DNA from: an uncultured Acidobacteriota bacterium | GTDB lineage: Bacteria; Acidobacteriota; Vicinamibacteria; Fen-336 | Reading direction: 5' to 3' | Assembly (NCBI GenBank): GCA_963720545.1 | Contig: OY970399.1 | Coordinates: 1,920,001 to 1,984,000 of the forward strand | Length of the DNA: 64,000 nucleotides | Part shown: positions 1-64,000 of the stretch, piece after piece | How the letters are laid out: each line of letters begins with the position of its first letter | Position numbering within the stretch: position 1 is the first letter of the stretch | Made by a program: the position numbers and the translations under genes | The notes under the pieces: model-generated | The model's database searches: none | What the model was told of the DNA's origin: nothing | The model's input: the letters and a program-made list of their open reading frames with translations, nothing else

Positions 1-790
1 CGCCCGTCGCCTCGAGGAACGCGAACTTGTTCGGGAACAGTCGCGACACCGAGATGCCGGCGTCGGAAATGCCTTCCTCGCCGCCCACCAGGTTGCGGGT
101 CACCAGCGGCCGCTCCGTGAACGGCAGGATGTGGCTGTGCATCTGGTTGACCTTGCCGAATGAGCTGCGCATCTTCCCCACCTTCATCAACAGGCCGCCC
201 GGCAGCGCGGGAAAGGTGATGTAGCCCTCCTCCACCTCGGCACCCTCCGGCGAAACCGCGACGAAAAAGTCCGCGCGTGCGTAGGGATCGACGATCGCCT
301 GGAACGAAGCCTCCGCTTCACGCAGCTCCAGCGCCGAGCTGGGCTCTTTGTTGTTGCGTCCGGCGGCGCCCACGAAGTTGCCGATCACCGCGATGTCGGG
401 GTTGAACACCTTGGACGAGCCCGCGCTCGCCGCGTAGTTCGGGACCGAGCCGCTGTCGCCCGGTGGCAGCGACTCCACCGCCGCGGGCGCGGGTTCGGGC
501 GCTTGCGGGGCCGCTGCCGTTTCGACGGGCGGCGCTGCCGCCGGAGCTGCCGCCGTTTCGGCCGGGGCCGCCGGAACAGCAGCCGGTTGTGTCGCCTCCA
601 GCGCCTTGAGGCGCTGTTCGAGCGCCACGAGCCGGTCGGCGTACTCGCTGCGCAGCGTCTCGATGTCCTTGCGCAAGCTGTCGATCGACGGCTGCGATTG
701 CTGCGGCTGCGCCTGTTCCTGCGCGCGCGCCGGCCCTGGGCCGACGGCTAAAAGTGCTGCCAGAACGATGAGACCCGTGCGTAGACCCAT
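1..790 (-). CDS. Outer-membrane beta-barrel receptor/porin, metal (Zn)-regulated TonB-dependent-receptor-like family; partial, runs off the left edge
   Basis: Not in the ORF track because it has no stop in the window. Translated manually from ATG at 790: signal peptide MGLRTGLIVLAALLAVGPGPARA, coiled coil, Pro/Ala linker, then SSKVFNPDIAVIGNF...ELREAEASFQAIVDPYARADFF...EVEEGYITF...GKMRSSFGKVNQMHSH. Confidence 0.7.
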   Translation of the reverse strand, partial: MGLRTGLIVLAALLAVGPGPARAQEQAQPQQSQPSIDSLRKDIETLRSEYADRLVALEQRLKALEATQPAAVPAAPAETAAAPAAAPPVETAAAPQAPEPAPAAVESLPPGDSGSVPNYAASAGSSKVFNPDIAVIGNFVGAAGRNNKEPSSALELREAEASFQAIVDPYARADFFVAVSPEGAEVEEGYITFPALPGGLLMKVGKMRSSFGKVNQMHSHILPFTERPLVTRNLVGGEEGISDAGISVSRLFPNKFAFLEATG

Positions 791-902
791 GTGCCCTCGT
801 TGTTGAATCGCCTCGACCCGTGAGACATCACGGAGCGTGCGAGACGGACGAACGACCGAACGAAACAAGACGTGGTGAGCCGCAGACGGCGCGGCTCTTC
901 GT

Positions 903-1184
903 TCAGGCGGAGGCGGGCGGGCCGCGCGAGTCGTGGCGCGGGAAGAACAGGGTGCGCGGCAGGGGTGCCGCGACCGCGTGCAAAGTCTCCGTCGGCAGGA
1001 GCGCGCCGCCGACCGCCGTGGTGACGACGCCGATCGTCGCCGGCACGTGCGCGGTGCGGCAGGCCAGGCAGTGGATCTCGACGCTGCAGCCGTCGTCCGT
1101 ATGGCGGAGGCCGTCCACGAACGTGACCGCGAGGACCAGGAGGGTCCACGCGGCGATCCGTCTCAGCAACGACCTGTTGCCCAT
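903..1184 (-). CDS. 93-aa DUF2946/CruR-like leader protein (N-terminal hydrophobic segment, H...CxxC, C-terminal RGPP)
   Basis: C-terminal part of ORF 903..1634 from ATG 1184: MGNRSLLRRIAAWTLLVLAVTFVDGLRHTDDGCSVEIHCLACRTAH...HDSRGPPASA. Confidence 0.7.
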   Translation of the reverse strand: MGNRSLLRRIAAWTLLVLAVTFVDGLRHTDDGCSVEIHCLACRTAHVPATIGVVTTAVGGALLPTETLHAVAAPLPRTLFFPRHDSRGPPASA

Positions 1185-1239
1185 GGTCCCTAGCAAGGTA
1201 TAGCCCGCCGCCGACGCTGTCAAACTGCGTGGCCCGGGG

Positions 1240-1902
1240 CTACTTGCGGGCCCGGATCGAGATGCTCGCCGTCGATCCCTCGGGGTTGTAGACGCGGAAC
1301 ACGAAGCGAATGGAGCCGAACTGCACCATGTCGCCGTCCTGCAGCGGCTCCGGCCCCTGGATCTTCTGCGACTTGATGAAGGTGCCGTTCTTGCTGCCGA
1401 GGTCCTCGACCGTGACCTTGTCGTTCGCCACCTGCACGCGGGCATGCTGGCGCGACACGGTCGGCGATTCGATGCGCACCCGGCACTCCTCGGCGCGCCC
1501 CACGGTGTTGTCGCCGTCCTCGAGGTTGAATTCGGCGTCGGCCGAGACGAAGCGGAAGCGCGCCGGCAGCTGCCACTCGACGGGCGGCATCTCCACCTCG
1601 CGCGCGCGCCCGCAGAACGAGTAGCCGACGCCATGCACCGTGCGCAGGAACTCGGGCTTGCGCGCGTCTTCCTTGAGGGCGGTGCGGATCTCGGAGATCA
1701 GGTTCGCGAGGCTGCCCTCGGTGACGAAGGTCTCGGGCCACAGCAAGCGCAGGAGTTCTTCCTTCGAGACGACCTTGGGCCGCTCCTTCAGGAGTATTTC
1801 CAGGAGCTGGAAGGCTTTTGGGGTGAGGTGCACCGATTTCCCGTGCCGGAAGAACTCCCGGGTCTGTGAGTCGAGCAGGAAATCGCCGAACGCTAACCGC
1901 AT
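1240..1902 (-). CDS. OmpR/CadC-type winged-helix DNA-binding domain fused to FHA domain
   Basis: N-term FGDFLLD...LTPKAFQLL...LRTVHGVGYSF; C-term GR...VSRQHA...DLGSKNGT FHA motifs. Confidence 0.9.
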   Translation of the reverse strand: MRLAFGDFLLDSQTREFFRHGKSVHLTPKAFQLLEILLKERPKVVSKEELLRLLWPETFVTEGSLANLISEIRTALKEDARKPEFLRTVHGVGYSFCGRAREVEMPPVEWQLPARFRFVSADAEFNLEDGDNTVGRAEECRVRIESPTVSRQHARVQVANDKVTVEDLGSKNGTFIKSQKIQGPEPLQDGDMVQFGSIRFVFRVYNPEGSTASISIRARK

Positions 1903-1959
1903 TGTGAAGAGGGGTGAAGCATCCTAGCGCGCCCTCAGGGCCGGGACAATATTCGTCGA

Positions 1960-3399
1960 CTAATTGACCTGTCCCATCAGCCGCTTGATGGCGGGCACCA
2001 GCAGCAGCAGGAGGATGCCGGCGAGGGCGACGGTGAGGCTGACGGCCCCGAAGATGCGCGGCAACGGAAATGTGTCGAAGAAGCCAGCCACTCGTGCGCC
2101 CGCCAGGTTGCCGAGCGAGATCGAGAGGTACCAGACGCCCATCATTTGCCCCACCACCCGGTCGGGAGCGAGCTTGGTTACGGTGCTCATCCCCACCGGG
2201 CTCAGGGCGAGCTCCCCCCAGGCGTGCAGCGTATAGACGACCGCCAACCACCAGGGGCTGACGCGCAGGCCCTCGGGACCGGACATGGTCGCCGCGATCG
2301 AGAGCAGCAGGTAGCTCAGCGACATCACGAACAAGGCGCCGGCGAACTTCACCGGGCTCGACGGCTCGCGGCGTCCGAGCCTGATCCAGGTCCAGGCGAA
2401 GAGCGGCGCGAACAGGACGATCGCGAGCGGCTGCACCACCTGCCACCAGCTCGAGGGAAATTCCCAGCCGAAGGCGACGTTGCGGGTGAGCCGGTCGCCG
2501 AAGAGCGTCAGGCTGGAGCCGGCCTGCTCGAAGCCGCTCCAGAAGATGGTGGCGAACAAGAACAAGGCGAAGATCGCGCCGATGCGCTTCATCTCGTTTC
2601 GGTCGAAGCCCTGGCGCGACACCCACACTGCCGCGAACACCACCAGCAAGCCGAGCAGGATGGCGGTTGCCCAGGCCGGGATGAGCAGCAGGATCGCGAA
2701 CATTGCGGCCAGCACCGCCAGGATTGCGGCCCACAGGCGCGCGGCGTCCTTGCGTTTCTCGCGCAGCTCGCCGGCGCCGCGCAAACGATGGCGGCCGAGC
2801 ACGAACTGTACGAGGCCGACGGTCATGCCGACGCCGGCGGCGCCGAAGCCCCAATGCCAGCCGACCTTCTGCGCCAGCGTGCCGCAAACGATCGGTGCCA
2901 TCAGGGCGCCGAGGTTTATCCCCATATAGAAGATGGAGAAGCCGGCATCGCGTCGCGAGTCGTTCGGCCCATACAGCTGGCCCAGGACCACGGCGACGTT
3001 CGACTTCAGGAGGCCGGTGCCGAGCACGATGAGCGTCAGGCCGAAGAAGAACACCGAGCGGATGTTGAGCGCGAGGCTGTAGTGGCCGAGCGAGATGAGC
3101 ACGGCGCCCCAGAGCACCGCACGCCGCGGACCGAGGAGCTTGTCGGCCACCCAGCCGCCGGGGATCGACATGAAGTAGACGCCGCCGGTGTAGAGGCCGT
3201 AGATGGCCGCGGCCGTCATGGTGTCGAGGCCCATGCCGCCGTGCGACTGCGGCGCCACCAGGTAGAGCAGCAGGAACGCCCGCATGCCGTAGTAGCTGAG
3301 GCGCTCCCACATCTCGGTGAAGAAGAGAGTGGAGAGCCCGCGCGGATGGCCGGCGATTCCGCTCGTGTCCGTGGCGTGCGCGCCGGCCGTCGTGCCCAA
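1960..3399 (-). CDS. Proton-dependent oligopeptide transporter (POT/PTR family, MFS)
   Basis: C-terminal half of ORF 1960..4878; HPRGL..LFFTEMWERLSYYGMR (ExxER motif), FSIFYMGINLG; TTG start at 3399 inferred. Confidence 0.92.
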   Translation of the reverse strand: MGTTAGAHATDTSGIAGHPRGLSTLFFTEMWERLSYYGMRAFLLLYLVAPQSHGGMGLDTMTAAAIYGLYTGGVYFMSIPGGWVADKLLGPRRAVLWGAVLISLGHYSLALNIRSVFFFGLTLIVLGTGLLKSNVAVVLGQLYGPNDSRRDAGFSIFYMGINLGALMAPIVCGTLAQKVGWHWGFGAAGVGMTVGLVQFVLGRHRLRGAGELREKRKDAARLWAAILAVLAAMFAILLLIPAWATAILLGLLVVFAAVWVSRQGFDRNEMKRIGAIFALFLFATIFWSGFEQAGSSLTLFGDRLTRNVAFGWEFPSSWWQVVQPLAIVLFAPLFAWTWIRLGRREPSSPVKFAGALFVMSLSYLLLSIAATMSGPEGLRVSPWWLAVVYTLHAWGELALSPVGMSTVTKLAPDRVVGQMMGVWYLSISLGNLAGARVAGFFDTFPLPRIFGAVSLTVALAGILLLLLVPAIKRLMGQVN

Positions 3400-3426
3400 G
3401 GTGCGTAGAATAGCCGAGGTTTCTTC

Positions 3427-4764
3427 ATGGATTATCGAGAACTCGCCGCCGCCCTGCTCGGCGAGGCGAAGAAGCACGGCGCCGACGACGCCGACACCCT
3501 GATTGCCGAAGGCACCGAATTCTCGGTGTCGGTGAGAAAGGGCGAGATCGAGACGCTCAAGGAATCGGGCAGCAAGGCGCTCGGCCTGCGCGTGTTCGTG
3601 GGGCGGCGCACCGCCAACGCCCACACCTCCGACTTCTCGGCGCCGGGGCTGCGCGAGTTCGTCGCGAGTGTCGTCGACATGGCGCGCGCGACCGGCGAGG
3701 ACCCGGCGGCCGGGCTGCCCGACGAAACCGAGCCGGCCGAGGAGCTCGACCTCGGCCTCTACGACGCCGCCACCATGGCGGTGCCCACCGCGGAACGGAT
3801 CGAGCAGGCGCGTTCGGCCGAAGCGGTGGCGCTCGCGGTTCCGGGCATCACCAATTCGCACGGCGGCTCGTACCGCTCCGGCGAGGGATACGCGCTGCTC
3901 GCCAACACCCGCGGTTTCATGGGCTCGTACCGCTCGTCTTCCTGCTCCTTGTCGGTGGTGCCGATCGCGGAGCAGGACGGCGTGATGGAGCGGGACTACT
4001 GGTACACCTACGCGCACGGCCCCGCCGGCACCCTGCCGCCGGAGGAAGTCGGGCGCATCGCCGCCGAGCGCACGCTGCGCCGCCTCGGCGCGCGCAAGGT
4101 GAAGACGGCGCAGGTGCCGATCGTCTTCGACCCCGAGACCGCCGCCGAGATCCTCGGCACGCTGTTCGACGCGCTCTCGGGCTACGCCGTGTTCCGCAAC
4201 GCAACCTTCCTGCGCGACCAGGTCGGCACGCAGGTCGCTTCGCCTCTCTTGACGCTCGTCGACGAGGGCCGGCGGCCCGGCGGCTTCGGCTCGCGGCCGT
4301 GGGACGGCGAAGGCAGCGTCACGCGGCGCAACGTGCCGATCGAGAAAGGCGTGCTGCGCCACTACATGTGCGACTGGTACGCGTCGCGCAAGACGGGCGC
4401 GGCACCGAACGGCTGCGCCCGCCGCGGCGTCGGCGGCGGCCCGGGCGTCGGTTCGTCGAACCTGTATTTCGAGCCGGGCACGAGCTCGCCGCAGCAACTG
4501 ATCGCCGAGGTTGCGGACGGCTTCTACGTCACCGACCTCTTCGGCTTCGGCGTCAACCTGGTTTCCGGGGACTACTCGCAGGGTGCCGCGGGCTTGTGGA
4601 TCGAGAAGGGCGAGCTCGCTTATCCGGTGAACGAAGTGACGATCGCCGGCAACCTCAAGGACATGCTGCGCGGCGTGGACGGCGTCGGCAACGACCTGCT
4701 GTTCCGCGGTGCCAGCGCCTCGCCCACGCTGCGCGTCGCGCGCATGACGGTCAGCGGCGCTTGA
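3427..4764 (+). CDS. pmbA: PmbA/TldE metalloprotease-complex subunit
   Basis: TldD/PmbA motifs (DGEG, GVNLVSGDYSQGAAG, NEVTIAGNL); lacks the TldD HExxxH motif. Confidence 0.9.
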   Translation: MDYRELAAALLGEAKKHGADDADTLIAEGTEFSVSVRKGEIETLKESGSKALGLRVFVGRRTANAHTSDFSAPGLREFVASVVDMARATGEDPAAGLPDETEPAEELDLGLYDAATMAVPTAERIEQARSAEAVALAVPGITNSHGGSYRSGEGYALLANTRGFMGSYRSSSCSLSVVPIAEQDGVMERDYWYTYAHGPAGTLPPEEVGRIAAERTLRRLGARKVKTAQVPIVFDPETAAEILGTLFDALSGYAVFRNATFLRDQVGTQVASPLLTLVDEGRRPGGFGSRPWDGEGSVTRRNVPIEKGVLRHYMCDWYASRKTGAAPNGCARRGVGGGPGVGSSNLYFEPGTSSPQQLIAEVADGFYVTDLFGFGVNLVSGDYSQGAAGLWIEKGELAYPVNEVTIAGNLKDMLRGVDGVGNDLLFRGASASPTLRVARMTVSGA

Positions 4765-5414
4765 GCGCGCGCGGCATCGCCTGGACCGCGGCCGCAACCG
4801 TCGTTCTTTACTACGCTGCCGAGCTCGCCAGCGCGCCGCTTGCGGCGCTGGCCGTGTTGAAGGCGCTGCCTGCCGCACTCCTTGCCCGGTCGGCGTGGCG
4901 CGGCGGCCGCGACCGCTACGCGGCGTTCGTGGCGCTCGGCCTTGCGGTCTCGGCGATTGCCGATGCCGCCATCGAGTGGCACTTCCTCGCCGGACTGGTA
5001 CTGTTCCTGGCCGCGCACCTTGCTTACATAGCGGCGTTCGTATCGGACGTGCCGCGGCCGATGTGGGCGCGCGGCGCGCCGCTCCTCGCCATCTACGTTG
5101 CGTTCGCCGGCTTCGCCGGTCGGCACCTCGGCGAGATGCGAGCGCCGGTGCTCGCCTATGCGTTCGTCATCTTGACGATGACCTGGCGCGCCGTGGCGCG
5201 GGTGGGCGCGTCGGTGCGCGGCCGCGCCAGCGAGCGCGCCGCCGCGTGGGGCGCCGCGGTTTTCGCCTGCTCCGACATGCTCCTTGCCGCCAACCGCTTC
5301 CTGCTGGAGGCGCCGGCGGCGGCGTTCCTGGTGCTGCCCCTCTACTGGCTCGGACAGTTCGGCATCGCCATGTCCGCGTGGCAATGGCGAAGCCGCAGCG
5401 TGCCGGCTGAGTAG
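4761..5414 (+). CDS. YhhN family membrane protein (lysoplasmalogenase-like)
   Basis: C-terminal part of ORF 4299..5414; LKALP, SAIAD, FLAGLVLFLAAHLAYI, GAAVFACSD, LYWLGQ; TTG overlaps the pmbA stop. Confidence 0.85.
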   Translation: MSARGIAWTAAATVVLYYAAELASAPLAALAVLKALPAALLARSAWRGGRDRYAAFVALGLAVSAIADAAIEWHFLAGLVLFLAAHLAYIAAFVSDVPRPMWARGAPLLAIYVAFAGFAGRHLGEMRAPVLAYAFVILTMTWRAVARVGASVRGRASERAAAWGAAVFACSDMLLAANRFLLEAPAAAFLVLPLYWLGQFGIAMSAWQWRSRSVPAE

Positions 5415-5424
5415 ACTTCGCTCG

Positions 5425-6525
5425 ATGACGACGGTTGCCGAACCGTACCTGTTCACCGGCTTTCCCGGCTTCATCGGCGCGCGCCTCTTGCCCCGCCTCA
5501 TGCAGCTGGCACCCGAACGCTCGTTCGTGTGCCTGGTGCAGGACAAGTTCCGGGCCGCAGCGAGCGCGGCGATCGAGACCATGGCGGCGCGGCATCCGCA
5601 CACCGCCGGCCGCGTCACCACGGTCGTCGGCGACATCACCCGTCCGCGGCTCGGCCTCACGGCGGCCGAGGCGCAGGCGCTCCAGTCCACACTGCGCGGC
5701 GCCTATCATCTCGCGGCCGTCTACGACCTCACGGTAAGCCGGGAACTGGCGCACGCGATCAACGTCGTGGGCACGAAGCACCTGCTCGAGCTGCTTGCAG
5801 GCGCGACGCACCTGCGGGCGCTGCACCATGTTTCCACCGCCTACGTGTCCGGCACCGCACAAGGCGTGTTTCGCGAGAGCGACCAGGACGTGGGCCAGGC
5901 GTGGAACAACCACTATGAGGAGACGAAGTTCCTCTCCGAGGTCGAAGTTGCGAAGTCGGGTGTGCCGAGCGTCGTCTATCGACCCGGGATCGTGGTCGGC
6001 GACTCGCGCAGCGGCGAAACCGCGAAGTTCGACGGACCCTATTTCGTGATGGCCGCGATGATGCGGCTGCCGTCGCCGGGACTCTTCCCGCGCATCGGCT
6101 TCGCGCGCCATTCGGTCAACGTGGTGCCCGTGGACTTCGTGGTCGAGGCGCTGTCGCGACTCTCGACCACGGCGGAAACGGCCAGCGTCGGCCGCACCTA
6201 TCACCTCACCGATCCTTACCCGCTCGACGTCGCCGAGATGGTGCGCGTTTTCGCGCGGGCGCTGGGCCGCAGGTTCGTGCAGGTGCCGGTGCCGTTGCTC
6301 GTCATGAAGGCGGCGTTTGCACCACCGCCGGTGCAGCGCCTTTTCGGCCTGCCAAAGCAGGCGCTCGACTACTTCGTCCATCCGTGCCGCTACGACGCCG
6401 CCGAAGCCACCCGCGCGCTCGCCGCATTCGGAGTGTCCTGTCCGGCGCTGCCCCAATACGCGCTGGCCCTTGCGGGCTTCTTCAAGCAGCGGCGCGGCGA
6501 GCTCACCAGCAAGGCGATGATCTAG
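5425..6525 (+). CDS. Extended SDR oxidoreductase (thioester-reductase/NAD_binding_4-like)
   Basis: TGFPGFIG, HLAAVYD, HVSTAYVSG, YEETK (YxxxK), YRPGIVVGDS. Confidence 0.88.
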   Translation: MTTVAEPYLFTGFPGFIGARLLPRLMQLAPERSFVCLVQDKFRAAASAAIETMAARHPHTAGRVTTVVGDITRPRLGLTAAEAQALQSTLRGAYHLAAVYDLTVSRELAHAINVVGTKHLLELLAGATHLRALHHVSTAYVSGTAQGVFRESDQDVGQAWNNHYEETKFLSEVEVAKSGVPSVVYRPGIVVGDSRSGETAKFDGPYFVMAAMMRLPSPGLFPRIGFARHSVNVVPVDFVVEALSRLSTTAETASVGRTYHLTDPYPLDVAEMVRVFARALGRRFVQVPVPLLVMKAAFAPPPVQRLFGLPKQALDYFVHPCRYDAAEATRALAAFGVSCPALPQYALALAGFFKQRRGELTSKAMI

Positions 6526-8366
6526 CGGCTGGTCTTCACCTCGGTCCAGAGGCGGTCGTAGAGCACGGTCGCCTCGCCGATGTCCTCGATGAGCTCGGCG
6601 CGTGACAGCACGTCGGGCGGCGGGAAGATCGCCGGGTTGTTGCGGATCGAGGCGGGCAGGAGCGCCAGCGCCGCGCGGTTCGGCGTCGAGTACTTCATCG
6701 TCATGCAGATCTCGGCGGCGGTCTCGGCTTCGAGGGTGAAGTCGATGAAGGCGTGCGCCAGCTCCTGGTGCTTCGAGGATGCCGGGATCGCGAGGCTGTC
6801 GAGGAACAGGCTCGAGCCTTCCTTCGGCACCATGTAGGCGAGGCGCGGATCCTCGTCGATGACCTTCGCGAACTGGCCGCTCCAGCCCTGCGCAATCCAC
6901 ACGTCGCGCGCCTGCAGCACGGCGTCGAAGTTCGACGACGAATAGGCCCGCACCAGCGGCTTTTGCTCGATGAGCATCTGCTTCGCCTGCTCGAGCAGCG
7001 CCGGATCCCTCGTGTTGTACCCGTGGCCCATGCGCCGCAGCGCGGCGCCGAGCGTCTCGCGCGGGTCGTCGAGCATCAGGATCCTGCCCGCCCACTTGCG
7101 GTCCCAGAGCGCCGCCCAGCTGTCGATGTCGCCCACCCGCGTGCGGTCGTAGGCGACGCCGCCCGTGCCCCACACGTACGGGATCGAAAGCCGGTTGCCG
7201 CGGTCGTGCGGCCGGTCGAGGAAGCCTGGGTCGATGTTGCCGAGGTGCGGCAGCAGGCGGTGGTCGAGGGCTGCAAGCAGGTGCTGCCGCGCCAGGATCT
7301 CGACCGCGTAGTTGGTCGGGCAGATGATGTCGTAGTCGACGCTCGCCGACTGCATCTTCGCGAGCAGCGCCTCGTTCGAGTCGTAGAGGTCGACGTTGAC
7401 GCGCACGTTGTGCCGCGCCTCGAACTTCTTGATGGTGTCGGGCGAGATGTAGTTCGACCAGATGTAGAGGTTCAGCACCCGGTCGCCCGCGGCGGCGTGG
7501 CCGCCGAGCACGAACGGCGCCGCCAGGAGCGCGATGCCAAGCAGCGCCGGGAGCGACGCGCGGGCGATGCTGACGCCGCGCTCGAGGCGGTACGAGCCGT
7601 ACAGGATCAGGCTGGTGGCGACCAGCAGCAGCGTCGAGATGGCGTTGATCTCTGGCGACACGCCGCTTCGGACCATCGAGTAGATCTGCACCGGCAGCGT
7701 CGTCGAGCCGACCCCGGCGACGAAGGACGTCACCAGGTAGTCGTCGATCGAGAGGGAGAAGACCAGCAGCGCCGCGGCGACGATGCCGGGCGCGATGAGC
7801 GGCAGGGTGACACGCGCCATGGTGCGCCACGGGCCGGCGCCGAGGTCCATCGCCGCTTCCTCCAGGCTGCGGTCGAAGCCCGCGAGCCGTGCGCGCACCA
7901 CGATCACCACGTACGACACGGTGAAGCTCACGTGCGAGAGGATCACCGCCAGGCTGCCCAGCGCCAGGCCGACCGAGGCGAACAGCAGCAGCAGCGACGA
8001 GGCGAGCACGATCTCGGGCACCACCATCGGCACGGTGATGAGGCCGCTGAGCGCTGCCTCCGAGCGGAACTTGTAGCGGTGGAACGCGAGCGCCGCGGCC
8101 GTGCCGATGATGGTGGCGAGCACGGTGGCGGCGATCGCGAAGATCAGGCTGTTCTTGAGCGCGCCGAGAATCTGCGCGTTGCTGAGCGCCTGCGAATACC
8201 ACGCGAGCGTCACGCCGGTGAACTTCGCCGCGGTGCGCGACTTGTTGAACGAAAACAGGATGAGGATGGCGATGGGCGCGTACAGGAACAGGTAGGTGCC
8301 GAGGCTGATGGCGTGCAGCGCCAGCGCGCGGCCGGCGGCGCGCGGCTTGGCGGCGCGGCCCGGCAA
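6522..8366 (-). CDS. potC/potD: Fused polyamine ABC permease (PotC) and substrate-binding protein (PotD)
   Basis: N-half: FLYAPI, EEAAMDLGA (EAA loop), GVSPEINA. C-half: LNLYIWSNYI, YDSNE, SIPYVWGT, PKEG. Confidence 0.9.
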   Translation of the reverse strand: MPGRAAKPRAAGRALALHAISLGTYLFLYAPIAILILFSFNKSRTAAKFTGVTLAWYSQALSNAQILGALKNSLIFAIAATVLATIIGTAAALAFHRYKFRSEAALSGLITVPMVVPEIVLASSLLLLFASVGLALGSLAVILSHVSFTVSYVVIVVRARLAGFDRSLEEAAMDLGAGPWRTMARVTLPLIAPGIVAAALLVFSLSIDDYLVTSFVAGVGSTTLPVQIYSMVRSGVSPEINAISTLLLVATSLILYGSYRLERGVSIARASLPALLGIALLAAPFVLGGHAAAGDRVLNLYIWSNYISPDTIKKFEARHNVRVNVDLYDSNEALLAKMQSASVDYDIICPTNYAVEILARQHLLAALDHRLLPHLGNIDPGFLDRPHDRGNRLSIPYVWGTGGVAYDRTRVGDIDSWAALWDRKWAGRILMLDDPRETLGAALRRMGHGYNTRDPALLEQAKQMLIEQKPLVRAYSSSNFDAVLQARDVWIAQGWSGQFAKVIDEDPRLAYMVPKEGSSLFLDSLAIPASSKHQELAHAFIDFTLEAETAAEICMTMKYSTPNRAALALLPASIRNNPAIFPPPDVLSRAELIEDIGEATVLYDRLWTEVKTSR

Positions 8367-9206
8367 CTACAGTTCCTGCGACGCGCGCAGCGGCCGGCGG
8401 AACACGACCAGCAGCGCGAGCACCAGCAGCGACAGCAGGAACGAGAGCGCGGCGCCGAAAGGAATGTCGCGCGCCACCGCGAACTGGCTCTGGATGACGG
8501 TGCCGACGTACACGGTGCGCGCGCCGCCGAGCAGGTCGGGTGCTATGAAGCTGCCGAGCGAGGGGATGAAGACGAGGATGCAGCCGGCGACGATGCCGGC
8601 TCGCGACAGCGGCAGCGTCACGCGCCACAGGCGCCGCCACGGCGAGGCGCCGAGATCGGAGGCGGCCTCGAGCAGGCGCGGGTCGAGCTTCGAGAGCGTC
8701 GCGTAGAGCGGCAGGATCATGAACGGCAGCTCGCCGTACACCTGGCCCAGCAGCACGGCGCCGTCGGTGAACAGCATGTTGAAGGGGCCGAGCGCGACCA
8801 GCGCCGCCGCCTGGTTGAGCAGGCCCTCGGTGCGCAGGATGAACATCCACGCGTACATGCGCACCAGGAAGCTGGTCCAGAACGGCAGGATCACGAGCAC
8901 CACCAGCGCGGCGCGCCAGCGCTCGGGAGCATGGCGCGCAAGCCAGTAGCTGACCGGGTAGGCGAGCAGCAGGCACGCGACCGTCGTGAGCAACGCCAGC
9001 AGCAAGCTGCGCGCGAAGATCGCGAGGTAGAGGGAGTCGAGGGCGCGGCGATAGTTCGCGAGCGTCCAGGCGTAGACGACGCCACCGTAGGCCGAGCGCC
9101 GGCCGAGAGAGGCAAGGAACATCCACGCCTGCGGCAACGCGAAGAGGGCGAGCAGGGCCAGCAGGCACGGCGCGATGAGCAGCCACGCCTGGCGGCGCGG
9201 ATTCAC
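8367..9206 (-). CDS. potB: Spermidine/putrescine ABC permease
   Basis: LPFWTSFLVRMYAW, LPFMILPLY, LLEAASDLGA. Confidence 0.92.
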   Translation of the reverse strand: MNPRRQAWLLIAPCLLALLALFALPQAWMFLASLGRRSAYGGVVYAWTLANYRRALDSLYLAIFARSLLLALLTTVACLLLAYPVSYWLARHAPERWRAALVVLVILPFWTSFLVRMYAWMFILRTEGLLNQAAALVALGPFNMLFTDGAVLLGQVYGELPFMILPLYATLSKLDPRLLEAASDLGASPWRRLWRVTLPLSRAGIVAGCILVFIPSLGSFIAPDLLGGARTVYVGTVIQSQFAVARDIPFGAALSFLLSLLVLALLVVFRRPLRASQEL

Positions 9207-10294
9207 TCGAGCCTCAGCAGCGCGCGGGCCGGGAACGAGATGCTGATGTTCTCACCGCGCTTTTTTGGCACGCCGCCGGCCGTCTCGGCCACCGTCAGGA
9301 TGGCGCCGCCCACGTCCACCCGCCAGTCGGTGCGGTCGCCGAGGTAGATCTCGTCGTCGAGGCGGCCAGACAGGACGTTGTCGCCCGTGGAGCCGAACAC
9401 GATGCGCTCCGGACGCACACCGACGCTGAGCGTGGCGCTCGGCTGGTAGCCACCGTCATCCTGCGCGACGAGCGTCAGGCCGCCGGTCGTGCGCAGAAGC
9501 GCCTTGCCGTCCGTGACCGACTCGACCCGCACCTCCAGCAGGTTGCGCACCGCCAGGAACTCGGCGACGAAGCGCGTGCGCGGCCGCTCGTAGAGCTCCT
9601 CGGCGCCGCAGATCTGCTCGATGCGGCCGTGGTTCATCACCGCGATGCGGTCGCTCATGATGAGCGCCTCGTCCTGGTCGTGGGTGACGAAGATGAAGGT
9701 GGTCTGCAGGCGCTCCTGCAGGTTCTTCACTTCCACCTGCATCTCCTTGCGCAGCTTCAGGTCGAGGGCGCCCATCGGCTCGTCGAGCAGCAGCACGTCC
9801 GGTTCGAGCACGATCGCCCGCGCCAGCGCGACGCGCTGCTTCTGCCCGCCGGAAAGCTGGTCGATGCGGCGATGCGCGAGGTCTTGCAGGCGCACCAGGT
9901 CGAGCGCTTTCGCCACCTGCGCCTCGCGGCTGGCGCGCGGCACGTCCTTCATCTCCAGGCCGAACGCCACGTTGCGCGCGACGCTCAGGTGCGGGAACAG
10001 CGCGTACTGCTGGAACACGGTGTTGACCGGGCGGCGGTAAGGCGGCTGCCCGGCAACGTCGTTGCCCGAGATGAGGATGGCGCCGCTGTCCGCGGTCTCG
10101 AAGCCGGCGATGAGGCGCAGCAGCGTCGTCTTGCCGCAGCCCGAGGGGCCGAGGAGCGTCAGGAACTCGCCGGCCGCGACCTCGAGCGAAACGTCGTCGA
10201 CCGCGACCACGTCGCCGTACGACTTGCGCACCGAGCGCAGCGACACCGCCCCGCCGACATCGCGCTTCGGTAATTCGCCGGCCGCGGTTCCCAA
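9203..10294 (-). CDS. potA: Spermidine/putrescine ABC ATP-binding protein
   Basis: GPSGCGKT, LSGGQKQRVALARA, LLLDEP, TOBE-like C-terminus; start uncertain (TTG 10294 or GTG 10246). Confidence 0.92.
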   Translation of the reverse strand: MGTAAGELPKRDVGGAVSLRSVRKSYGDVVAVDDVSLEVAAGEFLTLLGPSGCGKTTLLRLIAGFETADSGAILISGNDVAGQPPYRRPVNTVFQQYALFPHLSVARNVAFGLEMKDVPRASREAQVAKALDLVRLQDLAHRRIDQLSGGQKQRVALARAIVLEPDVLLLDEPMGALDLKLRKEMQVEVKNLQERLQTTFIFVTHDQDEALIMSDRIAVMNHGRIEQICGAEELYERPRTRFVAEFLAVRNLLEVRVESVTDGKALLRTTGGLTLVAQDDGGYQPSATLSVGVRPERIVFGSTGDNVLSGRLDDEIYLGDRTDWRVDVGGAILTVAETAGGVPKKRGENISISFPARALLRLE

Positions 10295-10317
10295 ATGCTG
10301 GGCTTGGGAAGTTCTCT

Positions 10318-10689
<372 letters not shown>

Positions 10690-10704
10690 AGCGCCGCCGC
10701 GACC

Positions 10705-10737
10705 GTGCAGGAACGCCCCAGTGGGGCGGTCCTGCAC
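10705..10737. promoter_or_regulatory. Long inverted repeat, candidate enhancer (UAS) for a sigma-54 activator
   Basis: GTGCAGGAACGCCCCA-G-TGGGGCGGTCCTGCAC: 16-bp arms with one mismatch. Confidence 0.5.
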
Positions 10738-10780
10738 CGCTTCGCGGCCGCTGCGCCGATGCAAATGAAGCACTTAGCCG

Positions 10781-10796
10781 CGGCACGCTTCTTGGA
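10781..10796 (+). promoter_or_regulatory. Putative sigma-54 (-24/-12) promoter
   Basis: CGGCACGCTTCTTGGA versus consensus TGGCACG-N4-TTGCW; the -12 GC is GG here. IHF-like AATGAAGCACTTA at 10764-10776. Confidence 0.5.
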
Positions 10797-10827
10797 GTTA
10801 ATGGCGGCGACCAAGGAGGTCCTTGTC

Positions 10828-11162
10828 ATGAAGCTCAATTCCATCGTTTCGGGCCTTGCCGCCCTCTCCCTCGCAGCGGCCGTTGCCGCCCCGGCGCTCG
10901 CCAAGGATGCCGCCAAGCCGGCTCCCGCGACGGCGATGAAGCACAGCGCGCCCGCGAGCACCGCGGCGCCGAAGAAGACGCTCGTGGACATCAACACCGC
11001 GACCGAAGCCGACCTTGCCGCGCTGCCCGCGATCGGCGATGCGTATGCCGCCAAGATCGTCGCCGGCCGTCCGTACAAGGAGAAGAGCGATCTCCTCCAC
11101 AAGAAGATCGTGCCCGCCTCGGTCTACTCGAAGATCAAGAACGAGATCGTCGCGAAGCACAG

Positions 11163-11166
<4 letters not shown>
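10828..11166 (+). CDS. Exported ComEA-like helix-hairpin-helix DNA-binding protein
   Basis: AAGGAGG RBS, signal peptide, Ala/Pro/Lys linker, VDINTATEADLAALPAIGDAYAAKIVAGRPY. Confidence 0.85.
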
Positions 11167-12522
<1,356 letters not shown>

Positions 12523-12530
<8 letters not shown>

Positions 12531-13845
12531 GCGGCAGGGTCACGATGAACGTGGTGCCCTCCCCCGGCGCGCTGCGCGCCTCGACCTTGCCGCCGTGCGA
12601 ACGCACCACGTCCTGCACGATCGCGAGGCCGAGGCCGGTGCCCTTGCCGCGCGGCTTGGTGGTGAACAGCGGGTCGAACACGCGCGAGACGTCGCGCGGC
12701 TCGATGCCGATGCCGCTGTCGGCGATCTCGAAGCGCAGGTTGCCGTCGCCGTCCGAGACATGCACCTTGAGCGTACCGCCGTCGGGCATCGCGTCGATCG
12801 CGTTCGAGATCAGGTTGAGGAACGCCTGTTCGAGGCCGGCGCGCTCGCCGGCGATCATCGGCAGGTGCTCGGAGGCGAGCACCTCGGCGCGCACCTTGCG
12901 CGATTCGAGGGTGGGCCGCGCCAGCTCGAAGATGTCGTGCACCAGGCCGCGCGGGTCGAGCGGCGCAAGCTTCGGCTCGGGCAGGCGGGCGCGATCGAGC
13001 AGGCCCTGGACGATCGTCGTGACCCGCCCGATCTGCTCCTGGACGATGCGCAGCCGCGCGGTCGCGGGCGCCGCGGCGTCGCTGGCGCCGCCGCCGCTCC
13101 CGTCGGCGATCATCAGCTGCACGTGGCCGGAAATGAGGTTCAGTGGCGTGCCGATCTGGTGCGCCACCGACGCCGCCATGCGCCCTGCCACCGCCAGCTC
13201 TTCCATAGCGGCGAGTTCGCGGCGCGCGCCGAACAGCCGCTGGTTCGCTTCGACGAGCCGCGCCTCGTAGCGGCGCGCCAGGCCGCCGAGCAGCAGCAGC
13301 AGCGACAGCACCGTAGCGGCGCCGAAACCGACGGCCAGCTCGCGCGTCTGCTTGCGCAGGCGCGTGATCGATTCCGTCGACACCGAGACGATGATGGCGC
13401 GGCGCACGTGGCGCGCTGCGCCGAGCGGTGCCGCGACATAGTGCATGGCGCCGCCGCCGCTCGTGTGCAGGGCGCCGTCGTGCAGCGCCAGGCGGCCGCT
13501 GCGCAGCGCCTCCTTGGGCAGCGCGTCGTCGGTGGTCACCAGGATCTGCGCATCCGCGCCGCGCCGCTCCACGATCGTCAGGTCCTGCAGGCTCGGCTCG
13601 GCACGCGCGAAGCGCAGCAGCAGGTCGTCGAGCCCCTGCGAGTCGGGCAGGGCGCCGCTTTCCTCGATCTCGGCGCCAACCCCGAGCGCGGTGGCGCCGG
13701 CCGCCTCGAGGATCTCGGCCGAGACGCGGCTCTCGACGAGCCGCTCCTGGAGGAAGGCGCCGGCGCCGACGATGAACGCGGTGGCCGCTACCGCGAGCCA
13801 CATCACCCTCGACCGCAGGGACATCGAGCGAATGGCGCCCAACAT
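12523..13845 (-). CDS. Membrane sensor histidine kinase
   Basis: Two TM segments, H-box VAHQIGTPL, N-box NLISNA, DSGIG, FTTK, GTGLGL. Confidence 0.93.
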
Positions 13846-13907
13846 GTGCTTCAGGCAGCCACGTTACACCGCGCCTCGAGCGCGTCATGGGGCCCGAGGC
13901 CGCGATG

Positions 13908-15188
13908 TTATTTTTTGACGACGGCGCCGCCCTTCATCACGAAAGTGACGCGCTCCAGCTCGCCGACGTCGGCCAGCGGGTCGCCGGCGACCGCAATGAG
14001 GTCGGCGAAGCGGCCCGCGGCGATGCTGCCGACCGAATCGGCGCGGCCCAGCAGGTCGGCGGCGCTGCCGGTGGCGGCCGTGATCGCCTGCATCGGCGTC
14101 ATCCCCCACTTCACCATGTGTGCGAACTGCTTCGCGTTCCAGCCGTGCGGGTAGACGCCGGCATCGGTGCCGTAGGCGACCTTGACACCGGCCTTCACCG
14201 CCTTCTGGAAGCTCTCGCGCTGCGTGCGGCCGACCTTGCGCTCCTTGGCGATGATCTTCTCCGGGTAGCCGCGCTTCGCAAACTCGGCCAGGATGTAGTC
14301 GTCGTTGTAGATGTCGGCGACCAGGTACGTCCCCCTGGCCTTCATCATCTGGATCGCCTCGTCGTCGAGGAAGCTGCCGTGCTCGATCGAGTCGACGCCG
14401 GCGGTGATGGCGCGCTTGATGCCGGCCGTGCCGTGGGCGTGCGCCGCGACCTTGCGTTCCCACATGTGCGCCTCGTCGATGATCGCGCGCATCTCCTCGA
14501 GCGAATACTGCGGCTCGCCGACCGAGTCCTCCTCGGAAAGAACCCCGGCGGTGGCCAGGAACTTGATGACCTCGGCGCCGTACTTCACGTTCTGCCGCAC
14601 CAGCTTGCGGACTGCGTCGACGCCGTCGGCGATGTTCGAGAAGCCGCCCAGCTTGAGGTAGGGCGAGAAGCCGTTGAGGTCGCCGTGGCCGCCCGTGGCG
14701 CTGATCGCGAGGCCGGCCGGGATCATGCGTGGCCCCGGGACGTCGCCGCGGTCGATCGCATGCTTGAGGGCGATGTCGAGGTACTCGGGTGCGCCGACGT
14801 CGCGGATGGTGGTGAAGCCGGCTTCGAGCGTGCGCTGCGCGTAGACGTGAGCGACCACCGCGTTGTCGATGACGCTGCGGCGAAACATGTCCTCGTAGTA
14901 GTTGCCGCCCGGCTGGCCGGTGACGTGCGTATGGCAGTCGATCAGTCCGGGCAGCACCGTGGCCGTGCCAAGGTCGATCACCTCGGCGCCTTGCGGGATC
15001 GCCACGGTGGCGCCCGGTCCGGCGGCGGTGATGCGGTCGTTCTCGATGACGATGACCGCGTTCTGCACCACGGCGCCCCTGCCGTCGATCATGCGCGCGG
15101 CCTTCACCGCCTTCGTCTGCGCCGCGGCCAGCTGGCCGCAGGCAAGGAGGGCGGCGGCAGCGGCCGCGATTCGGCAAGCGGTTCTCAT
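13908..15188 (-). CDS. Exported amidohydrolase (Xaa-Pro dipeptidase-like)
   Basis: Signal peptide; PGLIDCHTH, AAHAHG, SIEHG, GTDAG. Confidence 0.9.
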   Translation of the reverse strand: MRTACRIAAAAAALLACGQLAAAQTKAVKAARMIDGRGAVVQNAVIVIENDRITAAGPGATVAIPQGAEVIDLGTATVLPGLIDCHTHVTGQPGGNYYEDMFRRSVIDNAVVAHVYAQRTLEAGFTTIRDVGAPEYLDIALKHAIDRGDVPGPRMIPAGLAISATGGHGDLNGFSPYLKLGGFSNIADGVDAVRKLVRQNVKYGAEVIKFLATAGVLSEEDSVGEPQYSLEEMRAIIDEAHMWERKVAAHAHGTAGIKRAITAGVDSIEHGSFLDDEAIQMMKARGTYLVADIYNDDYILAEFAKRGYPEKIIAKERKVGRTQRESFQKAVKAGVKVAYGTDAGVYPHGWNAKQFAHMVKWGMTPMQAITAATGSAADLLGRADSVGSIAAGRFADLIAVAGDPLADVGELERVTFVMKGGAVVKK

Positions 15189-15213
15189 GTGGGCTCCGTT
15201 TATGGGTGACTTG

Positions 15214-15741
15214 TCAGTGCAGTTCGGGGGCGGCGCTTTCCGCCGGCGCCGCAAGATAGTTCACGATGGTGAAGGCAAAGGCGTGGCGCTCGTCGGCGCC
15301 GTGCTCATCCCACGAGACGGCGGTCCAGCGCGACATGTCGATGCGCGGGAAGAAAGTGTCCGCGTCCGCGGCAACGGTGTCGACGTGGGTCAGGCGCAGC
15401 CGCGTCGCAAACGGCAGCGCTGCGGCATAGATCTCGCCACCGCCGATGACGCACAGCTCGTTCGCGGGCCCCGCGCTCGCAATCGCGAGCGCCTCTTCGA
15501 CCGACGCGACGGCTGCCATCCCCGGCCACGGCGCCGCCTCGGCATGCGTCAGCACCAGGTTGAGGCGGCCGGGCAGTGCGTGGCCGAGGGAATGCGCGGT
15601 CTTCCTCCCCATGAGCATGGGCTTGCCCATGGTAACGGCCTTGAATCCCTTCAGGTCGTCGGGCAGGTGCCACGGGAGCATCCCGTGTTTGCCGATGGCG
15701 CCGTGCCTGTCGAGCGCGGCAAGAAGCACGATCTCGGTCAT
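15214..15741 (-). CDS. folA: Dihydrofolate reductase
   Basis: IGKHGMLPWHLPDDL, MGRKT, LPGRLNLVL, VIGGGEIY, DTFFP. Confidence 0.93.
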   Translation of the reverse strand: MTEIVLLAALDRHGAIGKHGMLPWHLPDDLKGFKAVTMGKPMLMGRKTAHSLGHALPGRLNLVLTHAEAAPWPGMAAVASVEEALAIASAGPANELCVIGGGEIYAAALPFATRLRLTHVDTVAADADTFFPRIDMSRWTAVSWDEHGADERHAFAFTIVNYLAAPAESAAPELH

Positions 15742-15915
15742 GAGCGTGCCATAGCATGCCCCGTTTTAGCTGCGCGCGAAAGCGGTCACCGCGGCGATCG
15801 CCAGGCACGAGGCGAACGCACACCATCCGGCCAGCGGGGTCGCGCCCGCTCACGAGGATCTTCACGCGAGCTCCAGACGTATGCAGGATAGCTTTTCGTG
15901 GAACACTTGTGAGCG

Positions 15916-16371
15916 ATGCGCGGCAGCGGTCGGCACCTCGTCCTCTACGACGGCGACTGCGGCCTGTGCAGCGGGATGGTGCGCTTCGTGCTGGCTCACG
16001 ACCGATCGCAGGCGTTCGTCTTTGCATCGCTTCAAGGCGATGCCGCCCGGCACGCGCTCGGCCAGGCCGCCGATGCGGGCGACACGATCCGCGTCATACC
16101 CGATTACGCCCGTAACGAAGGCGGCGAACGGGTGGTGCTCGACCGCTCGCGCGCCGCGCTGTTCATAGCGGGCAAACTTCCATGGCCCTGGTCGTGGCTG
16201 CGCGTGGCCGTAATCCTGCCGACCGCACTCCTCAACCGCGCCTACGACTTCATCGCCCGCCATCGGCGCCGCTTCTTCGGCCGCGGCTGGGAAAGCGACG
16301 CCGCATGCGCCCTACCCCGCCCCGAATACCGCGACCGCTTCCTCGACGGCGGCCCGTACTCGAAGTCCTGA
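15916..16371 (+). CDS. DCC1-like thiol-disulfide oxidoreductase (DUF393)
   Basis: VLYDGDCGLC, FASLQ, YDFIARHR..FG. Confidence 0.88.
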   Translation: MRGSGRHLVLYDGDCGLCSGMVRFVLAHDRSQAFVFASLQGDAARHALGQAADAGDTIRVIPDYARNEGGERVVLDRSRAALFIAGKLPWPWSWLRVAVILPTALLNRAYDFIARHRRRFFGRGWESDAACALPRPEYRDRFLDGGPYSKS

Positions 16372-16373
16372 GG

Positions 16374-16523
16374 GCTCCTTGGGCTTGCGCTGAGAGCGAA
16401 GCCCTGAGGAGCGTAGCGACGAAGGGAAGGACCCGCCGTTGCCGATCGTTCCTTTCACTCGTCTAGCAGTCAACGTACTGCTAGACGGCCAAACGGCTCC
16501 CGCCACTGTGTCCGGACACAGTG
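16374..16523. repeat. Cluster of inverted repeats between convergent genes (REP-like element, terminators or structured RNA)
   Basis: Interrupted hairpin 16374-16412; perfect 11-bp stem 16460-16487; perfect 20-bp palindrome CACTGTGTCCGGACACAGTG 16504-16523. Confidence 0.6.
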
Positions 16524-16572
16524 AGCCCTGGGTCACGGCACAAGCGTTGGTGGTCCTCGGGAAAATCCCTGC

Positions 16573-18741
16573 CTACTGGACGTCGTAGGTGGTGATGGTG
16601 GTGCCTAGCAGGTACTTGTCGAACCAGGCGGAGATGTGGTTCAGGCGTTCGATGCGGTGGCTTGGCTTGCCGGAACGCGACAACTCATGGGTTTCGCCGG
16701 GGAACTGAACCATCACCGTCGGGCGCTTCAGGTACTTCAAGGCGCGGAACAGTTGCTCGCCGCCTGATGTTGGCGGCGTGCGCAGGTCGGCTTCGCCCTC
16801 GATGAACATCATCGGCGTGCGGATGCGGTCGACGAAGTTGATCGGCGAGCGCGCTGCGTACTCGGCCGGGCGCTCGAAGGGCGCGCCGTGGAACCATTGC
16901 GGCGTGAACATCGTGAAGTCGGCTGTGTACCACCACGACGTCCAGTTGGCGATCGAGCGCTGCGCGACAGCAGCCTGGAACCGGTTGGTCTGCGTGACGA
17001 CGTAGTTGGTGAGGATGCCGCCGCCGCTGCCGCCGGTGACGCCCAACTTCGCCGGGTCGGCGATGCCGCGCTTCACCAGCTCGTCGACGCCGCTCATCAG
17101 GTCCTTGTAGTCGTCGCCAGGAAAGCGGAACTGGATGATGTTGGCGAAGCTCTGGCCGTACGTAGTACTGCCGCGCGGGTTCGGATAGAAGACCACGTAG
17201 CCCTTCGCCGCGAGGCACTGCATCTCGTGGAAGAAGGTGTAACCGTACGCCGAGTGCGGTCCGCCGTGGATGTTTAGGATGGTGGGGTACGCCTTGCCTT
17301 CGACATAGTCGGGGGGCTTCTGCACCCAGCCGTGGATCACCTTGCCGTCGAAGCTCTTCCAGGTGATCTCCTCGGGCGCCGTCAGGTCGAGTTCGTCGAA
17401 CAGCTCGGCGTTGAAGTCGGTGAGCTTGCGCAGGCTGCTCTTGCCCGGCTGGATCTCGCGCGCGTCGAGGTAATAGAGGTTGCCGATGTTCAGCGGGTTC
17501 GAGATCACGAGCGCGAACCGCGAGCCGTCGGGCGTGGCGGTGAACGACACCACCTCGACGTCGCCCTCGGTCAGGGGTTCCATCGTGCTGTTCGAGACGT
17601 CGATGCGCACCAGGTTGGCGCGGCCCTTCTCGGCCACGCGGATCACCACGGTCTTGCCGTCGTTGGTCCAGATCGGCAGCGCCGGGCTCGCGCCACGCGG
17701 CGGATGCTGGTCGCCGGCGAGGCCGTCGCCCACCTCGTTGTCGAAGCCTTCGGTGAGGTTGCGCGCCGGCACGCCGGGCGTCGTCCCCGAGACGAACAGG
17801 TCGGTCTGGTCGTAGGAACGCACAGGGTTGGCATTGGGGCGGCCCTCGAAGACGACGCGCGAGCCGCCGGGGCTCAGGGCATAGGGTCCGATGTCGCCGT
17901 CGATGCTCACCACCAGCTTTGGCTCACCGCCGGTCGCCGGCACCTCGAAGAGATCCGCGCTGCCGCGGGCGTAGTACGGCTCCTTCACCCGCTCGGACGT
18001 GAAGTAGATGCGGTTGCCGTCGGCGGACCACACGGGTGCTGCTTCCTCGAAGCTGCCTTGCGTCACCTGCTGCGGTTGCGCCGCCGTTGCCGCCGAGCCG
18101 GCCGCCGGCACGTCCACGACCCAGATGTGGCCGGGCCGCGAATCGTCGAGATAACCGCCGCTGTTCGCGCGGTAGACCGCGCGGCTGATGACGCGGACGT
18201 CGCTTTCCTTCGGCGGCTCCGCCCCCGGTTTCAGCGCCTTCGCCTTCTCCATGTCCGCGGGCGTCGTGTCGCTGACGAACGCGATGCGCTTGCCGTCGGG
18301 CGACCACGCCGCGGCCTCCGCGCCCTTCGGCATGTCGGTGATGGCGCGCGCCTCGCCGCCCGCCATCGGGATGACCCACAACTGGCTCGGCTGCGAGTGG
18401 CCGTCCTTCATCGACACGCGGCTGAACGCCAGCCGCGAACCGTCCGGCGACCAGCGCGGCGCGTTGTCGTTCTGCGGGCCGCTCGTGAACGGGCGCGGCG
18501 GTTCGCTGGCGTCGGTGGGCACCATCCAGATCGAGGTTTCGTAACCGTCGTTCTTCTGGTCGATCTCGACGCGCACGAACGCCACCTGGCGACCGTCGGG
18601 CGAGACCTGCGGGTCGGCGACCCAGACGAAGCGCTGTATGTCACCCGGCGTGATCCTGCGCTTCTCCGCTGCCGCCGTGCCGGTGCCGGCCGCGGCAACG
18701 AGCGCCAGGCACAGCACCGCCACATACCTGCGATTGAACAT
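16573..18741 (-). CDS. S9 family exported peptidase (acylaminoacyl/dipeptidyl peptidase) with PD40 propeller
   Basis: GGAGG RBS, signal peptide, WSPDG repeats, IHGGPH, GGSGGG nucleophile motif, DLR, HELSRSG. Confidence 0.93.
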   Translation of the reverse strand: MFNRRYVAVLCLALVAAAGTGTAAAEKRRITPGDIQRFVWVADPQVSPDGRQVAFVRVEIDQKNDGYETSIWMVPTDASEPPRPFTSGPQNDNAPRWSPDGSRLAFSRVSMKDGHSQPSQLWVIPMAGGEARAITDMPKGAEAAAWSPDGKRIAFVSDTTPADMEKAKALKPGAEPPKESDVRVISRAVYRANSGGYLDDSRPGHIWVVDVPAAGSAATAAQPQQVTQGSFEEAAPVWSADGNRIYFTSERVKEPYYARGSADLFEVPATGGEPKLVVSIDGDIGPYALSPGGSRVVFEGRPNANPVRSYDQTDLFVSGTTPGVPARNLTEGFDNEVGDGLAGDQHPPRGASPALPIWTNDGKTVVIRVAEKGRANLVRIDVSNSTMEPLTEGDVEVVSFTATPDGSRFALVISNPLNIGNLYYLDAREIQPGKSSLRKLTDFNAELFDELDLTAPEEITWKSFDGKVIHGWVQKPPDYVEGKAYPTILNIHGGPHSAYGYTFFHEMQCLAAKGYVVFYPNPRGSTTYGQSFANIIQFRFPGDDYKDLMSGVDELVKRGIADPAKLGVTGGSGGGILTNYVVTQTNRFQAAVAQRSIANWTSWWYTADFTMFTPQWFHGAPFERPAEYAARSPINFVDRIRTPMMFIEGEADLRTPPTSGGEQLFRALKYLKRPTVMVQFPGETHELSRSGKPSHRIERLNHISAWFDKYLLGTTITTYDVQ

Positions 18742-18797
18742 GGAGCCTCCTGGCTCGGATGGTACATCGTCTGCCGGCATCGTCTATTCTTCGAGCC

Positions 18798-20795
18798 ATG
18801 CGAAAAGCGATCCTGGCCACACTGGCGTTCATTGCGGCGAACATCGGCGGCGCCGCCGAGCAGCAATTCACCGCCACCGAGATGATGAAGCTGAAGCGCA
18901 TCTCGGACCACGCGGTGTCGCCCGACGGCAAGTGGGTCGCTTACGTCGTTACTGAGATCGACGCGGCGTTCGCGCGCAACGCCGACGTCTGGATCACGCC
19001 GCTCGGCGGCGGGCCGGCGCGGCGCATGACGAGCAACGTGAAATCCGACACGCGGCCGCGCTTCAGCCCCGACGGCTCGGTGCTGGCGTTCCTCTCGAAC
19101 CGCGACGGCGACAGCCAGGTGTACGCGATGGACCTTTTGGGCGGCGAGCCGCGGCGCGTCACCAACCTGCCGCTCGGCGTCGAGAGCTACCAGTGGCTCG
19201 ACAACCGCACGCTGCTGGCGGCGAGCGACGTGTTTCCGGAGTGCAAGGACGACGCCTGCCAGCTCGCGCACATGGAGGCGGCCGGCAAGGGTCCGCGAGT
19301 CTTCGACCACCTGTTCGTGCGCCGCTGGGACACGTGGGAAGACGGGCGGCGCATGCACCTCTTCCGCCTGTCGCTCACCGGCGAGGCGCCGCTCGACATC
19401 ACTCCCGACCGCGACCACGACGTGCCGCCGTGGAGCCAGGGCCCCGATGACTACGCTGCGTCGCCGGACGGCAGCGAGGTTGCGTTCGTGCGCAACGACG
19501 ACGCCCTGGTCGCGACCTCCACCAACGCCGACCTGTTCGTCATGCCGTCGGGCAGCGGTTCACCGCGCAAGATCTCGACGAGCCCCGGTTACGACGGCGC
19601 GCCGCAGTACAGCCCCGACGGCAGCAAGATCGCGTACCGCTCGCAGTCGCGCGCCGGCTACGAATCGGACCGCCAGCGGCTGATGGTCTACGACCGCAAG
19701 TCGGGCGCCACCCACGAGGTGGTCACCAACTTCGACCGCCATGTCGAGAGCTTCGACTGGTCGGCCGATTCGAAGACCATCTACTTCACGAGCGGCGACG
19801 ACGCCACGCAGCCGATCTATTCGGTGAGCGCCGCGGGCGGTACGCCGAAGAAGATCGCTCCGGGCACCTTCACCGACGTGCGCGTCGCCGGCGGCCAGCT
19901 GGTGGCGGCGCAAGCGTCGCTCACCTACCCGCCGGAGATCGCGCGCATCGCACTTCCCGGCGGCGGCGTCACGCGGCTGACGCGCGTCAACGACGCGTTC
20001 CTCGCCGGCTTCAAGCTGCAGTCGGGCGAGAGTGTTCGCTACACCGGCGCCGCGGGCAAGAGCGTGCAGGCGTGGATCGTGAAGCCGGCGAACTTCGATT
20101 CGGGACACAAGTACCCGCTCGCCGTCCTCATTCACGGCGGTCCGCAAAGCGCCTGGGAAGATGCCTGGAGCTATCGCTGGAATGCGCAGGTGTTCGCGAA
20201 CGCCGGCTATGTCGTCTTCATGCCGAACCCGCGCGGCTCGGTCGGCTGGGGCCAGGAGTTCGTCGAGGACGTGAGCGCCGACTGGGGCGGCCGCGCCTAC
20301 GAAGATGTCATGAAGGGGACCGACTACGCCGAGGCGCTGCCCTATGTGGAGAAGGGGCGCACCGCAGCGCTCGGCGCTTCGTACGGCGGCTTCATGGTGA
20401 ACTGGATCGCCGGCCACACCGACCGCTACAAGGTGCTGGTATCGCACGACGGCGTCTTCGAGCCCTCCGCGATGTACGGCGCGACCGAAGAGTTGTGGTT
20501 TCCTGAATGGGAGTTCCGCGGACTACCGTGGGCGAATCCCGAGCAGTATGAAAAGTGGAGCGCGGCGCGCTCCGCGGGGAACTTCAAGACCCCGACGCTC
20601 GTGATCCACAGCGAGCTCGACTTCCGGGTGCCGCTGGAGCAGGGCCTCGGCATGTTCACCGCCTTGCAGCGCCAGGGCGTGCCGTCGCGCCTGGTGGTCT
20701 TTCCCGACGAGGGCCATTGGGTGCTGAAGCCGGCGAATTCGGTGCGCTGGTACAAGGAAGTGCTGTCGTGGGTCGACGAATGGATGAAGAAATAG
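18798..20795 (+). CDS. S9 family exported peptidase (dipeptidyl-peptidase V-like)
   Basis: Signal peptide, SPDG repeats, IHGGPQ, GASYGG, DFRV, DEGH. Confidence 0.93.
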   Translation: MRKAILATLAFIAANIGGAAEQQFTATEMMKLKRISDHAVSPDGKWVAYVVTEIDAAFARNADVWITPLGGGPARRMTSNVKSDTRPRFSPDGSVLAFLSNRDGDSQVYAMDLLGGEPRRVTNLPLGVESYQWLDNRTLLAASDVFPECKDDACQLAHMEAAGKGPRVFDHLFVRRWDTWEDGRRMHLFRLSLTGEAPLDITPDRDHDVPPWSQGPDDYAASPDGSEVAFVRNDDALVATSTNADLFVMPSGSGSPRKISTSPGYDGAPQYSPDGSKIAYRSQSRAGYESDRQRLMVYDRKSGATHEVVTNFDRHVESFDWSADSKTIYFTSGDDATQPIYSVSAAGGTPKKIAPGTFTDVRVAGGQLVAAQASLTYPPEIARIALPGGGVTRLTRVNDAFLAGFKLQSGESVRYTGAAGKSVQAWIVKPANFDSGHKYPLAVLIHGGPQSAWEDAWSYRWNAQVFANAGYVVFMPNPRGSVGWGQEFVEDVSADWGGRAYEDVMKGTDYAEALPYVEKGRTAALGASYGGFMVNWIAGHTDRYKVLVSHDGVFEPSAMYGATEELWFPEWEFRGLPWANPEQYEKWSAARSAGNFKTPTLVIHSELDFRVPLEQGLGMFTALQRQGVPSRLVVFPDEGHWVLKPANSVRWYKEVLSWVDEWMKK

Positions 20796-20806
20796 GAGTG
20801 CTCGCG

Positions 20807-22846
20807 ATGATCCGCCCCGCCTTGTTCGTGCTGCTGCCGCTTCTCGCCGCCGCTGCCGTTGCGTCGGGCGCTGAGACGATCAAATACGTGGCCCTCGTCG
20901 ATGGCGGCAAGGAGGCCGGCCACCAGATCGTCACGCACGGCGACGACAAGGTGACGCGCGTCGACTTCATCTTCAAGGACAACGGCCGCGGCCCGGAGAG
21001 CAAGGAGGAGTACACGCTCGCTGCCGACGGCACCTACAAGACCTACTCCGCGAAGGGCACCTCCACCTTCGGCGCGCCGGTCGACGAGTCGTTCACCCTC
21101 ACCGCGGGCAAGGCGGCGTGGAAGTCGCTGTCCGATTCGGGCGAGATGCCGGTGAGCGGCACGGCGCTCTATTCGCCACTCGGCGGCAGCCCCGACTCCT
21201 TCACGGTGGCGCTCGCCGCGGCCGCGAAGAACGGCGGCAAGGTGCCGCTCCTGCCCACCGGCACGCTCGCGGTGCGCACGGTGGCGAGCCAGGAGGTCGA
21301 AGGCGGCGCGGGCAAGCGCACGGTGAACCTGGTGGCGATCACGGGGGTCGGTTTCACCCCGACGTTCGTGTGGGCCACGGCCGACACCGCCCCGCGGCTC
21401 TTCGCCTTCATCCTTCCCGGTTTCCTGCAGCTCATCGAGGACGGGTTCCAGAAGAACGCCGCTGCCCTCGAGACCCGGCAGAAGCAGGCCGAAGGCGAGG
21501 CGCTCGTGGACTTCAGCAAGCGGCTCACCCACGTGCTGCCGGGCACGACGCTGATCCGCAACGCGCGGGTCTTCGACAGCGAGAAGGCGGTTCTCGGCGC
21601 GGCCTCGGACGTGCTGCTGAAGGACGGCCGCATCGCTTCGATTGCCGCGGCCGGCAAGGGCGGCACCGCTGACCGCACCGTCGATGCCGGCGGCCGCGTG
21701 CTGCTGCCGGGCCTTTTCGACATGCACGGCCACATTTCGCGCTGGGATGGCGCGCTGCAACTGGGCGCGGGCGTCACCACGGTGCGCGACATGGGCAACG
21801 ACAACGAGACGCTGCAGCAGATCATCGCCGAGGAGCGCGCCGGCACCATCCTGATGAACCACATCGTCCCGGCGGGCTTCCTCGAGGGTGAGAGCCCGAT
21901 GTCGGCGCGCAACGGCTTCGTGGTCAGCGACCTTGCCGGCGCGAAGAAGGCAATCGACTGGTACGCCGAGCACCACTATCCGCAGATCAAGATCTACAAC
22001 TCGTTCCCGAAGGACATCGTGGCGCAGACGACAGCGTACGCCCACGAGAAGGGACTGCGGGTCAGCGGCCACATCCCGGCGTTCATGCGCGCGCAGGAGG
22101 CCGTGGAGCAGGGTTACGACGAGATCCAGCACATCAACCAGCTGCTGCTCAACTTCTTCGTCACGCCGACCACCGACACGCGCACGCTCGAGCGCTTCTA
22201 CCTCGTGGGCGAGAAGGCGGCCGACCTCGACCTCGACTCGAAGCCGGTGCAGGACTTCATCGCACTCCTCAAGGCCCGCAACATCGTCATCGACCCGACG
22301 CTCGCCACCTTCGACTTCCTGCGCCAGCGCGACGGCACGATGTCGGCTGCCTTCGCGGCGGTCGCCGACCACATGCCGCCCGACGTCTCGCGCGGCTTCA
22401 AGGTCGGGCAGATGAAGATTCCCGACGATGCGACCGCGGCCCGTTACGAGAAGTCGTACCAGAAGTGCATCGACTTCACCGGCCGGATGTGGAAGGCGGG
22501 CATCCCGGTGGTGGCCGGCACCGACGGCCTCGCCGGCTTCACCCTGCAGCGCGAGCTGGAGCTTTACGTGATGGCCGGCATGACGCCCGCGCAGGCGCTC
22601 TCGGTCGCGACCTGGAACGGCGCCAAGTACGCGAAGGTGCTGGACGATCGCGGCTCGGTCACTGCCGGCAAGCGCGCCGACCTCATCCTGGTGGACGGCG
22701 ATCCCACGAAGAGCATCGCCGACATCCGCAAGGTCGCGCTGGTCTTCAAGGACGGCAACGCCTACTACCCCGCCGAGATCTACGGCGAGATCGGCGTGAA
22801 GCCGTTCACCGAGGCCCTGCGCGTGGAGGGCCCCGCCGCGAAGTGA
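20807..22846 (+). CDS. Exported amidohydrolase family protein with extra N-terminal domain
   Basis: AGGAG RBS, signal peptide, PGLFDMHGH, GVTTVRD, GTDG, GKRADLILVDGDP. Confidence 0.88.
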   Translation: MIRPALFVLLPLLAAAAVASGAETIKYVALVDGGKEAGHQIVTHGDDKVTRVDFIFKDNGRGPESKEEYTLAADGTYKTYSAKGTSTFGAPVDESFTLTAGKAAWKSLSDSGEMPVSGTALYSPLGGSPDSFTVALAAAAKNGGKVPLLPTGTLAVRTVASQEVEGGAGKRTVNLVAITGVGFTPTFVWATADTAPRLFAFILPGFLQLIEDGFQKNAAALETRQKQAEGEALVDFSKRLTHVLPGTTLIRNARVFDSEKAVLGAASDVLLKDGRIASIAAAGKGGTADRTVDAGGRVLLPGLFDMHGHISRWDGALQLGAGVTTVRDMGNDNETLQQIIAEERAGTILMNHIVPAGFLEGESPMSARNGFVVSDLAGAKKAIDWYAEHHYPQIKIYNSFPKDIVAQTTAYAHEKGLRVSGHIPAFMRAQEAVEQGYDEIQHINQLLLNFFVTPTTDTRTLERFYLVGEKAADLDLDSKPVQDFIALLKARNIVIDPTLATFDFLRQRDGTMSAAFAAVADHMPPDVSRGFKVGQMKIPDDATAARYEKSYQKCIDFTGRMWKAGIPVVAGTDGLAGFTLQRELELYVMAGMTPAQALSVATWNGAKYAKVLDDRGSVTAGKRADLILVDGDPTKSIADIRKVALVFKDGNAYYPAEIYGEIGVKPFTEALRVEGPAAK

Positions 22847-23880
22847 GCGCCCTCGACCTCGCGCAGAGCCTCGGCCACGAACGCGTCGTCCTGCTGAACG
22901 ACCGCCGTTCGGGGCTGCGCGCGGCGATTGCAATCCACGACACGACGCTCGGGCCGGCCGCCGGCGGCACGCGCATGCGTCCGTACGCCGCGTTCGACGA
23001 TGCCGTCACCGACGCGCTGCGCCTGTCGCGCGCGATGACCTACAAGGCAGCGATGTGCGGCATGCCGCGCGGCGGCGGCAAGGCGGTGATCGTCGGCGAC
23101 CCGGCGCGCGACAAGACCGAGGCGCTGCTGGAGGCGTACGCGCGCGCGGTCGACGCCCTGGGCGGCGCGTTCCACACCGGCGGCGACATGGGAATCGGCG
23201 GCAGCGACGTGCTGTTCATCCGCCGCTTCACCGAGCATGCGAGCCACAGCGTACCGGGGTCAGCGCTCGAGACGTCGTTGCTCGCGGCCCTCGGCGTATT
23301 CGAATCGATCCGCTCGGTGGCGGCGCTCCTGGGCCGGCCGCTCGACGGGCTGCACGTCGCGGTGCAGGGCGTGGGCGAGCTCGGCTCGCGCCTGGTTGCC
23401 GACCTGCACGCCGCAGGCTGCCGTATCACCGTCGCCGATCAGGTGGCGGCACGCGCGGCTGCCGCCGCCGAACAGCACGGCGCGGCCGTGGTCGCCGCCG
23501 AGGCCATTTACGACGTCCCCTGCGACGTGTTTTCGCCGAACGCCGGCACCGGCATCCTCAACGACGGCACCATCGACCGGCTGCGCTGCGCGGCGGTCGT
23601 CGGCGGCGCGAACGAACAACTGCTCGATCCGCGCCACGGCGACCTGCTGTTCGCCCGCGGCATCCTGTTCGCACCCGACTACGTGGCGAACGCCGGCGGG
23701 CTGCTGAGCCTGCTTTGGGAATTGGGCCAGACCGACGAAGCCGGCGTCATCGAACGCACGCGGGCCATTGGCCCGAGGATCGGCGAAATCGTCGCGCGCT
23801 CGCGGCGGGACGGTATCCCGGCGCACAGGCTCGCCGACCACATGGCGGAAAAGGTGTTGGCAGACGCTCGCTCGCGTTAG
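22843..23880 (+). CDS. Leu/Phe/Val dehydrogenase
   Basis: IAIHDTTLGPAAGGTRM, MTYK, GGGKAVI, QGVGELG, GGANEQL, APDYVANAGG; GTGA overlap with the upstream gene. Confidence 0.9.
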   Translation: MSALDLAQSLGHERVVLLNDRRSGLRAAIAIHDTTLGPAAGGTRMRPYAAFDDAVTDALRLSRAMTYKAAMCGMPRGGGKAVIVGDPARDKTEALLEAYARAVDALGGAFHTGGDMGIGGSDVLFIRRFTEHASHSVPGSALETSLLAALGVFESIRSVAALLGRPLDGLHVAVQGVGELGSRLVADLHAAGCRITVADQVAARAAAAAEQHGAAVVAAEAIYDVPCDVFSPNAGTGILNDGTIDRLRCAAVVGGANEQLLDPRHGDLLFARGILFAPDYVANAGGLLSLLWELGQTDEAGVIERTRAIGPRIGEIVARSRRDGIPAHRLADHMAEKVLADARSR

Positions 23881-23889
23881 GGTGGGGAG

Positions 23890-24327
23890 ATGAAGCGTTT
23901 TTTCCCGTCCCTCGCCATCACCGCATCGCTCTTCTTCCTGCCCGCGTGCGGCGACAAGTCGCCGACCGAGCCGGCGCCGCAGCCGAGCGGCGACTCGGTG
24001 GTGATCGCCGCGATCACTCCGGCAACCAGCACTGTCGTGGCGCCGGGGCAGACGATCGACTTCGCCGCTGTGCTGTCCTATCGCCTCGACAGCGCCGACA
24101 ACGGCCGACTGATCCTGACCGTTCGCGACCAGGCGAATCGCAGCCTGCTGCCGCCGGCAACGCCCAGCGCTTTCAACATCACCCGCGGCTTCAACCGCCT
24201 CAACGTCGCCTATCCCGTGGCGGTGCCGCCCAGCGGCGTCTCCAAGGTGATCGTCAAGCTCGAGATGTTTCCCGGCGCGACCACAGCGGCCAGTGCCGGC
24301 GTCTCGGTGGAGTACGACGTGCGCTAG
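23890..24327 (+). CDS. Hypothetical lipoprotein (beta-rich)
   Basis: GGAG RBS; lipobox-like FFLPAC followed by GDKSPTEP. Confidence 0.7.
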   Translation: MKRFFPSLAITASLFFLPACGDKSPTEPAPQPSGDSVVIAAITPATSTVVAPGQTIDFAAVLSYRLDSADNGRLILTVRDQANRSLLPPATPSAFNITRGFNRLNVAYPVAVPPSGVSKVIVKLEMFPGATTAASAGVSVEYDVR

Positions 24328-26048
24328 CGGCCCGCGCCGGCGGCTGGTGCTGCCGTGCGCAGGCAAAGGCCGACGCGGTGGCCGAGGCCACGGCCGGTGA
24401 CGACGTAACCGCCGGCAGTGCGTGTGATGCGATCGGCGGGACTGGGCAAGGCGCCCCAGTCGCGCACGCGCGCGATGCGTTCGTGTGCCTCGTCGTAGGC
24501 GAGGCATGCTGCGGCACCGTCCGGCTTGCGCACGTCGAGGCACCAGGTGCCGCCGCGCCATGCGATGGCGAGTCCCGCGACGCCGGCGCCGAACGCGCGT
24601 TCCACCTCGCGATCGGACCAACGCCGCTCCCACTCCCGTGCCGGGTGCTGCGCATGCGCCACGACCGGCTCGCCGTCGTCCGTGCCGCCCCAGACGGCGT
24701 GCGGCGAGAGTGGCTGCGAACCGCAATCGGACGTCCAGTGTGCAGGGCCCGACGCGTGCGCCTGCGCTTGAGCGGCGGACCACTCGGCGTCAGTGAGGAT
24801 GCGCGCTCCGGCGCCACCTGCGTCTGCAACGGGTGAACGCGGTTCACTCCAGCTGAGGTAAGGCCCGCGGCCGACGAACCACGCGCAGTGGGTGGAATCG
24901 CAAACGTCTGCGTCGGCGTGGCGCTTGCCCGCAGCGGTGAAACGCAGCACGGCCGCCGCCAGCTCGACGCGATGATCGGTGCGCGCCGGTCCCAGCTCGG
25001 CGAGCAGCACGCCGTTCGCGTATTCGCGGCGGCTCATGCCCGCAACGAGTGTCAGTGTGCGGCCGCCGCCAATCGCCACGCTGCCAACGATCCGCCGGCG
25101 CGTCCGCGGCGAGGCGATGCGCAGTTCCCAGTTCCCCGTCTCGAGGCGGTCGCCGGTGCGTAACGTGAGGGTGCCGCCCGCGCCGACGAAGCCGCGGTTG
25201 GTGCCAATCGGCGCGCTGCCCAGGTTCGTTGCCGTCACCGCGGCTGGCTGCAGCAATTCGAACAATCGCACCCGCACCTCGGCACGTTCGACTGGAATCG
25301 CGGCGGCCGGCTGTGTCGATGCCGGGCGATAGGCGATCGGCCCTCGCGACGTTGACGGGTGACGGTCGGCCACCACCGTTGCCATCCGTCCGGCCGCGTC
25401 CCTTCCGGTGCCAGGATCGAGCATGCCGAGCGCCGCCCATCCCGCGTCGTCCACGGCAAGCGCCAGTCCGGCCGTGCGCCACGCCGGTCCGGCCGCTGAC
25501 TTCACGGTGCCCGTTTTCGCCCACAGCCCGCGAGTGTGCATCGCGGCGGATGTGCCGTCGAGTGCGCCGTCGCGCAGCCCGGCGAGCAGTACGGTACGGT
25601 GCCGCTCGCCCGCTGGCCACGGCTCGCGCGTCAGCTTCACGTACGCCGCGAGCAGCTGCGCTGGCGCGATGCGCAGCGGCTCCGCGACGGCCGGCAGGCC
25701 GATGGCGCCATCGGCCGAGAGCGCCGCCGGCACCACGAAACCGTTGGCGCGCAGCACCGCCGCAAGCCGCTGCGCCGGCACGAGGTTCGCCAGCGCGCGA
25801 AAGTACGTATTGCAGGAGACGGCCGCCGCCTGCCGCAGGTCGAGCGTGCCGTGTCCGCTCGAGCGCCAGCAACCCGAGCGCCGGTCGCAGGTGACAACAG
25901 GAGCGTCGCCCTGCGGATACGTCTCAGCCCAGGCCTGCGCCACGAACGGCTTCGACAGGGAGCCCACCGCGATCGGGTCGCTGCTTCCAACCTCGGCACC
26001 GCCTGCGGTCCACAGCCGGAACACCGCGGCCAGCGCGAACAGGATCAC
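24324..26048 (-). CDS. PBP-transpeptidase-like domain fused to SpoIID/LytB-like domain (YfaQ/DUF2300-like)
   Basis: GSLSKPF (SxxK), SCN (SxN), AKTGT (KTG); then EYANGVLLAE, DVCDSTHC, GRGLGHRVGLC; GTG start inferred. Confidence 0.75.
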   Translation of the reverse strand: MILFALAAVFRLWTAGGAEVGSSDPIAVGSLSKPFVAQAWAETYPQGDAPVVTCDRRSGCWRSSGHGTLDLRQAAAVSCNTYFRALANLVPAQRLAAVLRANGFVVPAALSADGAIGLPAVAEPLRIAPAQLLAAYVKLTREPWPAGERHRTVLLAGLRDGALDGTSAAMHTRGLWAKTGTVKSAAGPAWRTAGLALAVDDAGWAALGMLDPGTGRDAAGRMATVVADRHPSTSRGPIAYRPASTQPAAAIPVERAEVRVRLFELLQPAAVTATNLGSAPIGTNRGFVGAGGTLTLRTGDRLETGNWELRIASPRTRRRIVGSVAIGGGRTLTLVAGMSRREYANGVLLAELGPARTDHRVELAAAVLRFTAAGKRHADADVCDSTHCAWFVGRGPYLSWSEPRSPVADAGGAGARILTDAEWSAAQAQAHASGPAHWTSDCGSQPLSPHAVWGGTDDGEPVVAHAQHPAREWERRWSDREVERAFGAGVAGLAIAWRGGTWCLDVRKPDGAAACLAYDEAHERIARVRDWGALPSPADRITRTAGGYVVTGRGLGHRVGLCLRTAAPAAGAGR

Positions 26049-26087
26049 GCCCGTAGTATCCCAGAGCCAGCGTTGGCGGGGACTAAG

Positions 26088-26867
26088 ATGCCTGCAGTGG
26101 CCACCACCGATGAGTACACGACGGACGGCCGCCGGTTCCCCGTATTCCTCACCGCCGAATGGCGCAACCTCGTCCTCGTCAACTGGGAAGTCGCGCGCGG
26201 CGTGGTCGCGCCGCTGGTCCCGCGCGGCACCGAACTCGACGAGTGGAGGGGCCGCACTTATCTGAGCCTCGTCGGCTTCATGTTCCTGAAGACCAGGGTG
26301 CGAGGCGTGGCGATTCCCTTTCACCGCGACTTCGAGGAGGTGAACCTGCGCTTCTACGTGCGCCGCAAGTCGCAGGAGGGCTGGCGCCGCGCCGTGGTGT
26401 TTGTGAAGGAGCTGGTGCCGCGCGCCGCGATCGCCTTCCTCGCCCGCACGCTGTACAACGAGAACTATCAGGCGGTGCCGATGAGCCACGAGTTCCAGGA
26501 GGCTCCGGGTTCGCCATGCCGCATCGCATCGGTTTCATACGGCTGGCGCATCGCCGGACGCAGCAACCACTTGAGGTTGGCCGTGGCTGTCGAGCCGCAG
26601 CCGCTCGTGAGAGGCAGCCAAGAGGAATTCATCACCGAGCACTACTGGGGCTACACCGCGCAGCGCGACGGCGGCACGGTCGAGTACCACGTGACCCACC
26701 CGTCCTGGCGCGTCGCCCCCGCTACTGCGATCGACGTCGACTGCGATTTCTCCGCCAACTACGGCCCGGCGTTGGCGGAATCGCTGCAAGCCGCGCCCGA
26801 CTCCGCCTTCCTCGCGGACGGCTCGGCGGTCTGCGTCTCGCGCGGCGTCCGCTTGACGGACATCTGA
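26088..26867 (+). CDS. DUF2071 (YqjF) family protein
   Basis: FLTAEWRNL...FEEVNLRFYV...EEFITEHYWGY...YHVTHPSW; start ATG 26088 or GTG 26097. Confidence 0.88.
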   Translation: MPAVATTDEYTTDGRRFPVFLTAEWRNLVLVNWEVARGVVAPLVPRGTELDEWRGRTYLSLVGFMFLKTRVRGVAIPFHRDFEEVNLRFYVRRKSQEGWRRAVVFVKELVPRAAIAFLARTLYNENYQAVPMSHEFQEAPGSPCRIASVSYGWRIAGRSNHLRLAVAVEPQPLVRGSQEEFITEHYWGYTAQRDGGTVEYHVTHPSWRVAPATAIDVDCDFSANYGPALAESLQAAPDSAFLADGSAVCVSRGVRLTDI

Positions 26868-26956
26868 GCGCGCACCACTCAACTCCAACTCGTTCCAGAA
26901 CGGTGTCACGTTGCGCATCAGGGACTAAGCTTGCGGTCCATCAAAGGAGTTGCGCG

Positions 26957-27427
26957 ATGCGACGAGTGTTCATGCTGGCGATGGCGGGGTTGCTGATGGC
27001 CGGCGGGGTACGGGCGGCGGATGCGCCCGATGCGGCGGCGCTGACGAAGATCCTCAAGGAGTTCCTTGCCGGTGCGCAGTACGACGCGAAGATGCACGAC
27101 CGTTTCTGGGCGGAAGACCTCATCTACACGAGCTCGGCCGGCAAGCGCATCGCCAAGTCGGACATCATGGCCGAGATGAAGGACGCGAAGCCGCCGCAGC
27201 CGGGCGAGCCAAGCACCGTCTTCTCCGGCGAGGACATTCGCGTCCAGCAGTACGGCGACACGGCGGTGGTGGCGTTCGTGCTGGTCGGCAAGACCACCGA
27301 CGGCGGAAAGACCACGGAGCAGCGCTACCTCAACACCGGCACCTTCGCGAAGCGCAACGGTGAGTGGAAGGTGGTCGCGTGGCAGGCGACGAAGGCGGCC
27401 GAACCCGAGGCGGCGAAGGCGAAGTAG
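26957..27427 (+). CDS. Exported NTF2-like (DUF4440) protein
   Basis: AAGGAG RBS, signal peptide, WAEDLIYTSSAG, YGDTAVV, WKVVAWQAT. Confidence 0.85.
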   Translation: MRRVFMLAMAGLLMAGGVRAADAPDAAALTKILKEFLAGAQYDAKMHDRFWAEDLIYTSSAGKRIAKSDIMAEMKDAKPPQPGEPSTVFSGEDIRVQQYGDTAVVAFVLVGKTTDGGKTTEQRYLNTGTFAKRNGEWKVVAWQATKAAEPEAAKAK

Positions 27428-27434
27428 CGCGTCG

Positions 27435-28970
27435 TCAGCGCGGTTCGAAGACGACTCGCTCGCTCCATCCTGTGGCCGTCTTCCTGCGCTCGACGGACAG
27501 CGCCTTCGTTTCCGGCAGCCATCCGAGGAGCCCGAGGATCCTGTCGGAGAACGGCCGGATTGTTTCGGGCGAGGCCGGGCCCTCGGCCGACTCCCATCGG
27601 TGCGCTTCCGAGGCAACAGCTTCGAGATCGAGCCGGCCCCAACGCAGCAATTCAGCCGCAGGCTGCGGTGTGGGCACCGTCGCGAGCGCTGCCGCCGTCG
27701 AACCGAGCCAAAGGAAGCCACCGGTGCGCCGCCAGGCGACTGCCGGCAGGCCGGGGCCGAGCCGGATCTCGGTGATGCCGTTGGCCGCGTGCGTTTCGAT
27801 GCGCGCGCCGCGCCTGGTGAGGGTGGCGGCGAACAGGCGAGCGATCTCCGAGTCTTTTTCCTTTGGCCACGCGAAGGCGACACGCCGCGCTCCGTCCCGG
27901 GCGATTTCGTAGCCGAAGCCGGCCGGCGGGTTGCCGGCGAACAGCCTGCGCCAGGCATCGAGCTCGCCCGCTTCCCACGCCGTGCCGGCGGCCGCCATCA
28001 GCGGCTTGTCGATGCGCACCGCATAGGCATCCTCGGCTTCCTGCGCCTTGGCCGGCGGCAGGTCGGCGCTTGCGACGAGCGGTGTCCGCGACAGCGAGGG
28101 CAGCGGCTCGAGCAGCGCGCCGCGCAGCATGTCGAGCAAGTTCTCGGCCTGCGAAAGCGGCAGCCATCCGGCCGCCGCGGCGCCCGGCGCAGCGAACGTC
28201 GCGGCCGGAGCGCTGCTTCCACCCGTGCCCTCGCGCATCTCGACGAGCTGGCTGCCCTCGAGGCGCAGCGCCGCGCGCACGTGGCCGCGCGCTCCGCTGT
28301 CGCCGAACAGGAACTCGCGCCGGAAATAGCGATCGACGCCGAGCTTGTCCATGTCGAGGTCGAGCGATGCGAGGCCCTGCAACAGCTGCGCCGGCGCGGC
28401 GCCCGAACGCGCAGCGTCGAGCGCCAGCCTCATGGCGCGCTCGCTCGTGGCGAGGATGAGGCGGCCGCCGGCGAGCTGCCAGGCGAGGCCTGCGCGGCGC
28501 GACGCGTCGCCGGCGCCCGGTTCGTCGGCGGCGCCCGCGGCAACGAAGTTGTAGGTGCTGCCTTCATGGGTTCGAACCACGCCCTTGGGCGGCGCCAACG
28601 GCAGCGCTGCGAGCGGCGTCTCCACGACGAGGACGGCCTCGAGCGCGCCGATGTCGAGCACCGCGATGCCGATCGACGTGGGACGAAGGCGCCTTATCTC
28701 ACTCCACGTCCACGGCAGGTCCTTCGCGAACTTGCCCCACTGATCCTCGAGCTTCGCGCCGATGCGGGAGGCGCGGAAGCCGGCCGCGACCGGCTCACCG
28801 TCGGGCAGGCTGCCGCTCAACGCCTCACGGAAGCGCCCGGTGAGCGCCGCTTCGAACGCGGCGGGATCCTCGATGACGAGCCGTATCGGCGCCGGCGGCA
28901 GCGGCGGGGCCGCGTGCACCACGGAGGTCGTGAGAAGAGCGGCCAGCAGCTGTGGCGAGAGCAGCCTCAC
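27435..28970 (-). CDS. Exported hypothetical protein, 511 aa (last gene of the VIT-vWA operon)
   Basis: Signal peptide ending VVHA; GTGA overlap with the upstream giant gene; protein-like composition. Confidence 0.75.
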   Translation of the reverse strand: MRLLSPQLLAALLTTSVVHAAPPLPPAPIRLVIEDPAAFEAALTGRFREALSGSLPDGEPVAAGFRASRIGAKLEDQWGKFAKDLPWTWSEIRRLRPTSIGIAVLDIGALEAVLVVETPLAALPLAPPKGVVRTHEGSTYNFVAAGAADEPGAGDASRRAGLAWQLAGGRLILATSERAMRLALDAARSGAAPAQLLQGLASLDLDMDKLGVDRYFRREFLFGDSGARGHVRAALRLEGSQLVEMREGTGGSSAPAATFAAPGAAAAGWLPLSQAENLLDMLRGALLEPLPSLSRTPLVASADLPPAKAQEAEDAYAVRIDKPLMAAAGTAWEAGELDAWRRLFAGNPPAGFGYEIARDGARRVAFAWPKEKDSEIARLFAATLTRRGARIETHAANGITEIRLGPGLPAVAWRRTGGFLWLGSTAAALATVPTPQPAAELLRWGRLDLEAVASEAHRWESAEGPASPETIRPFSDRILGLLGWLPETKALSVERRKTATGWSERVVFEPR

Positions 28971-31900
28971 CGCTCGACTCCCTTCGCGGCGGCCGTCTCC
29001 GCCGCCACGATGCGGCTCAACAAGTCGAACGTCAGGTCGCCGGGGGCGTAGGGCCGGGCGCTGTTGCCGGCGGGCACGAACGGCAGTGGCGGCTCGGTTT
29101 CGATCGGGCCGAGTTCCGCGCGCAATGCGGCTGCCGCGGTGCCGTCGCGGTCGGCGAGCGCCGTGAAAGCGGCGTCCTCCAGGGCGCGGTCGCGCCCGCC
29201 GCGGCCGATGCGCGCGAGGTCGCCAAGCGCCGCATCGACGTCGGCCTTGCGGTAACCGCGGCGTGACAGCTCGTTCGCGAGAGCCGTCGCCGAGGTGCCG
29301 GTGAGTTGCCCGGCCGCCGCCCGCGGCGAAGAGGCGAGCTGCGCGCGCGCCGCACGCAAGCGCAGGACCGAGGTGTCGTCCGAATCGCGGATGCCGTTCA
29401 TCGCCGCGTCGTCCAGGGCGTCCACGACGCGCTCGATCGCGTCCGCGTCGAGCGGGCCAAGCGCTCGCAGCGCAGCACGCGCGGACAGGACGTCATAACG
29501 ACGGGCCGCGAGGTGTGCGCCGAGTCCCGCCGCGGCTTCCCCTGCGGGCTTGCGCCAGAACGGTGCCGCGGCGCTCCATGCGGCGGGTGTTCCGGCGGCC
29601 GGCGGCAGCGCCAGCCGCCGCCACAGGTCGAAGGCGCGGATCTCGTCGGTGCGTGTCCAGCCGCCGCGGCTGCGGCCGCTCGCCAGGGTCGCGGCGGCAG
29701 CGGCTGTGTCGCCGGCATCGCGCCACAGGCGTGCGCGCCGCGACACGGCGTCGAACGTGAAGGTCTCCTCGGCGCGCGCCATCCAGCGTCCGACCTCCGC
29801 GCGCGCGTAGCGCGCCAGCGATGCCGCGATTGCCGGCACGCTTGCGGCCGTCAGGTCGCCTCGGATCCACGCGTTTTCGAGCTCGGCAATCACGGCTGCG
29901 CGCCCCGGGCCGTCCTCGACGGCGAGCGCGAGGTCCCACGAGTCGGCGCTGGAAATGCCGGCCGCGCGCTGCGCCCGCAGCGCGGCACGGAAACGCTCCC
30001 GCACGACGTCGGCGTTCGCGCCTTTTCTGTCCACGAACGCCTCGTGCCAGGCGCGGAGTCGGGCGAGCCTTGGGTCGGCAGGCTCTCTGCCGCTGTCTTC
30101 GGGAATCTGCAGCCACGGCTCTTCGCCGGCGGCTACCGGCGCCGGCAGAGCGACGGGTTGGTACGCAAGCGCGGGTGCCTGCTCCTGCTCCGCAAGCATT
30201 GCGTCGAGCATGGCGAGCGCCACGCCGTGGTCGCCGCGCAACAGCGCCGCGCGCGCCAGTAGCAGGCGGCCGCGCTCGCGCTCCGCGGGTGCTTGGAGCT
30301 TCTGGTTGAGGGCCTCGATTCCTGCCGTGTCGGGAAGTGCACGCAGCGCGGCAAGCGCTGCCTTGCGGTCGGCCACGGCGAAGTCGGACATCCAGCCCGA
30401 GGCGTGCGGCCAGATTCCCCCGAGGACGCCGAGCCGGCCCTGCGGCAACCCGGCCGCGCCGCTCGCCCACAACTCGTCGAGCCACGTCTCGATGTCGGCG
30501 CGATCGAGGCTTGCCGCGCGCCTTGCAAAACGCACTGCGAGCGCGGCGCGATAGCCGACGGGGTCGCTCGTGTGGAGCCGGGCGGCCGCTTCCGCGCCGT
30601 GAACGTCGCGTACGTACGCGAGGACGCCGCCGCCAATCGGCACAGTCGCATCGAGCACGCCAACGGGGGCCGCGAGTTGGAGGTCGGCGGCGAGCATCGA
30701 CAAGTCGCGTAGCCGGGCTTCGCCCAGGTTCGCGGGATCGGCATTGACGGCGTCGCGCCACAGCCGCGCGGCCGCCGCGCCATCCGCCGTGCGCAACGTT
30801 TGCAGCCGCAGCCGCAACACGGCGAGATCGCGGGTGCCGAGGGCGCCGGCCTCGAGCACCTGGCGCGCAAGGGCCGCGTCGCCGAGCGCCGCGGCCAGGC
30901 GCGCAGCGAGAGCCACGCGTGCGCTCTCGCCGCCGCGTTGCGGCGTCTCGAGAACGGCAAGCGCCGCGCCGGCATCGTTGCGACGGTAGCGGACGAGCGT
31001 CTCGAGGGCGAACCAGGACGGGCCCGGCCAGCCGCCCCACTGGTCGAGAAAGGGGCGCGGCTGTGCTTCGACCACCGCGCCGACGGTGCGCGGGCCGCGC
31101 AACGCCGCGAGTGCGGGATCGTCCTCGGCGGGTACGGTCCGCGAGTGGATGAGGCCTGTCAGCACACGGCCCGCGGCGGTCGTCTTCAGGAACGCGTCGC
31201 GATCACCGGTGCCGAGCTGCGCGACGAGCGGCCCGAGTCGCCAGCCATGCGCGCCCAGTTTCAGGAAGCGCGCGAATCGCTTCTCGTCGGTGAACGCCGT
31301 TGCCAGCTCCGAGACGAAGGCGGTGTCGCCCACGGCGCCGCGCACGAACGTTTCCATGACGACAGGGTCGTCGAGCCAGGCGGTCCAGGGGAGGCGTTCC
31401 CTCACGGTGTCGGCTGCTGGGCTCGCGGCCTGCGCGATGAGCGCCTGAACTCGCGGGCGCAAAAATACGGTGAGTTCCGCGGGCCGGTCGCGACGCGCCA
31501 GGTCGCGCACCCACAGCGCCTCGAAATCGGGCGCGCCGAAGACATAGCCGCCGCCCGTGTCGGTCACGACGACGCTCGCGGCACTGGCGACGAACGCCTC
31601 GCTCGGCTGTTCGCGCCAGGGCGCTCCAGGCGGCGACCCGGCGATCAGGCGCCGCGCGATGGCGGTGCGCACATGAGCCGCGATCGCCGCTTCCTCGATG
31701 GCGGGCCACCATTGCCTCAGCGCCGCGACGTTCCCCGCCGGCTTGTCGTACAGGCGCTTCATCACCCACGCCTCGAATTCCTGAAGCTGTTCCGGACGCG
31801 CGTATTCCTGCAGCGTCCGCGCCACCGCGAGCCGATGGTCGCCGTCACCGGCCTTCGCCGCCAGGAACCGCAGGACGGAATCGTTCATGAGCGCAAGGCG

Positions 31901-34900
31901 TGCACCGGCGTCGCTGCCGAGCTGCGAATCGGCGACGCCTGCTGCCTTGCCGTCGGGGGCAAGCAGGTGCCACGCTTCCCTGGGCAGGCCGGCATCGATG
32001 AGCCGGCGTGCGGCGCGCGACGCGCGCGCCGACGCTTCGTCCTGGTCTTGCGCAACGCCGGCCTTGCGATACGCATCGAGAGCGGCGCGTTCCACCGCCA
32101 GCGCCGACGCCGCGTCGCCGCCGCGCGCATAGAGCGAGGATCGCCAGCCCGCAACCGCCTCGTCGGCCGGCCGCGGGCGGTTCCAGCCCTCGAGAAAGCG
32201 TGCGGCATCGACGCTGCGTCCCGCGCGCACCAGCAGGTCTGCCGTCTCGCGCCACAGCGACTCGCGCTCGGGACGTACCGCGGTCGCGGCCTGCGCCATC
32301 ACGATGGCGCCGTCGAGGTCGTGGTTCGCAAGACGCAGCTCGCGCACCGCCACCGCCCAGCGCACGTCGCGCGGGCTGCGTAGCTGCTGCCTCTCGAAGT
32401 GCTGCAGCAGCTCGGCCATGCGGCCGCCGCGCTGCGCGGCGCGCGCCGCCGCGCTGAGCCACGGCCGCTCGACGCGCCGGTTGAGCGCCTCGATGTAGAG
32501 AGCCATTGCCGCAGCCGGCTGCTTCTCGTCGGCGGCCGCCCCGGCCAGCTCGGCCCACAGGTAGGGCCTGCGCTCCGCGGCAAAGCTCGGCTCTTCCCCG
32601 GCCGCCATCGCGACGAGGTCCGCGTGGGGATCGCGGCGCAGCTTCAGCCGCGCGAGCAGGCGCAAGGCGCCAAGGCGCGCACTGGCATTGTCCTCGCCGT
32701 GGGCAGCGTTCGCCGCATCCAGCAGTGCTGTGGCTGCGCGTTCGGCGCGCGCCAGGTCGGATGCCGCGAGCGAGTCGCCGGTGAGGCGCGCCAGCAGGTC
32801 TTGCCGATGGCCACTTGCCGCGCTCGCGGCCGCCGCCTCCAGGACTGCGCGCGCCTCGTCACCGCGGCCAGTCCGATTGAGGAACGAAACGCGGTCGTCG
32901 AGGAGGCCGAGACTCCACGGGTAGCGCTCCCCCAGCTTGTGCCATTCGGCCGCCGCCGCTGCAACACCCTGCGAGCGTTCGAGCCACGCAAGTCGTGCCG
33001 CCTCCACACGCAGGCGCAGCGGCGTTTCGCCCATCGCAGGCAGGCGCGCCGCCAGCGCCCGCCATGCCGACTCCGCTTCGGCATCGCGTGCGGCCGCGGC
33101 CAGGAGCTGCGCGCGTTCGAGCTCGACTCGCAGCCGCTCGTCCGCGGTGGGCGCCAGTTCCGCGCGGCGCGCGAGCACCGCGGCGCGGAACCCGACGTGC
33201 TGGTCGCGCGACAGCGACTGGACAGCGATGCCCTCGACGAGCGCGGCGGCGCGATCGAGAAACTCGGTCGAGGAGGCACGGGCGATGAACGCGTTCGCCT
33301 GCGCAACGAGATGCTGGCGCACGGCGAGAATGCCCGCGTGGTGCGCCCCGCGTGCCGCGTCCATGGCGGCCTGCCGCTGCTCGCGGCCGACGGAGTCGTG
33401 CGGCAGATCGGCGGCGTCGATCCAGTCGTCCACGTCCCACTCGAGTCCGGGCGTGGTGTCTGCGATGGTGCCGAGCGGGAAGAGCGCGGCCAGGCGGCGT
33501 TCATCGGCCTCGCTCCCCGCCTCGAGCTTGTCGATCGTAGCGAGGATTCCGGCGCGTGTGCGGTCGCGGCCGAGGAGCTGCACCAGGCGCCGCAGCGAGC
33601 GCTGGTCTTCGTCGAACGCCGAACAGAAGCAGGTTCCGTCTTCGGGCAGAGACGCCTGAAGATACTCGACCACGGCAGCGTTCGGGTCGCCGCGCTCTTC
33701 GCGAAGGACGCCCGCCTCGAAAGCCAGAAGCCGCGGCTGCTTCAACGTCACGCGCGCCGACTCGATGGCGGCGAGCGCCTCGGTGGTGTGGCCATAGTCC
33801 CAGAGGAGCGCCGACAGCCGGTCGGTTTTCGGCGCCACGTCGCCCGCACCGTCCAGCAGGTGCTGCCAATCCGCGAGCGCCAGGTCGGGACGGCCGATGT
33901 CTTCGTGAAGCTCGCCGAGGGTCGTCCAGAGTGGCGCAGCGTCGGGCAGCGCCGGCGCCGTGCGCGCCACGAGCGCCGCCGCGCCTGCGGCATGCGCTGG
34001 CGTGAGCGGCGCCAGCGAGCGGTGCAGCGACAGCGCTGCGCGCGCCAGCGGCTCCTCGCCCGGGTAGGCCGCGCTCAGCCGGTCGGCCGCCGCGTGCGCT
34101 TTCTCGAAGAGCGACAGCCGGCTCCAGCCCTCGTAAAGCAGGAGGTCGCGCACCGGATCCTGCGCGTCGCTCTTCTCGAGCACCTCGAGCCGCTCCTCGA
34201 GGTCGCCACGCTTCATTGCCGCCGCGAACCACCGCTCGCGCTCTCCCGAATCGACGAACAGGACGGCGTAGCGGCGCTCGGTGAGGAGCGCTTCGTAAGA
34301 GTCGAAGCCGTTCCTGCGGACGAGACGCGACGCGGCCTCGCGATAGACGGTGGGGCTGTGCGGAAAGCGCTCGAGGGCGCGCAGGCGCACGAAGTCGGCG
34401 AAGCGCACCAGGCGCACGCGCGCGCCCGGGGCCGGTGCTGCCGACGGCAGGGGCAATTGCAGGCTCTGGTCCGCGTCGCTGCGGGCGAAGATGTCGCTGC
34501 CGCGGAAGCGCGCCACCAGCTTGTCGGCCAGCGCCTGCAGTTCGGCGGTGCGCTTGCGGCGGGCATAGTAGCGCGCGAGCTTCGACCACCAGCTCGCGTC
34601 GTCGAACGCGGCGATCGCCTTCTCGTAGCGCGGCGCCAGCTCGTCGTCGAGATTCCACTGTTCGAGGCGCGCCGCGAGCTGGAGCCAAAGGGCCTCCGCG
34701 CGCGGCAGGCGGTCCATCTCGCCAAGCATCAGCGCGACCGAGGCCTGGTGCGAAGGGTCGAGATAGTCGGCGCGCGCCAGGGCGTCCTCGAGGACGTTGC
34801 GGTACGAATCCTGCGGTTCGGCGGCCGGCAGCTCGGCGTCGGTGTCGTCGTAAGGCTGCGGCGGCGGGTCCCACGCCGGGACCGCGCCATCGGCTGCGAG

Positions 34901-36403
34901 CGCTGCAAGGCGCGCGCGGTAGAGACGCAGCTCGGCGTCGAGCGGCGCCTTGGTCAGCCGCATGGCAAGGAGCGCCGTGCGGCGGGCGCGATCGGCGAGT
35001 GCGCTCTCACCTGCTTCGAGCGCCGGCAGGAGCGCCAGCGCCGCGGCGCCATCGCCTTGCTCGACATGGCGCTCCATGATCGCGAGCCGCAGGCGCGGCA
35101 GCGCGGCGTGCGCCGGTGCGCGCTTCGTGAGCTCGTCCACGAGGGCGCGCGCCGCAGCGAACGTGCGCACGCGCACCGAGTCGGACGCGAGCCGTGCGAG
35201 CGCTTCCTTCCAGTCGGTGCCGGTCAGCAGCAGCGAGAGGCCGCCGGTCCAGAAGCCGGGCGTCTCATCGAGGCGCGCGACCCAGGCGTACGGTTCGTCG
35301 CTGTAACTGCCCCAGGCCAGCGGGCGGCCGCCGGCACGCAGCGCCTGGTCGGCGAGGGCGGCGAGGTCTTCGACCTGTTCCGTCGCCGAAGCACCGCTCG
35401 CCGCCGCGAGCCGGGCGCGGAATGCCTCGGGGCCTGCGTCGATGATGTCGTAGCCGCGCGCGAGCGTCAGCCAGCCCGCGCGCCCCAGGATGCCGCCGTC
35501 GCGGCGGTCCACCTGCCGCAGCGCCGCCAGGGCAGCGTCGCCGCGGCCCTGGCCTGCGAAGTACACGACCAGCCGGACCAGGGCGTTCGCGTCGAAACCA
35601 GCGGCCAGCTTTCCCCGCCACTCTTCCGGCACGCCCGGCGCGGCCTTGTCGACCCGCGCGGCAAAGGCGCGTAGCGCGTCGCGGCTGCGGAGCGACTCGA
35701 CCTCGTCGTCGAGTGTGCGCAACGCTGCGCGCCAATCCTGCCTTGCGGCATGCGCCAGCGAGGCGACCACGGCGCGCCGCTCCCGATCGAGCAGCGCCGC
35801 CGGCATGGCGGCGAGCGCCGTCAGGGCTTCGTCCGGCTGGTGATCGCGGACCAGGACTCGCAGGAAGCGTTCCGCCGCGCGCGCGTCGTTTGGAGTCAGC
35901 GCGACGTGCTCGCGGTACAGCGCCAGAACGTCGACGCCTTCAGGCTTCGCCTCGGCCCAGGAGATGCGCTCCCGGGCAAGCGCCAGCCGTGCGTCGGGGT
36001 CGAGGCCGGGCAAAGCGGACGCGGCCGCCTTGTAGGCGAACGTGTCGTCGCCGCGCTCGTGCGCCCACCGTGCGGCCTCGGCCCAGGCCGCCGGCCCGCC
36101 ATCGGGCGATTGCGCCCACGACTCGAGTGCGCGCAGCGCGCCGGCGCGGTCGCCAAGCCGCATGCGCGCCTCCGCCAGGTGGCGCAGCGCCATGGGTCCC
36201 GGTTGCGTTTCGAGCGCCGCCAGCAACTCACGCGTCGGCGTCTCGTAGTGGACCTCGTGGCCATCGAGCAGCGCCGTACGTGTCGCCGCACCGAAGATGG
36301 CATCGCTCTTCGCGAGCTCCTCCCACGGAACATACGAAGACGCGGCGAGGCCGAGCGCGGCGAGCGCCAGGACGGCCGGCCGGCTGCCGAAGGTTGCGCT
36401 CAC
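28967..36403 (-). CDS. Giant (~2480 aa) exported alpha-helical TPR/solenoid-like protein
   Basis: Uninterrupted 7.4-kb frame; GTG at 36403 overlaps the upstream TGA; hydrophobic N-terminus; TPR-like segments (LWTTLGELHEDIGRPDLALADWQ, LWRETADLLVRAGRSVDA). Confidence 0.8.
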   Translation of the reverse strand: MSATFGSRPAVLALAALGLAASSYVPWEELAKSDAIFGAATRTALLDGHEVHYETPTRELLAALETQPGPMALRHLAEARMRLGDRAGALRALESWAQSPDGGPAAWAEAARWAHERGDDTFAYKAAASALPGLDPDARLALARERISWAEAKPEGVDVLALYREHVALTPNDARAAERFLRVLVRDHQPDEALTALAAMPAALLDRERRAVVASLAHAARQDWRAALRTLDDEVESLRSRDALRAFAARVDKAAPGVPEEWRGKLAAGFDANALVRLVVYFAGQGRGDAALAALRQVDRRDGGILGRAGWLTLARGYDIIDAGPEAFRARLAAASGASATEQVEDLAALADQALRAGGRPLAWGSYSDEPYAWVARLDETPGFWTGGLSLLLTGTDWKEALARLASDSVRVRTFAAARALVDELTKRAPAHAALPRLRLAIMERHVEQGDGAAALALLPALEAGESALADRARRTALLAMRLTKAPLDAELRLYRARLAALAADGAVPAWDPPPQPYDDTDAELPAAEPQDSYRNVLEDALARADYLDPSHQASVALMLGEMDRLPRAEALWLQLAARLEQWNLDDELAPRYEKAIAAFDDASWWSKLARYYARRKRTAELQALADKLVARFRGSDIFARSDADQSLQLPLPSAAPAPGARVRLVRFADFVRLRALERFPHSPTVYREAASRLVRRNGFDSYEALLTERRYAVLFVDSGERERWFAAAMKRGDLEERLEVLEKSDAQDPVRDLLLYEGWSRLSLFEKAHAAADRLSAAYPGEEPLARAALSLHRSLAPLTPAHAAGAAALVARTAPALPDAAPLWTTLGELHEDIGRPDLALADWQHLLDGAGDVAPKTDRLSALLWDYGHTTEALAAIESARVTLKQPRLLAFEAGVLREERGDPNAAVVEYLQASLPEDGTCFCSAFDEDQRSLRRLVQLLGRDRTRAGILATIDKLEAGSEADERRLAALFPLGTIADTTPGLEWDVDDWIDAADLPHDSVGREQRQAAMDAARGAHHAGILAVRQHLVAQANAFIARASSTEFLDRAAALVEGIAVQSLSRDQHVGFRAAVLARRAELAPTADERLRVELERAQLLAAAARDAEAESAWRALAARLPAMGETPLRLRVEAARLAWLERSQGVAAAAAEWHKLGERYPWSLGLLDDRVSFLNRTGRGDEARAVLEAAAASAASGHRQDLLARLTGDSLAASDLARAERAATALLDAANAAHGEDNASARLGALRLLARLKLRRDPHADLVAMAAGEEPSFAAERRPYLWAELAGAAADEKQPAAAMALYIEALNRRVERPWLSAAARAAQRGGRMAELLQHFERQQLRSPRDVRWAVAVRELRLANHDLDGAIVMAQAATAVRPERESLWRETADLLVRAGRSVDAARFLEGWNRPRPADEAVAGWRSSLYARGGDAASALAVERAALDAYRKAGVAQDQDEASARASRAARRLIDAGLPREAWHLLAPDGKAAGVADSQLGSDAGARLALMNDSVLRFLAAKAGDGDHRLAVARTLQEYARPEQLQEFEAWVMKRLYDKPAGNVAALRQWWPAIEEAAIAAHVRTAIARRLIAGSPPGAPWREQPSEAFVASAASVVVTDTGGGYVFGAPDFEALWVRDLARRDRPAELTVFLRPRVQALIAQAASPAADTVRERLPWTAWLDDPVVMETFVRGAVGDTAFVSELATAFTDEKRFARFLKLGAHGWRLGPLVAQLGTGDRDAFLKTTAAGRVLTGLIHSRTVPAEDDPALAALRGPRTVGAVVEAQPRPFLDQWGGWPGPSWFALETLVRYRRNDAGAALAVLETPQRGGESARVALAARLAAALGDAALARQVLEAGALGTRDLAVLRLRLQTLRTADGAAAARLWRDAVNADPANLGEARLRDLSMLAADLQLAAPVGVLDATVPIGGGVLAYVRDVHGAEAAARLHTSDPVGYRAALAVRFARRAASLDRADIETWLDELWASGAAGLPQGRLGVLGGIWPHASGWMSDFAVADRKAALAALRALPDTAGIEALNQKLQAPAERERGRLLLARAALLRGDHGVALAMLDAMLAEQEQAPALAYQPVALPAPVAAGEEPWLQIPEDSGREPADPRLARLRAWHEAFVDRKGANADVVRERFRAALRAQRAAGISSADSWDLALAVEDGPGRAAVIAELENAWIRGDLTAASVPAIAASLARYARAEVGRWMARAEETFTFDAVSRRARLWRDAGDTAAAAATLASGRSRGGWTRTDEIRAFDLWRRLALPPAAGTPAAWSAAAPFWRKPAGEAAAGLGAHLAARRYDVLSARAALRALGPLDADAIERVVDALDDAAMNGIRDSDDTSVLRLRAARAQLASSPRAAAGQLTGTSATALANELSRRGYRKADVDAALGDLARIGRGGRDRALEDAAFTALADRDGTAAAALRAELGPIETEPPLPFVPAGNSARPYAPGDLTFDLLSRIVAAETAAAKGVER

Positions 36404-38697
36404 GGCTGCACCAGTACTGTCGCGCGCACGAAGGAGTGGTTCTTTGCGGCGTCCACAGCTTCGAAGAGGACCGGCAGGCGGCCCGCCGCGTTCGCCGGCA
36501 CACGCCAAGTCCCCACCGAGCGGCGTGTCGCGGGATCCCACCGCAGCGCCACCGGCGCCTGTTCGCCAAAGCGCGCCGTGAGGACGATGACGTCCTCGTC
36601 GGCGCCGGCCGCGATCAGAACCGAGTCGCCCATCCGTACCGTCGCCGGCAGTTGCGGCGTGAGCCGGGGCGCCGTGCCGTCGATCACGAACTCCTTGTTC
36701 TCGGAAACCGCCAGGCCGCTCTCATCCTTAATAAGGATGCGTACGCTGTAGCGGCCGTCCCGGAGGCCGGACGGCACCAGGAAGCGTCCTTCCCAGACGT
36801 TCGACCGTGGCCGGCGCCGCAGCGGCAGGCGCAGTCCGAAAGGAAGGAGCGCCGTCGCCGCCACGGTGCGCGCGTCGCATTCGACGCGTAGCACCGGATC
36901 GCCCGGCTGGATGCGGCGCGGGCGCAACAGCGAGCGCGGGGCGGCCAGGAACGCCGTGTAGGGTGTGACGAATTTGTAGCGGCGTGACAATTCGACGATC
37001 TCGTCCACCAGCGCGCGCGTCTCGCCCTCGGCCTCGACGCGGCGCAGCAGTTCGTCCACGCGAGCGCGCGCCCAGCGCCGCGGCAGGTCGCGCGCTTCGC
37101 TCGCGGCCTCCGGCAGCGCCGCCGTGATTGCCGCCGCGGCGTCGTTGAAGCTGAACCGCAGGCTCGCCTGCGGTACGGCGTAGCGGCCGATCCAGCCCGA
37201 AGCCGAGCCGGGAGCGATCGGCTGCACCATCACCGGATACACGTCGCGAATCCTCGCCTCGCCGCCTTTCACCTGGAACGGCAGCCCGGGCGACCGCGGC
37301 ACGGCCTCGCCGCTGTCGGCGCTGGCAGCGCCGGCGAGAAAGCTCGCGATGAACGAGCTGCGCTCCGGCGCGCTCGACAGCGGCGTGACGATGGCGCGCG
37401 CCGCGTTGCGCAGCGACTCGGGCGTTTCCGCGCCGCCGATCGAAACGAACAGCGGCGCACCACCCGCGGCTTGCCGCAGCGCCTGCGAACCCTCGTGACC
37501 GCTGCCGTCGGTCAGCAGCAGGATCGCGGCGCCGCCAATGGCCCGAGCGCGCGCGACCGCGGCCGCGACGTCGGTGCCGGGCGCCAGCAGCCGCGCACGC
37601 AGCCGCAGCAGGCTGGCATCGATGGCGGCGGCCGTCGCTGCTTCGAGGACCGGGCCGGCTTCGGGCTGTCGATCGAATGCAATCACGGCGAAGCGGTCCG
37701 CGGGCGTCAGCGAGCGCAGCACGTCGGCGAGCAGCGCGTACGACGATTCGAGGCCGGCAAAGCGGTGGCTCAGCGACGTGTCGAAGAGAAAGACGAACTG
37801 CCCCGGCTTGCGCGGCGGCGACACAGCACCGCCATCCGCAGCACTGCCAGTGACATGCGGTGCGTATTCGAGAAGGAAGAAGCCGTCCTTCTCCGGCGGA
37901 ATCTCCGCTGCGCGCTCCCAGGGGGCCAATGCGATGCCGTCGGGCAGCCGGCCGTCGGGAGTGCGGAACGCGGTGAGGCGAAGCACGGGCGTGCCGGCCC
38001 GCGGCCGCAGGCGCACCAGCAGATCCTTGTCGAGCAGCGCATTTTTCGCGGTGAGCCCGAGACCGTCGGCATCCGCTGCCAGCGTCAAGCCCCCGGCCGG
38101 CGCGGACAGCTCGCCGTCGGCGGAGCGCACGTGAATGCGCAAGGTGCGCGCACGCGCCGGCATCCCTTCGTTCGCACGCAGCGCCACGCGCAACTCGCTG
38201 CTGCCGCCGATGAGCGGCACCTCCTGCTGGAACTGCAGCTCGAGGCGCTTGGTGCCGCGCGGCGGGATCGGCGCAATCGCGACCGAGAAGAGCGAACCGC
38301 CCGAGGGCCGCGCCGGACCCGCCGCGTCGCCGCCGCGGTCGTCCTCGTCGCCTTGCTGCAGCAGTCCTGGATCGATGCGCTGCGTCGTGAGGTCGCGGTA
38401 GATGGCGCGCGCCCGCCGTTTCTCGAGGATCATGCCGGGGATCCGCACGAGGCCGTCCCACACGGCGAAATCACCAACCGCCGCGGAGGGCGGCAGGGTG
38501 AAGCGCCAGCTGCCCTCCTGCGGCGCGTCGGTGTGGTTCTCGAACACCTGGCGCACGTTGACGCGCGCGTAGCCGCGCGCGATCTCCGCCTCGATCGTCA
38601 TCTCGCGCAGCGACACGACCGCCGCGTCGGGGCGGCCGGTGCTCGTGGGAATGAGCAGGCCTGCTTGCGCGACGAGCGTCAGCAGCACGGGCGTCAT
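36400..38697 (-). CDS. VIT (vault/inter-alpha-trypsin) plus vWA domain protein with C-terminal Ig-like domains
   Basis: VIT: ARVNVRQVFENH...EGSWRFTLPPSAAV. vWA MIDAS: FLFDTSLS, GT, LLTDG. ITIH-like LSRRYKFVTPYTAFL. Confidence 0.88.
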   Translation of the reverse strand: MTPVLLTLVAQAGLLIPTSTGRPDAAVVSLREMTIEAEIARGYARVNVRQVFENHTDAPQEGSWRFTLPPSAAVGDFAVWDGLVRIPGMILEKRRARAIYRDLTTQRIDPGLLQQGDEDDRGGDAAGPARPSGGSLFSVAIAPIPPRGTKRLELQFQQEVPLIGGSSELRVALRANEGMPARARTLRIHVRSADGELSAPAGGLTLAADADGLGLTAKNALLDKDLLVRLRPRAGTPVLRLTAFRTPDGRLPDGIALAPWERAAEIPPEKDGFFLLEYAPHVTGSAADGGAVSPPRKPGQFVFLFDTSLSHRFAGLESSYALLADVLRSLTPADRFAVIAFDRQPEAGPVLEAATAAAIDASLLRLRARLLAPGTDVAAAVARARAIGGAAILLLTDGSGHEGSQALRQAAGGAPLFVSIGGAETPESLRNAARAIVTPLSSAPERSSFIASFLAGAASADSGEAVPRSPGLPFQVKGGEARIRDVYPVMVQPIAPGSASGWIGRYAVPQASLRFSFNDAAAAITAALPEAASEARDLPRRWARARVDELLRRVEAEGETRALVDEIVELSRRYKFVTPYTAFLAAPRSLLRPRRIQPGDPVLRVECDARTVAATALLPFGLRLPLRRRPRSNVWEGRFLVPSGLRDGRYSVRILIKDESGLAVSENKEFVIDGTAPRLTPQLPATVRMGDSVLIAAGADEDVIVLTARFGEQAPVALRWDPATRRSVGTWRVPANAAGRLPVLFEAVDAAKNHSFVRATVLVQP

Positions 38698-38717
38698 TGC
38701 GTCATTGGGTCATTGCG
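38691..38717. repeat. 8-bp tandem repeat (CAATGAC[C/G] x3 on minus strand) at a gene junction
   Basis: Plus strand GCGTCATT GCGTCATT GGGTCATT GCG. Confidence 0.8.
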
Positions 38718-40485
38718 CCGCGATCCGCAGGCGCGCGATGCCGGCGTCGGTGCCGACGTACAGCCAGCCGGAGTCGGCGAGCAGCGCGCTGATGCGCGCG
38801 GACGGCAGCAGGAACTCCACCGGCTCGAAGTGGTCGCTGCCGGGTTCGCGGACGAACAAGCCGCGGTCGTCGGTGCCGAGGAATAGCCGGCCGCGGGCGT
38901 CGACCAGGCAGCCCGGGTTGACCTTGAACCCGGCGGTCTCCGGATAGGCAACGAAGCGGCTGGCGCCGCTTGGTCGCCGCGCGACGCCGCCGCCGTAGGT
39001 CGCGACATGCAATCCGTCTTCGGTCTGCGCCAGTGCGCTCACCCATGGATTCGGCAGCGCGCTCTCCGCGGCGCCCTGCAGCAAAACGCGGGTGCCGCCA
39101 ATTGCGCCCAGGCCCGACGGCGTGCCGACATAGAGGGCATCGGTGAAGAGCAGCGCCAGCGCCTGGTTCCCCGGCAGGCCGTGGAACGCCGAGAGCATTC
39201 CGGAGTCGCCGAGCTTCACGCCCTGGCCGTAGCCGATCGCAACGCCCTGCGGTGTTGCCACCAGCGAGAACGCAGCGCCCGGCCCTTCGATGTCCTCGAC
39301 CCGCCCGCCCGCAACGCGGCTCGCACCGCGCAAGCTCGCGACGAACAACGCGCCGCCCGAAGGCAACAACGCGTTGACGCCCCAGATGCCAGCCGCCGGA
39401 ACCCGGCGCAACGTTATCCCCGGCGCACGCTCCGTTCCCAGGTAGAGCCCGTCGTCGAACAGCCCCACCGCAAGTTCTCCGGAAAAGCGCGCCAGGGCGC
39501 CGACATGAAAAGCACCCGTGGCGGTCGACGCTGGACGCGGCGAGACGGAACGAAATCCCGAACTGGTGTGCGTCATCAGCCCGGCGGCGGTATCGACGTA
39601 GAGCGTGCCGCCGACGGCGAACAAGCGGCGCCCGGGCGCGGGCAGCATTTCCTCGCGCCACACGCCGCCGGCAAGGCGGTGCAGCGACTGCGACCACTCG
39701 CCGGCGAGGCCGAACACCTCGCCTTTGGCTGCGACCGCGGTGGTGATGAACGATCCGCCGTGCGTGAGGGCGAAGCCGGCGCCGGTCGCGCGTTCGAGGC
39801 CGCGGGCGCTCACCGCGAACAGCTGGCCCGAAGCGACGAACAGGTTCTCGACCCATGGATCCTGGGTGGCGAGCGATTCGGTCAGCGTGCCCGCGGTACG
39901 GAACGCGCCGCGTTCGCCGCCCGACAGGATGGCGCCGTCCTCGGCGAGCGCGATGGCGCGCACCGGATGCGCGGCGAGCCGCTCCATCTGCGCACCGCCG
40001 AAGGCGACGCGCAGCAGGCCCTCGCGCGCACCGATGAGCAGTTCGCCGCCGGTGGTCTCGGCGAGCGTCCGCACGTGCAGCAGGCCGAAGCCGCTGCGCA
40101 TCTCCGCCCATTCGCCGCCGCGGCGCACGAACAGGCCGCCGTCGGTGGATGCCGCCACGAGCCGGCCGCGCCAGGAGTGGAGCGCCGACATTTGGCGCAG
40201 CGGCAGCGCGGCCGACAGGTCGGTGCGCTCCGCTCCCGCGGCGATGCCAAAGCCGCCGGCCAGGATGAGGCCGTCGTCGGTTGCAGCAACCGCCTGCACG
40301 TCACCGCTGGTCGCGACGATCGCCGCCGCCGGCCGCGGCGGAACCGCGGCGAGGCTGAACGCGGCGACGTTGGCCGGCGCCGGCGCGTATGCCTCGTTCA
40401 CTTGCCGGCGCAGCGCGACCGCCGCAACCAGGGCAACGAGCGCGACTGCGACCAGCGACGCGGCGGCGATGCGGCGAGGGTTCAA
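38710..40485 (-). CDS. Membrane-anchored or exported beta-propeller protein (Reg_prop-like repeats)
   Basis: N-terminal TM; repeated blades LVAASTDGGLF, LLIGAREGL, LYVGTPSGL, LHVATYGGGV, LFLGTDDRGLF, LYVGTDAGI; start TTG 40485 or 40527. Confidence 0.8.
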   Translation of the reverse strand: MNPRRIAAASLVAVALVALVAAVALRRQVNEAYAPAPANVAAFSLAAVPPRPAAAIVATSGDVQAVAATDDGLILAGGFGIAAGAERTDLSAALPLRQMSALHSWRGRLVAASTDGGLFVRRGGEWAEMRSGFGLLHVRTLAETTGGELLIGAREGLLRVAFGGAQMERLAAHPVRAIALAEDGAILSGGERGAFRTAGTLTESLATQDPWVENLFVASGQLFAVSARGLERATGAGFALTHGGSFITTAVAAKGEVFGLAGEWSQSLHRLAGGVWREEMLPAPGRRLFAVGGTLYVDTAAGLMTHTSSGFRSVSPRPASTATGAFHVGALARFSGELAVGLFDDGLYLGTERAPGITLRRVPAAGIWGVNALLPSGGALFVASLRGASRVAGGRVEDIEGPGAAFSLVATPQGVAIGYGQGVKLGDSGMLSAFHGLPGNQALALLFTDALYVGTPSGLGAIGGTRVLLQGAAESALPNPWVSALAQTEDGLHVATYGGGVARRPSGASRFVAYPETAGFKVNPGCLVDARGRLFLGTDDRGLFVREPGSDHFEPVEFLLPSARISALLADSGWLYVGTDAGIARLRIAAQ

Positions 40486-40583
40486 TGTCTTTGGCCTGGC
40501 GTTAGCGCGCAAGGTTAACAGCAGCAACTCCGGCGACGTTTGGACACCGCACCGGGTGCTTCGGATCCTGTAGGCTGCGTCCC

Positions 40584-41390
40584 GTGCAAGCGCGTGTCAA
40601 CGGTGCCGAACTGAACTACGAGGCCGCCGGCAGCGGCACTGCGGTGCTTTTCCTGCACGCATTTCCCCTCGGCCTCGGCATGTGGGACGCGCAGGCCGTG
40701 GCGCTCCGCGAGCGGTTCACGGTGGTGCGCTTCGACGCGCGCGGCTTCGGCTCTTCGCCCGCCGGCGATTCGCTGTTGACCATGGAGCGCATCGCCGAAG
40801 ACGGTGTCGCGCTGCTCGACCACCTCGGCATCTCGAAGGCGATCGTCTGCGGTTCGTCGATGGGCGGCTATGCCGCGTTCGCCGTGGTGCGGCGCTTCGC
40901 CGACCGCCTCGCCGGGCTGGTGCTGGCGGGCACGCGCGCCGTGCCCGACACGCCGGAGGCGCGCAAGGCCCGCGGCGAACTGGCCGCGCGCGTGCGCAGC
41001 GCCGGCCAGCAGGCGATCGTCGACGCGTTCCTGTCGAAGCTCATCGGCAAGACCACGGCGAATTCGCGCCCGGAGGTTGCCGAGAGGCTGCGCGCCATGA
41101 TGCTGGCGGCGTCGGTCCCCGGCATTTGCAACGCTCTCGCCGGGCTCGCGGCCCGCGCCGACTCGCGCGACACGCTGCGTCAGATCGCCGTACCGGCGCT
41201 CATCCTCTGCGGCGAGGAGGACGAAACGACTCCGCCCGCCGACTCGCGCGCGATGCACGAAGGCATCCGCGGCAGCCGGCTCGTGATGATTCCGCGCGCG
41301 GGCCACATCTGCAACGTGGAAGCGCCAGCCGAGTTCAACGCAGCGCTCCTCGAATTCGCCACCTCGGTGCCGCGGCCGGCATCGGCATGA
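40584..41390 (+). CDS. Alpha/beta hydrolase (enol-lactonase-like)
   Basis: FLHAFP, DARGFG, GSSMGG, GEED, GH. Confidence 0.9.
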   Translation: MQARVNGAELNYEAAGSGTAVLFLHAFPLGLGMWDAQAVALRERFTVVRFDARGFGSSPAGDSLLTMERIAEDGVALLDHLGISKAIVCGSSMGGYAAFAVVRRFADRLAGLVLAGTRAVPDTPEARKARGELAARVRSAGQQAIVDAFLSKLIGKTTANSRPEVAERLRAMMLAASVPGICNALAGLAARADSRDTLRQIAVPALILCGEEDETTPPADSRAMHEGIRGSRLVMIPRAGHICNVEAPAEFNAALLEFATSVPRPASA

Positions 41391-43018
41391 GCCGGAGCGG
41401 CAACGGCCGTTACGACGCGATCGTCGTTGGCGGCGGCCACAATGGCCTGACCGCTGCGGCCTACCTGGCACGCGCCGGCCAGAAGGTGCTGCTGCTCGAG
41501 CGGCGCGAGCTGCTCGGCGGCTGCTGCGTCACCGAGGAACTGGCGCCCGGCTGCCGCGCCTCGACCACGTCCTACATGGCGAGCATGCTGCGCCCGGAGG
41601 TGATCCGCGATCTGAAGCTCAAGGACCACGGCCTGCGCATGGTGCCGAGCGATCCGCTGGTGCAGGTGCCGTTCCTCGACGGCGACATCGTCTCGTGGTG
41701 GTCCGACCCGCAAAAACTCGACGCCGAGCTGCGCCGCCATTCGCCGCGCGACGCCGACACCTTCCGGCGCGTGGACGCGCAGCTGAAGCGGCTGGCGCGC
41801 TACCTTCAGCCGTTTTTCCTCGAGCCGCCCCCCGACGTGCACGCCACCGGCGTCGCGAGCATCGGCGAGCTGTTCCGCATCGGCGGGCGTTTCCGCAGGA
41901 TCACCGGCGACGAGATCGGCGAGATGGTCGGATTTCTCACCGGTTCGCTCGGCGACTTCCTCGACCGCCACTACGAGTCGGAAAAGATCAAGACGCTGGT
42001 GCTCGCCAACAACGTCTACGGCAAGCACGGCGGCCCCTACCAGCCGGGCACGGCGCTCGGCCTGCTCTTCCACCTGCTCTCCGGCGGCGACCACGAGGAA
42101 CAGGGCTTCATGGGCCACGTCATCGGCGGCATGGGCTCGATCACGCAGGCGATGGCGGCGGCCTGCCGGCAGCTGGGGGTCGAGCTGCGCACCGCCGCAC
42201 CGGTGGCGCGCATCGTGGTGAAGGACGGCGCTGCCTGCGGCGTGGCGCTCGAGAACGGCGACGGCTACGAGGCGCCGCTCGTGCTCTCGAACGCCGACCC
42301 GAAACGAACCTTCCTCGGCCTGGTCGAGAAGGCCGAGCTCAGCGACGCGTTCCGCGCCGCCATCGCGGGGATCAAGATGGAGGGCCCCTGCGCCAAGGTG
42401 AACCTGGTCCTCGACCGCGAGCCGGTGGTAACCGGGATGCCGAAGGACGCGGACGCGCTGCGGCGCGCGCTGTTCACGCTGGTGCCGTCGCTCGAGTTCG
42501 CCGACAAGTGCTACGACACGGCCAAGCGCGGCGAGATCCCCGAGGACCTGTGGGTCGACTGCGTGCTCGCTTCGGGCGTGGATCCGTCGCTGTGCCCGCC
42601 GGACCGTCACGTCATGACCTGCTTCGTCCAGTACGTGCCGTATCGCCTGAAGAGCGGCACCTGGGACGAGAACCGGGAGCTGCTCTACGAGCGGGTGATG
42701 AAGTCGATCGCACGCTGGGCGCCGGACGTTCCCGGCAGCGTCGTGGCGCGCCAGGTGCTGACGCCGCTCGACCTCGAGCGCACCTACGGAATCACCGAGG
42801 GCAACATCTTCCACGGCGACCTGAGCCTCGAGCAGCTGTTCTTCATGCGGCCGGTGCCCGGCTACGCCCAATACCGCACGCCGCTGCGCGGGCTTTATCT
42901 CTGCGGCGCCGGCGCCCATCCCGGAGGAGGCGTCACCGGCGCGCCCGGCTACAATGCGTCGCACCAGGCGTTGCGCGACCTCAAGAAACCGCCGAAGCGA
43001 AGACTGGAGAGGGCATGA
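41387..43018 (+). CDS. FAD-dependent oxidoreductase, phytoene-desaturase/PYROXD2-like
   Basis: GGGHNGLTAAAYLA, LLERR..LGG, GNIFHG, LYLCGAGAHPGGGVTGAPG; ATGA overlap. Confidence 0.9.
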   Translation: MSRSGNGRYDAIVVGGGHNGLTAAAYLARAGQKVLLLERRELLGGCCVTEELAPGCRASTTSYMASMLRPEVIRDLKLKDHGLRMVPSDPLVQVPFLDGDIVSWWSDPQKLDAELRRHSPRDADTFRRVDAQLKRLARYLQPFFLEPPPDVHATGVASIGELFRIGGRFRRITGDEIGEMVGFLTGSLGDFLDRHYESEKIKTLVLANNVYGKHGGPYQPGTALGLLFHLLSGGDHEEQGFMGHVIGGMGSITQAMAAACRQLGVELRTAAPVARIVVKDGAACGVALENGDGYEAPLVLSNADPKRTFLGLVEKAELSDAFRAAIAGIKMEGPCAKVNLVLDREPVVTGMPKDADALRRALFTLVPSLEFADKCYDTAKRGEIPEDLWVDCVLASGVDPSLCPPDRHVMTCFVQYVPYRLKSGTWDENRELLYERVMKSIARWAPDVPGSVVARQVLTPLDLERTYGITEGNIFHGDLSLEQLFFMRPVPGYAQYRTPLRGLYLCGAGAHPGGGVTGAPGYNASHQALRDLKKPPKRRLERA

Positions 43019-44016
43019 CGAACGCGACGGGCAAGAGCAAGGCCAAGGGTATCCTCGAGCGCCTCCAGGACGGCGTCGTGCTCGGCGACGGCGGTTACCT
43101 CCTCGAGCTCGAAAAGCGCGGCTGGGTGCGCGCGGGCCCGTTCACTCCCGAAGTGGCGCTCACCCGCCCGCAGGCGCTCGAGGAACTGCACACCGAGTTC
43201 CGCCAGGCCGGAGCCGAGGTGTTGCAGGCGCTGACCTTCTACGCAAGCCGCGACAAGCTTGCGACCGTCGGCCTCGAGAACAGCCTCGCCGACCTGAACC
43301 GCGCGGCGGTGCGCACCGCGCGCAAGGTGGCCGGCGACGACTTGCTGGTGGCCGGCAACATCAGCCTCACGTGGATGTACGACGACGGCGGCGCCGCGGC
43401 GCGCGCGCGCGTGCTCGAGACCTTCGACGAGCAGCTCTCGGTGCAGGTGGCCGAGGGCGTCGACTTCGTCATCGGCGAGACCTACTCCTGGCTCGGCGAG
43501 GCGCTGCTGGCGGTCGAGGCCATCAAGAAGACCGGCCTGCCGGCGATGGTGACGCTGTCCTTCGAGAAGGAGCCGAAGACGAGCGAAGGCACGAGCCCGG
43601 GCGACGCCGCCAAGGCGCTCGTCGATGCCGGCGCCGACATCGTCGGCGTCAACTGCCTGCGCAGTCCCGAGCACACGCTGCCGATCGCGGCGGAAATGCG
43701 CAAGGCGGTGAAGGCGTACATCGCGACCCAGCCGGTCGCCTACCGCACCACCGACGCGCAGCCCGACTTCACCTCGATGCCGCAGTTCCCCACCGAGCTC
43801 GATCCGCTGCAGCTGAGCCGCGGCGAGATGGCGGCCTACGCGCGCCGCGCCCGCGACCTTGGCGTCAACTTCATCGGCGCCTGCTGCGGCGCGGTGCCCA
43901 CGCACATCCGCGAGATGGGCCGCGCGCTCGGCAAGGTCGGCCCCGACGACCGCACCTGGAAGCGCGGCGGACCCAAGCCGATGTCGGCCTACGAGTACTA
44001 CGACCACAAGGACTGA
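43015..44016 (+). CDS. Homocysteine S-methyltransferase (BHMT-like)
   Basis: LGDGGYLLELEKRG, GVNC, GACCG zinc ligands; ATGA overlap. Confidence 0.9.
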   Translation: MTNATGKSKAKGILERLQDGVVLGDGGYLLELEKRGWVRAGPFTPEVALTRPQALEELHTEFRQAGAEVLQALTFYASRDKLATVGLENSLADLNRAAVRTARKVAGDDLLVAGNISLTWMYDDGGAAARARVLETFDEQLSVQVAEGVDFVIGETYSWLGEALLAVEAIKKTGLPAMVTLSFEKEPKTSEGTSPGDAAKALVDAGADIVGVNCLRSPEHTLPIAAEMRKAVKAYIATQPVAYRTTDAQPDFTSMPQFPTELDPLQLSRGEMAAYARRARDLGVNFIGACCGAVPTHIREMGRALGKVGPDDRTWKRGGPKPMSAYEYYDHKD

Positions 44017-44028
44017 GGCGGCTGACTC

Positions 44029-46098
44029 GTGCGCTTCCTGAGCGCCGCGCTCGCCGCTTTTTGCCTGCTCGCGAGCACCGGCTGCCGGGGCCGCGCGCCG
44101 CAGCAGCAGGCGGCAGCCCCCGCGCCCAAAGCGGAGATCCTGTGGGACCGCTACGGCGTGCCGCACATCTTCGCTGCCGATGCACCGTCGCTGTTTCACG
44201 CCTTCGGCTGGGCGCAAATGGAGGCGCACGGCGACCTGATCCTGCAGCTCTACGGCCGGGCCCGCGGCCGCGCCGCCGAGTACTGGGGTGCCTCTGAACT
44301 CGACTCGGACAAGCGAGTGCTGCGCGCCGGCGTGCCGGCACGCGCGCGCGAGTGGCTCGAACAGCAGACTCCCGACGCGCGCCAGAACCTCGAGGCGTTC
44401 GTCCGCGGCATGAACGACTACGCGCTCCAGCACGCCGCGAGCCTCGACGCGGCGCGCCGCGTGGTGCTGCCGGTAACGGCCAGCGACGTCCTCGCGCACA
44501 CGCAGCTCGTGCTCTACGTGGCTTTCGTGTCGGGCGGTGAGGAAGAGCGCGCCCGCGGCTCGAACGCGTGGGCGATCGCGCCGGCGCGCTCGGCCAGCGG
44601 CAGCGCCTTGCTGCTCGCCAACCCGCATCTGCCGTGGAGCGATTTCTTCACCTGGTTCGAGGCGCACCTGCAGGCGCCCGGCGTCAACGCCAGCGGCGCC
44701 GCGCTCGTCGGCCAGGACCTGCTCGGCATCGCCTTCAACGAGCACCTTGGCTGGACGCACACCGTCAACACCATCGACGCGGCCGACACGTATGAGTTGC
44801 AGGTGGTTGCCAAAGGGTATCGCTACGACGGCGCCGTGCGCCCGTTTGAGGTCGTGACCCACCAGATCCGCGTCAAGCTTCAGGACGGCACCTATCGCGA
44901 ACAGCCGTTCGTGGTCAAACGCTCGGTGCAGGGCGTCGTCTTCGACGAAAAGCCGGGACGCGCGCTGGCGCTGCGGATCGCCGGCCTCGACCAGCCGAAC
45001 CTGCCGGAGCAGTATTGGCGGATGCTGCGCGCCACCAACCTCACCGAGTTCGAGGCGGCGCTGCGCATGCTGCAGATGCCGATGTTCACGGTGATCTACG
45101 CCGATCGCGACGGCCACATCCTGCATCTCTTCGGCGGACGCACCCCGGTGCGCCCGGCCGGGCCCTGGGACTGGTCGGGCACCGTTCCCGGCGAAACCTC
45201 GGCCACGCTGTGGACCAAGACGCTTACGTACGACGAGCTCCCGCGGGTCGTCGATCCACCGACCGGCTGGCTGCAAAACGCCAACGACCCGCCGTGGACC
45301 ACGTCGTTCCCGGCAGTGCTCGACCCGAACCGCTTCCCGCCTTACGTTGCACCGCGCCACATGGGCTTCCGCCCGCAGCGTTCGGCCGGCATGCTCGCGA
45401 CCACGGACAAGATGACCTGGGACGACCTGCTGCGGAAGGGACAGGACACGCACATGGAGCTGGCCGACCGCATCCTCGACGATCTCGAGGCCGCGGTCGC
45501 CGCGCACGGCGATGCCGACGCGAAGCGCGCCATGGCGCTCTTGAACGCGTGGGACCGCACCGCCGACAGCGCCAGCCGCGGCGCGGTGCTGTTCGTAGAC
45601 TGGTACGGCAAGGCCGCGAAGCACGGCGAGCTGCCGTTCGCCGTGCAGTGGAGCGAAGCGAAGCCGCGCAGCACGCCCGACGGCCTTGCCGACCCGCGCG
45701 CGGCCGCGGCCGCCTTGAGCGCCGCCGCCAAAGAGGTCGAGAAAACATACGGCCGTCTCGATGTCGCCTGGGGCGATGCCTATCGGCTGCGCCGCGACGG
45801 CATCGACCTGCCGAGCAACGGCGCCGACGGCACCTACGGCGTCTTCCACGTCACCGACTACAGCGACGCCAAAGACGGCCGCCACGAAGCCGACGGCGGC
45901 AACAGTTACGTCGCCGCCGTCGAGTTCAAGACGCCGCTGCGCGCGCGCAGCCTGGTCGGCTACGGCAACTGGTCGCAGCCCGGGTCGAAGCACCGCACCG
46001 ACCAGCTCGAGCTCTACTCCCGCAAGGAGCTAAAGCCGGTCTGGCTGACACGCCCCGAAGTGGAAGCCAACCTGGAGCGCCGCGAGACCTTTCAGTAG
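44029..46098 (+). CDS. Penicillin/cephalosporin acylase family (Ntn hydrolase, S45), probable lipoprotein
   Basis: ILWDRYGVPHI, GSNAWAI (autocleavage Ser), LLANPHLPW, QNAND; lipobox-like ASTGC. Confidence 0.92.
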   Translation: MRFLSAALAAFCLLASTGCRGRAPQQQAAAPAPKAEILWDRYGVPHIFAADAPSLFHAFGWAQMEAHGDLILQLYGRARGRAAEYWGASELDSDKRVLRAGVPARAREWLEQQTPDARQNLEAFVRGMNDYALQHAASLDAARRVVLPVTASDVLAHTQLVLYVAFVSGGEEERARGSNAWAIAPARSASGSALLLANPHLPWSDFFTWFEAHLQAPGVNASGAALVGQDLLGIAFNEHLGWTHTVNTIDAADTYELQVVAKGYRYDGAVRPFEVVTHQIRVKLQDGTYREQPFVVKRSVQGVVFDEKPGRALALRIAGLDQPNLPEQYWRMLRATNLTEFEAALRMLQMPMFTVIYADRDGHILHLFGGRTPVRPAGPWDWSGTVPGETSATLWTKTLTYDELPRVVDPPTGWLQNANDPPWTTSFPAVLDPNRFPPYVAPRHMGFRPQRSAGMLATTDKMTWDDLLRKGQDTHMELADRILDDLEAAVAAHGDADAKRAMALLNAWDRTADSASRGAVLFVDWYGKAAKHGELPFAVQWSEAKPRSTPDGLADPRAAAAALSAAAKEVEKTYGRLDVAWGDAYRLRRDGIDLPSNGADGTYGVFHVTDYSDAKDGRHEADGGNSYVAAVEFKTPLRARSLVGYGNWSQPGSKHRTDQLELYSRKELKPVWLTRPEVEANLERRETFQ

Positions 46099-46119
46099 TC
46101 CGGGGCGCTCCCGGTTTCC

Positions 46120-46479
46120 CTACTTCTTCAACTCGACGAGAAACAGCGAGAACGGCTTGTCGCCGGTGTTCTCGGGCAGGTGCGACATCGCCGGTGTGTA
46201 CATGCTGGTGCCGGCCTTCGCCGGACGATCCTCGACCTTGCCGTCCGGCATCGTGAACTTGGTCGCCCCATCGGTGAGGAAGACGGCGACCGAGTTGGGA
46301 TGCGAATGCATCACCGACTTCTCGTGCGGACCGTAGGTGATGCTCAGGACGCGCACGTTCTCGTTCTCGAACTCGACCTTGTAGTGCTTGGCGTCAACCG
46401 CAACCGGGTCTTGCGCCATCGCGGGCGCAACCGCGCCAACGAACAGGATCGCCGGCACCAACATCAGAAGTCGTCGCAT
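46120..46479 (-). CDS. Exported cupin-domain protein
   Basis: Signal peptide; FENENVRVL, MHSHP, HLPEN. Confidence 0.85.
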   Translation of the reverse strand: MRRLLMLVPAILFVGAVAPAMAQDPVAVDAKHYKVEFENENVRVLSITYGPHEKSVMHSHPNSVAVFLTDGATKFTMPDGKVEDRPAKAGTSMYTPAMSHLPENTGDKPFSLFLVELKK

Positions 46480-46661
46480 GGAAATTCCTTGTCTCAAACG
46501 TCGTGTCCCCTTTTTGTTCCGCCTCCCCGTCGCGTCGACGGCAGGCCCATCTCCTGGCCGCGGGCACAGTATCACGACCGCCGCGGGGGGCAGTTGCGGT
46601 GCCGCCGCTACGGACGTATCCTCCCGTTCCAACTTCCCCTTCGGAAAGCGGGTCACCCGGT

Positions 46662-47663
46662 ATGCGCGAGTTGGCCTTTCGGCTCTGCCTCGTGGCTGCG
46701 GCGCTGTTCTTCGGTTGCGTGGCCGGTGAAATGGTCGTGCGCGTGGCGCTGCGGCAGCCGGACACGGAGCGCTGGTTCGAAGTCGATCCTCGCTACGGCC
46801 ACGCCCTGAAACGCAACTTTCACCAGACGTACCGTTATCCCGGCGGCTTCGCCTATGAAGCGCGCACCAACTCCCTTGGCCTACGCATGGACCATGAAGT
46901 CGACGTCACCGATCGGACGCGCCGCGTCCTGCTCGTCGGCGATTCGTTCACGTTCGGCGAAGGGCTGGACGTCGAGCACAACTTCGCGAGCCTGCTGCAG
47001 GGCCGGTTCGATGCCGACGGCTCCGCGGTCGAGGTCATCAACGCCGGAGTCGGCGGCTGGGGCACGCTGCAGGAGGCGCAGTACGTGCGCGATCACCTGC
47101 GCGACTTCCGCCCGCGGGCCGTGGTGCTCACGTTCTGCGGCAACGACCCCGATGACGACGAGAAATTCCTGCAAAAAGCCGGCAACAACGCCTCTGGGAG
47201 CTTCTATTTTCCCGGCAAGATCTTCCTGCGCGAAAACTCCCAGCTCTACGCCTTCGTCTACGGCGTCCAGTTTCGGTTCCGCCACGCGCGGCAGCAGGCG
47301 CGCAAGCAGAAGGAGGATCCGCATCTCACCGTGGACCCGCAGTCTGCCACGCTGATTTCGGAAGCCCAATGGCAGCGTACGCTCGCCGAGATCCACCAAC
47401 TGGCGGTCGACTATGCCCGGTTCGAACCAAACGGCGTGCTGCTGGTGCAGGCCACCTATCCGACGATCGCGAGCTTCCGCGAGCACCTGCCGGCCGTAGC
47501 CCGCGACCAGAATGTCAGGTACGTCGACTTGTTCGCGGGCGCCCAGGCGCTCGGCAAGGATCACCTTCGGCTGCCGTACGACGGCCACTGGACGAAGGAG
47601 ATGCACCAGCTTTCGGCCGGTGCCCTGCACGATGCGCTGCGCGAGCACCTGGGACCGATCTGA
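46662..47663 (+). CDS. SGNH/GDSL hydrolase family protein
   Basis: TNSLGLR, VGDSFTFG, INAGVGG, GND, DGHW. Confidence 0.88.
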   Translation: MRELAFRLCLVAAALFFGCVAGEMVVRVALRQPDTERWFEVDPRYGHALKRNFHQTYRYPGGFAYEARTNSLGLRMDHEVDVTDRTRRVLLVGDSFTFGEGLDVEHNFASLLQGRFDADGSAVEVINAGVGGWGTLQEAQYVRDHLRDFRPRAVVLTFCGNDPDDDEKFLQKAGNNASGSFYFPGKIFLRENSQLYAFVYGVQFRFRHARQQARKQKEDPHLTVDPQSATLISEAQWQRTLAEIHQLAVDYARFEPNGVLLVQATYPTIASFREHLPAVARDQNVRYVDLFAGAQALGKDHLRLPYDGHWTKEMHQLSAGALHDALREHLGPI

Positions 47664-47672
47664 CGCCGACCG

Positions 47673-49052
47673 TCACGCGGCCTTGCCGCGGCGGCCGAAC
47701 CAGTAGACGGCCGCACCCGCGGCCATGACCGCGGCGGTCGCGCCCATGAGCTTGGCGGCGGCGAGCACGCGATTGGCTTCGGTCTCGGGCGGGATCAGGC
47801 CGAGGACGATGGCGCCGAGCGTCGTCAGCAGGCCGACGGTGGCGCAGGCCACGACCGCCTTTGTGCCGCCTGGCAGCCTGAGCGCGTCCTCGGCCGGCGA
47901 CCGGGCGAGCCTGAGCGCCGAAGCGAACAGAAGCACGAACGGCACGAAGGTCACGATGATGGTGAGGCTCACGAGCACCTGGTACGCGCCGCCGATGGTG
48001 GTGCCGGCCTGGCCGAGGATCACGAACACCACTGTGATCAGCGCCTGCGTCATGAGCGCGACGTGCGGCGAGCCGTACTTTGGGTGCGCCTTGCCGAACG
48101 CTGCCGGGAGGTAGCGGTCGATGCCGGCGACGAACGGGATGCGCGCCACCGCCTCGAACCATGCGGCCAGGCTGCCGAGTGACGTGATAGTGATGAGGGC
48201 GGCGGCGATCGGTGCCAACCACGGCGCGCCGATGCCGTCGGCGCCAACGCGTATCGCCTGCATTATGCCCTGCAGTGCCGAGGTGTCGCCGCCCGGCACC
48301 GCCACCAGCATGCTCAGCGTTCCCGACATGTAGATGACGGCGATCATCGGCGCCGCCAGCAGCAGCGCGCGCGGCACGGTGCGGCGCGCGTTCTGGATCT
48401 CGTCGCCCATGAAGGATGCCGCCTCGGGGCCGGTCCAGGCGAACGCGATGGTCGAAAGCAGCAGCAGGTCGGCGAGCCGGAAGCTCGGCCACAGGTTGCT
48501 CCAGGTGAAGACAGTGGCCGAGCCGTTGCGCAGGAACGCCGCGATGCCGAGGCCAACGAGCAGCAAGGTCGCGAGCCAGCGTGTCACTCCGCCGATGTTG
48601 TTGAGCCACTTGCCGACGCTGAGGCCGAGGATGTTGAGGCCGGCGCCGAGGGCCAGGCCAAGGATCGAGACGGTGATGAAGTAGGCCTTGCTCTGCTGCA
48701 GGAACAACAACCGGTCGCCGAAGATGTAGAGCGCATTGCTGGCGATGAAGTAGAGGAGCCCCGGGAAGTACGGCAGGTTGCTGCACCAGTACATCCAGCC
48801 GGCGATGAAGCCGGCGCCATCGCCGAACGCGCGCTTGCTCCACGAGTAGAGCCCGCCTTCCTCCGGGAAGCGCGGCGCCAGGTGCAGCACGCAGTAGGAC
48901 AGTGGCAGGAACATGAGCAAAGCACCGAGGGTCCACAAGACGAGCGAGCTGGGACCGGCGGCGGCGGCGAACGCTATCCATTGGAGGTTGGTGCCGGTGG
49001 TGACGAAGAACAAGACCACGTCCCGCAGGCCCATGGCCTTCGGGAGGTTCAC
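47673..49052 (-). CDS. APC family amino-acid permease
   Basis: About 12 TM; FPEEGGLYSWSKRAFG, FAWTGPE, HPKYGSP. Confidence 0.9.
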   Translation of the reverse strand: MNLPKAMGLRDVVLFFVTTGTNLQWIAFAAAAGPSSLVLWTLGALLMFLPLSYCVLHLAPRFPEEGGLYSWSKRAFGDGAGFIAGWMYWCSNLPYFPGLLYFIASNALYIFGDRLLFLQQSKAYFITVSILGLALGAGLNILGLSVGKWLNNIGGVTRWLATLLLVGLGIAAFLRNGSATVFTWSNLWPSFRLADLLLLSTIAFAWTGPEAASFMGDEIQNARRTVPRALLLAAPMIAVIYMSGTLSMLVAVPGGDTSALQGIMQAIRVGADGIGAPWLAPIAAALITITSLGSLAAWFEAVARIPFVAGIDRYLPAAFGKAHPKYGSPHVALMTQALITVVFVILGQAGTTIGGAYQVLVSLTIIVTFVPFVLLFASALRLARSPAEDALRLPGGTKAVVACATVGLLTTLGAIVLGLIPPETEANRVLAAAKLMGATAAVMAAGAAVYWFGRRGKAA

Positions 49053-49144
49053 CGCTTCGCCGGTATGGCCGATCTCCTCCGTGCCCGCCTCCCGCGCCGC
49101 GAACTAGTGGCAGCCGGCGCCGGGCCACTCTACCGGAGTGACGA

Positions 49145-49639
49145 CTAGAGCTTTCGTGGCACCAGCTGGCCGGAAAAGCTCAACAGGCAAAAACGATTGT
49201 CGCCGGAGGCCGGGATCCCGGTCAGGTCGACGACGATCGCTGTGCCAGGATCGGCGTAGAGGCGCGTCAACCCCGAGACGAACACACTCGAAGCGCCGCT
49301 ATCCGGCTGGCCCCTGAACGTGTGTTCGACGGAGTTGCCGCCGGTCACGATCTGCAGGCCGACCGTCCTGCGGCCTGGCTGCTGGTCGTCGCTGCACGTT
49401 CCGCTCAGTTGTTCGATGACCAGGCGCTTGTTGCCCGGCACCTGGTACGTGGGCGGCGGCCCGAACGCCGCGCACTTCTGGGCGGCACCTTCGCCTTCGA
49501 AGGCGCAAATCGCGAAGGCCACCGGCCGCGCGTTCTCCTCGAGCCCGGCCGCCGGTTCGGCGGCGGCGACGGCAACAACACCCGCGGGTGCGGCACAGGC
49601 AACGAAAACGAACCATCGCAAGAGGCGTGCTGAGGGCAT
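49145..49639 (-). CDS. Hypothetical exported protein
   Basis: GGAG RBS, signal-like N-terminus, beta-rich YQVPGNKRLVIEQLSG...LYADPGT. Confidence 0.65.
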   Translation of the reverse strand: MPSARLLRWFVFVACAAPAGVVAVAAAEPAAGLEENARPVAFAICAFEGEGAAQKCAAFGPPPTYQVPGNKRLVIEQLSGTCSDDQQPGRRTVGLQIVTGGNSVEHTFRGQPDSGASSVFVSGLTRLYADPGTAIVVDLTGIPASGDNRFCLLSFSGQLVPRKL

Positions 49640-49704
49640 ATGAATTCTCCTGCCGCCGATCCTAGGTCGGCAGCGCGGCGCCGCCTCTTCACATTTTCGT
49701 CAGA

Positions 49705-50742
49705 TCAGCTGTTGTCGCCGTCCAGGATGTTGCCCAGGCCGCCGAGGATCGAGCCCTCCTCACGGCCGCCCTTGCCGAAGCCCGGCGCCGCCTTGATGAT
49801 GCGGCCGGCGAGGCGGCTGAGCGGCAGCGACTGCAGCCACACCTTGCCCGGACCGGTGAGGGTCGCGAAGAACAGGCCCTCGCCGCCAAAGATCGCGGTT
49901 TTGATCTTGCCGACGAACTGGATGTCGTAATTCACCGACGGCAGCAGCGCCACGATGCAGCCGGTGTCAACGCGCAGCGTTTCGCCCGCGCGCAATTCCA
50001 CTTCCTGGATGCTGCCGCCGGCGTGCACGAAGCACAGCCCGTCGCCGCTGAGCCGCTGCATGATGAAGCCTTCGCCGCCGAACAGTCCCACGCCGAGGCG
50101 CTTCTGGAAGGCGATCGAGATCGACACACCCTTGGCCGCGCACAGGAACGAGTCTTTCTGGCAGATGATCTCGCCGCCGATTCCCTGCAGGTCGAGCGGG
50201 ATGATCTTGCCCGCGTACGGCGCTGCGAACGCGACGCGCTCGCGGCCGGACGAGCCGGCATGGCCGAACACGGTCATGAACAGGCTCTCACCGGTGAGGA
50301 TGCGCTTGCCGGCGCTGAGCAGCGCGTCGGCGATGCCGCCACGGGGCCGCGAGCCGTCGCCGAAGATCGTCTCCATCTGGATGCCCTGGGTCATGTACAT
50401 CATCGTGCCAGCTTCGGCCACGGCGCTCTCACCCGGGTCGAGCGTCACCTCGACGAACTGCATGTCGTTGCCGCGAATCTCGTAGTCGATCTCATGGGCG
50501 GAGCGCGAGCCGGCGATGGTGGCGGCGCCGACGGCGGAGCGCGGCGGCTGCGGCTGCGAAACGCTACCGAGGTGCGCGCGTAGTTCGCTGACGTCGCGCA
50601 ATGCGACCCAGTCCTTCATGCCGGTGGCGAACACCAGCGTCGACGGATCGACGCTGCCGTTCCTGATGTTGGCGACGATGTCGTCCTCGCCCACCGGGCC
50701 AACCTGCTGGCCGCCGATCGCCATGTACCACTGCTTGCTCAT
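49705..50742 (-). CDS. AIM24 (TIGR00266) family protein with N-terminal GYF_2 domain
   Basis: [13 protein letters not shown]...GMKDW (GYF_2); AEAGTM, TGESLF, FGGEG repeats (AIM24). Confidence 0.9.
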
Positions 50743-51386
50743 TGCTTCTTCTCCTCCTGGGCGCTGTCGATGGTGGCGGCCGCCTGCGCTTCGATGCGCG
50801 CGACGTCTTCCTGCGCGAGGCCAAGCGAATGCGCGAGCTGCGCGAGGTAGATGCGCTCGGCGCCGCTGACGCCTTCGTCGGCGCGCACTATGGCAAACGC
50901 GAGACGGTACAGCTCGGCCTTGGCCGCGGGGTCGGAGACACCGGCGACGATCTGCGCCAGCGGGCGCGGCGCGGCAATCTCGGCTTCGACCACCGACCCG
51001 ACTCCAGCCTTGGCGGCTTCGGCGATGATTGCTGCGCGCTCTTCCGCATGCAGCTCGCCGTCGGCGCGCGCGGCCGACACCATGAGGCGCACGAGACGCA
51101 CGACGCCGTCGCCGGCGTCCGCGGGAGCAGCCGGCGACGACGCAGGCCCGGCCGGTACCGGCGGCACGGCGCCGCCGGTCGCGGCAGGCCCGCCGACGCC
51201 GGCGGGACCCTGTTTGCTCTTCCAGGTTTCGTAGACACCCCAGGCGACTCCGGCCATGGTGAGGAGCGTCTGCGGGTTGGCGAGAGCGCCACGCGTCATC
51301 GCCCCCATCGTCCGGCGCGAACGCTTGCGGCTGCGGCCGCCGAGGGCGCCGCGCAGCACGGTTCCGAGTATGTCCGCTGGATCCAT
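50739..51386 (-). CDS. DUF533 / TerB-like protein
   Basis: [10 protein letters not shown]...[27 protein letters not shown] before ATG 51386. Confidence 0.82.
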
Positions 51387-51484
51387 GTTCCTCCGGGGTT
51401 CAACTAGCAATGTACGTCATCCGGCGCCGTAAGTTCAGCTAGACTTCGCCTTCTTCACCCACGGATTCATCTCGGAGGCGTTTC

Positions 51485-52423
51485 ATGGCCAGGCCCAGTT
51501 TGCGTATCGGCGTCCTGCGCGGACGCGAGAACTCGTTCCCCGACGCCTTCATCGCGAAAGTAAACGCCATGGACCGCGGCGTGCACGCGGAGTACATCCA
51601 GCTGGGTGGCACCAAGATGAACGAGCCGGTGCCCTACCGCGTGGTCCTCGACCGCATGAGCCACGAGGTGCCGTACTACTCCGTGTACCTGAAGATGGCG
51701 GCGCTGCAGGGCACCTACGTCATCAACAACACGTTCTGGCGGGTCGCCGACGACAAGTTCTTCGGCTACGCGGCAGCCGAGAAGCTCGGCATGGCGGTTT
51801 CGAAGACCGTGGTGCTGCCCAACCGCGACTACGTCGACGACGTCACCGCGGAGAGCCTGCGCAACCTCTGGCCCACCGACCTCGCCATGTACCTCGAGTA
51901 CGTCGGCATGCCGTGCTACATGAAGCCGGCGTTCGGCGGCGGCTGGAAGGACGTGACGAAGATCGAGTCGGCGCAGCAGGCGGCCGAGGTCTACTACGCG
52001 TCCGGCTCCAAGACCATGATGCTGCAGGAATACATCAAGTGGGACACGTACATTCGCGTGCCTACCATCGGCCGCAAGCACGTGCGCGCCATCCGCTACG
52101 ATCCTGCGCCTTACGGCATGGGCGGCTACAACCAGGACTACAACATCCTGCCGCGCGCGCTGCGCGACCACGCCGAGGAAATCTCTCTCAAGTACAACAT
52201 CGCGCTCGGCTACGACATGAACGCGCTCGAGTGGGCGGTTCGCGACGGCATCTTCTACGGCATCGACCTCACCAACTACACGCCCGACCTCGACGAGCGC
52301 AGCCTCAAGGCGGCGCACTTCCCCTGGGCGGTCGAAAAGATGGCCGAGTTCGCCGTGGAGAAGGCGCTGTCGGGCGAGCCGACGCCGGACCTGCCAGACT
52401 GGAAGGCGCTGCTGACGCGCTGA
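51485..52423 (+). CDS. RimK-like ATP-grasp protein
   Basis: DRMSHEVPYY, VINN...DDKF, YMKPAFGGGWKDV, MLQEYI. Confidence 0.85.
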   Translation: MARPSLRIGVLRGRENSFPDAFIAKVNAMDRGVHAEYIQLGGTKMNEPVPYRVVLDRMSHEVPYYSVYLKMAALQGTYVINNTFWRVADDKFFGYAAAEKLGMAVSKTVVLPNRDYVDDVTAESLRNLWPTDLAMYLEYVGMPCYMKPAFGGGWKDVTKIESAQQAAEVYYASGSKTMMLQEYIKWDTYIRVPTIGRKHVRAIRYDPAPYGMGGYNQDYNILPRALRDHAEEISLKYNIALGYDMNALEWAVRDGIFYGIDLTNYTPDLDERSLKAAHFPWAVEKMAEFAVEKALSGEPTPDLPDWKALLTR

Positions 52424-52454
52424 CAACCGCGCGCCCTGCGCGAGGAGGCGGCCC

Positions 52455-53315
52455 ATGAAGCTCGAGAAGTATCGCGTCAAGCCCGGCGGCTTCAGGCTGC
52501 GCGACCACGACCCCGGCGACACCGGCGGGTTCCATTCGAAGGAAGCCGCGAAAAGGCACGTGCGCGCGTCGGTGAAGACGATGCGCATGCTGCAGGAAAA
52601 GCTCTACGCCGACGACCGCTACGCGCTGCTGCTGATCTTCCAGGCGATGGACGCGGCCGGGAAGGACAGCGCCATCGAGCACGTCATGTCCGGCGTCAAC
52701 CCGCAGGGCTGCCAGGTGTACTCGTTCAAGCAGCCGTCCGCGGAAGATCTCGACCACGACTTCCTGTGGCGCACCAACAAGTGCCTGCCGGAACGCGGGC
52801 GCATCGGCATCTTTAACCGCTCTTATTACGAGGAAGTCCTGGTGGTGCGCGTGCATCCCGAGATCCTCGCGAAGCAGCGGCTGCCGCCGGGCGTCGTCGG
52901 CAAGGACGTCTGGAAGGAGCGCTTTGAAGACATCAGCAGCATGGAGCGCTACCTGACGCGCCAGGGCACGGTGATTCGCAAGTTTTTCCTGCACGTTTCC
53001 CGCAAGCAGCAGCGCCGCCGCTTCCTCGCGCGCCTCGATCGGCCGGAAAAGAACTGGAAGTTCTCTGCCGCCGACCTCAAGGAGCGCGACTTCTGGAAGC
53101 ACTACATGCTGGCGTACGAGAAGATGATCGCAGCCACCAGCAGCAAGCACGCCCCCTGGTACGTGATCCCGGCCGACAACAAGTGGTACACGCGCATGCT
53201 CATCTCGGACATTGTGGTCGATACGCTGAAGGGCATGAAGCTCGGCTTTCCCGAGCTGCCAAAAGCCGACAAGGCGGCGCTCGACGTGGCGCGCAAGGCG
53301 CTCGAATCGGAGTGA
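52455..53315 (+). CDS. ppk2: Polyphosphate kinase 2 (class III-like)
   Basis: FQAMDAAGKD, GVNPQG, FNRSYYEEVL, APWYVIPADNKW. Confidence 0.93.
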   Translation: MKLEKYRVKPGGFRLRDHDPGDTGGFHSKEAAKRHVRASVKTMRMLQEKLYADDRYALLLIFQAMDAAGKDSAIEHVMSGVNPQGCQVYSFKQPSAEDLDHDFLWRTNKCLPERGRIGIFNRSYYEEVLVVRVHPEILAKQRLPPGVVGKDVWKERFEDISSMERYLTRQGTVIRKFFLHVSRKQQRRRFLARLDRPEKNWKFSAADLKERDFWKHYMLAYEKMIAATSSKHAPWYVIPADNKWYTRMLISDIVVDTLKGMKLGFPELPKADKAALDVARKALESE

Positions 53316-53316
53316 G

Positions 53317-53895
53317 CTAGTCGAAGAGCGCTGCCACCGGACAGGCGAAGCCAGGCAGGACCGCGGCGTCGGTGAGTATGTCGCCGCTCCCGAAAAATTG
53401 GGGACCGGCGCCTGGATGATGGATCGTCATGGTGCGGTCGGTGCCGGCGAGCCAGACGCTGCGCACGCCGGCCATGAGGTACTCGGCCGTCTTCGCGGCG
53501 ATCTCGTCTTCGGAATTGGACGGTGACACCACCTCGACGACGAGGTCGGGAATGGTTGCGACCTTGAGCAGGCTGCCGGCTTCGTACTCCGCAGGCTGCT
53601 TGGCGGCGCCGATGAAGCTGAGGTCGGGCGAGCGGCCGTGCAAGGGCCCGCGCAGCATGTAGAGGACGTTCGAACCGTAAATCTCGCCCAGCCGGCGCGG
53701 GTGCACGAAGGCGTGCAGCGCGGCGGCCAGCGCGATCACCAGCCGCTCGTGCGGCAGGCCCGCCGGGCTCAAGGCGCGCAGCTCGCCGCGGACGATCTCG
53801 TACTTGCGGCCGTCCCGCGGCAGGCGCTGCAGTTCGGCGTCGGAAATGGCGGGAACCAGGAACAAGGCGGCCTCGCCCGAAGTGTACCCATTCAC
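53317..53895 (-). CDS. Uma2 (DUF820) PD-(D/E)xK endonuclease-like protein
   Basis: YEIVRG, H, SPDLSF, PDLVVEVVSPS, LPGF; start uncertain. Confidence 0.85.
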   Translation of the reverse strand: MNGYTSGEAALFLVPAISDAELQRLPRDGRKYEIVRGELRALSPAGLPHERLVIALAAALHAFVHPRRLGEIYGSNVLYMLRGPLHGRSPDLSFIGAAKQPAEYEAGSLLKVATIPDLVVEVVSPSNSEDEIAAKTAEYLMAGVRSVWLAGTDRTMTIHHPGAGPQFFGSGDILTDAAVLPGFACPVAALFD

Positions 53896-53900
53896 GGGAG

Positions 53901-54308
53901 CTAGCGCGCCGGGCCGTTGCCCTGGTCCGGCTCCATCGGTGCGCACCTGAAGATCGCCTGGATGAGGCCGTTGTCGACCGCTTCCGGGAGGTGTTTCGGC
54001 TGCACCTTCGCGAGGTCTTCGCAAAGCTGTGCGTCGCAGGCAGCCACCGTCAGCTCCTGCTCCGCGGTCAGCGCCAGCGGACCGGCATCGACGAACCGCG
54101 AAACCGCGCCCACGGCCGACGTGTCGTAGCACGCGTCGTGCGTCTGGCAAGCGGCGTCGGTGGCGTCCATCGGGGCGCCCGAGCCACCCGGGCCGCAATA
54201 GTTGCCGTGTGGGCGGCCAAGCAGCACAATCGCCGCCTTTTCGACCGCTTGTGCGAAGAACGCGCGCCAGCTTGAAACTTGACCCGTATCCGTCGTGGTT
54301 TCACTCAT
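53901..54308 (-). CDS. Small phospholipase A2-like protein
   Basis: HGNYCGPG Ca2+-loop motif, [11 protein letters not shown] (His-Asp), later CDAQLC. Confidence 0.72.
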
Positions 54309-54440
54309 GCGGTCCTGATTCGCATGCAGCCCGCCAGGAAGGGCGGCTTGACGACTCAGTGACTTGCGGGGCCAGCTCCCGGCGAGCGGCGCAAGTCTGT
54401 GGCTCTCCGCAAGGCGCGGCGCGTCAGTTCTGTCGGGGCG

Positions 54441-55109
54441 TCAGGAAACCACCTGGCCGTCGGCGAGGCGCACGACTCGCTCGGCCCGGCCCATCACCCT
54501 CGGGTCGTGGGTCGAGAAGATGAAGGTGGTGTTGGCCTTGCGGTTGAGGTCGAGCATCAGCGCGATGATCGCTTCGCCGGTGGCCGAGTCGAGGTTCGCG
54601 GTGGGCTCGTCGGCAAGCACCAGCAGCGGCCGCGTCACGAGCGCGCGAGCGATGGCCACGCGCTGGCGTTCGCCGCCCGACAGCTCGTCGGGACGGTGGC
54701 GGGCCAGGTCGCCGAGCCCGACTTCGGCGAGCGCCTGGCTTGCCCGCGCCCGCGCGTCGCGCGTGGCGCCGCCGAACAGCAGCGGAAACTCGACGTTCTC
54801 GAGCGCCGTGAGCACCGGGATCAGGTTGAAGGTCTGGAAGATGAAGCCGATGCTGCGCGCGCGCAGGTCGGAGAGCGCGTTGTCGTCGAGGCTCGCCACA
54901 TCCTTGTCGGCGACCAGCACGCGGCCGCTGCTTGGGTGGTCGAGGCAGCCGATGAGGTTGAGGAGCGTCGACTTGCCCGAGCCCGACGGACCGGCGATCG
55001 CCATGAACTCGCCCGGCTCCACCGCGAGCGACACGCCGCGCAGCGCCGCGACCGTGGTGCGGCCCAGGTCGTAAGTCTTGGTCACGTCGATGACGCGCAC
55101 CGAGCTCAC
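54441..55109 (-). CDS. ABC ATP-binding protein (LolD/MacB-type)
   Basis: GPSGSGKST, IGFIFQTFNL, LSGGERQRVAIARA, ADEPTANLD. Confidence 0.93.
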   Translation of the reverse strand: MSSVRVIDVTKTYDLGRTTVAALRGVSLAVEPGEFMAIAGPSGSGKSTLLNLIGCLDHPSSGRVLVADKDVASLDDNALSDLRARSIGFIFQTFNLIPVLTALENVEFPLLFGGATRDARARASQALAEVGLGDLARHRPDELSGGERQRVAIARALVTRPLLVLADEPTANLDSATGEAIIALMLDLNRKANTTFIFSTHDPRVMGRAERVVRLADGQVVS

Positions 55110-55113
55110 GTTC

Positions 55114-56331
55114 TCAGAAGCTCCAGGTCAGGCGGCTTTGCAGCGCGCCGCGCACCGGCGCCAGCCGGTATTCGCTGCTTTGCGGGCCGAGGAGCACGAT
55201 GCCATCGACGCCGATTGTGACACTCCCGGAGGGTGCGAACGAAACCCCGGGAGTGAGCGCTAGGCCGCCGTCGTCGATGCCGAGCACGGCGCGCAGGTTC
55301 GCGGTAAAGCGCTCGGCGATGTGCGCGCGCGACCAGCCGGCGTGCAGGTAGTTGCGGCGCAGGCCGAGGCCGCCGGAGTACGGCAGCGACGCGCCGGCAA
55401 GGTAGGCGGCGCGCGCCTGCTCGCGCACCGCCTGCGGCAGGGCCGGGTTCGCGGCGGTCGCGAAGCTGTTCGCAAGTGCCGCGCGATAAGCCGCCGCGGT
55501 GGAGTCGCCGTAGCCCTCGCCGTTGTAGAAGTATTCGAAGGAAAGCGCTGTCTCGCCCGAGGTGCGCAGCGCGCCAGCGGCGATGCGGAAGAAGTGCCGG
55601 TCGTCGCGCCGCGGCAGGAGTTCGGCACCGCGATAGAACGACGCTTCCGCGTGCGCGGCCCACAGCCCGCCGAGGCCGCGGGTCACGTCGAGCCCGGCGA
55701 GCGTGCGCAGGTTGCGGCCGCCGGACAGGATGACGGCGACATCGGTCGCACCAAAGAGGCGGCGCAGCCGCGCGGCGAGCGCGCGACGTTCGATGCGCGG
55801 CGCGTCGAACGGCAGGTCGCCCGGCTCGGTGCGGCCGCGCGACGCCACCAGGATGAGGCCGGTCTTGCTGTTTGGCACCACGTCGGCGCGCACCGCCCAG
55901 GCCCCTTGCTGTTCGAGGCCGGCGTTCAGCGGATTCTTCGGCGGCTCGATGCGGCTCGTCGGGTTCCAGGCAAACCCCGAGCCCCAGGCGATCCGCTGCT
56001 TGCCGACGCGCATGCCGAGCACCGAGCCCCACCAGTTCTGCGCATACGCCTGGCGGATCTTCACTTTGGCGTCGCCGCCGATGCGCTTCTCGACATAACC
56101 GCGGCCGACGAAGCGGGCGCTGCGCCACGACTGGCGCACGCCAGCCGTCAGCCGCAGCAGGTCTTCGGGATCGCGCAGCCCAAGCACGTTGTCGCGATTG
56201 AGCAGCGTTTCGACCGTCGGGTAGAGAAAGTTCTCGAAACCCAGTTCGGCAGCGGGCGCCGCCGCACGAGCGAGGCCGGGGGCGGATACGACCAGCAGCG
56301 CGGCGAGGACAACCGCGGCGTTGCTCCTCAC
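55114..56331 (-). CDS. Probable outer-membrane beta-barrel protein
   Basis: Signal peptide, amphipathic strands, VGKQRIAWG, EYFYNG, C-terminal SRLTWSF (Bam-type signature). Confidence 0.78.
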   Translation of the reverse strand: MRSNAAVVLAALLVVSAPGLARAAAPAAELGFENFLYPTVETLLNRDNVLGLRDPEDLLRLTAGVRQSWRSARFVGRGYVEKRIGGDAKVKIRQAYAQNWWGSVLGMRVGKQRIAWGSGFAWNPTSRIEPPKNPLNAGLEQQGAWAVRADVVPNSKTGLILVASRGRTEPGDLPFDAPRIERRALAARLRRLFGATDVAVILSGGRNLRTLAGLDVTRGLGGLWAAHAEASFYRGAELLPRRDDRHFFRIAAGALRTSGETALSFEYFYNGEGYGDSTAAAYRAALANSFATAANPALPQAVREQARAAYLAGASLPYSGGLGLRRNYLHAGWSRAHIAERFTANLRAVLGIDDGGLALTPGVSFAPSGSVTIGVDGIVLLGPQSSEYRLAPVRGALQSRLTWSF

Positions 56332-57047
56332 TCCCCCCGCTCCAGCGCGCTCGGCGTGAACATACGGTCGTCAAGGCGCGGCGCGTCGTCGATGGTGAGG
56401 AACAGCAAGACGGTGGCAGCGCCGGGCTCGACGGCGTTCTCCATCACCAGGCGCGTCGGCCGCACGCGCGTGCCCAGCCGCTGCGGCTCGGCAAGCGTGA
56501 GCCACTTGAGTTTCTTGCCGGCGATCGTGAAGTACTCGGTGCGCACCGGGAAGAAAGTACCGTCGGTGCGGACCCACAAGACCACGCGGTCGTAGGCGAT
56601 CTTGCGGTCCTTCGCCTTCAGTTCCAGCTTGTAGCACGCGAAGCCGCCCTGCTCTTCCTCGCCGACCAGGGCCGGCACGTAGTCGTTGATGAGCGACAGG
56701 CGGAAGATGTCGGCGTTGCTGAAGTCGCCGCCGCCGAAGTTCTGCCGCGCGCCGACGCGCACCACCTTCTCGCCGGAAGGTATGTAGAGCCAGGTGTTGT
56801 CGGCGTCGCGCAAATAGGCGGTGCCGCGTTCCTTGGGCGGCGCGGTGTAGCGGACCAGGCCCTTGTCGTCGCCCTTCTTCCAGCCGTTCAGCTCGACGAC
56901 GCGCTGCGGCTTCCCGGGCCGCTCGACAGTCATGCGAAAGGTGTAGGCCGCGTTCTCGCCGAGCACCGCGCGGTCGGAGCGGCGCACGATCTCGCTGGCA
57001 GAGGGCGCCGGCACAGCCAGGAACAGCGCGAGCAGCATCTCAAACAT
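56328..57047 (-). CDS. LolA-like outer-membrane lipoprotein-sorting protein
   Basis: [10 protein letters not shown]...WLYIPS...[11 protein letters not shown]...CYKLELKAK...LDDRMFTP. Confidence 0.85.
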
Positions 57048-58305
57048 GGTGCAGCGCCTCGCGCGGTTCGAGCCGGCTCGCGGCATAAGCCGGATAGAGC
57101 GCCGCCAGCGACGACAACACAATGATGATGGCGGCCGCCGCCAGCACGCTGCCGGCTCGCAGCAGCGGATAGAGGCTGTCGCCGCCGGCCATCCAGGCGA
57201 GCGTCATCGTGTTCATGCGAATGCCGGTGGCGCCGTAGTACAGCACGAAGGCGCCGCCGGCCAGCACCCCGAGGACGGCCGCGACGATGCCGAGCGCGGC
57301 GCCCTCGAGGACGAACAGCCGGATGACGGCGCCGCGGCGCATGCCGAGGGCGCGAATGGTGCCGATCTCACGGGTGCGCTCGTGGACGCTCGCCAGCATC
57401 GCGTTCACCACGCCAACCGCCGCCGCCAGGAACAGGAACGTCGAGAGCACGTTGATCGCCGACTGGTTCGCCTCGATGATCGCGAACGAGAACCGGCCCG
57501 CCTGCTCCACGGTCTCGGCACGCAGCGCCTGGCCCGCGAGAGGCGGCGGCGCCGAGGCGACCAGCGATTGCACCAGGCCGCGCACCCGCGCGCGGCTCGC
57601 GCGCGACTGCGAGCGCAGCAGGATCTTGACGTTGGTGGCGGCGCCGGCCTTGTCCACCAGCGACTGGGCCGCGCCGAGCGAAACATACGCGGTGCTGTCG
57701 TACCAGGGCGCGCCCTTGTCGAAGATGCCGCACACCGTGACGTCGAGCGAGTTGACGGCGCCCTGCGCGGTCTGCACCACGAACGAGACGCTGTCGCCCA
57801 CCGACAGGCGCAGCTTGCGCGCCAGCGGCTGCGCGACATAAGCCTGGTCGTCGCCTTTGCCGAGAAAAACGCCGGCCGCGGGCGCCTGTGTACGCCGCAG
57901 TTCGTCTTCGCGCTGCGCGTCGATGCCGACGACCACCACCGGGCTCGAGCGGTTGCCGGAGACCACGGTGCCGCGCACCGCGAGATACGGCGTCGCCTTC
58001 ACGACACCGAGGGACGCGCCCGCGCTTTCGACCCGCGCGGCGAGCGCAGCACCGTCGGCGAACGCGGTTTCGCCGTAGGCGTCGAACGGGCTGTTCTGCG
58101 GCTCGAAATCGAGCGGCCGCGCCACCACCTGGACGTCGCCGGTCTGCACGGCGACGAGGGTTGCGGTCTGCTGCGCCGCAATGCCGTCCGCGAGGCCCTG
58201 CGCGGCGACCAGCGCGGCACAGCCGATGAGCATGGTGGCCGCGGCCAGGGCGCTGCGGCGCCGCGCACGCAGCAGGTTGCGAAAGGCCAGGCGCAGGAGG
58301 GCCAA
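57040..58305 (-). CDS. FtsX/LolE/MacB-type ABC permease
   Basis: [32 protein letters not shown]. Confidence 0.9.
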
Positions 58306-58308
58306 GAG

Positions 58309-59583
58309 CTAGACTGCCCGCAGCGCGTCGGCTGGGCGCAGGCGCGCGGCGATGAGCGCAGGGCCGACGGCAGCGATCACGCACACCACCAGCATCAGCG
58401 ACGGGATGGTCGCAAGTTCGTGCCATGCGATGCGCGGGTACAGGTAGTCGCCTCCGTACGAGTAGCGCTGCGCTTCGCTGAACGCGGGGATGCCGACCTT
58501 GCCAAAGAAGAGGATGGCGCCCGCCCCGAAGGCCGTGCCGAGCACCGCACCGAGCACGCCGAGCACCACCGCCTCGAGGAGGAACAGCAGGCTGACCTGC
58601 GAGCGGCGCGCGCCGGTGGCGCGGATGGTGCCGATCTCCCGGGTGCGCTCGAACACTGCCATCAGCGCGGTGTTGGTGACTCCCGCGGCGACGATCAGCG
58701 CCATCAGCACGTTGGTGATCGAGGCGATGAAACGCGTGAGGGTGACGCCGCCGATGAACGGCCCGCCCATCTCTTCCCACGTGTAGGCGTGCGCATTCGT
58801 GCCCGCCGCATCGAAACGCGTGTTGAGCGAACGGGCAATGGCAGCCGAGTCGCCACCAGGGTCCCTCTGCCGCAGCACCAGCAGGCCGGCCTGGTCGTCG
58901 ACATCAAGGAGGCGCCGCACCGCGTCGATGTCGGCGTAGCAAGCACCCCATTCGTAGGCCTCGAGCCCCTTGACCGTCCAGATGCCGGTGACCACCAGCC
59001 GCACCGCGGTGAGCCGGCCGTCCGCGGCGTTGCCAAGCGCCGTGAGCGTGTCGCCGACACTCGCGCCGAGCTTTTTCGCGACGCCGCGGTTCAGCAACAC
59101 CCCGTAGCGGTTTGCACCGAACTCCCCGGCCGCGAAGAAATTCCCGGAGCGCAGCTCGATCGCAGGATAGACGGCGGCGCGCGCGCGCGGGTCGATGCCG
59201 ATGAGGACGCCGTCCATCGAGCTTTCGCCCTTCGAGAGGAGCGCGCCGATCATGAGGCGCGACAGGCCAGCCGCAAGGCGCGGCTCCGCCGCGACGACCT
59301 GCGCGATCATTGCCTCCGGATGCTGCAGCAGCCGATAGTTGTTCTGCGGCATCAGGAACGAGACCTTGCCGCCCTCGTCGGCGGCCGCGTCCCGGGCGTA
59401 GACCTGCACGTGGCCGAGGGTCGCGTTCTTCGCCGGTTCCACCACGCCGCGCTCCATCGCCGCGGTCCAGGCACGGCCGAGGATCATCAGGCCGATGCCG
59501 AGCGCCAGCGCCGACACCGTGAGCAGTGTGCGCCGCTTGTGGCGGGTGAGGTTGCGGCCGGCAAGGGTGAGGAAGAGGGGCAC
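58309..59583 (-). CDS. FtsX/LolE/MacB-type ABC permease
   Basis: [41 protein letters not shown] start inferred. Confidence 0.9.
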
Positions 59584-59646
59584 TGCGGACGATGGTATCG
59601 GGAAAGCTGCCGCGGCGCGCATTGTATACTCGCTCTACCGTCGCTG

Positions 59647-60654
59647 ATGACCACCAAAATCCGCGCGCGCATCACCGCTCTGGGCCTGTACGTGCCGCCG
59701 AAGGTGATGTCGAACGACGATCTCGCGAAATTCGTGGACACCAACGACGAGTGGATTCGTACGCGCACCGGCATCGTCACCCGCCACTACGCCGAGCCGG
59801 GCGTGCCCACCAGCGAACTCGCGTACCAGGCCGCGCGCGACGCGCTCGAGCGCCGTGGCATCGCCGCCACCGAGCTCGACCTCATCATCGTGGCGACGGT
59901 GACGCCCGACATGATGTTTCCGGCCACCGCCTGCATCGTGCAGGACCGGCTGGGTGCGACGCGCGCCTGGGCATTCGACATCGAGGCGGCCTGTTCCGGC
60001 TTCACCTACGCGCTCACCATGGGCGCGCAGTTCATCGAGAGCGGCGCGCACCGCAAGGTGCTGGTGATCGGCGCCGACGTGATGACCTCGATCCTCGACT
60101 GGAAAGACCGCGCCACCTGCGTGCTGTTCGGCGACGGCGCCGGCGCCGTGCTGCTGGAGCCGTCCGACGACGAGACCGGCATCCTCGGGTTCCACCACGA
60201 GGTGGACGGCAGCGGCCGCAAGTTCCTCTACATGCTGGGCGGGGGCAGCCTCAACCCGACGACGCCCGAGACCGTGGCCGCCGGCATGCACTACATCCGC
60301 CAGGAAGGCCAGCACGTCTTCAAGTTCGCGGTGCGCAAGATGGCCGAGGCGTCGGTGCACCTCATCGAGAAGTACGGCGTCAAGCCCGAAGAGGTGGACC
60401 TGTTCGTCGCGCACCAGGCAAACGTGCGCATCATCGACGCCGCGCAGCAGCGTCTCGGGCTGCCCGACTCGAAGGTGGTGAAGAACATCGATCGCTACGG
60501 CAACACCACCGCGGCGACCATTCCGCTGGCGCTCGGCACGGCGCTCGACGACGGCCGCCTGAAGCCGGGCAGCCTGGTGGTGATGACATCCGTCGGCGCC
60601 GGCTTCACCGTGGGCAGCGTGCTGGTGCGCTGGGCTTCGGTTCCCTGGAATTGA
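59647..60654 (+). CDS. fabH: Beta-ketoacyl-ACP synthase III
   Basis: [15 protein letters not shown] (Cys), [12 protein letters not shown] (His), YGNT (Asn). Confidence 0.95.
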
Positions 60655-61634
60655 GCAAGGAGCGAAGCTCGGACAAGCAGAAGCGCAAGGGCGTCCGTGC
60701 CGGCCGGCTCTTGTTCCTGCTGGCAGCCTGCGCGTTCGCGGTCTGGGTCACGCGCGGCGAAGCGCCGCCGACGCGCATCGGCGCGTGGCTCGACGCGCAG
60801 CGCCTCACGCCGCGCTATGAAACCGTCGGCGGCCTGAAGATTCGCTACGTGCGCACCGGCCAGGGGCCAACGCTGGTGCTGCTCCACGGGATCGCGTCGT
60901 CGATCTACTCCTGGAAGGAAATCCTGCCGCTCCTGAGCCGCGGCCACGACGTGATCGCGCTCGACTTCCCCGGCTTCGGCGACTCCGACTTCGAGACGAA
61001 CCCGTCGTGGGAAAGCATGCCGCCGCTCGTGACCGGCCTGATGGATCGCCTCGGTGTGGCCAGGGCAACGCTCGTTGGCAGCAGCATGGGCGGCGCCGTC
61101 GCGGTGCTGGCCGCGGCGGCGACACCGCAGCGGCTCGACAAGCTGGTGCTGATCGACTCGGCCGGCTTCAACCTCTCGCCCGCAGACCGGCCAGCAGTGC
61201 TGCGCCTGGTGAACACCGGGCTTGCTCCTCTCCTCGAGCGGCTGCCGCTGCGGCGGCCGCTCACCCGCCTCGCGCTGCTGCAGATCTTCCACGACGACTC
61301 GCTCGTAACCGCCGAGCGCCTCGACGAATACGTCGCGCCGATGATGCGCCCGGGCGCAGTCGAAAACCTGCAGGCGCTGCTCGCTTCGGCCAACCCCGAC
61401 CTGGCGCAGCGTTTCGAAAATGCCGCCCGAAGCGTGAACGTTCCTGCACTCGTCCTCTGGGGTGATGACGACAAGTGGGTCTCACCGCGCGACGCCGACC
61501 TCTTCACCGCCGCCATCCCCGACTCGCGCAAGCAGGTGATTCCCGCCTGCGGCCACCTCCCGGCCGAAGAAAAGCCCGCCGCAACCGCGGCCGCCATCGA
61601 GACGTTCATGTCGGAAGGAGCAGCGCACCAGTAA
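60651..61634 (+). CDS. Membrane-anchored alpha/beta hydrolase
   Basis: N-terminal TM, LLHG, DFPGFG, GSSMGG, WGDDD, GH; TTG overlaps the fabH stop. Confidence 0.88.
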
Positions 61635-61677
61635 TCGTCGGCTCTCCACGTCCGGAGACCGCCGATAGCAAAGAAGG

Positions 61678-62422
61678 TTGCCGGGTTTGTCCGTCCATGA
61701 GTGGATGGGCCCACGCAAGCTACTGTTGGCCGCAAGCGCTTCCACGGCATTCACGGTGGCGGGCGCCGCCCGGCTTGCGGTCCCGCAAAGCGAGCACGCA
61801 GTTCGCCCGGGACTGGAAGCTTCGTTCGCGACCTTCAGGGGATGCTCGGCCACTCTCGTGGGACCGCGCGCGCTGTTGACGGCGGCTCACTGCGTTCAAG
61901 TGGGCTACCGGACCACGGTCCAGATGGGGTGCAAACAGTACTCAGGAGAGTGCAAAACGCCGCAGTCCTATCCGGGATCGGGTGCTGCTCACGACATTGC
62001 GCTTTGCAACATTGGCGAGAACCCCTGGCCGTACCTCGACACGATTTCCGTAACGGACCCGGTTCGGGAACACGACCGCGTGCTCCTGACGGGGTATGGA
62101 GGCCGGGCTGGTGTGGCCCTCGTCGCCGAAGTCACCACTGAGCTCAGCATCGACCGCCGGCGGTGCGTGGCTCGAACCTGGCGACAGCGGCGGCGCTGCC
62201 TACGTTCGCGGAGCGGACGGGTGGAGCGCAGTGGTCGCGGTCAACTCACATGTCGCCGGCCAACGATCGTACCTTGCAAATCTGGCGGCCGACCGCGAGT
62301 TCATCGAAGGATGGGCGGCCGACAATGGCGGAGTTTGCGGCGTGTCGAGCCCGGTTCCGGACAAATGCCTCACGGGACGAAGAAACCTGGCTGACGTCAT
62401 TTGCCGAAGGAGTGCCGAATGA
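61678..62422 (+). pseudogene. Trypsin-like (S1) serine protease interrupted by a frameshift near 62150
   Basis: CSATLVG..LTAAHC and DIAL in frame 61678..62394; GDSGG in frame 62096..62422. Could be a sequencing error; start uncertain. Confidence 0.72.
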
Positions 62423-63354
62423 CCCCTCTAATCAGATATCACCAAGTATCGGCGGCCGCTTTGTCGTTGTTCCTGCTCGCCGTTCCCCATAGTGCCAGCA
62501 GCGCTGCCGCAAGCGCTCAGTTCCAGATGACCATCGACGGCGGACACGCGTTCCTCAAGAACGGTTCCCAGCTGGTGGCGGGGACGGTGAAATACCCGGA
62601 TTCCACCACGGCAACTACCTGTATCTCGAAGAGGGCGACGCCGCAGCGATCGCGGGCGTGAAGTACATCGAGCCATCCGTGAAACCAGTAAACGGAATCG
62701 ACGTGCGGTACTGGTCGATCGAGGGCTACAAGGTCACGATTTGTCCCGATGGCGACTGCTCCTCAACTGCGGAGGTGACACTGCCGGCTGACACGCCGGA
62801 AAAAATGGCCTGCGCTCCTGGCGAAAACATGGACAACCTGTTGTACATCCCCTCGATGTAGAAGCTCAACCCGGGCAAGCCGCCCAAGGCCGACTGGCCC
62901 ACGAAGCTCTCGGCGCAAGTTCGTGTTGCAGGCGGGAGCACTCAAGATCGCCAACAGGTACGGTTGCTTTGCGTTCGTGGACCGAAACGGCAAGGAAGTC
63001 ATCCCTCGCCAACCCTTGGCCAGCAACATGGCGATTCTCTACAGCCTGCCTCTATCGAGCTACGTCGAGGTCCGTCTCGAGCCGCTCCCGGGCAGCGGCA
63101 AGGAGCCCACCGGCATTCGCATGACCCAGAAGAACGGGGCAATCACCACCACACTGACAACAGTCGTGCCGGGAACACCGCCGGACCCGCCACTGAAAGA
63201 CGGTGAGGAAGTCGTGCACTTCAAGATGTTTTACGAGCTGAATGGGGTGCCACCACGCGAACAAGTGCGCCTGATTTACCACCCGGTGCCCGGAGCCGCT
63301 GGGCGGCCAGCCAGGCCCGGCAGCGTATGCCCGCCAGCTCGCTTCTTCCGCTGA
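62419..63354 (+). pseudogene. Exported hypothetical protein broken into three ORF pieces
   Basis: AAGGAG RBS and signal peptide at 62419; frame change near 62605, in-frame TAG at 62859-62861, another frame change near 62915. Confidence 0.5.
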
Positions 63355-63364
63355 TCCACTGACG

Positions 63365-64000
63365 TCAGCGAGCGTCTCGTTGCGCCGACGCCACGAACAG
63401 GCCGGCCCACGAGTGCCACGGCGCCCCCGCGTTGAGAAGCTCGAGTTGCGCTTGGCGCAACGCGTCGGCTGCCGAATGGCCCGCACGGTAGGAGTTGTGA
63501 AACCGGACCGAGAGGTCGCGCGCGTTCCGGTCCTCGAGTTTCCACAAGGAGCCGATGACCGCGGGCACGCCCGCGATCAGGAAGGGCCGAGCCAGCGTGA
63601 TCGGCCCTTCGCCGCGCAGGAGCGTGCCGACACCGGTCTCGCAACTGCTCAGGACGACGAGGCGGACACGACGCAGGTCGAGCCTCCCGAGCTGCTCGAG
63701 ATCGACCTGGTCGGTGCCGTCGCCAAGGATGAGCCGCGACCGCCAGGGTGAAATGTCGTTCACCCTGGCGTGGCCGGCGAAGTGAAAAATGTCGGCGCCA
63801 CCCATCGCCAGCCGCAGTCGCGCACTGCTGCTGTGCCCGGGCTCTATCAGCGTGCTGCGTGGATACAGGGCGGGCAATTTCATGGAGTTCGCGCGAAGAC
63901 TCGGGCAGGTCGGCCGTACCGCCGACGAGCAACGGCATCGGCGGGGATTGCCGGCGGGCAAGCCCCGACTTCGCGACCGATTGGTAGTAAGCGGCGCTCG
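63365..64000 (-). CDS. CHAT (caspase HetF-associated) protease domain, C-terminal part; frameshift near 63873; runs off the right edge
   Basis: IFHFAGHA (His), VLSSCETG (Cys), AGVPAVIGSLW, ALRQAQL, WAG; upstream LPESSRELHEIA lies in another frame. Confidence 0.85.
   Translation of the reverse strand, partial: RAPLTTNRSRSRGLPAGNPRRCRCSSAVRPTCPSLRANSMKLPALYPRSTLIEPGHSSSARLRLAMGGADIFHFAGHARVNDISPWRSRLILGDGTDQVDLEQLGRLDLRRVRLVVLSSCETGVGTLLRGEGPITLARPFLIAGVPAVIGSLWKLEDRNARDLSVRFHNSYRAGHSAADALRQAQLELLNAGAPWHSWAGLFVASAQRDAR

Follow-up and report, generated by a model that had tools for sequence, protein, structure and literature searches.

A co-inherited Acidobacteriota gene cassette for four large exported proteins and a putative wall-lytic enzyme, probably an unstudied wall-remodelling machine

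Introduction

The closest described systems to the locus reported here are the class II alpha-2-macroglobulin (A2M) operons, magABCDEF of Pseudomonas aeruginosa and yfaA-T-S-Q-P of Escherichia coli. Single components also resemble the inter-alpha-trypsin inhibitor heavy chains (ITIH) and the tetratricopeptide-repeat (TPR) proteins NlpI and LpoA, which are scaffolds for wall enzymes. The phylum in which the locus occurs, the Acidobacteriota, is abundant in soil and sediment and its envelope biology has been little studied. The phenotype of an E. coli yfaQ deletion is linked to envelope and peptidoglycan genes in part of one published account (PMC12282094), and an excerpt of another describes the ITIH1 structure as integrin-beta-like (PMC7170535).

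Here we analyse a window, meaning the whole stretch of 64,000 nucleotides under study, from an uncultured Acidobacteriota bacterium. A sequence-only reading had picked out an operon of exported proteins and knew of no characterised system with this gene set; none was matched in the literature that we searched, mostly at title and abstract level, and a term search of the lipocone paper (PMC12419801) gave no relevant passage.

Results

Gene content of the cassette

Four coupled genes occupy the minus strand of the window, encoding a double beta-propeller protein (38710–40485; 591 aa from a TTG start), an ITIH-like VIT-vWA protein (36400–38697; 765 aa), a TPR giant (28967–36403; 2478 aa from a GTG start) and a 511-aa protein (27435–28970). 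The ORF calls and the junctions, one 12-bp gap and two GTGA overlaps, reproduce the arrangement first read from the sequence, and the codon-position GC of the four ORFs (GC3 0.85–0.86, GC2 0.55–0.57) is typical of real genes. Pfam identifies Reg_prop in the propeller protein and VIT, VWA and Big_13 in the second protein, finds no family in the 511-aa protein, and gives the TPR giant a weak TPR_19 match that is below cut-off in the window copy and strong in distant members. DNA repeats at 24–41 kb comprise only low-identity, high-GC matches and propeller-blade repeats.

A YfaQ-like PBP/SpoIID fusion gene (24324–26048, minus strand; 574 aa, recognised as an ORF and by its motifs, with a likely GTG start) lies 1387 bp downstream of the 511-aa gene, as its reported distance of about 1.4 kb on the same strand had implied. 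We count it in the cassette because it follows the 511-aa gene in 66 of the 70 close-relative loci with enough flank, the other four having no enzyme gene nearby; judged by this gene order, the cassette is a set of five: propeller, VIT-vWA, TPR giant, 511-aa protein and PBP/SpoIID. In the window, a DUF2071 gene (26088–26867) and a DUF4440/SnoaL-like gene (26969–27427), both assigned by Pfam and both on the plus strand, intervene between the last two members. Since the two cassette genes adjoin directly in most related loci, we regard these genes as an opposite-strand insertion outside the system. A promoter and terminator scan over 23.8–28 kb gave chance-level results, with no promoter-like site for the enzyme gene severed by the antisense insertion.

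Hydrophobic N-termini had been ascribed to all four proteins of the coupled genes. At the level of the families, the N-termini are of export type; in the window copies of the VIT and PBP/SpoIID proteins, the hydrophobic segments span only about 10 residues. Homologues of the former have longer, typical signal peptides, and the short start of the latter is common to nine related loci that are free of the insertion, which rules out that the inserted genes cut its N-terminus.

Conservation and co-inheritance

Among close relatives, the VIT gene precedes the TPR gene in 51 of 51 loci and the TPR gene precedes the 511-aa gene in all 75 with flank, and the cassette order is kept in distant families at 20–35% identity. 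The TPR and 511-aa families occur in the identical 35 genomes among 301 from the phylum, and the VIT protein in 34 of these 35, counts that include related and thus non-independent genomes, some of which also supplied seeds for the profiles. The sole exception (G114) also lacks the propeller, so propeller and VIT protein were lost together. All four genes are present at four separate chromosomal places in two genomes (G281 and G160), two others (G089 and G101) hold two whole gene sets each, one (G199) has the four-gene core with a SpoIID remnant only, and in another (G310) no 511-aa gene was detectable. Excluded from these counts were a standalone VIT family of shorter proteins that lack the Ig repeats (about 710 aa), which is the sole VIT type in seven genomes and supplies extra copies in G050 and G221, and 56-position matches to the 511-aa profile near E 1e-3 in G271 and G304. 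The locus search with the 511-aa protein gave no matches from a single sequence and succeeded when based on an alignment. A named homologue of the TPR giant is found in Mesoterricola silvestris, which we take to be a cultured species.

The enzyme is also retained at a distance. Unlinked cassette-lineage SpoIID proteins with the RH..CDxTHC motif were found in four of five cassette genomes tested, the fifth having a short remnant beside the cassette, and five non-cassette control genomes gave only partial matches. The cassette-type PBP was not found in four of five genomes tested, and we therefore call it dispensable. Whether the four proteins co-occur with each other and with SpoIID, as the sequence-only reading had asked, is thus answered by their fixed order across the phylum, by their co-retention when unlinked, and by the linked or unlinked presence of the enzyme. 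By genomics, the four non-enzymatic exported proteins and a zinc-motif SpoIID-type putative lytic transglycosylase form one co-inherited unit in which the PBP2-like transpeptidase is optional. The cassette is very probably one functional unit, and it is likely that its proteins assemble into one physical complex.

The distribution is patchy, with the cassette present in about 10% of Acidobacteriota genomes and in 0 of 38 sampled genomes of the same class, and one match of the 511-aa search is labelled Deltaproteobacteria (locus L079). Together with the wall-lytic motifs, this would be in keeping with a contact-dependent attack complex of surface-exposed proteins whose SpoIID and PBP domains are directed at the wall of a prey or competitor cell. 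Such a role is nevertheless very unlikely: the neighbourhood shows neither a recurrent immunity-like gene nor a slot for variable effectors, the enzymes show conservation instead of diversification, and PADLOC gave no match.

The PBP/SpoIID enzyme

The PBP part is a minimal PBP2-type transpeptidase (E 4e-7 against PBP2) with SxxK (Ser codon at 25961), SCN and KTG motifs; SxxK and SCN are present in 67 of 68 aligned rows, and KTGT in 66. The SpoIID part, which is below the Pfam cut-off in the window copy and above it in split homologues, displays a Glu at the catalytic position and an RH..CDxTHC zinc-type motif, and the conservation of both in the family makes it a putative lytic transglycosylase. 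The matching Glu and Cys/His residues are important in Clostridioides difficile SpoIID, according to an excerpt of PMC6221140. Profile comparison of the fusion with E. coli YfaQ (hhalign E 1.7e-4 over 304 columns; pairwise BLAST not significant) identifies it as a YfaQ homologue.

The VIT-vWA protein

The structure model of the VIT-vWA protein (pLDDT 83) reveals a beta-sandwich (residues 14–233), a vWA domain inserted in a hybrid domain (residues 297–462, also seen by Pfam), a helical part with a near-invariant Arg-rich linker (residues 538–601, with 586–601 among the conserved surfaces) and two tandem Ig-like repeats (residues 602–765), which are homologous to one another (hhalign 95.8%, E 8e-9). 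The top fold match is ITIH1 (6FPY; Foldseek E 1e-26; VIA Z 22.8 with 476 residues aligned, rmsd 6.0), and the ITIH architecture proposed from the sequence is therefore recovered in the model. Integrin beta chains, SiiE and pilin-tip structures are also among the fold matches, BatB is a weak one, and MG domains do not appear among the matches listed, in which the Ig part is barely covered.

The best PDB sequence match is ITIH4 (E 6e-7), a protein that captures proteases in a MIDAS-dependent manner, as described in part of PMC7793589. By analogy with ITIH4 or A2M, the cassette could be a protease trap, as the sequence-only reading was inclined to see it, in which the VIT-vWA protein would be cleaved by invading proteases and hold them via its MIDAS, the partners would have the stabilising role that MagA/B/F play for MagD, and the PBP/SpoIID enzyme would repair the wall. 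The window copy does have a complete MIDAS (D306, S308, S310, T375, D397), as do 28 of the 48 aligned members. It is incomplete in the remaining 20, however, some of which have lost the Thr required by ITIH4, and this weakens the 'MIDAS trap' idea of the sequence-only reading. Moreover, the place equivalent to the bait is taken by a short linker, the most conserved part of the protein (0.84 versus 0.51 for the vWA domain), whereas A2M baits are described as variable.

ITIH processing involves Asp-Pro chemistry. In the cassette family, D600 and P601 are invariant (48/48) and follow the FVTP motif common to ITIH, which would fit covalent glycan transfer of the ITIH1–3 kind, with self-cleavage at Asp600-Pro601 joining the VIT protein to peptidoglycan or to another glycan prepared by the enzymes. 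We consider this extremely improbable, since the dipeptide aligns with, and is explained as, a turn of the second Ig repeat, its neighbours are equally conserved, and there is no His and no ITI_HC_C domain detectable by Pfam, two Ig repeats being present instead.

Relation to the macroglobulin system

A kinship with the macroglobulin system had been suggested as possible, and comparison of genomes and loci gave no support for a close tie. The A2M gene of this genome stands alone, 1.07 Mb from the cassette, and DUF1175 (YfaT) and DUF2138 (YfaA) were not found in the 94.8%-complete assembly. The VIT profile has no match to YfaP/DUF2135, which rules out the VIT C-terminus as a YfaP, and phmmer found no YfaP in the genome at E 1e-3; identity of the 511-aa protein with YfaA was likewise ruled out (profile-profile probability 0.1%, from a single-sequence template). 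A2M occurs in 29 of 42 cassette genomes versus 245 of 401 overall and so is not enriched, and 80 close cassette loci contain no A2M. The same proportions, with the finding that none of 20 A2M loci contains a core cassette gene, rule out an obligate link.

There are some points of contact, and these bear on the protease-trap reading. A YfaQ-type module flanks YfaT-A2M in 3 of 20 phylum loci, A2M is the gene immediately before VIT in a single genome (G361, locus L143) and is 4.5 kb away from VIT in another (G101), and in family f41 the near-exclusion of the two (7 of 8 cassette genomes without A2M, 17 of 18 A2M genomes without the cassette, 13 of these 18 being one genus) could mean replacement. 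Against this stand the phylum-wide lack of enrichment and the failure to find any YfaA, YfaT or YfaP equivalent, and we judge a protease trap improbable. The A2M-linked PBP/SpoIID proteins are a lineage separate from the cassette's, and the zinc-type motif was not seen in them. On these sequence comparisons, the cassette is not a macroglobulin operon, the YfaQ-type enzyme module being the only shared part.

The propeller, the TPR giant and the 511-aa protein

The propeller protein is double, with 14 Reg_prop-type blades (counted by eye on the sequence), and its C-terminal propeller is the conserved half in the family alignment. Its N-terminal segment (Kyte-Doolittle 2.75) is probably an uncleaved inner-membrane anchor. 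A predicted complex between VIT residues 12–676 and propeller residues 310–591 scored 0.48 (runs 0.50, 0.20 and 0.48, one of the three falling under the mark), with a best control of 0.09. In calibration, 116 of 157 solved complexes attain the mark, as do 2 of 215 mismatches, but the range from the mark up to 0.60 holds just 18 of the solved complexes together with both mismatches. The runs have at least 41% of contacts in common and partner pLDDT of at least 82; the output includes no interface. A resemblance to integrin-type structures could have raised the score, and the prediction lends weak support to binding of the VIT protein to the propeller.

The TPR giant is a helical-repeat protein with a signal-like N-terminus and 214 homologues, and no catalytic motif was seen in it; residues 380–950 are among its conserved surfaces. 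The model of the 511-aa protein (pLDDT 83) is of an exported-type alpha/beta protein, with Treponema pallidum TP0453 as its best fold match (3K8G; VIA Z 10.2, 193 aligned, rmsd 4.6; Foldseek E 5e-3), a likeness that spans under half of the model. Pfam PF11832 (DUF3352) matched neither this protein nor any of 28 proteins scanned; the Atlas feature neighbours of the 511-aa protein at 0.96 include DUF3352-named clusters, one cluster having 15% PF11832 members. We call it TP0453/DUF3352-like.

Secretion machines use dedicated transglycosylases, and a dedicated SpoIID has been kept with the cassette core. The transglycosylase might accordingly open the wall for trans-envelope export, passing or displaying the TPR giant or a VIT adhesin, and the SiiE and pilin-tip matches of the VIT-vWA-Ig architecture, as well as the TP0453 fold, that of an outer-membrane-associated lipoprotein according to a paper title, would agree with this. 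But the flanks of the cassette vary, with no recurrent gene for an ATPase, an inner-membrane channel or a beta-barrel, and sortase and exosortase models all score below their cut-offs (for the TIGR03788/TIGR02921 VIT models, 82 bits against 552). The VIT protein has no C-terminal sorting signal and ends in an Ig strand in the model. We regard export or display as unlikely.

Discussion

We favour a reading, to which we assign a probability of roughly 0.45, in which the cassette proteins build a scaffold in the periplasm, tethered to the membrane, that holds a lytic transglycosylase in place to remodel the wall locally. The double propeller, anchored in the inner membrane, would bind the ITIH/integrin-beta-like VIT-vWA protein via its C-terminal propeller as an integrin-like receptor pair, from which the 2,478-residue TPR solenoid would run through the periplasm as a scaffold carrying the TP0453-like subunit, a possible outer-membrane contact. 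The scaffold would position and gate the transglycosylase; this enzyme would open glycan strands, which the transpeptidase would re-crosslink in genomes that have it. Such remodelling might serve repair, let a surface structure grow, or make room for the complex itself. A bolder version, which we hold to be doubtful, has the integrin-like receptor sense a ligand or envelope strain and, coupled via the 2,500-residue solenoid to its own transglycosylase, switch on local cutting; if true, this would be a trans-periplasmic machine of a new class and of an age sufficient to span many Acidobacteriota families.

The four large proteins, together with the putative wall-cutting enzyme, probably constitute an unstudied wall-remodelling machine, its function being read from its parts. 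The 15-kb set is kept intact, or complete after scattering, across distant families, which points to a large machine without a described counterpart. With it, an ITIH/integrin-beta-like protein would for the first time have a bacterial setting and a defined partner, and SpoIID-type wall enzymes would have a new mode of control outside sporulation.

Several known systems share single features with the cassette. Like BatABCDE (the Bat/MoxR-vWA system), it pairs vWA with TPR proteins of the envelope, but no MoxR or DUF58 gene was seen in it or as a recurring neighbour, and a MoxR link was ruled out because AAA_3 matches in the genome are borderline (best E 1e-5). The TPR giant resembles NlpI and LpoA in being a helical-repeat, probably periplasmic protein tied to peptidoglycan enzymes, and differs in being several times larger and in having three dedicated non-enzymatic partners. 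The 511-aa protein has TP0453 as its best fold match and DUF3352-named clusters among its Atlas neighbours, but is about twice the size of TP0453, has no lipobox cysteine and has no Pfam DUF3352 match. The propeller and VIT pair recalls the integrin alpha/beta headpiece, with a predicted membrane-anchored propeller beside a vWA-in-hybrid protein, although here the propeller is of the double Reg_prop type and the vWA protein is not membrane-anchored; we intend an analogy and claim no homology of the pair. With ITIH1 and ITIH4, the VIT protein shares the whole VIT/hybrid/vWA fold, the RxWA and FVTP motifs and, in the 28 members noted above, the MIDAS. It differs from them in its C-terminus of two Ig repeats in place of ITI_HC_C, in having no long, variable, protease-susceptible region and in being encoded with bacterial envelope partners. 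Finally, the class II A2M operons likewise contain a YfaQ-type transpeptidase plus SpoIID module and, as described in PMC5764988, are coupled exported-protein operons with one membrane-anchored member. The cassette is distinguished from them by having no A2M, YfaA, YfaT or YfaP, and by a core made up instead of a propeller, a VIT-vWA protein, a TPR giant and a TP0453-like protein.

Organisation of the cassette

The sequence-only reading had proposed four coupled minus-strand genes, and this is borne out by the open reading frames, their junctions (one 12-bp gap and two GTGA overlaps) and gene-like GC content by codon position. They encode a propeller protein (38710–40485; Pfam Reg_prop), a VIT-vWA protein (36400–38697; Pfam VIT, VWA and Ig), a TPR giant of 2478 residues (28967–36403; weak Pfam TPR) and a 511-residue protein (27435–28970) in which a Pfam scan recognised no family. 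The fusion of a transpeptidase with SpoIID (PBP/SpoIID), expected about 1.4 kb downstream on the same strand, was found 1387 bp beyond the 511-residue gene (24324–26048). Plus-strand DUF2071 and DUF4440 genes lie between the two, a local insertion given that the enzyme gene usually directly follows the 511-residue gene in relatives. The PBP/SpoIID and DUF2071 genes start back to back, 39 bp apart (26048–26088), and a promoter scan of the region found no sigma-70-like site for the former.

The propeller-VIT gap carries three tandem CAATGAC copies (38694–38715, minus strand) which, from their sequence, resemble a slipped duplication of an ATGA overlap. Because the VIT start shares its reading frame with the propeller stop, any signal-like segment of VIT is limited here to about 10 residues. 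The GC content of the cassette (0.72–0.75) is above that of most of the window, which fits lateral acquisition and is also explained by Ala-rich proteins. Elsewhere the window holds an exported hydrolase run of two S9 peptidases and two amidohydrolases (13908–22846), a penicillin amidase (44029–46098), a GYF_2-AIM24 gene coupled to a DUF533/TerB gene (49705–51410, minus) and an ABC transporter cluster of two MacB/FtsX permeases, a LolA-like protein, an unnamed 405-residue exported protein and an ATPase (54441–59622, minus).

Conservation and co-inheritance

From the 120 listed homologues of the 511-residue protein, 71 were aligned to search for related loci, and the best 80 of 82 were taken. 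Nearly all of these carry an Acidobacteriota label (Holophagaceae, Vicinamibacteria, Thermoanaerobaculia and others), the exceptions being one labelled Deltaproteobacteria and two only 'bacterium'. Wherever these 80 loci had enough flank, the TPR gene precedes the 511-residue gene (75/75), VIT precedes TPR (51/51) and PBP/SpoIID follows the 511-residue gene (66/70), while the propeller comes first in all six genomes read further upstream; the flanking genes differ between loci. Propeller, VIT-vWA, TPR giant, 511-residue protein and PBP/SpoIID are a five-part cassette. Distant loci (20–35% identity) keep the order of the first four, the core, and many end in split PBP and SpoIID genes. Small genes stand between VIT and TPR in two genomes (G221, L103:3168–4587; G050, L105:4732–5226), one of them with an RHS-repeat match.

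Of 401 phylum genomes, 43 matched a broader 511-residue profile (41 once two short weak matches are set aside), with no match in the 38 sampled genomes of the source genome's own class. The full-length VIT family occurs in 40 of the 401, 39 of which also carry the 511-residue family; G310 has VIT and no detectable 511-residue gene, and G114 and the contig-end genome G395 show the reverse. The TPR profile, searched in 301 genomes (listed handles all within G000–G300), matched 35, exactly those in that range with the 511-residue family, and VIT is present in 34 of them, the exception being G114, which also lacks the propeller. Kin are not independent in these counts, and some counted loci also served as profile seeds; copies outside the seeds still score E < 1e-165. 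In G281 the core is dispersed along one contig, at about 1.74, 2.01, 2.19 and 2.44 Mb, and G160 shows much the same scatter. In both G089 and G101 all four genes are present twice, with one set wholly or mostly clustered and the other spread over different contigs. Co-inheritance of the core genes is independent of linkage, and the co-occurrence search suggested alongside the operon finds them in fixed order in related and distant loci and in shared genomes.

G281 and G160 carry a second, more distant propeller paralogue of 604 residues, some 7 kb away from their scattered VIT gene (L140:3135–4949, L141:3068–4882). In G281 the scattered TPR giant is also followed, about 1 kb downstream, by a gene whose Walker A segment looks MoxR-like by eye (L187:1630–2589); this gene was not seen in other loci.

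Core proteins and a predicted contact

The VIT model (pLDDT 83) matches human ITIH1 over the whole VIT/hybrid/vWA body (Foldseek E 1e-26, Z 22.8), a fold described as integrin-beta-like (PMC7170535), and two homologous Ig repeats form its C-terminus. This likeness brings to mind a protease trap like ITIH4 or A2M (ITIH4: PMC7793589), which we consider unlikely. The MIDAS is complete in the window protein and in 28 of 48 members and degenerate in 20, with decay in one branch of the family. Conservation is best in a helical part and Arg-rich linker (538–601); covalent glycan transfer via Asp600-Pro601 is very improbable. A separate standalone VIT-vWA family (about 710–790 residues, without Ig repeats) occurs in other Acidobacteriota (L148–L155).

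The 511-residue model (pLDDT 83) is nearest to T. pallidum TP0453 (Z 10.2, 193 residues), with DUF3352-named neighbours in the Atlas. Structural conservation is scattered along the TPR giant, in whose conservation map no catalytic motif was seen by eye. The propeller protein begins with an anchor-like segment and is conserved in its C-terminal half. That the cassette forms an export or display apparatus is unlikely.

Propeller and VIT were chosen for complex prediction because they are adjacent and lost together in G114. VIT 12–676 with propeller 310–591 scored 0.48 (runs 0.50, 0.20 and 0.48) against 0.09 for the best control, with at least 41% shared contacts and a pLDDT of 82 or more for the partner. 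Among solved complexes 116 of 157 reach the mark, as do 2 of 215 mismatches; in the band up to 0.60 there are just 18 of the former and both of the latter. The score could in part reflect likeness to solved pairs of propeller and vWA; the prediction weakly supports a contact.

The enzyme and a proposed mechanism

The PBP part keeps SxxK, SCN and KTG, and SpoIID keeps its Glu and RH..CDxTHC, corresponding to a zinc site important in C. difficile SpoIID (PMC6221140). It is distantly homologous, as a fusion, to E. coli YfaQ, and deleting yfaQ gives a phenotype that implicates the envelope (PMC12282094). Five cassette genomes without an intact enzyme gene beside the core were searched: G281, G050, G221 and G270 carry an unlinked SpoIID with the zinc-type motif that groups among cassette SpoIIDs (quick tree, SH-aLRT 87–94, not starred), and G199 retains only a 146-residue SpoIID remnant adjoining the cassette. 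Five non-cassette control genomes gave only partial SpoIID matches, lacking the motif in the three examined. Since an unlinked SpoIID is kept in four of the five genomes and a cassette-type PBP in one, it is the lytic transglycosylase, not the transpeptidase, that travels with the core.

Beyond the observed co-inheritance, folds and motifs, we infer the location, contacts, regulation and purpose of a periplasmic, inner-membrane-tethered assembly with a gated SpoIID lytic transglycosylase as output, at a probability of about 0.45. The propeller would tether it to the inner membrane and pair with the integrin-beta-like VIT protein, the TPR solenoid would be the scaffold and the TP0453-like protein the distal subunit, and a transpeptidase may optionally join the output. 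The same lytic activity turned on other cells is quite improbable.

Comparison with known systems

All cassette domains belong to known folds, and the set does not belong to mag/yfa, Bat/MoxR or sortase-target VIT systems. No description of it was found in the literature searched, which covered openly accessible papers without their supplements; this agrees with the earlier remark that no characterised system with this gene set is known. The cassette is real, conserved and apparently undescribed, with a putative function. The analysis adds the exact co-retention of the core through scattering and duplication, an unlinked SpoIID with the zinc motif as a fifth core part, the MIDAS decay in one branch, the weak predicted propeller-VIT contact and the test against A2M.

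The suggested macroglobulin relationship stood only in the shared enzyme module. The source genome's A2M, a standalone 2017-residue protein with a CVEQ thioester motif (G000:C1:3019049–3025102), lies 1.07 Mb from the cassette without PBP1c or yfa neighbours, DUF1175 and DUF2138 were not found in that genome, and A2M occurs in 29 of 42 cassette genomes versus 245 of 401 overall. Among 20 A2M loci picked from a high-scoring list, none has a core cassette gene and three have YfaT with PBP/SpoIID homologues. The A2M-linked PBPs group apart from cassette copies in the PBP tree (98/98 with generic PBPs), as do the A2M-linked SpoIIDs, weakly supported, in the SpoIID trees. Six acidobacterial loci (L160, L170, L175, L183, L184 and L186) have A2M followed by an unnamed hydrophobic protein of 245–315 residues and fused or split PBP/SpoIID genes, with YfaT (DUF1175) upstream in all three read there, an apparent yfa-operon variant. 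Against a clean separation of cassette and A2M count a thioester-type A2M directly preceding a cassette-type VIT across 22 bp in G361 (L143:3449–11867), an A2M 4.5 kb from VIT in G101 (L147), and near-exclusion in the Acidobacteriota family f41, where A2M is absent in 7 of 8 cassette genomes and the cassette in 17 of 18 A2M genomes, a count confounded by one dominant genus. The YfaQ-type enzyme module is common to the cassette and to mag/yfa operons (PMC5764988); the cassette is not a member of those operons and shares only that module.
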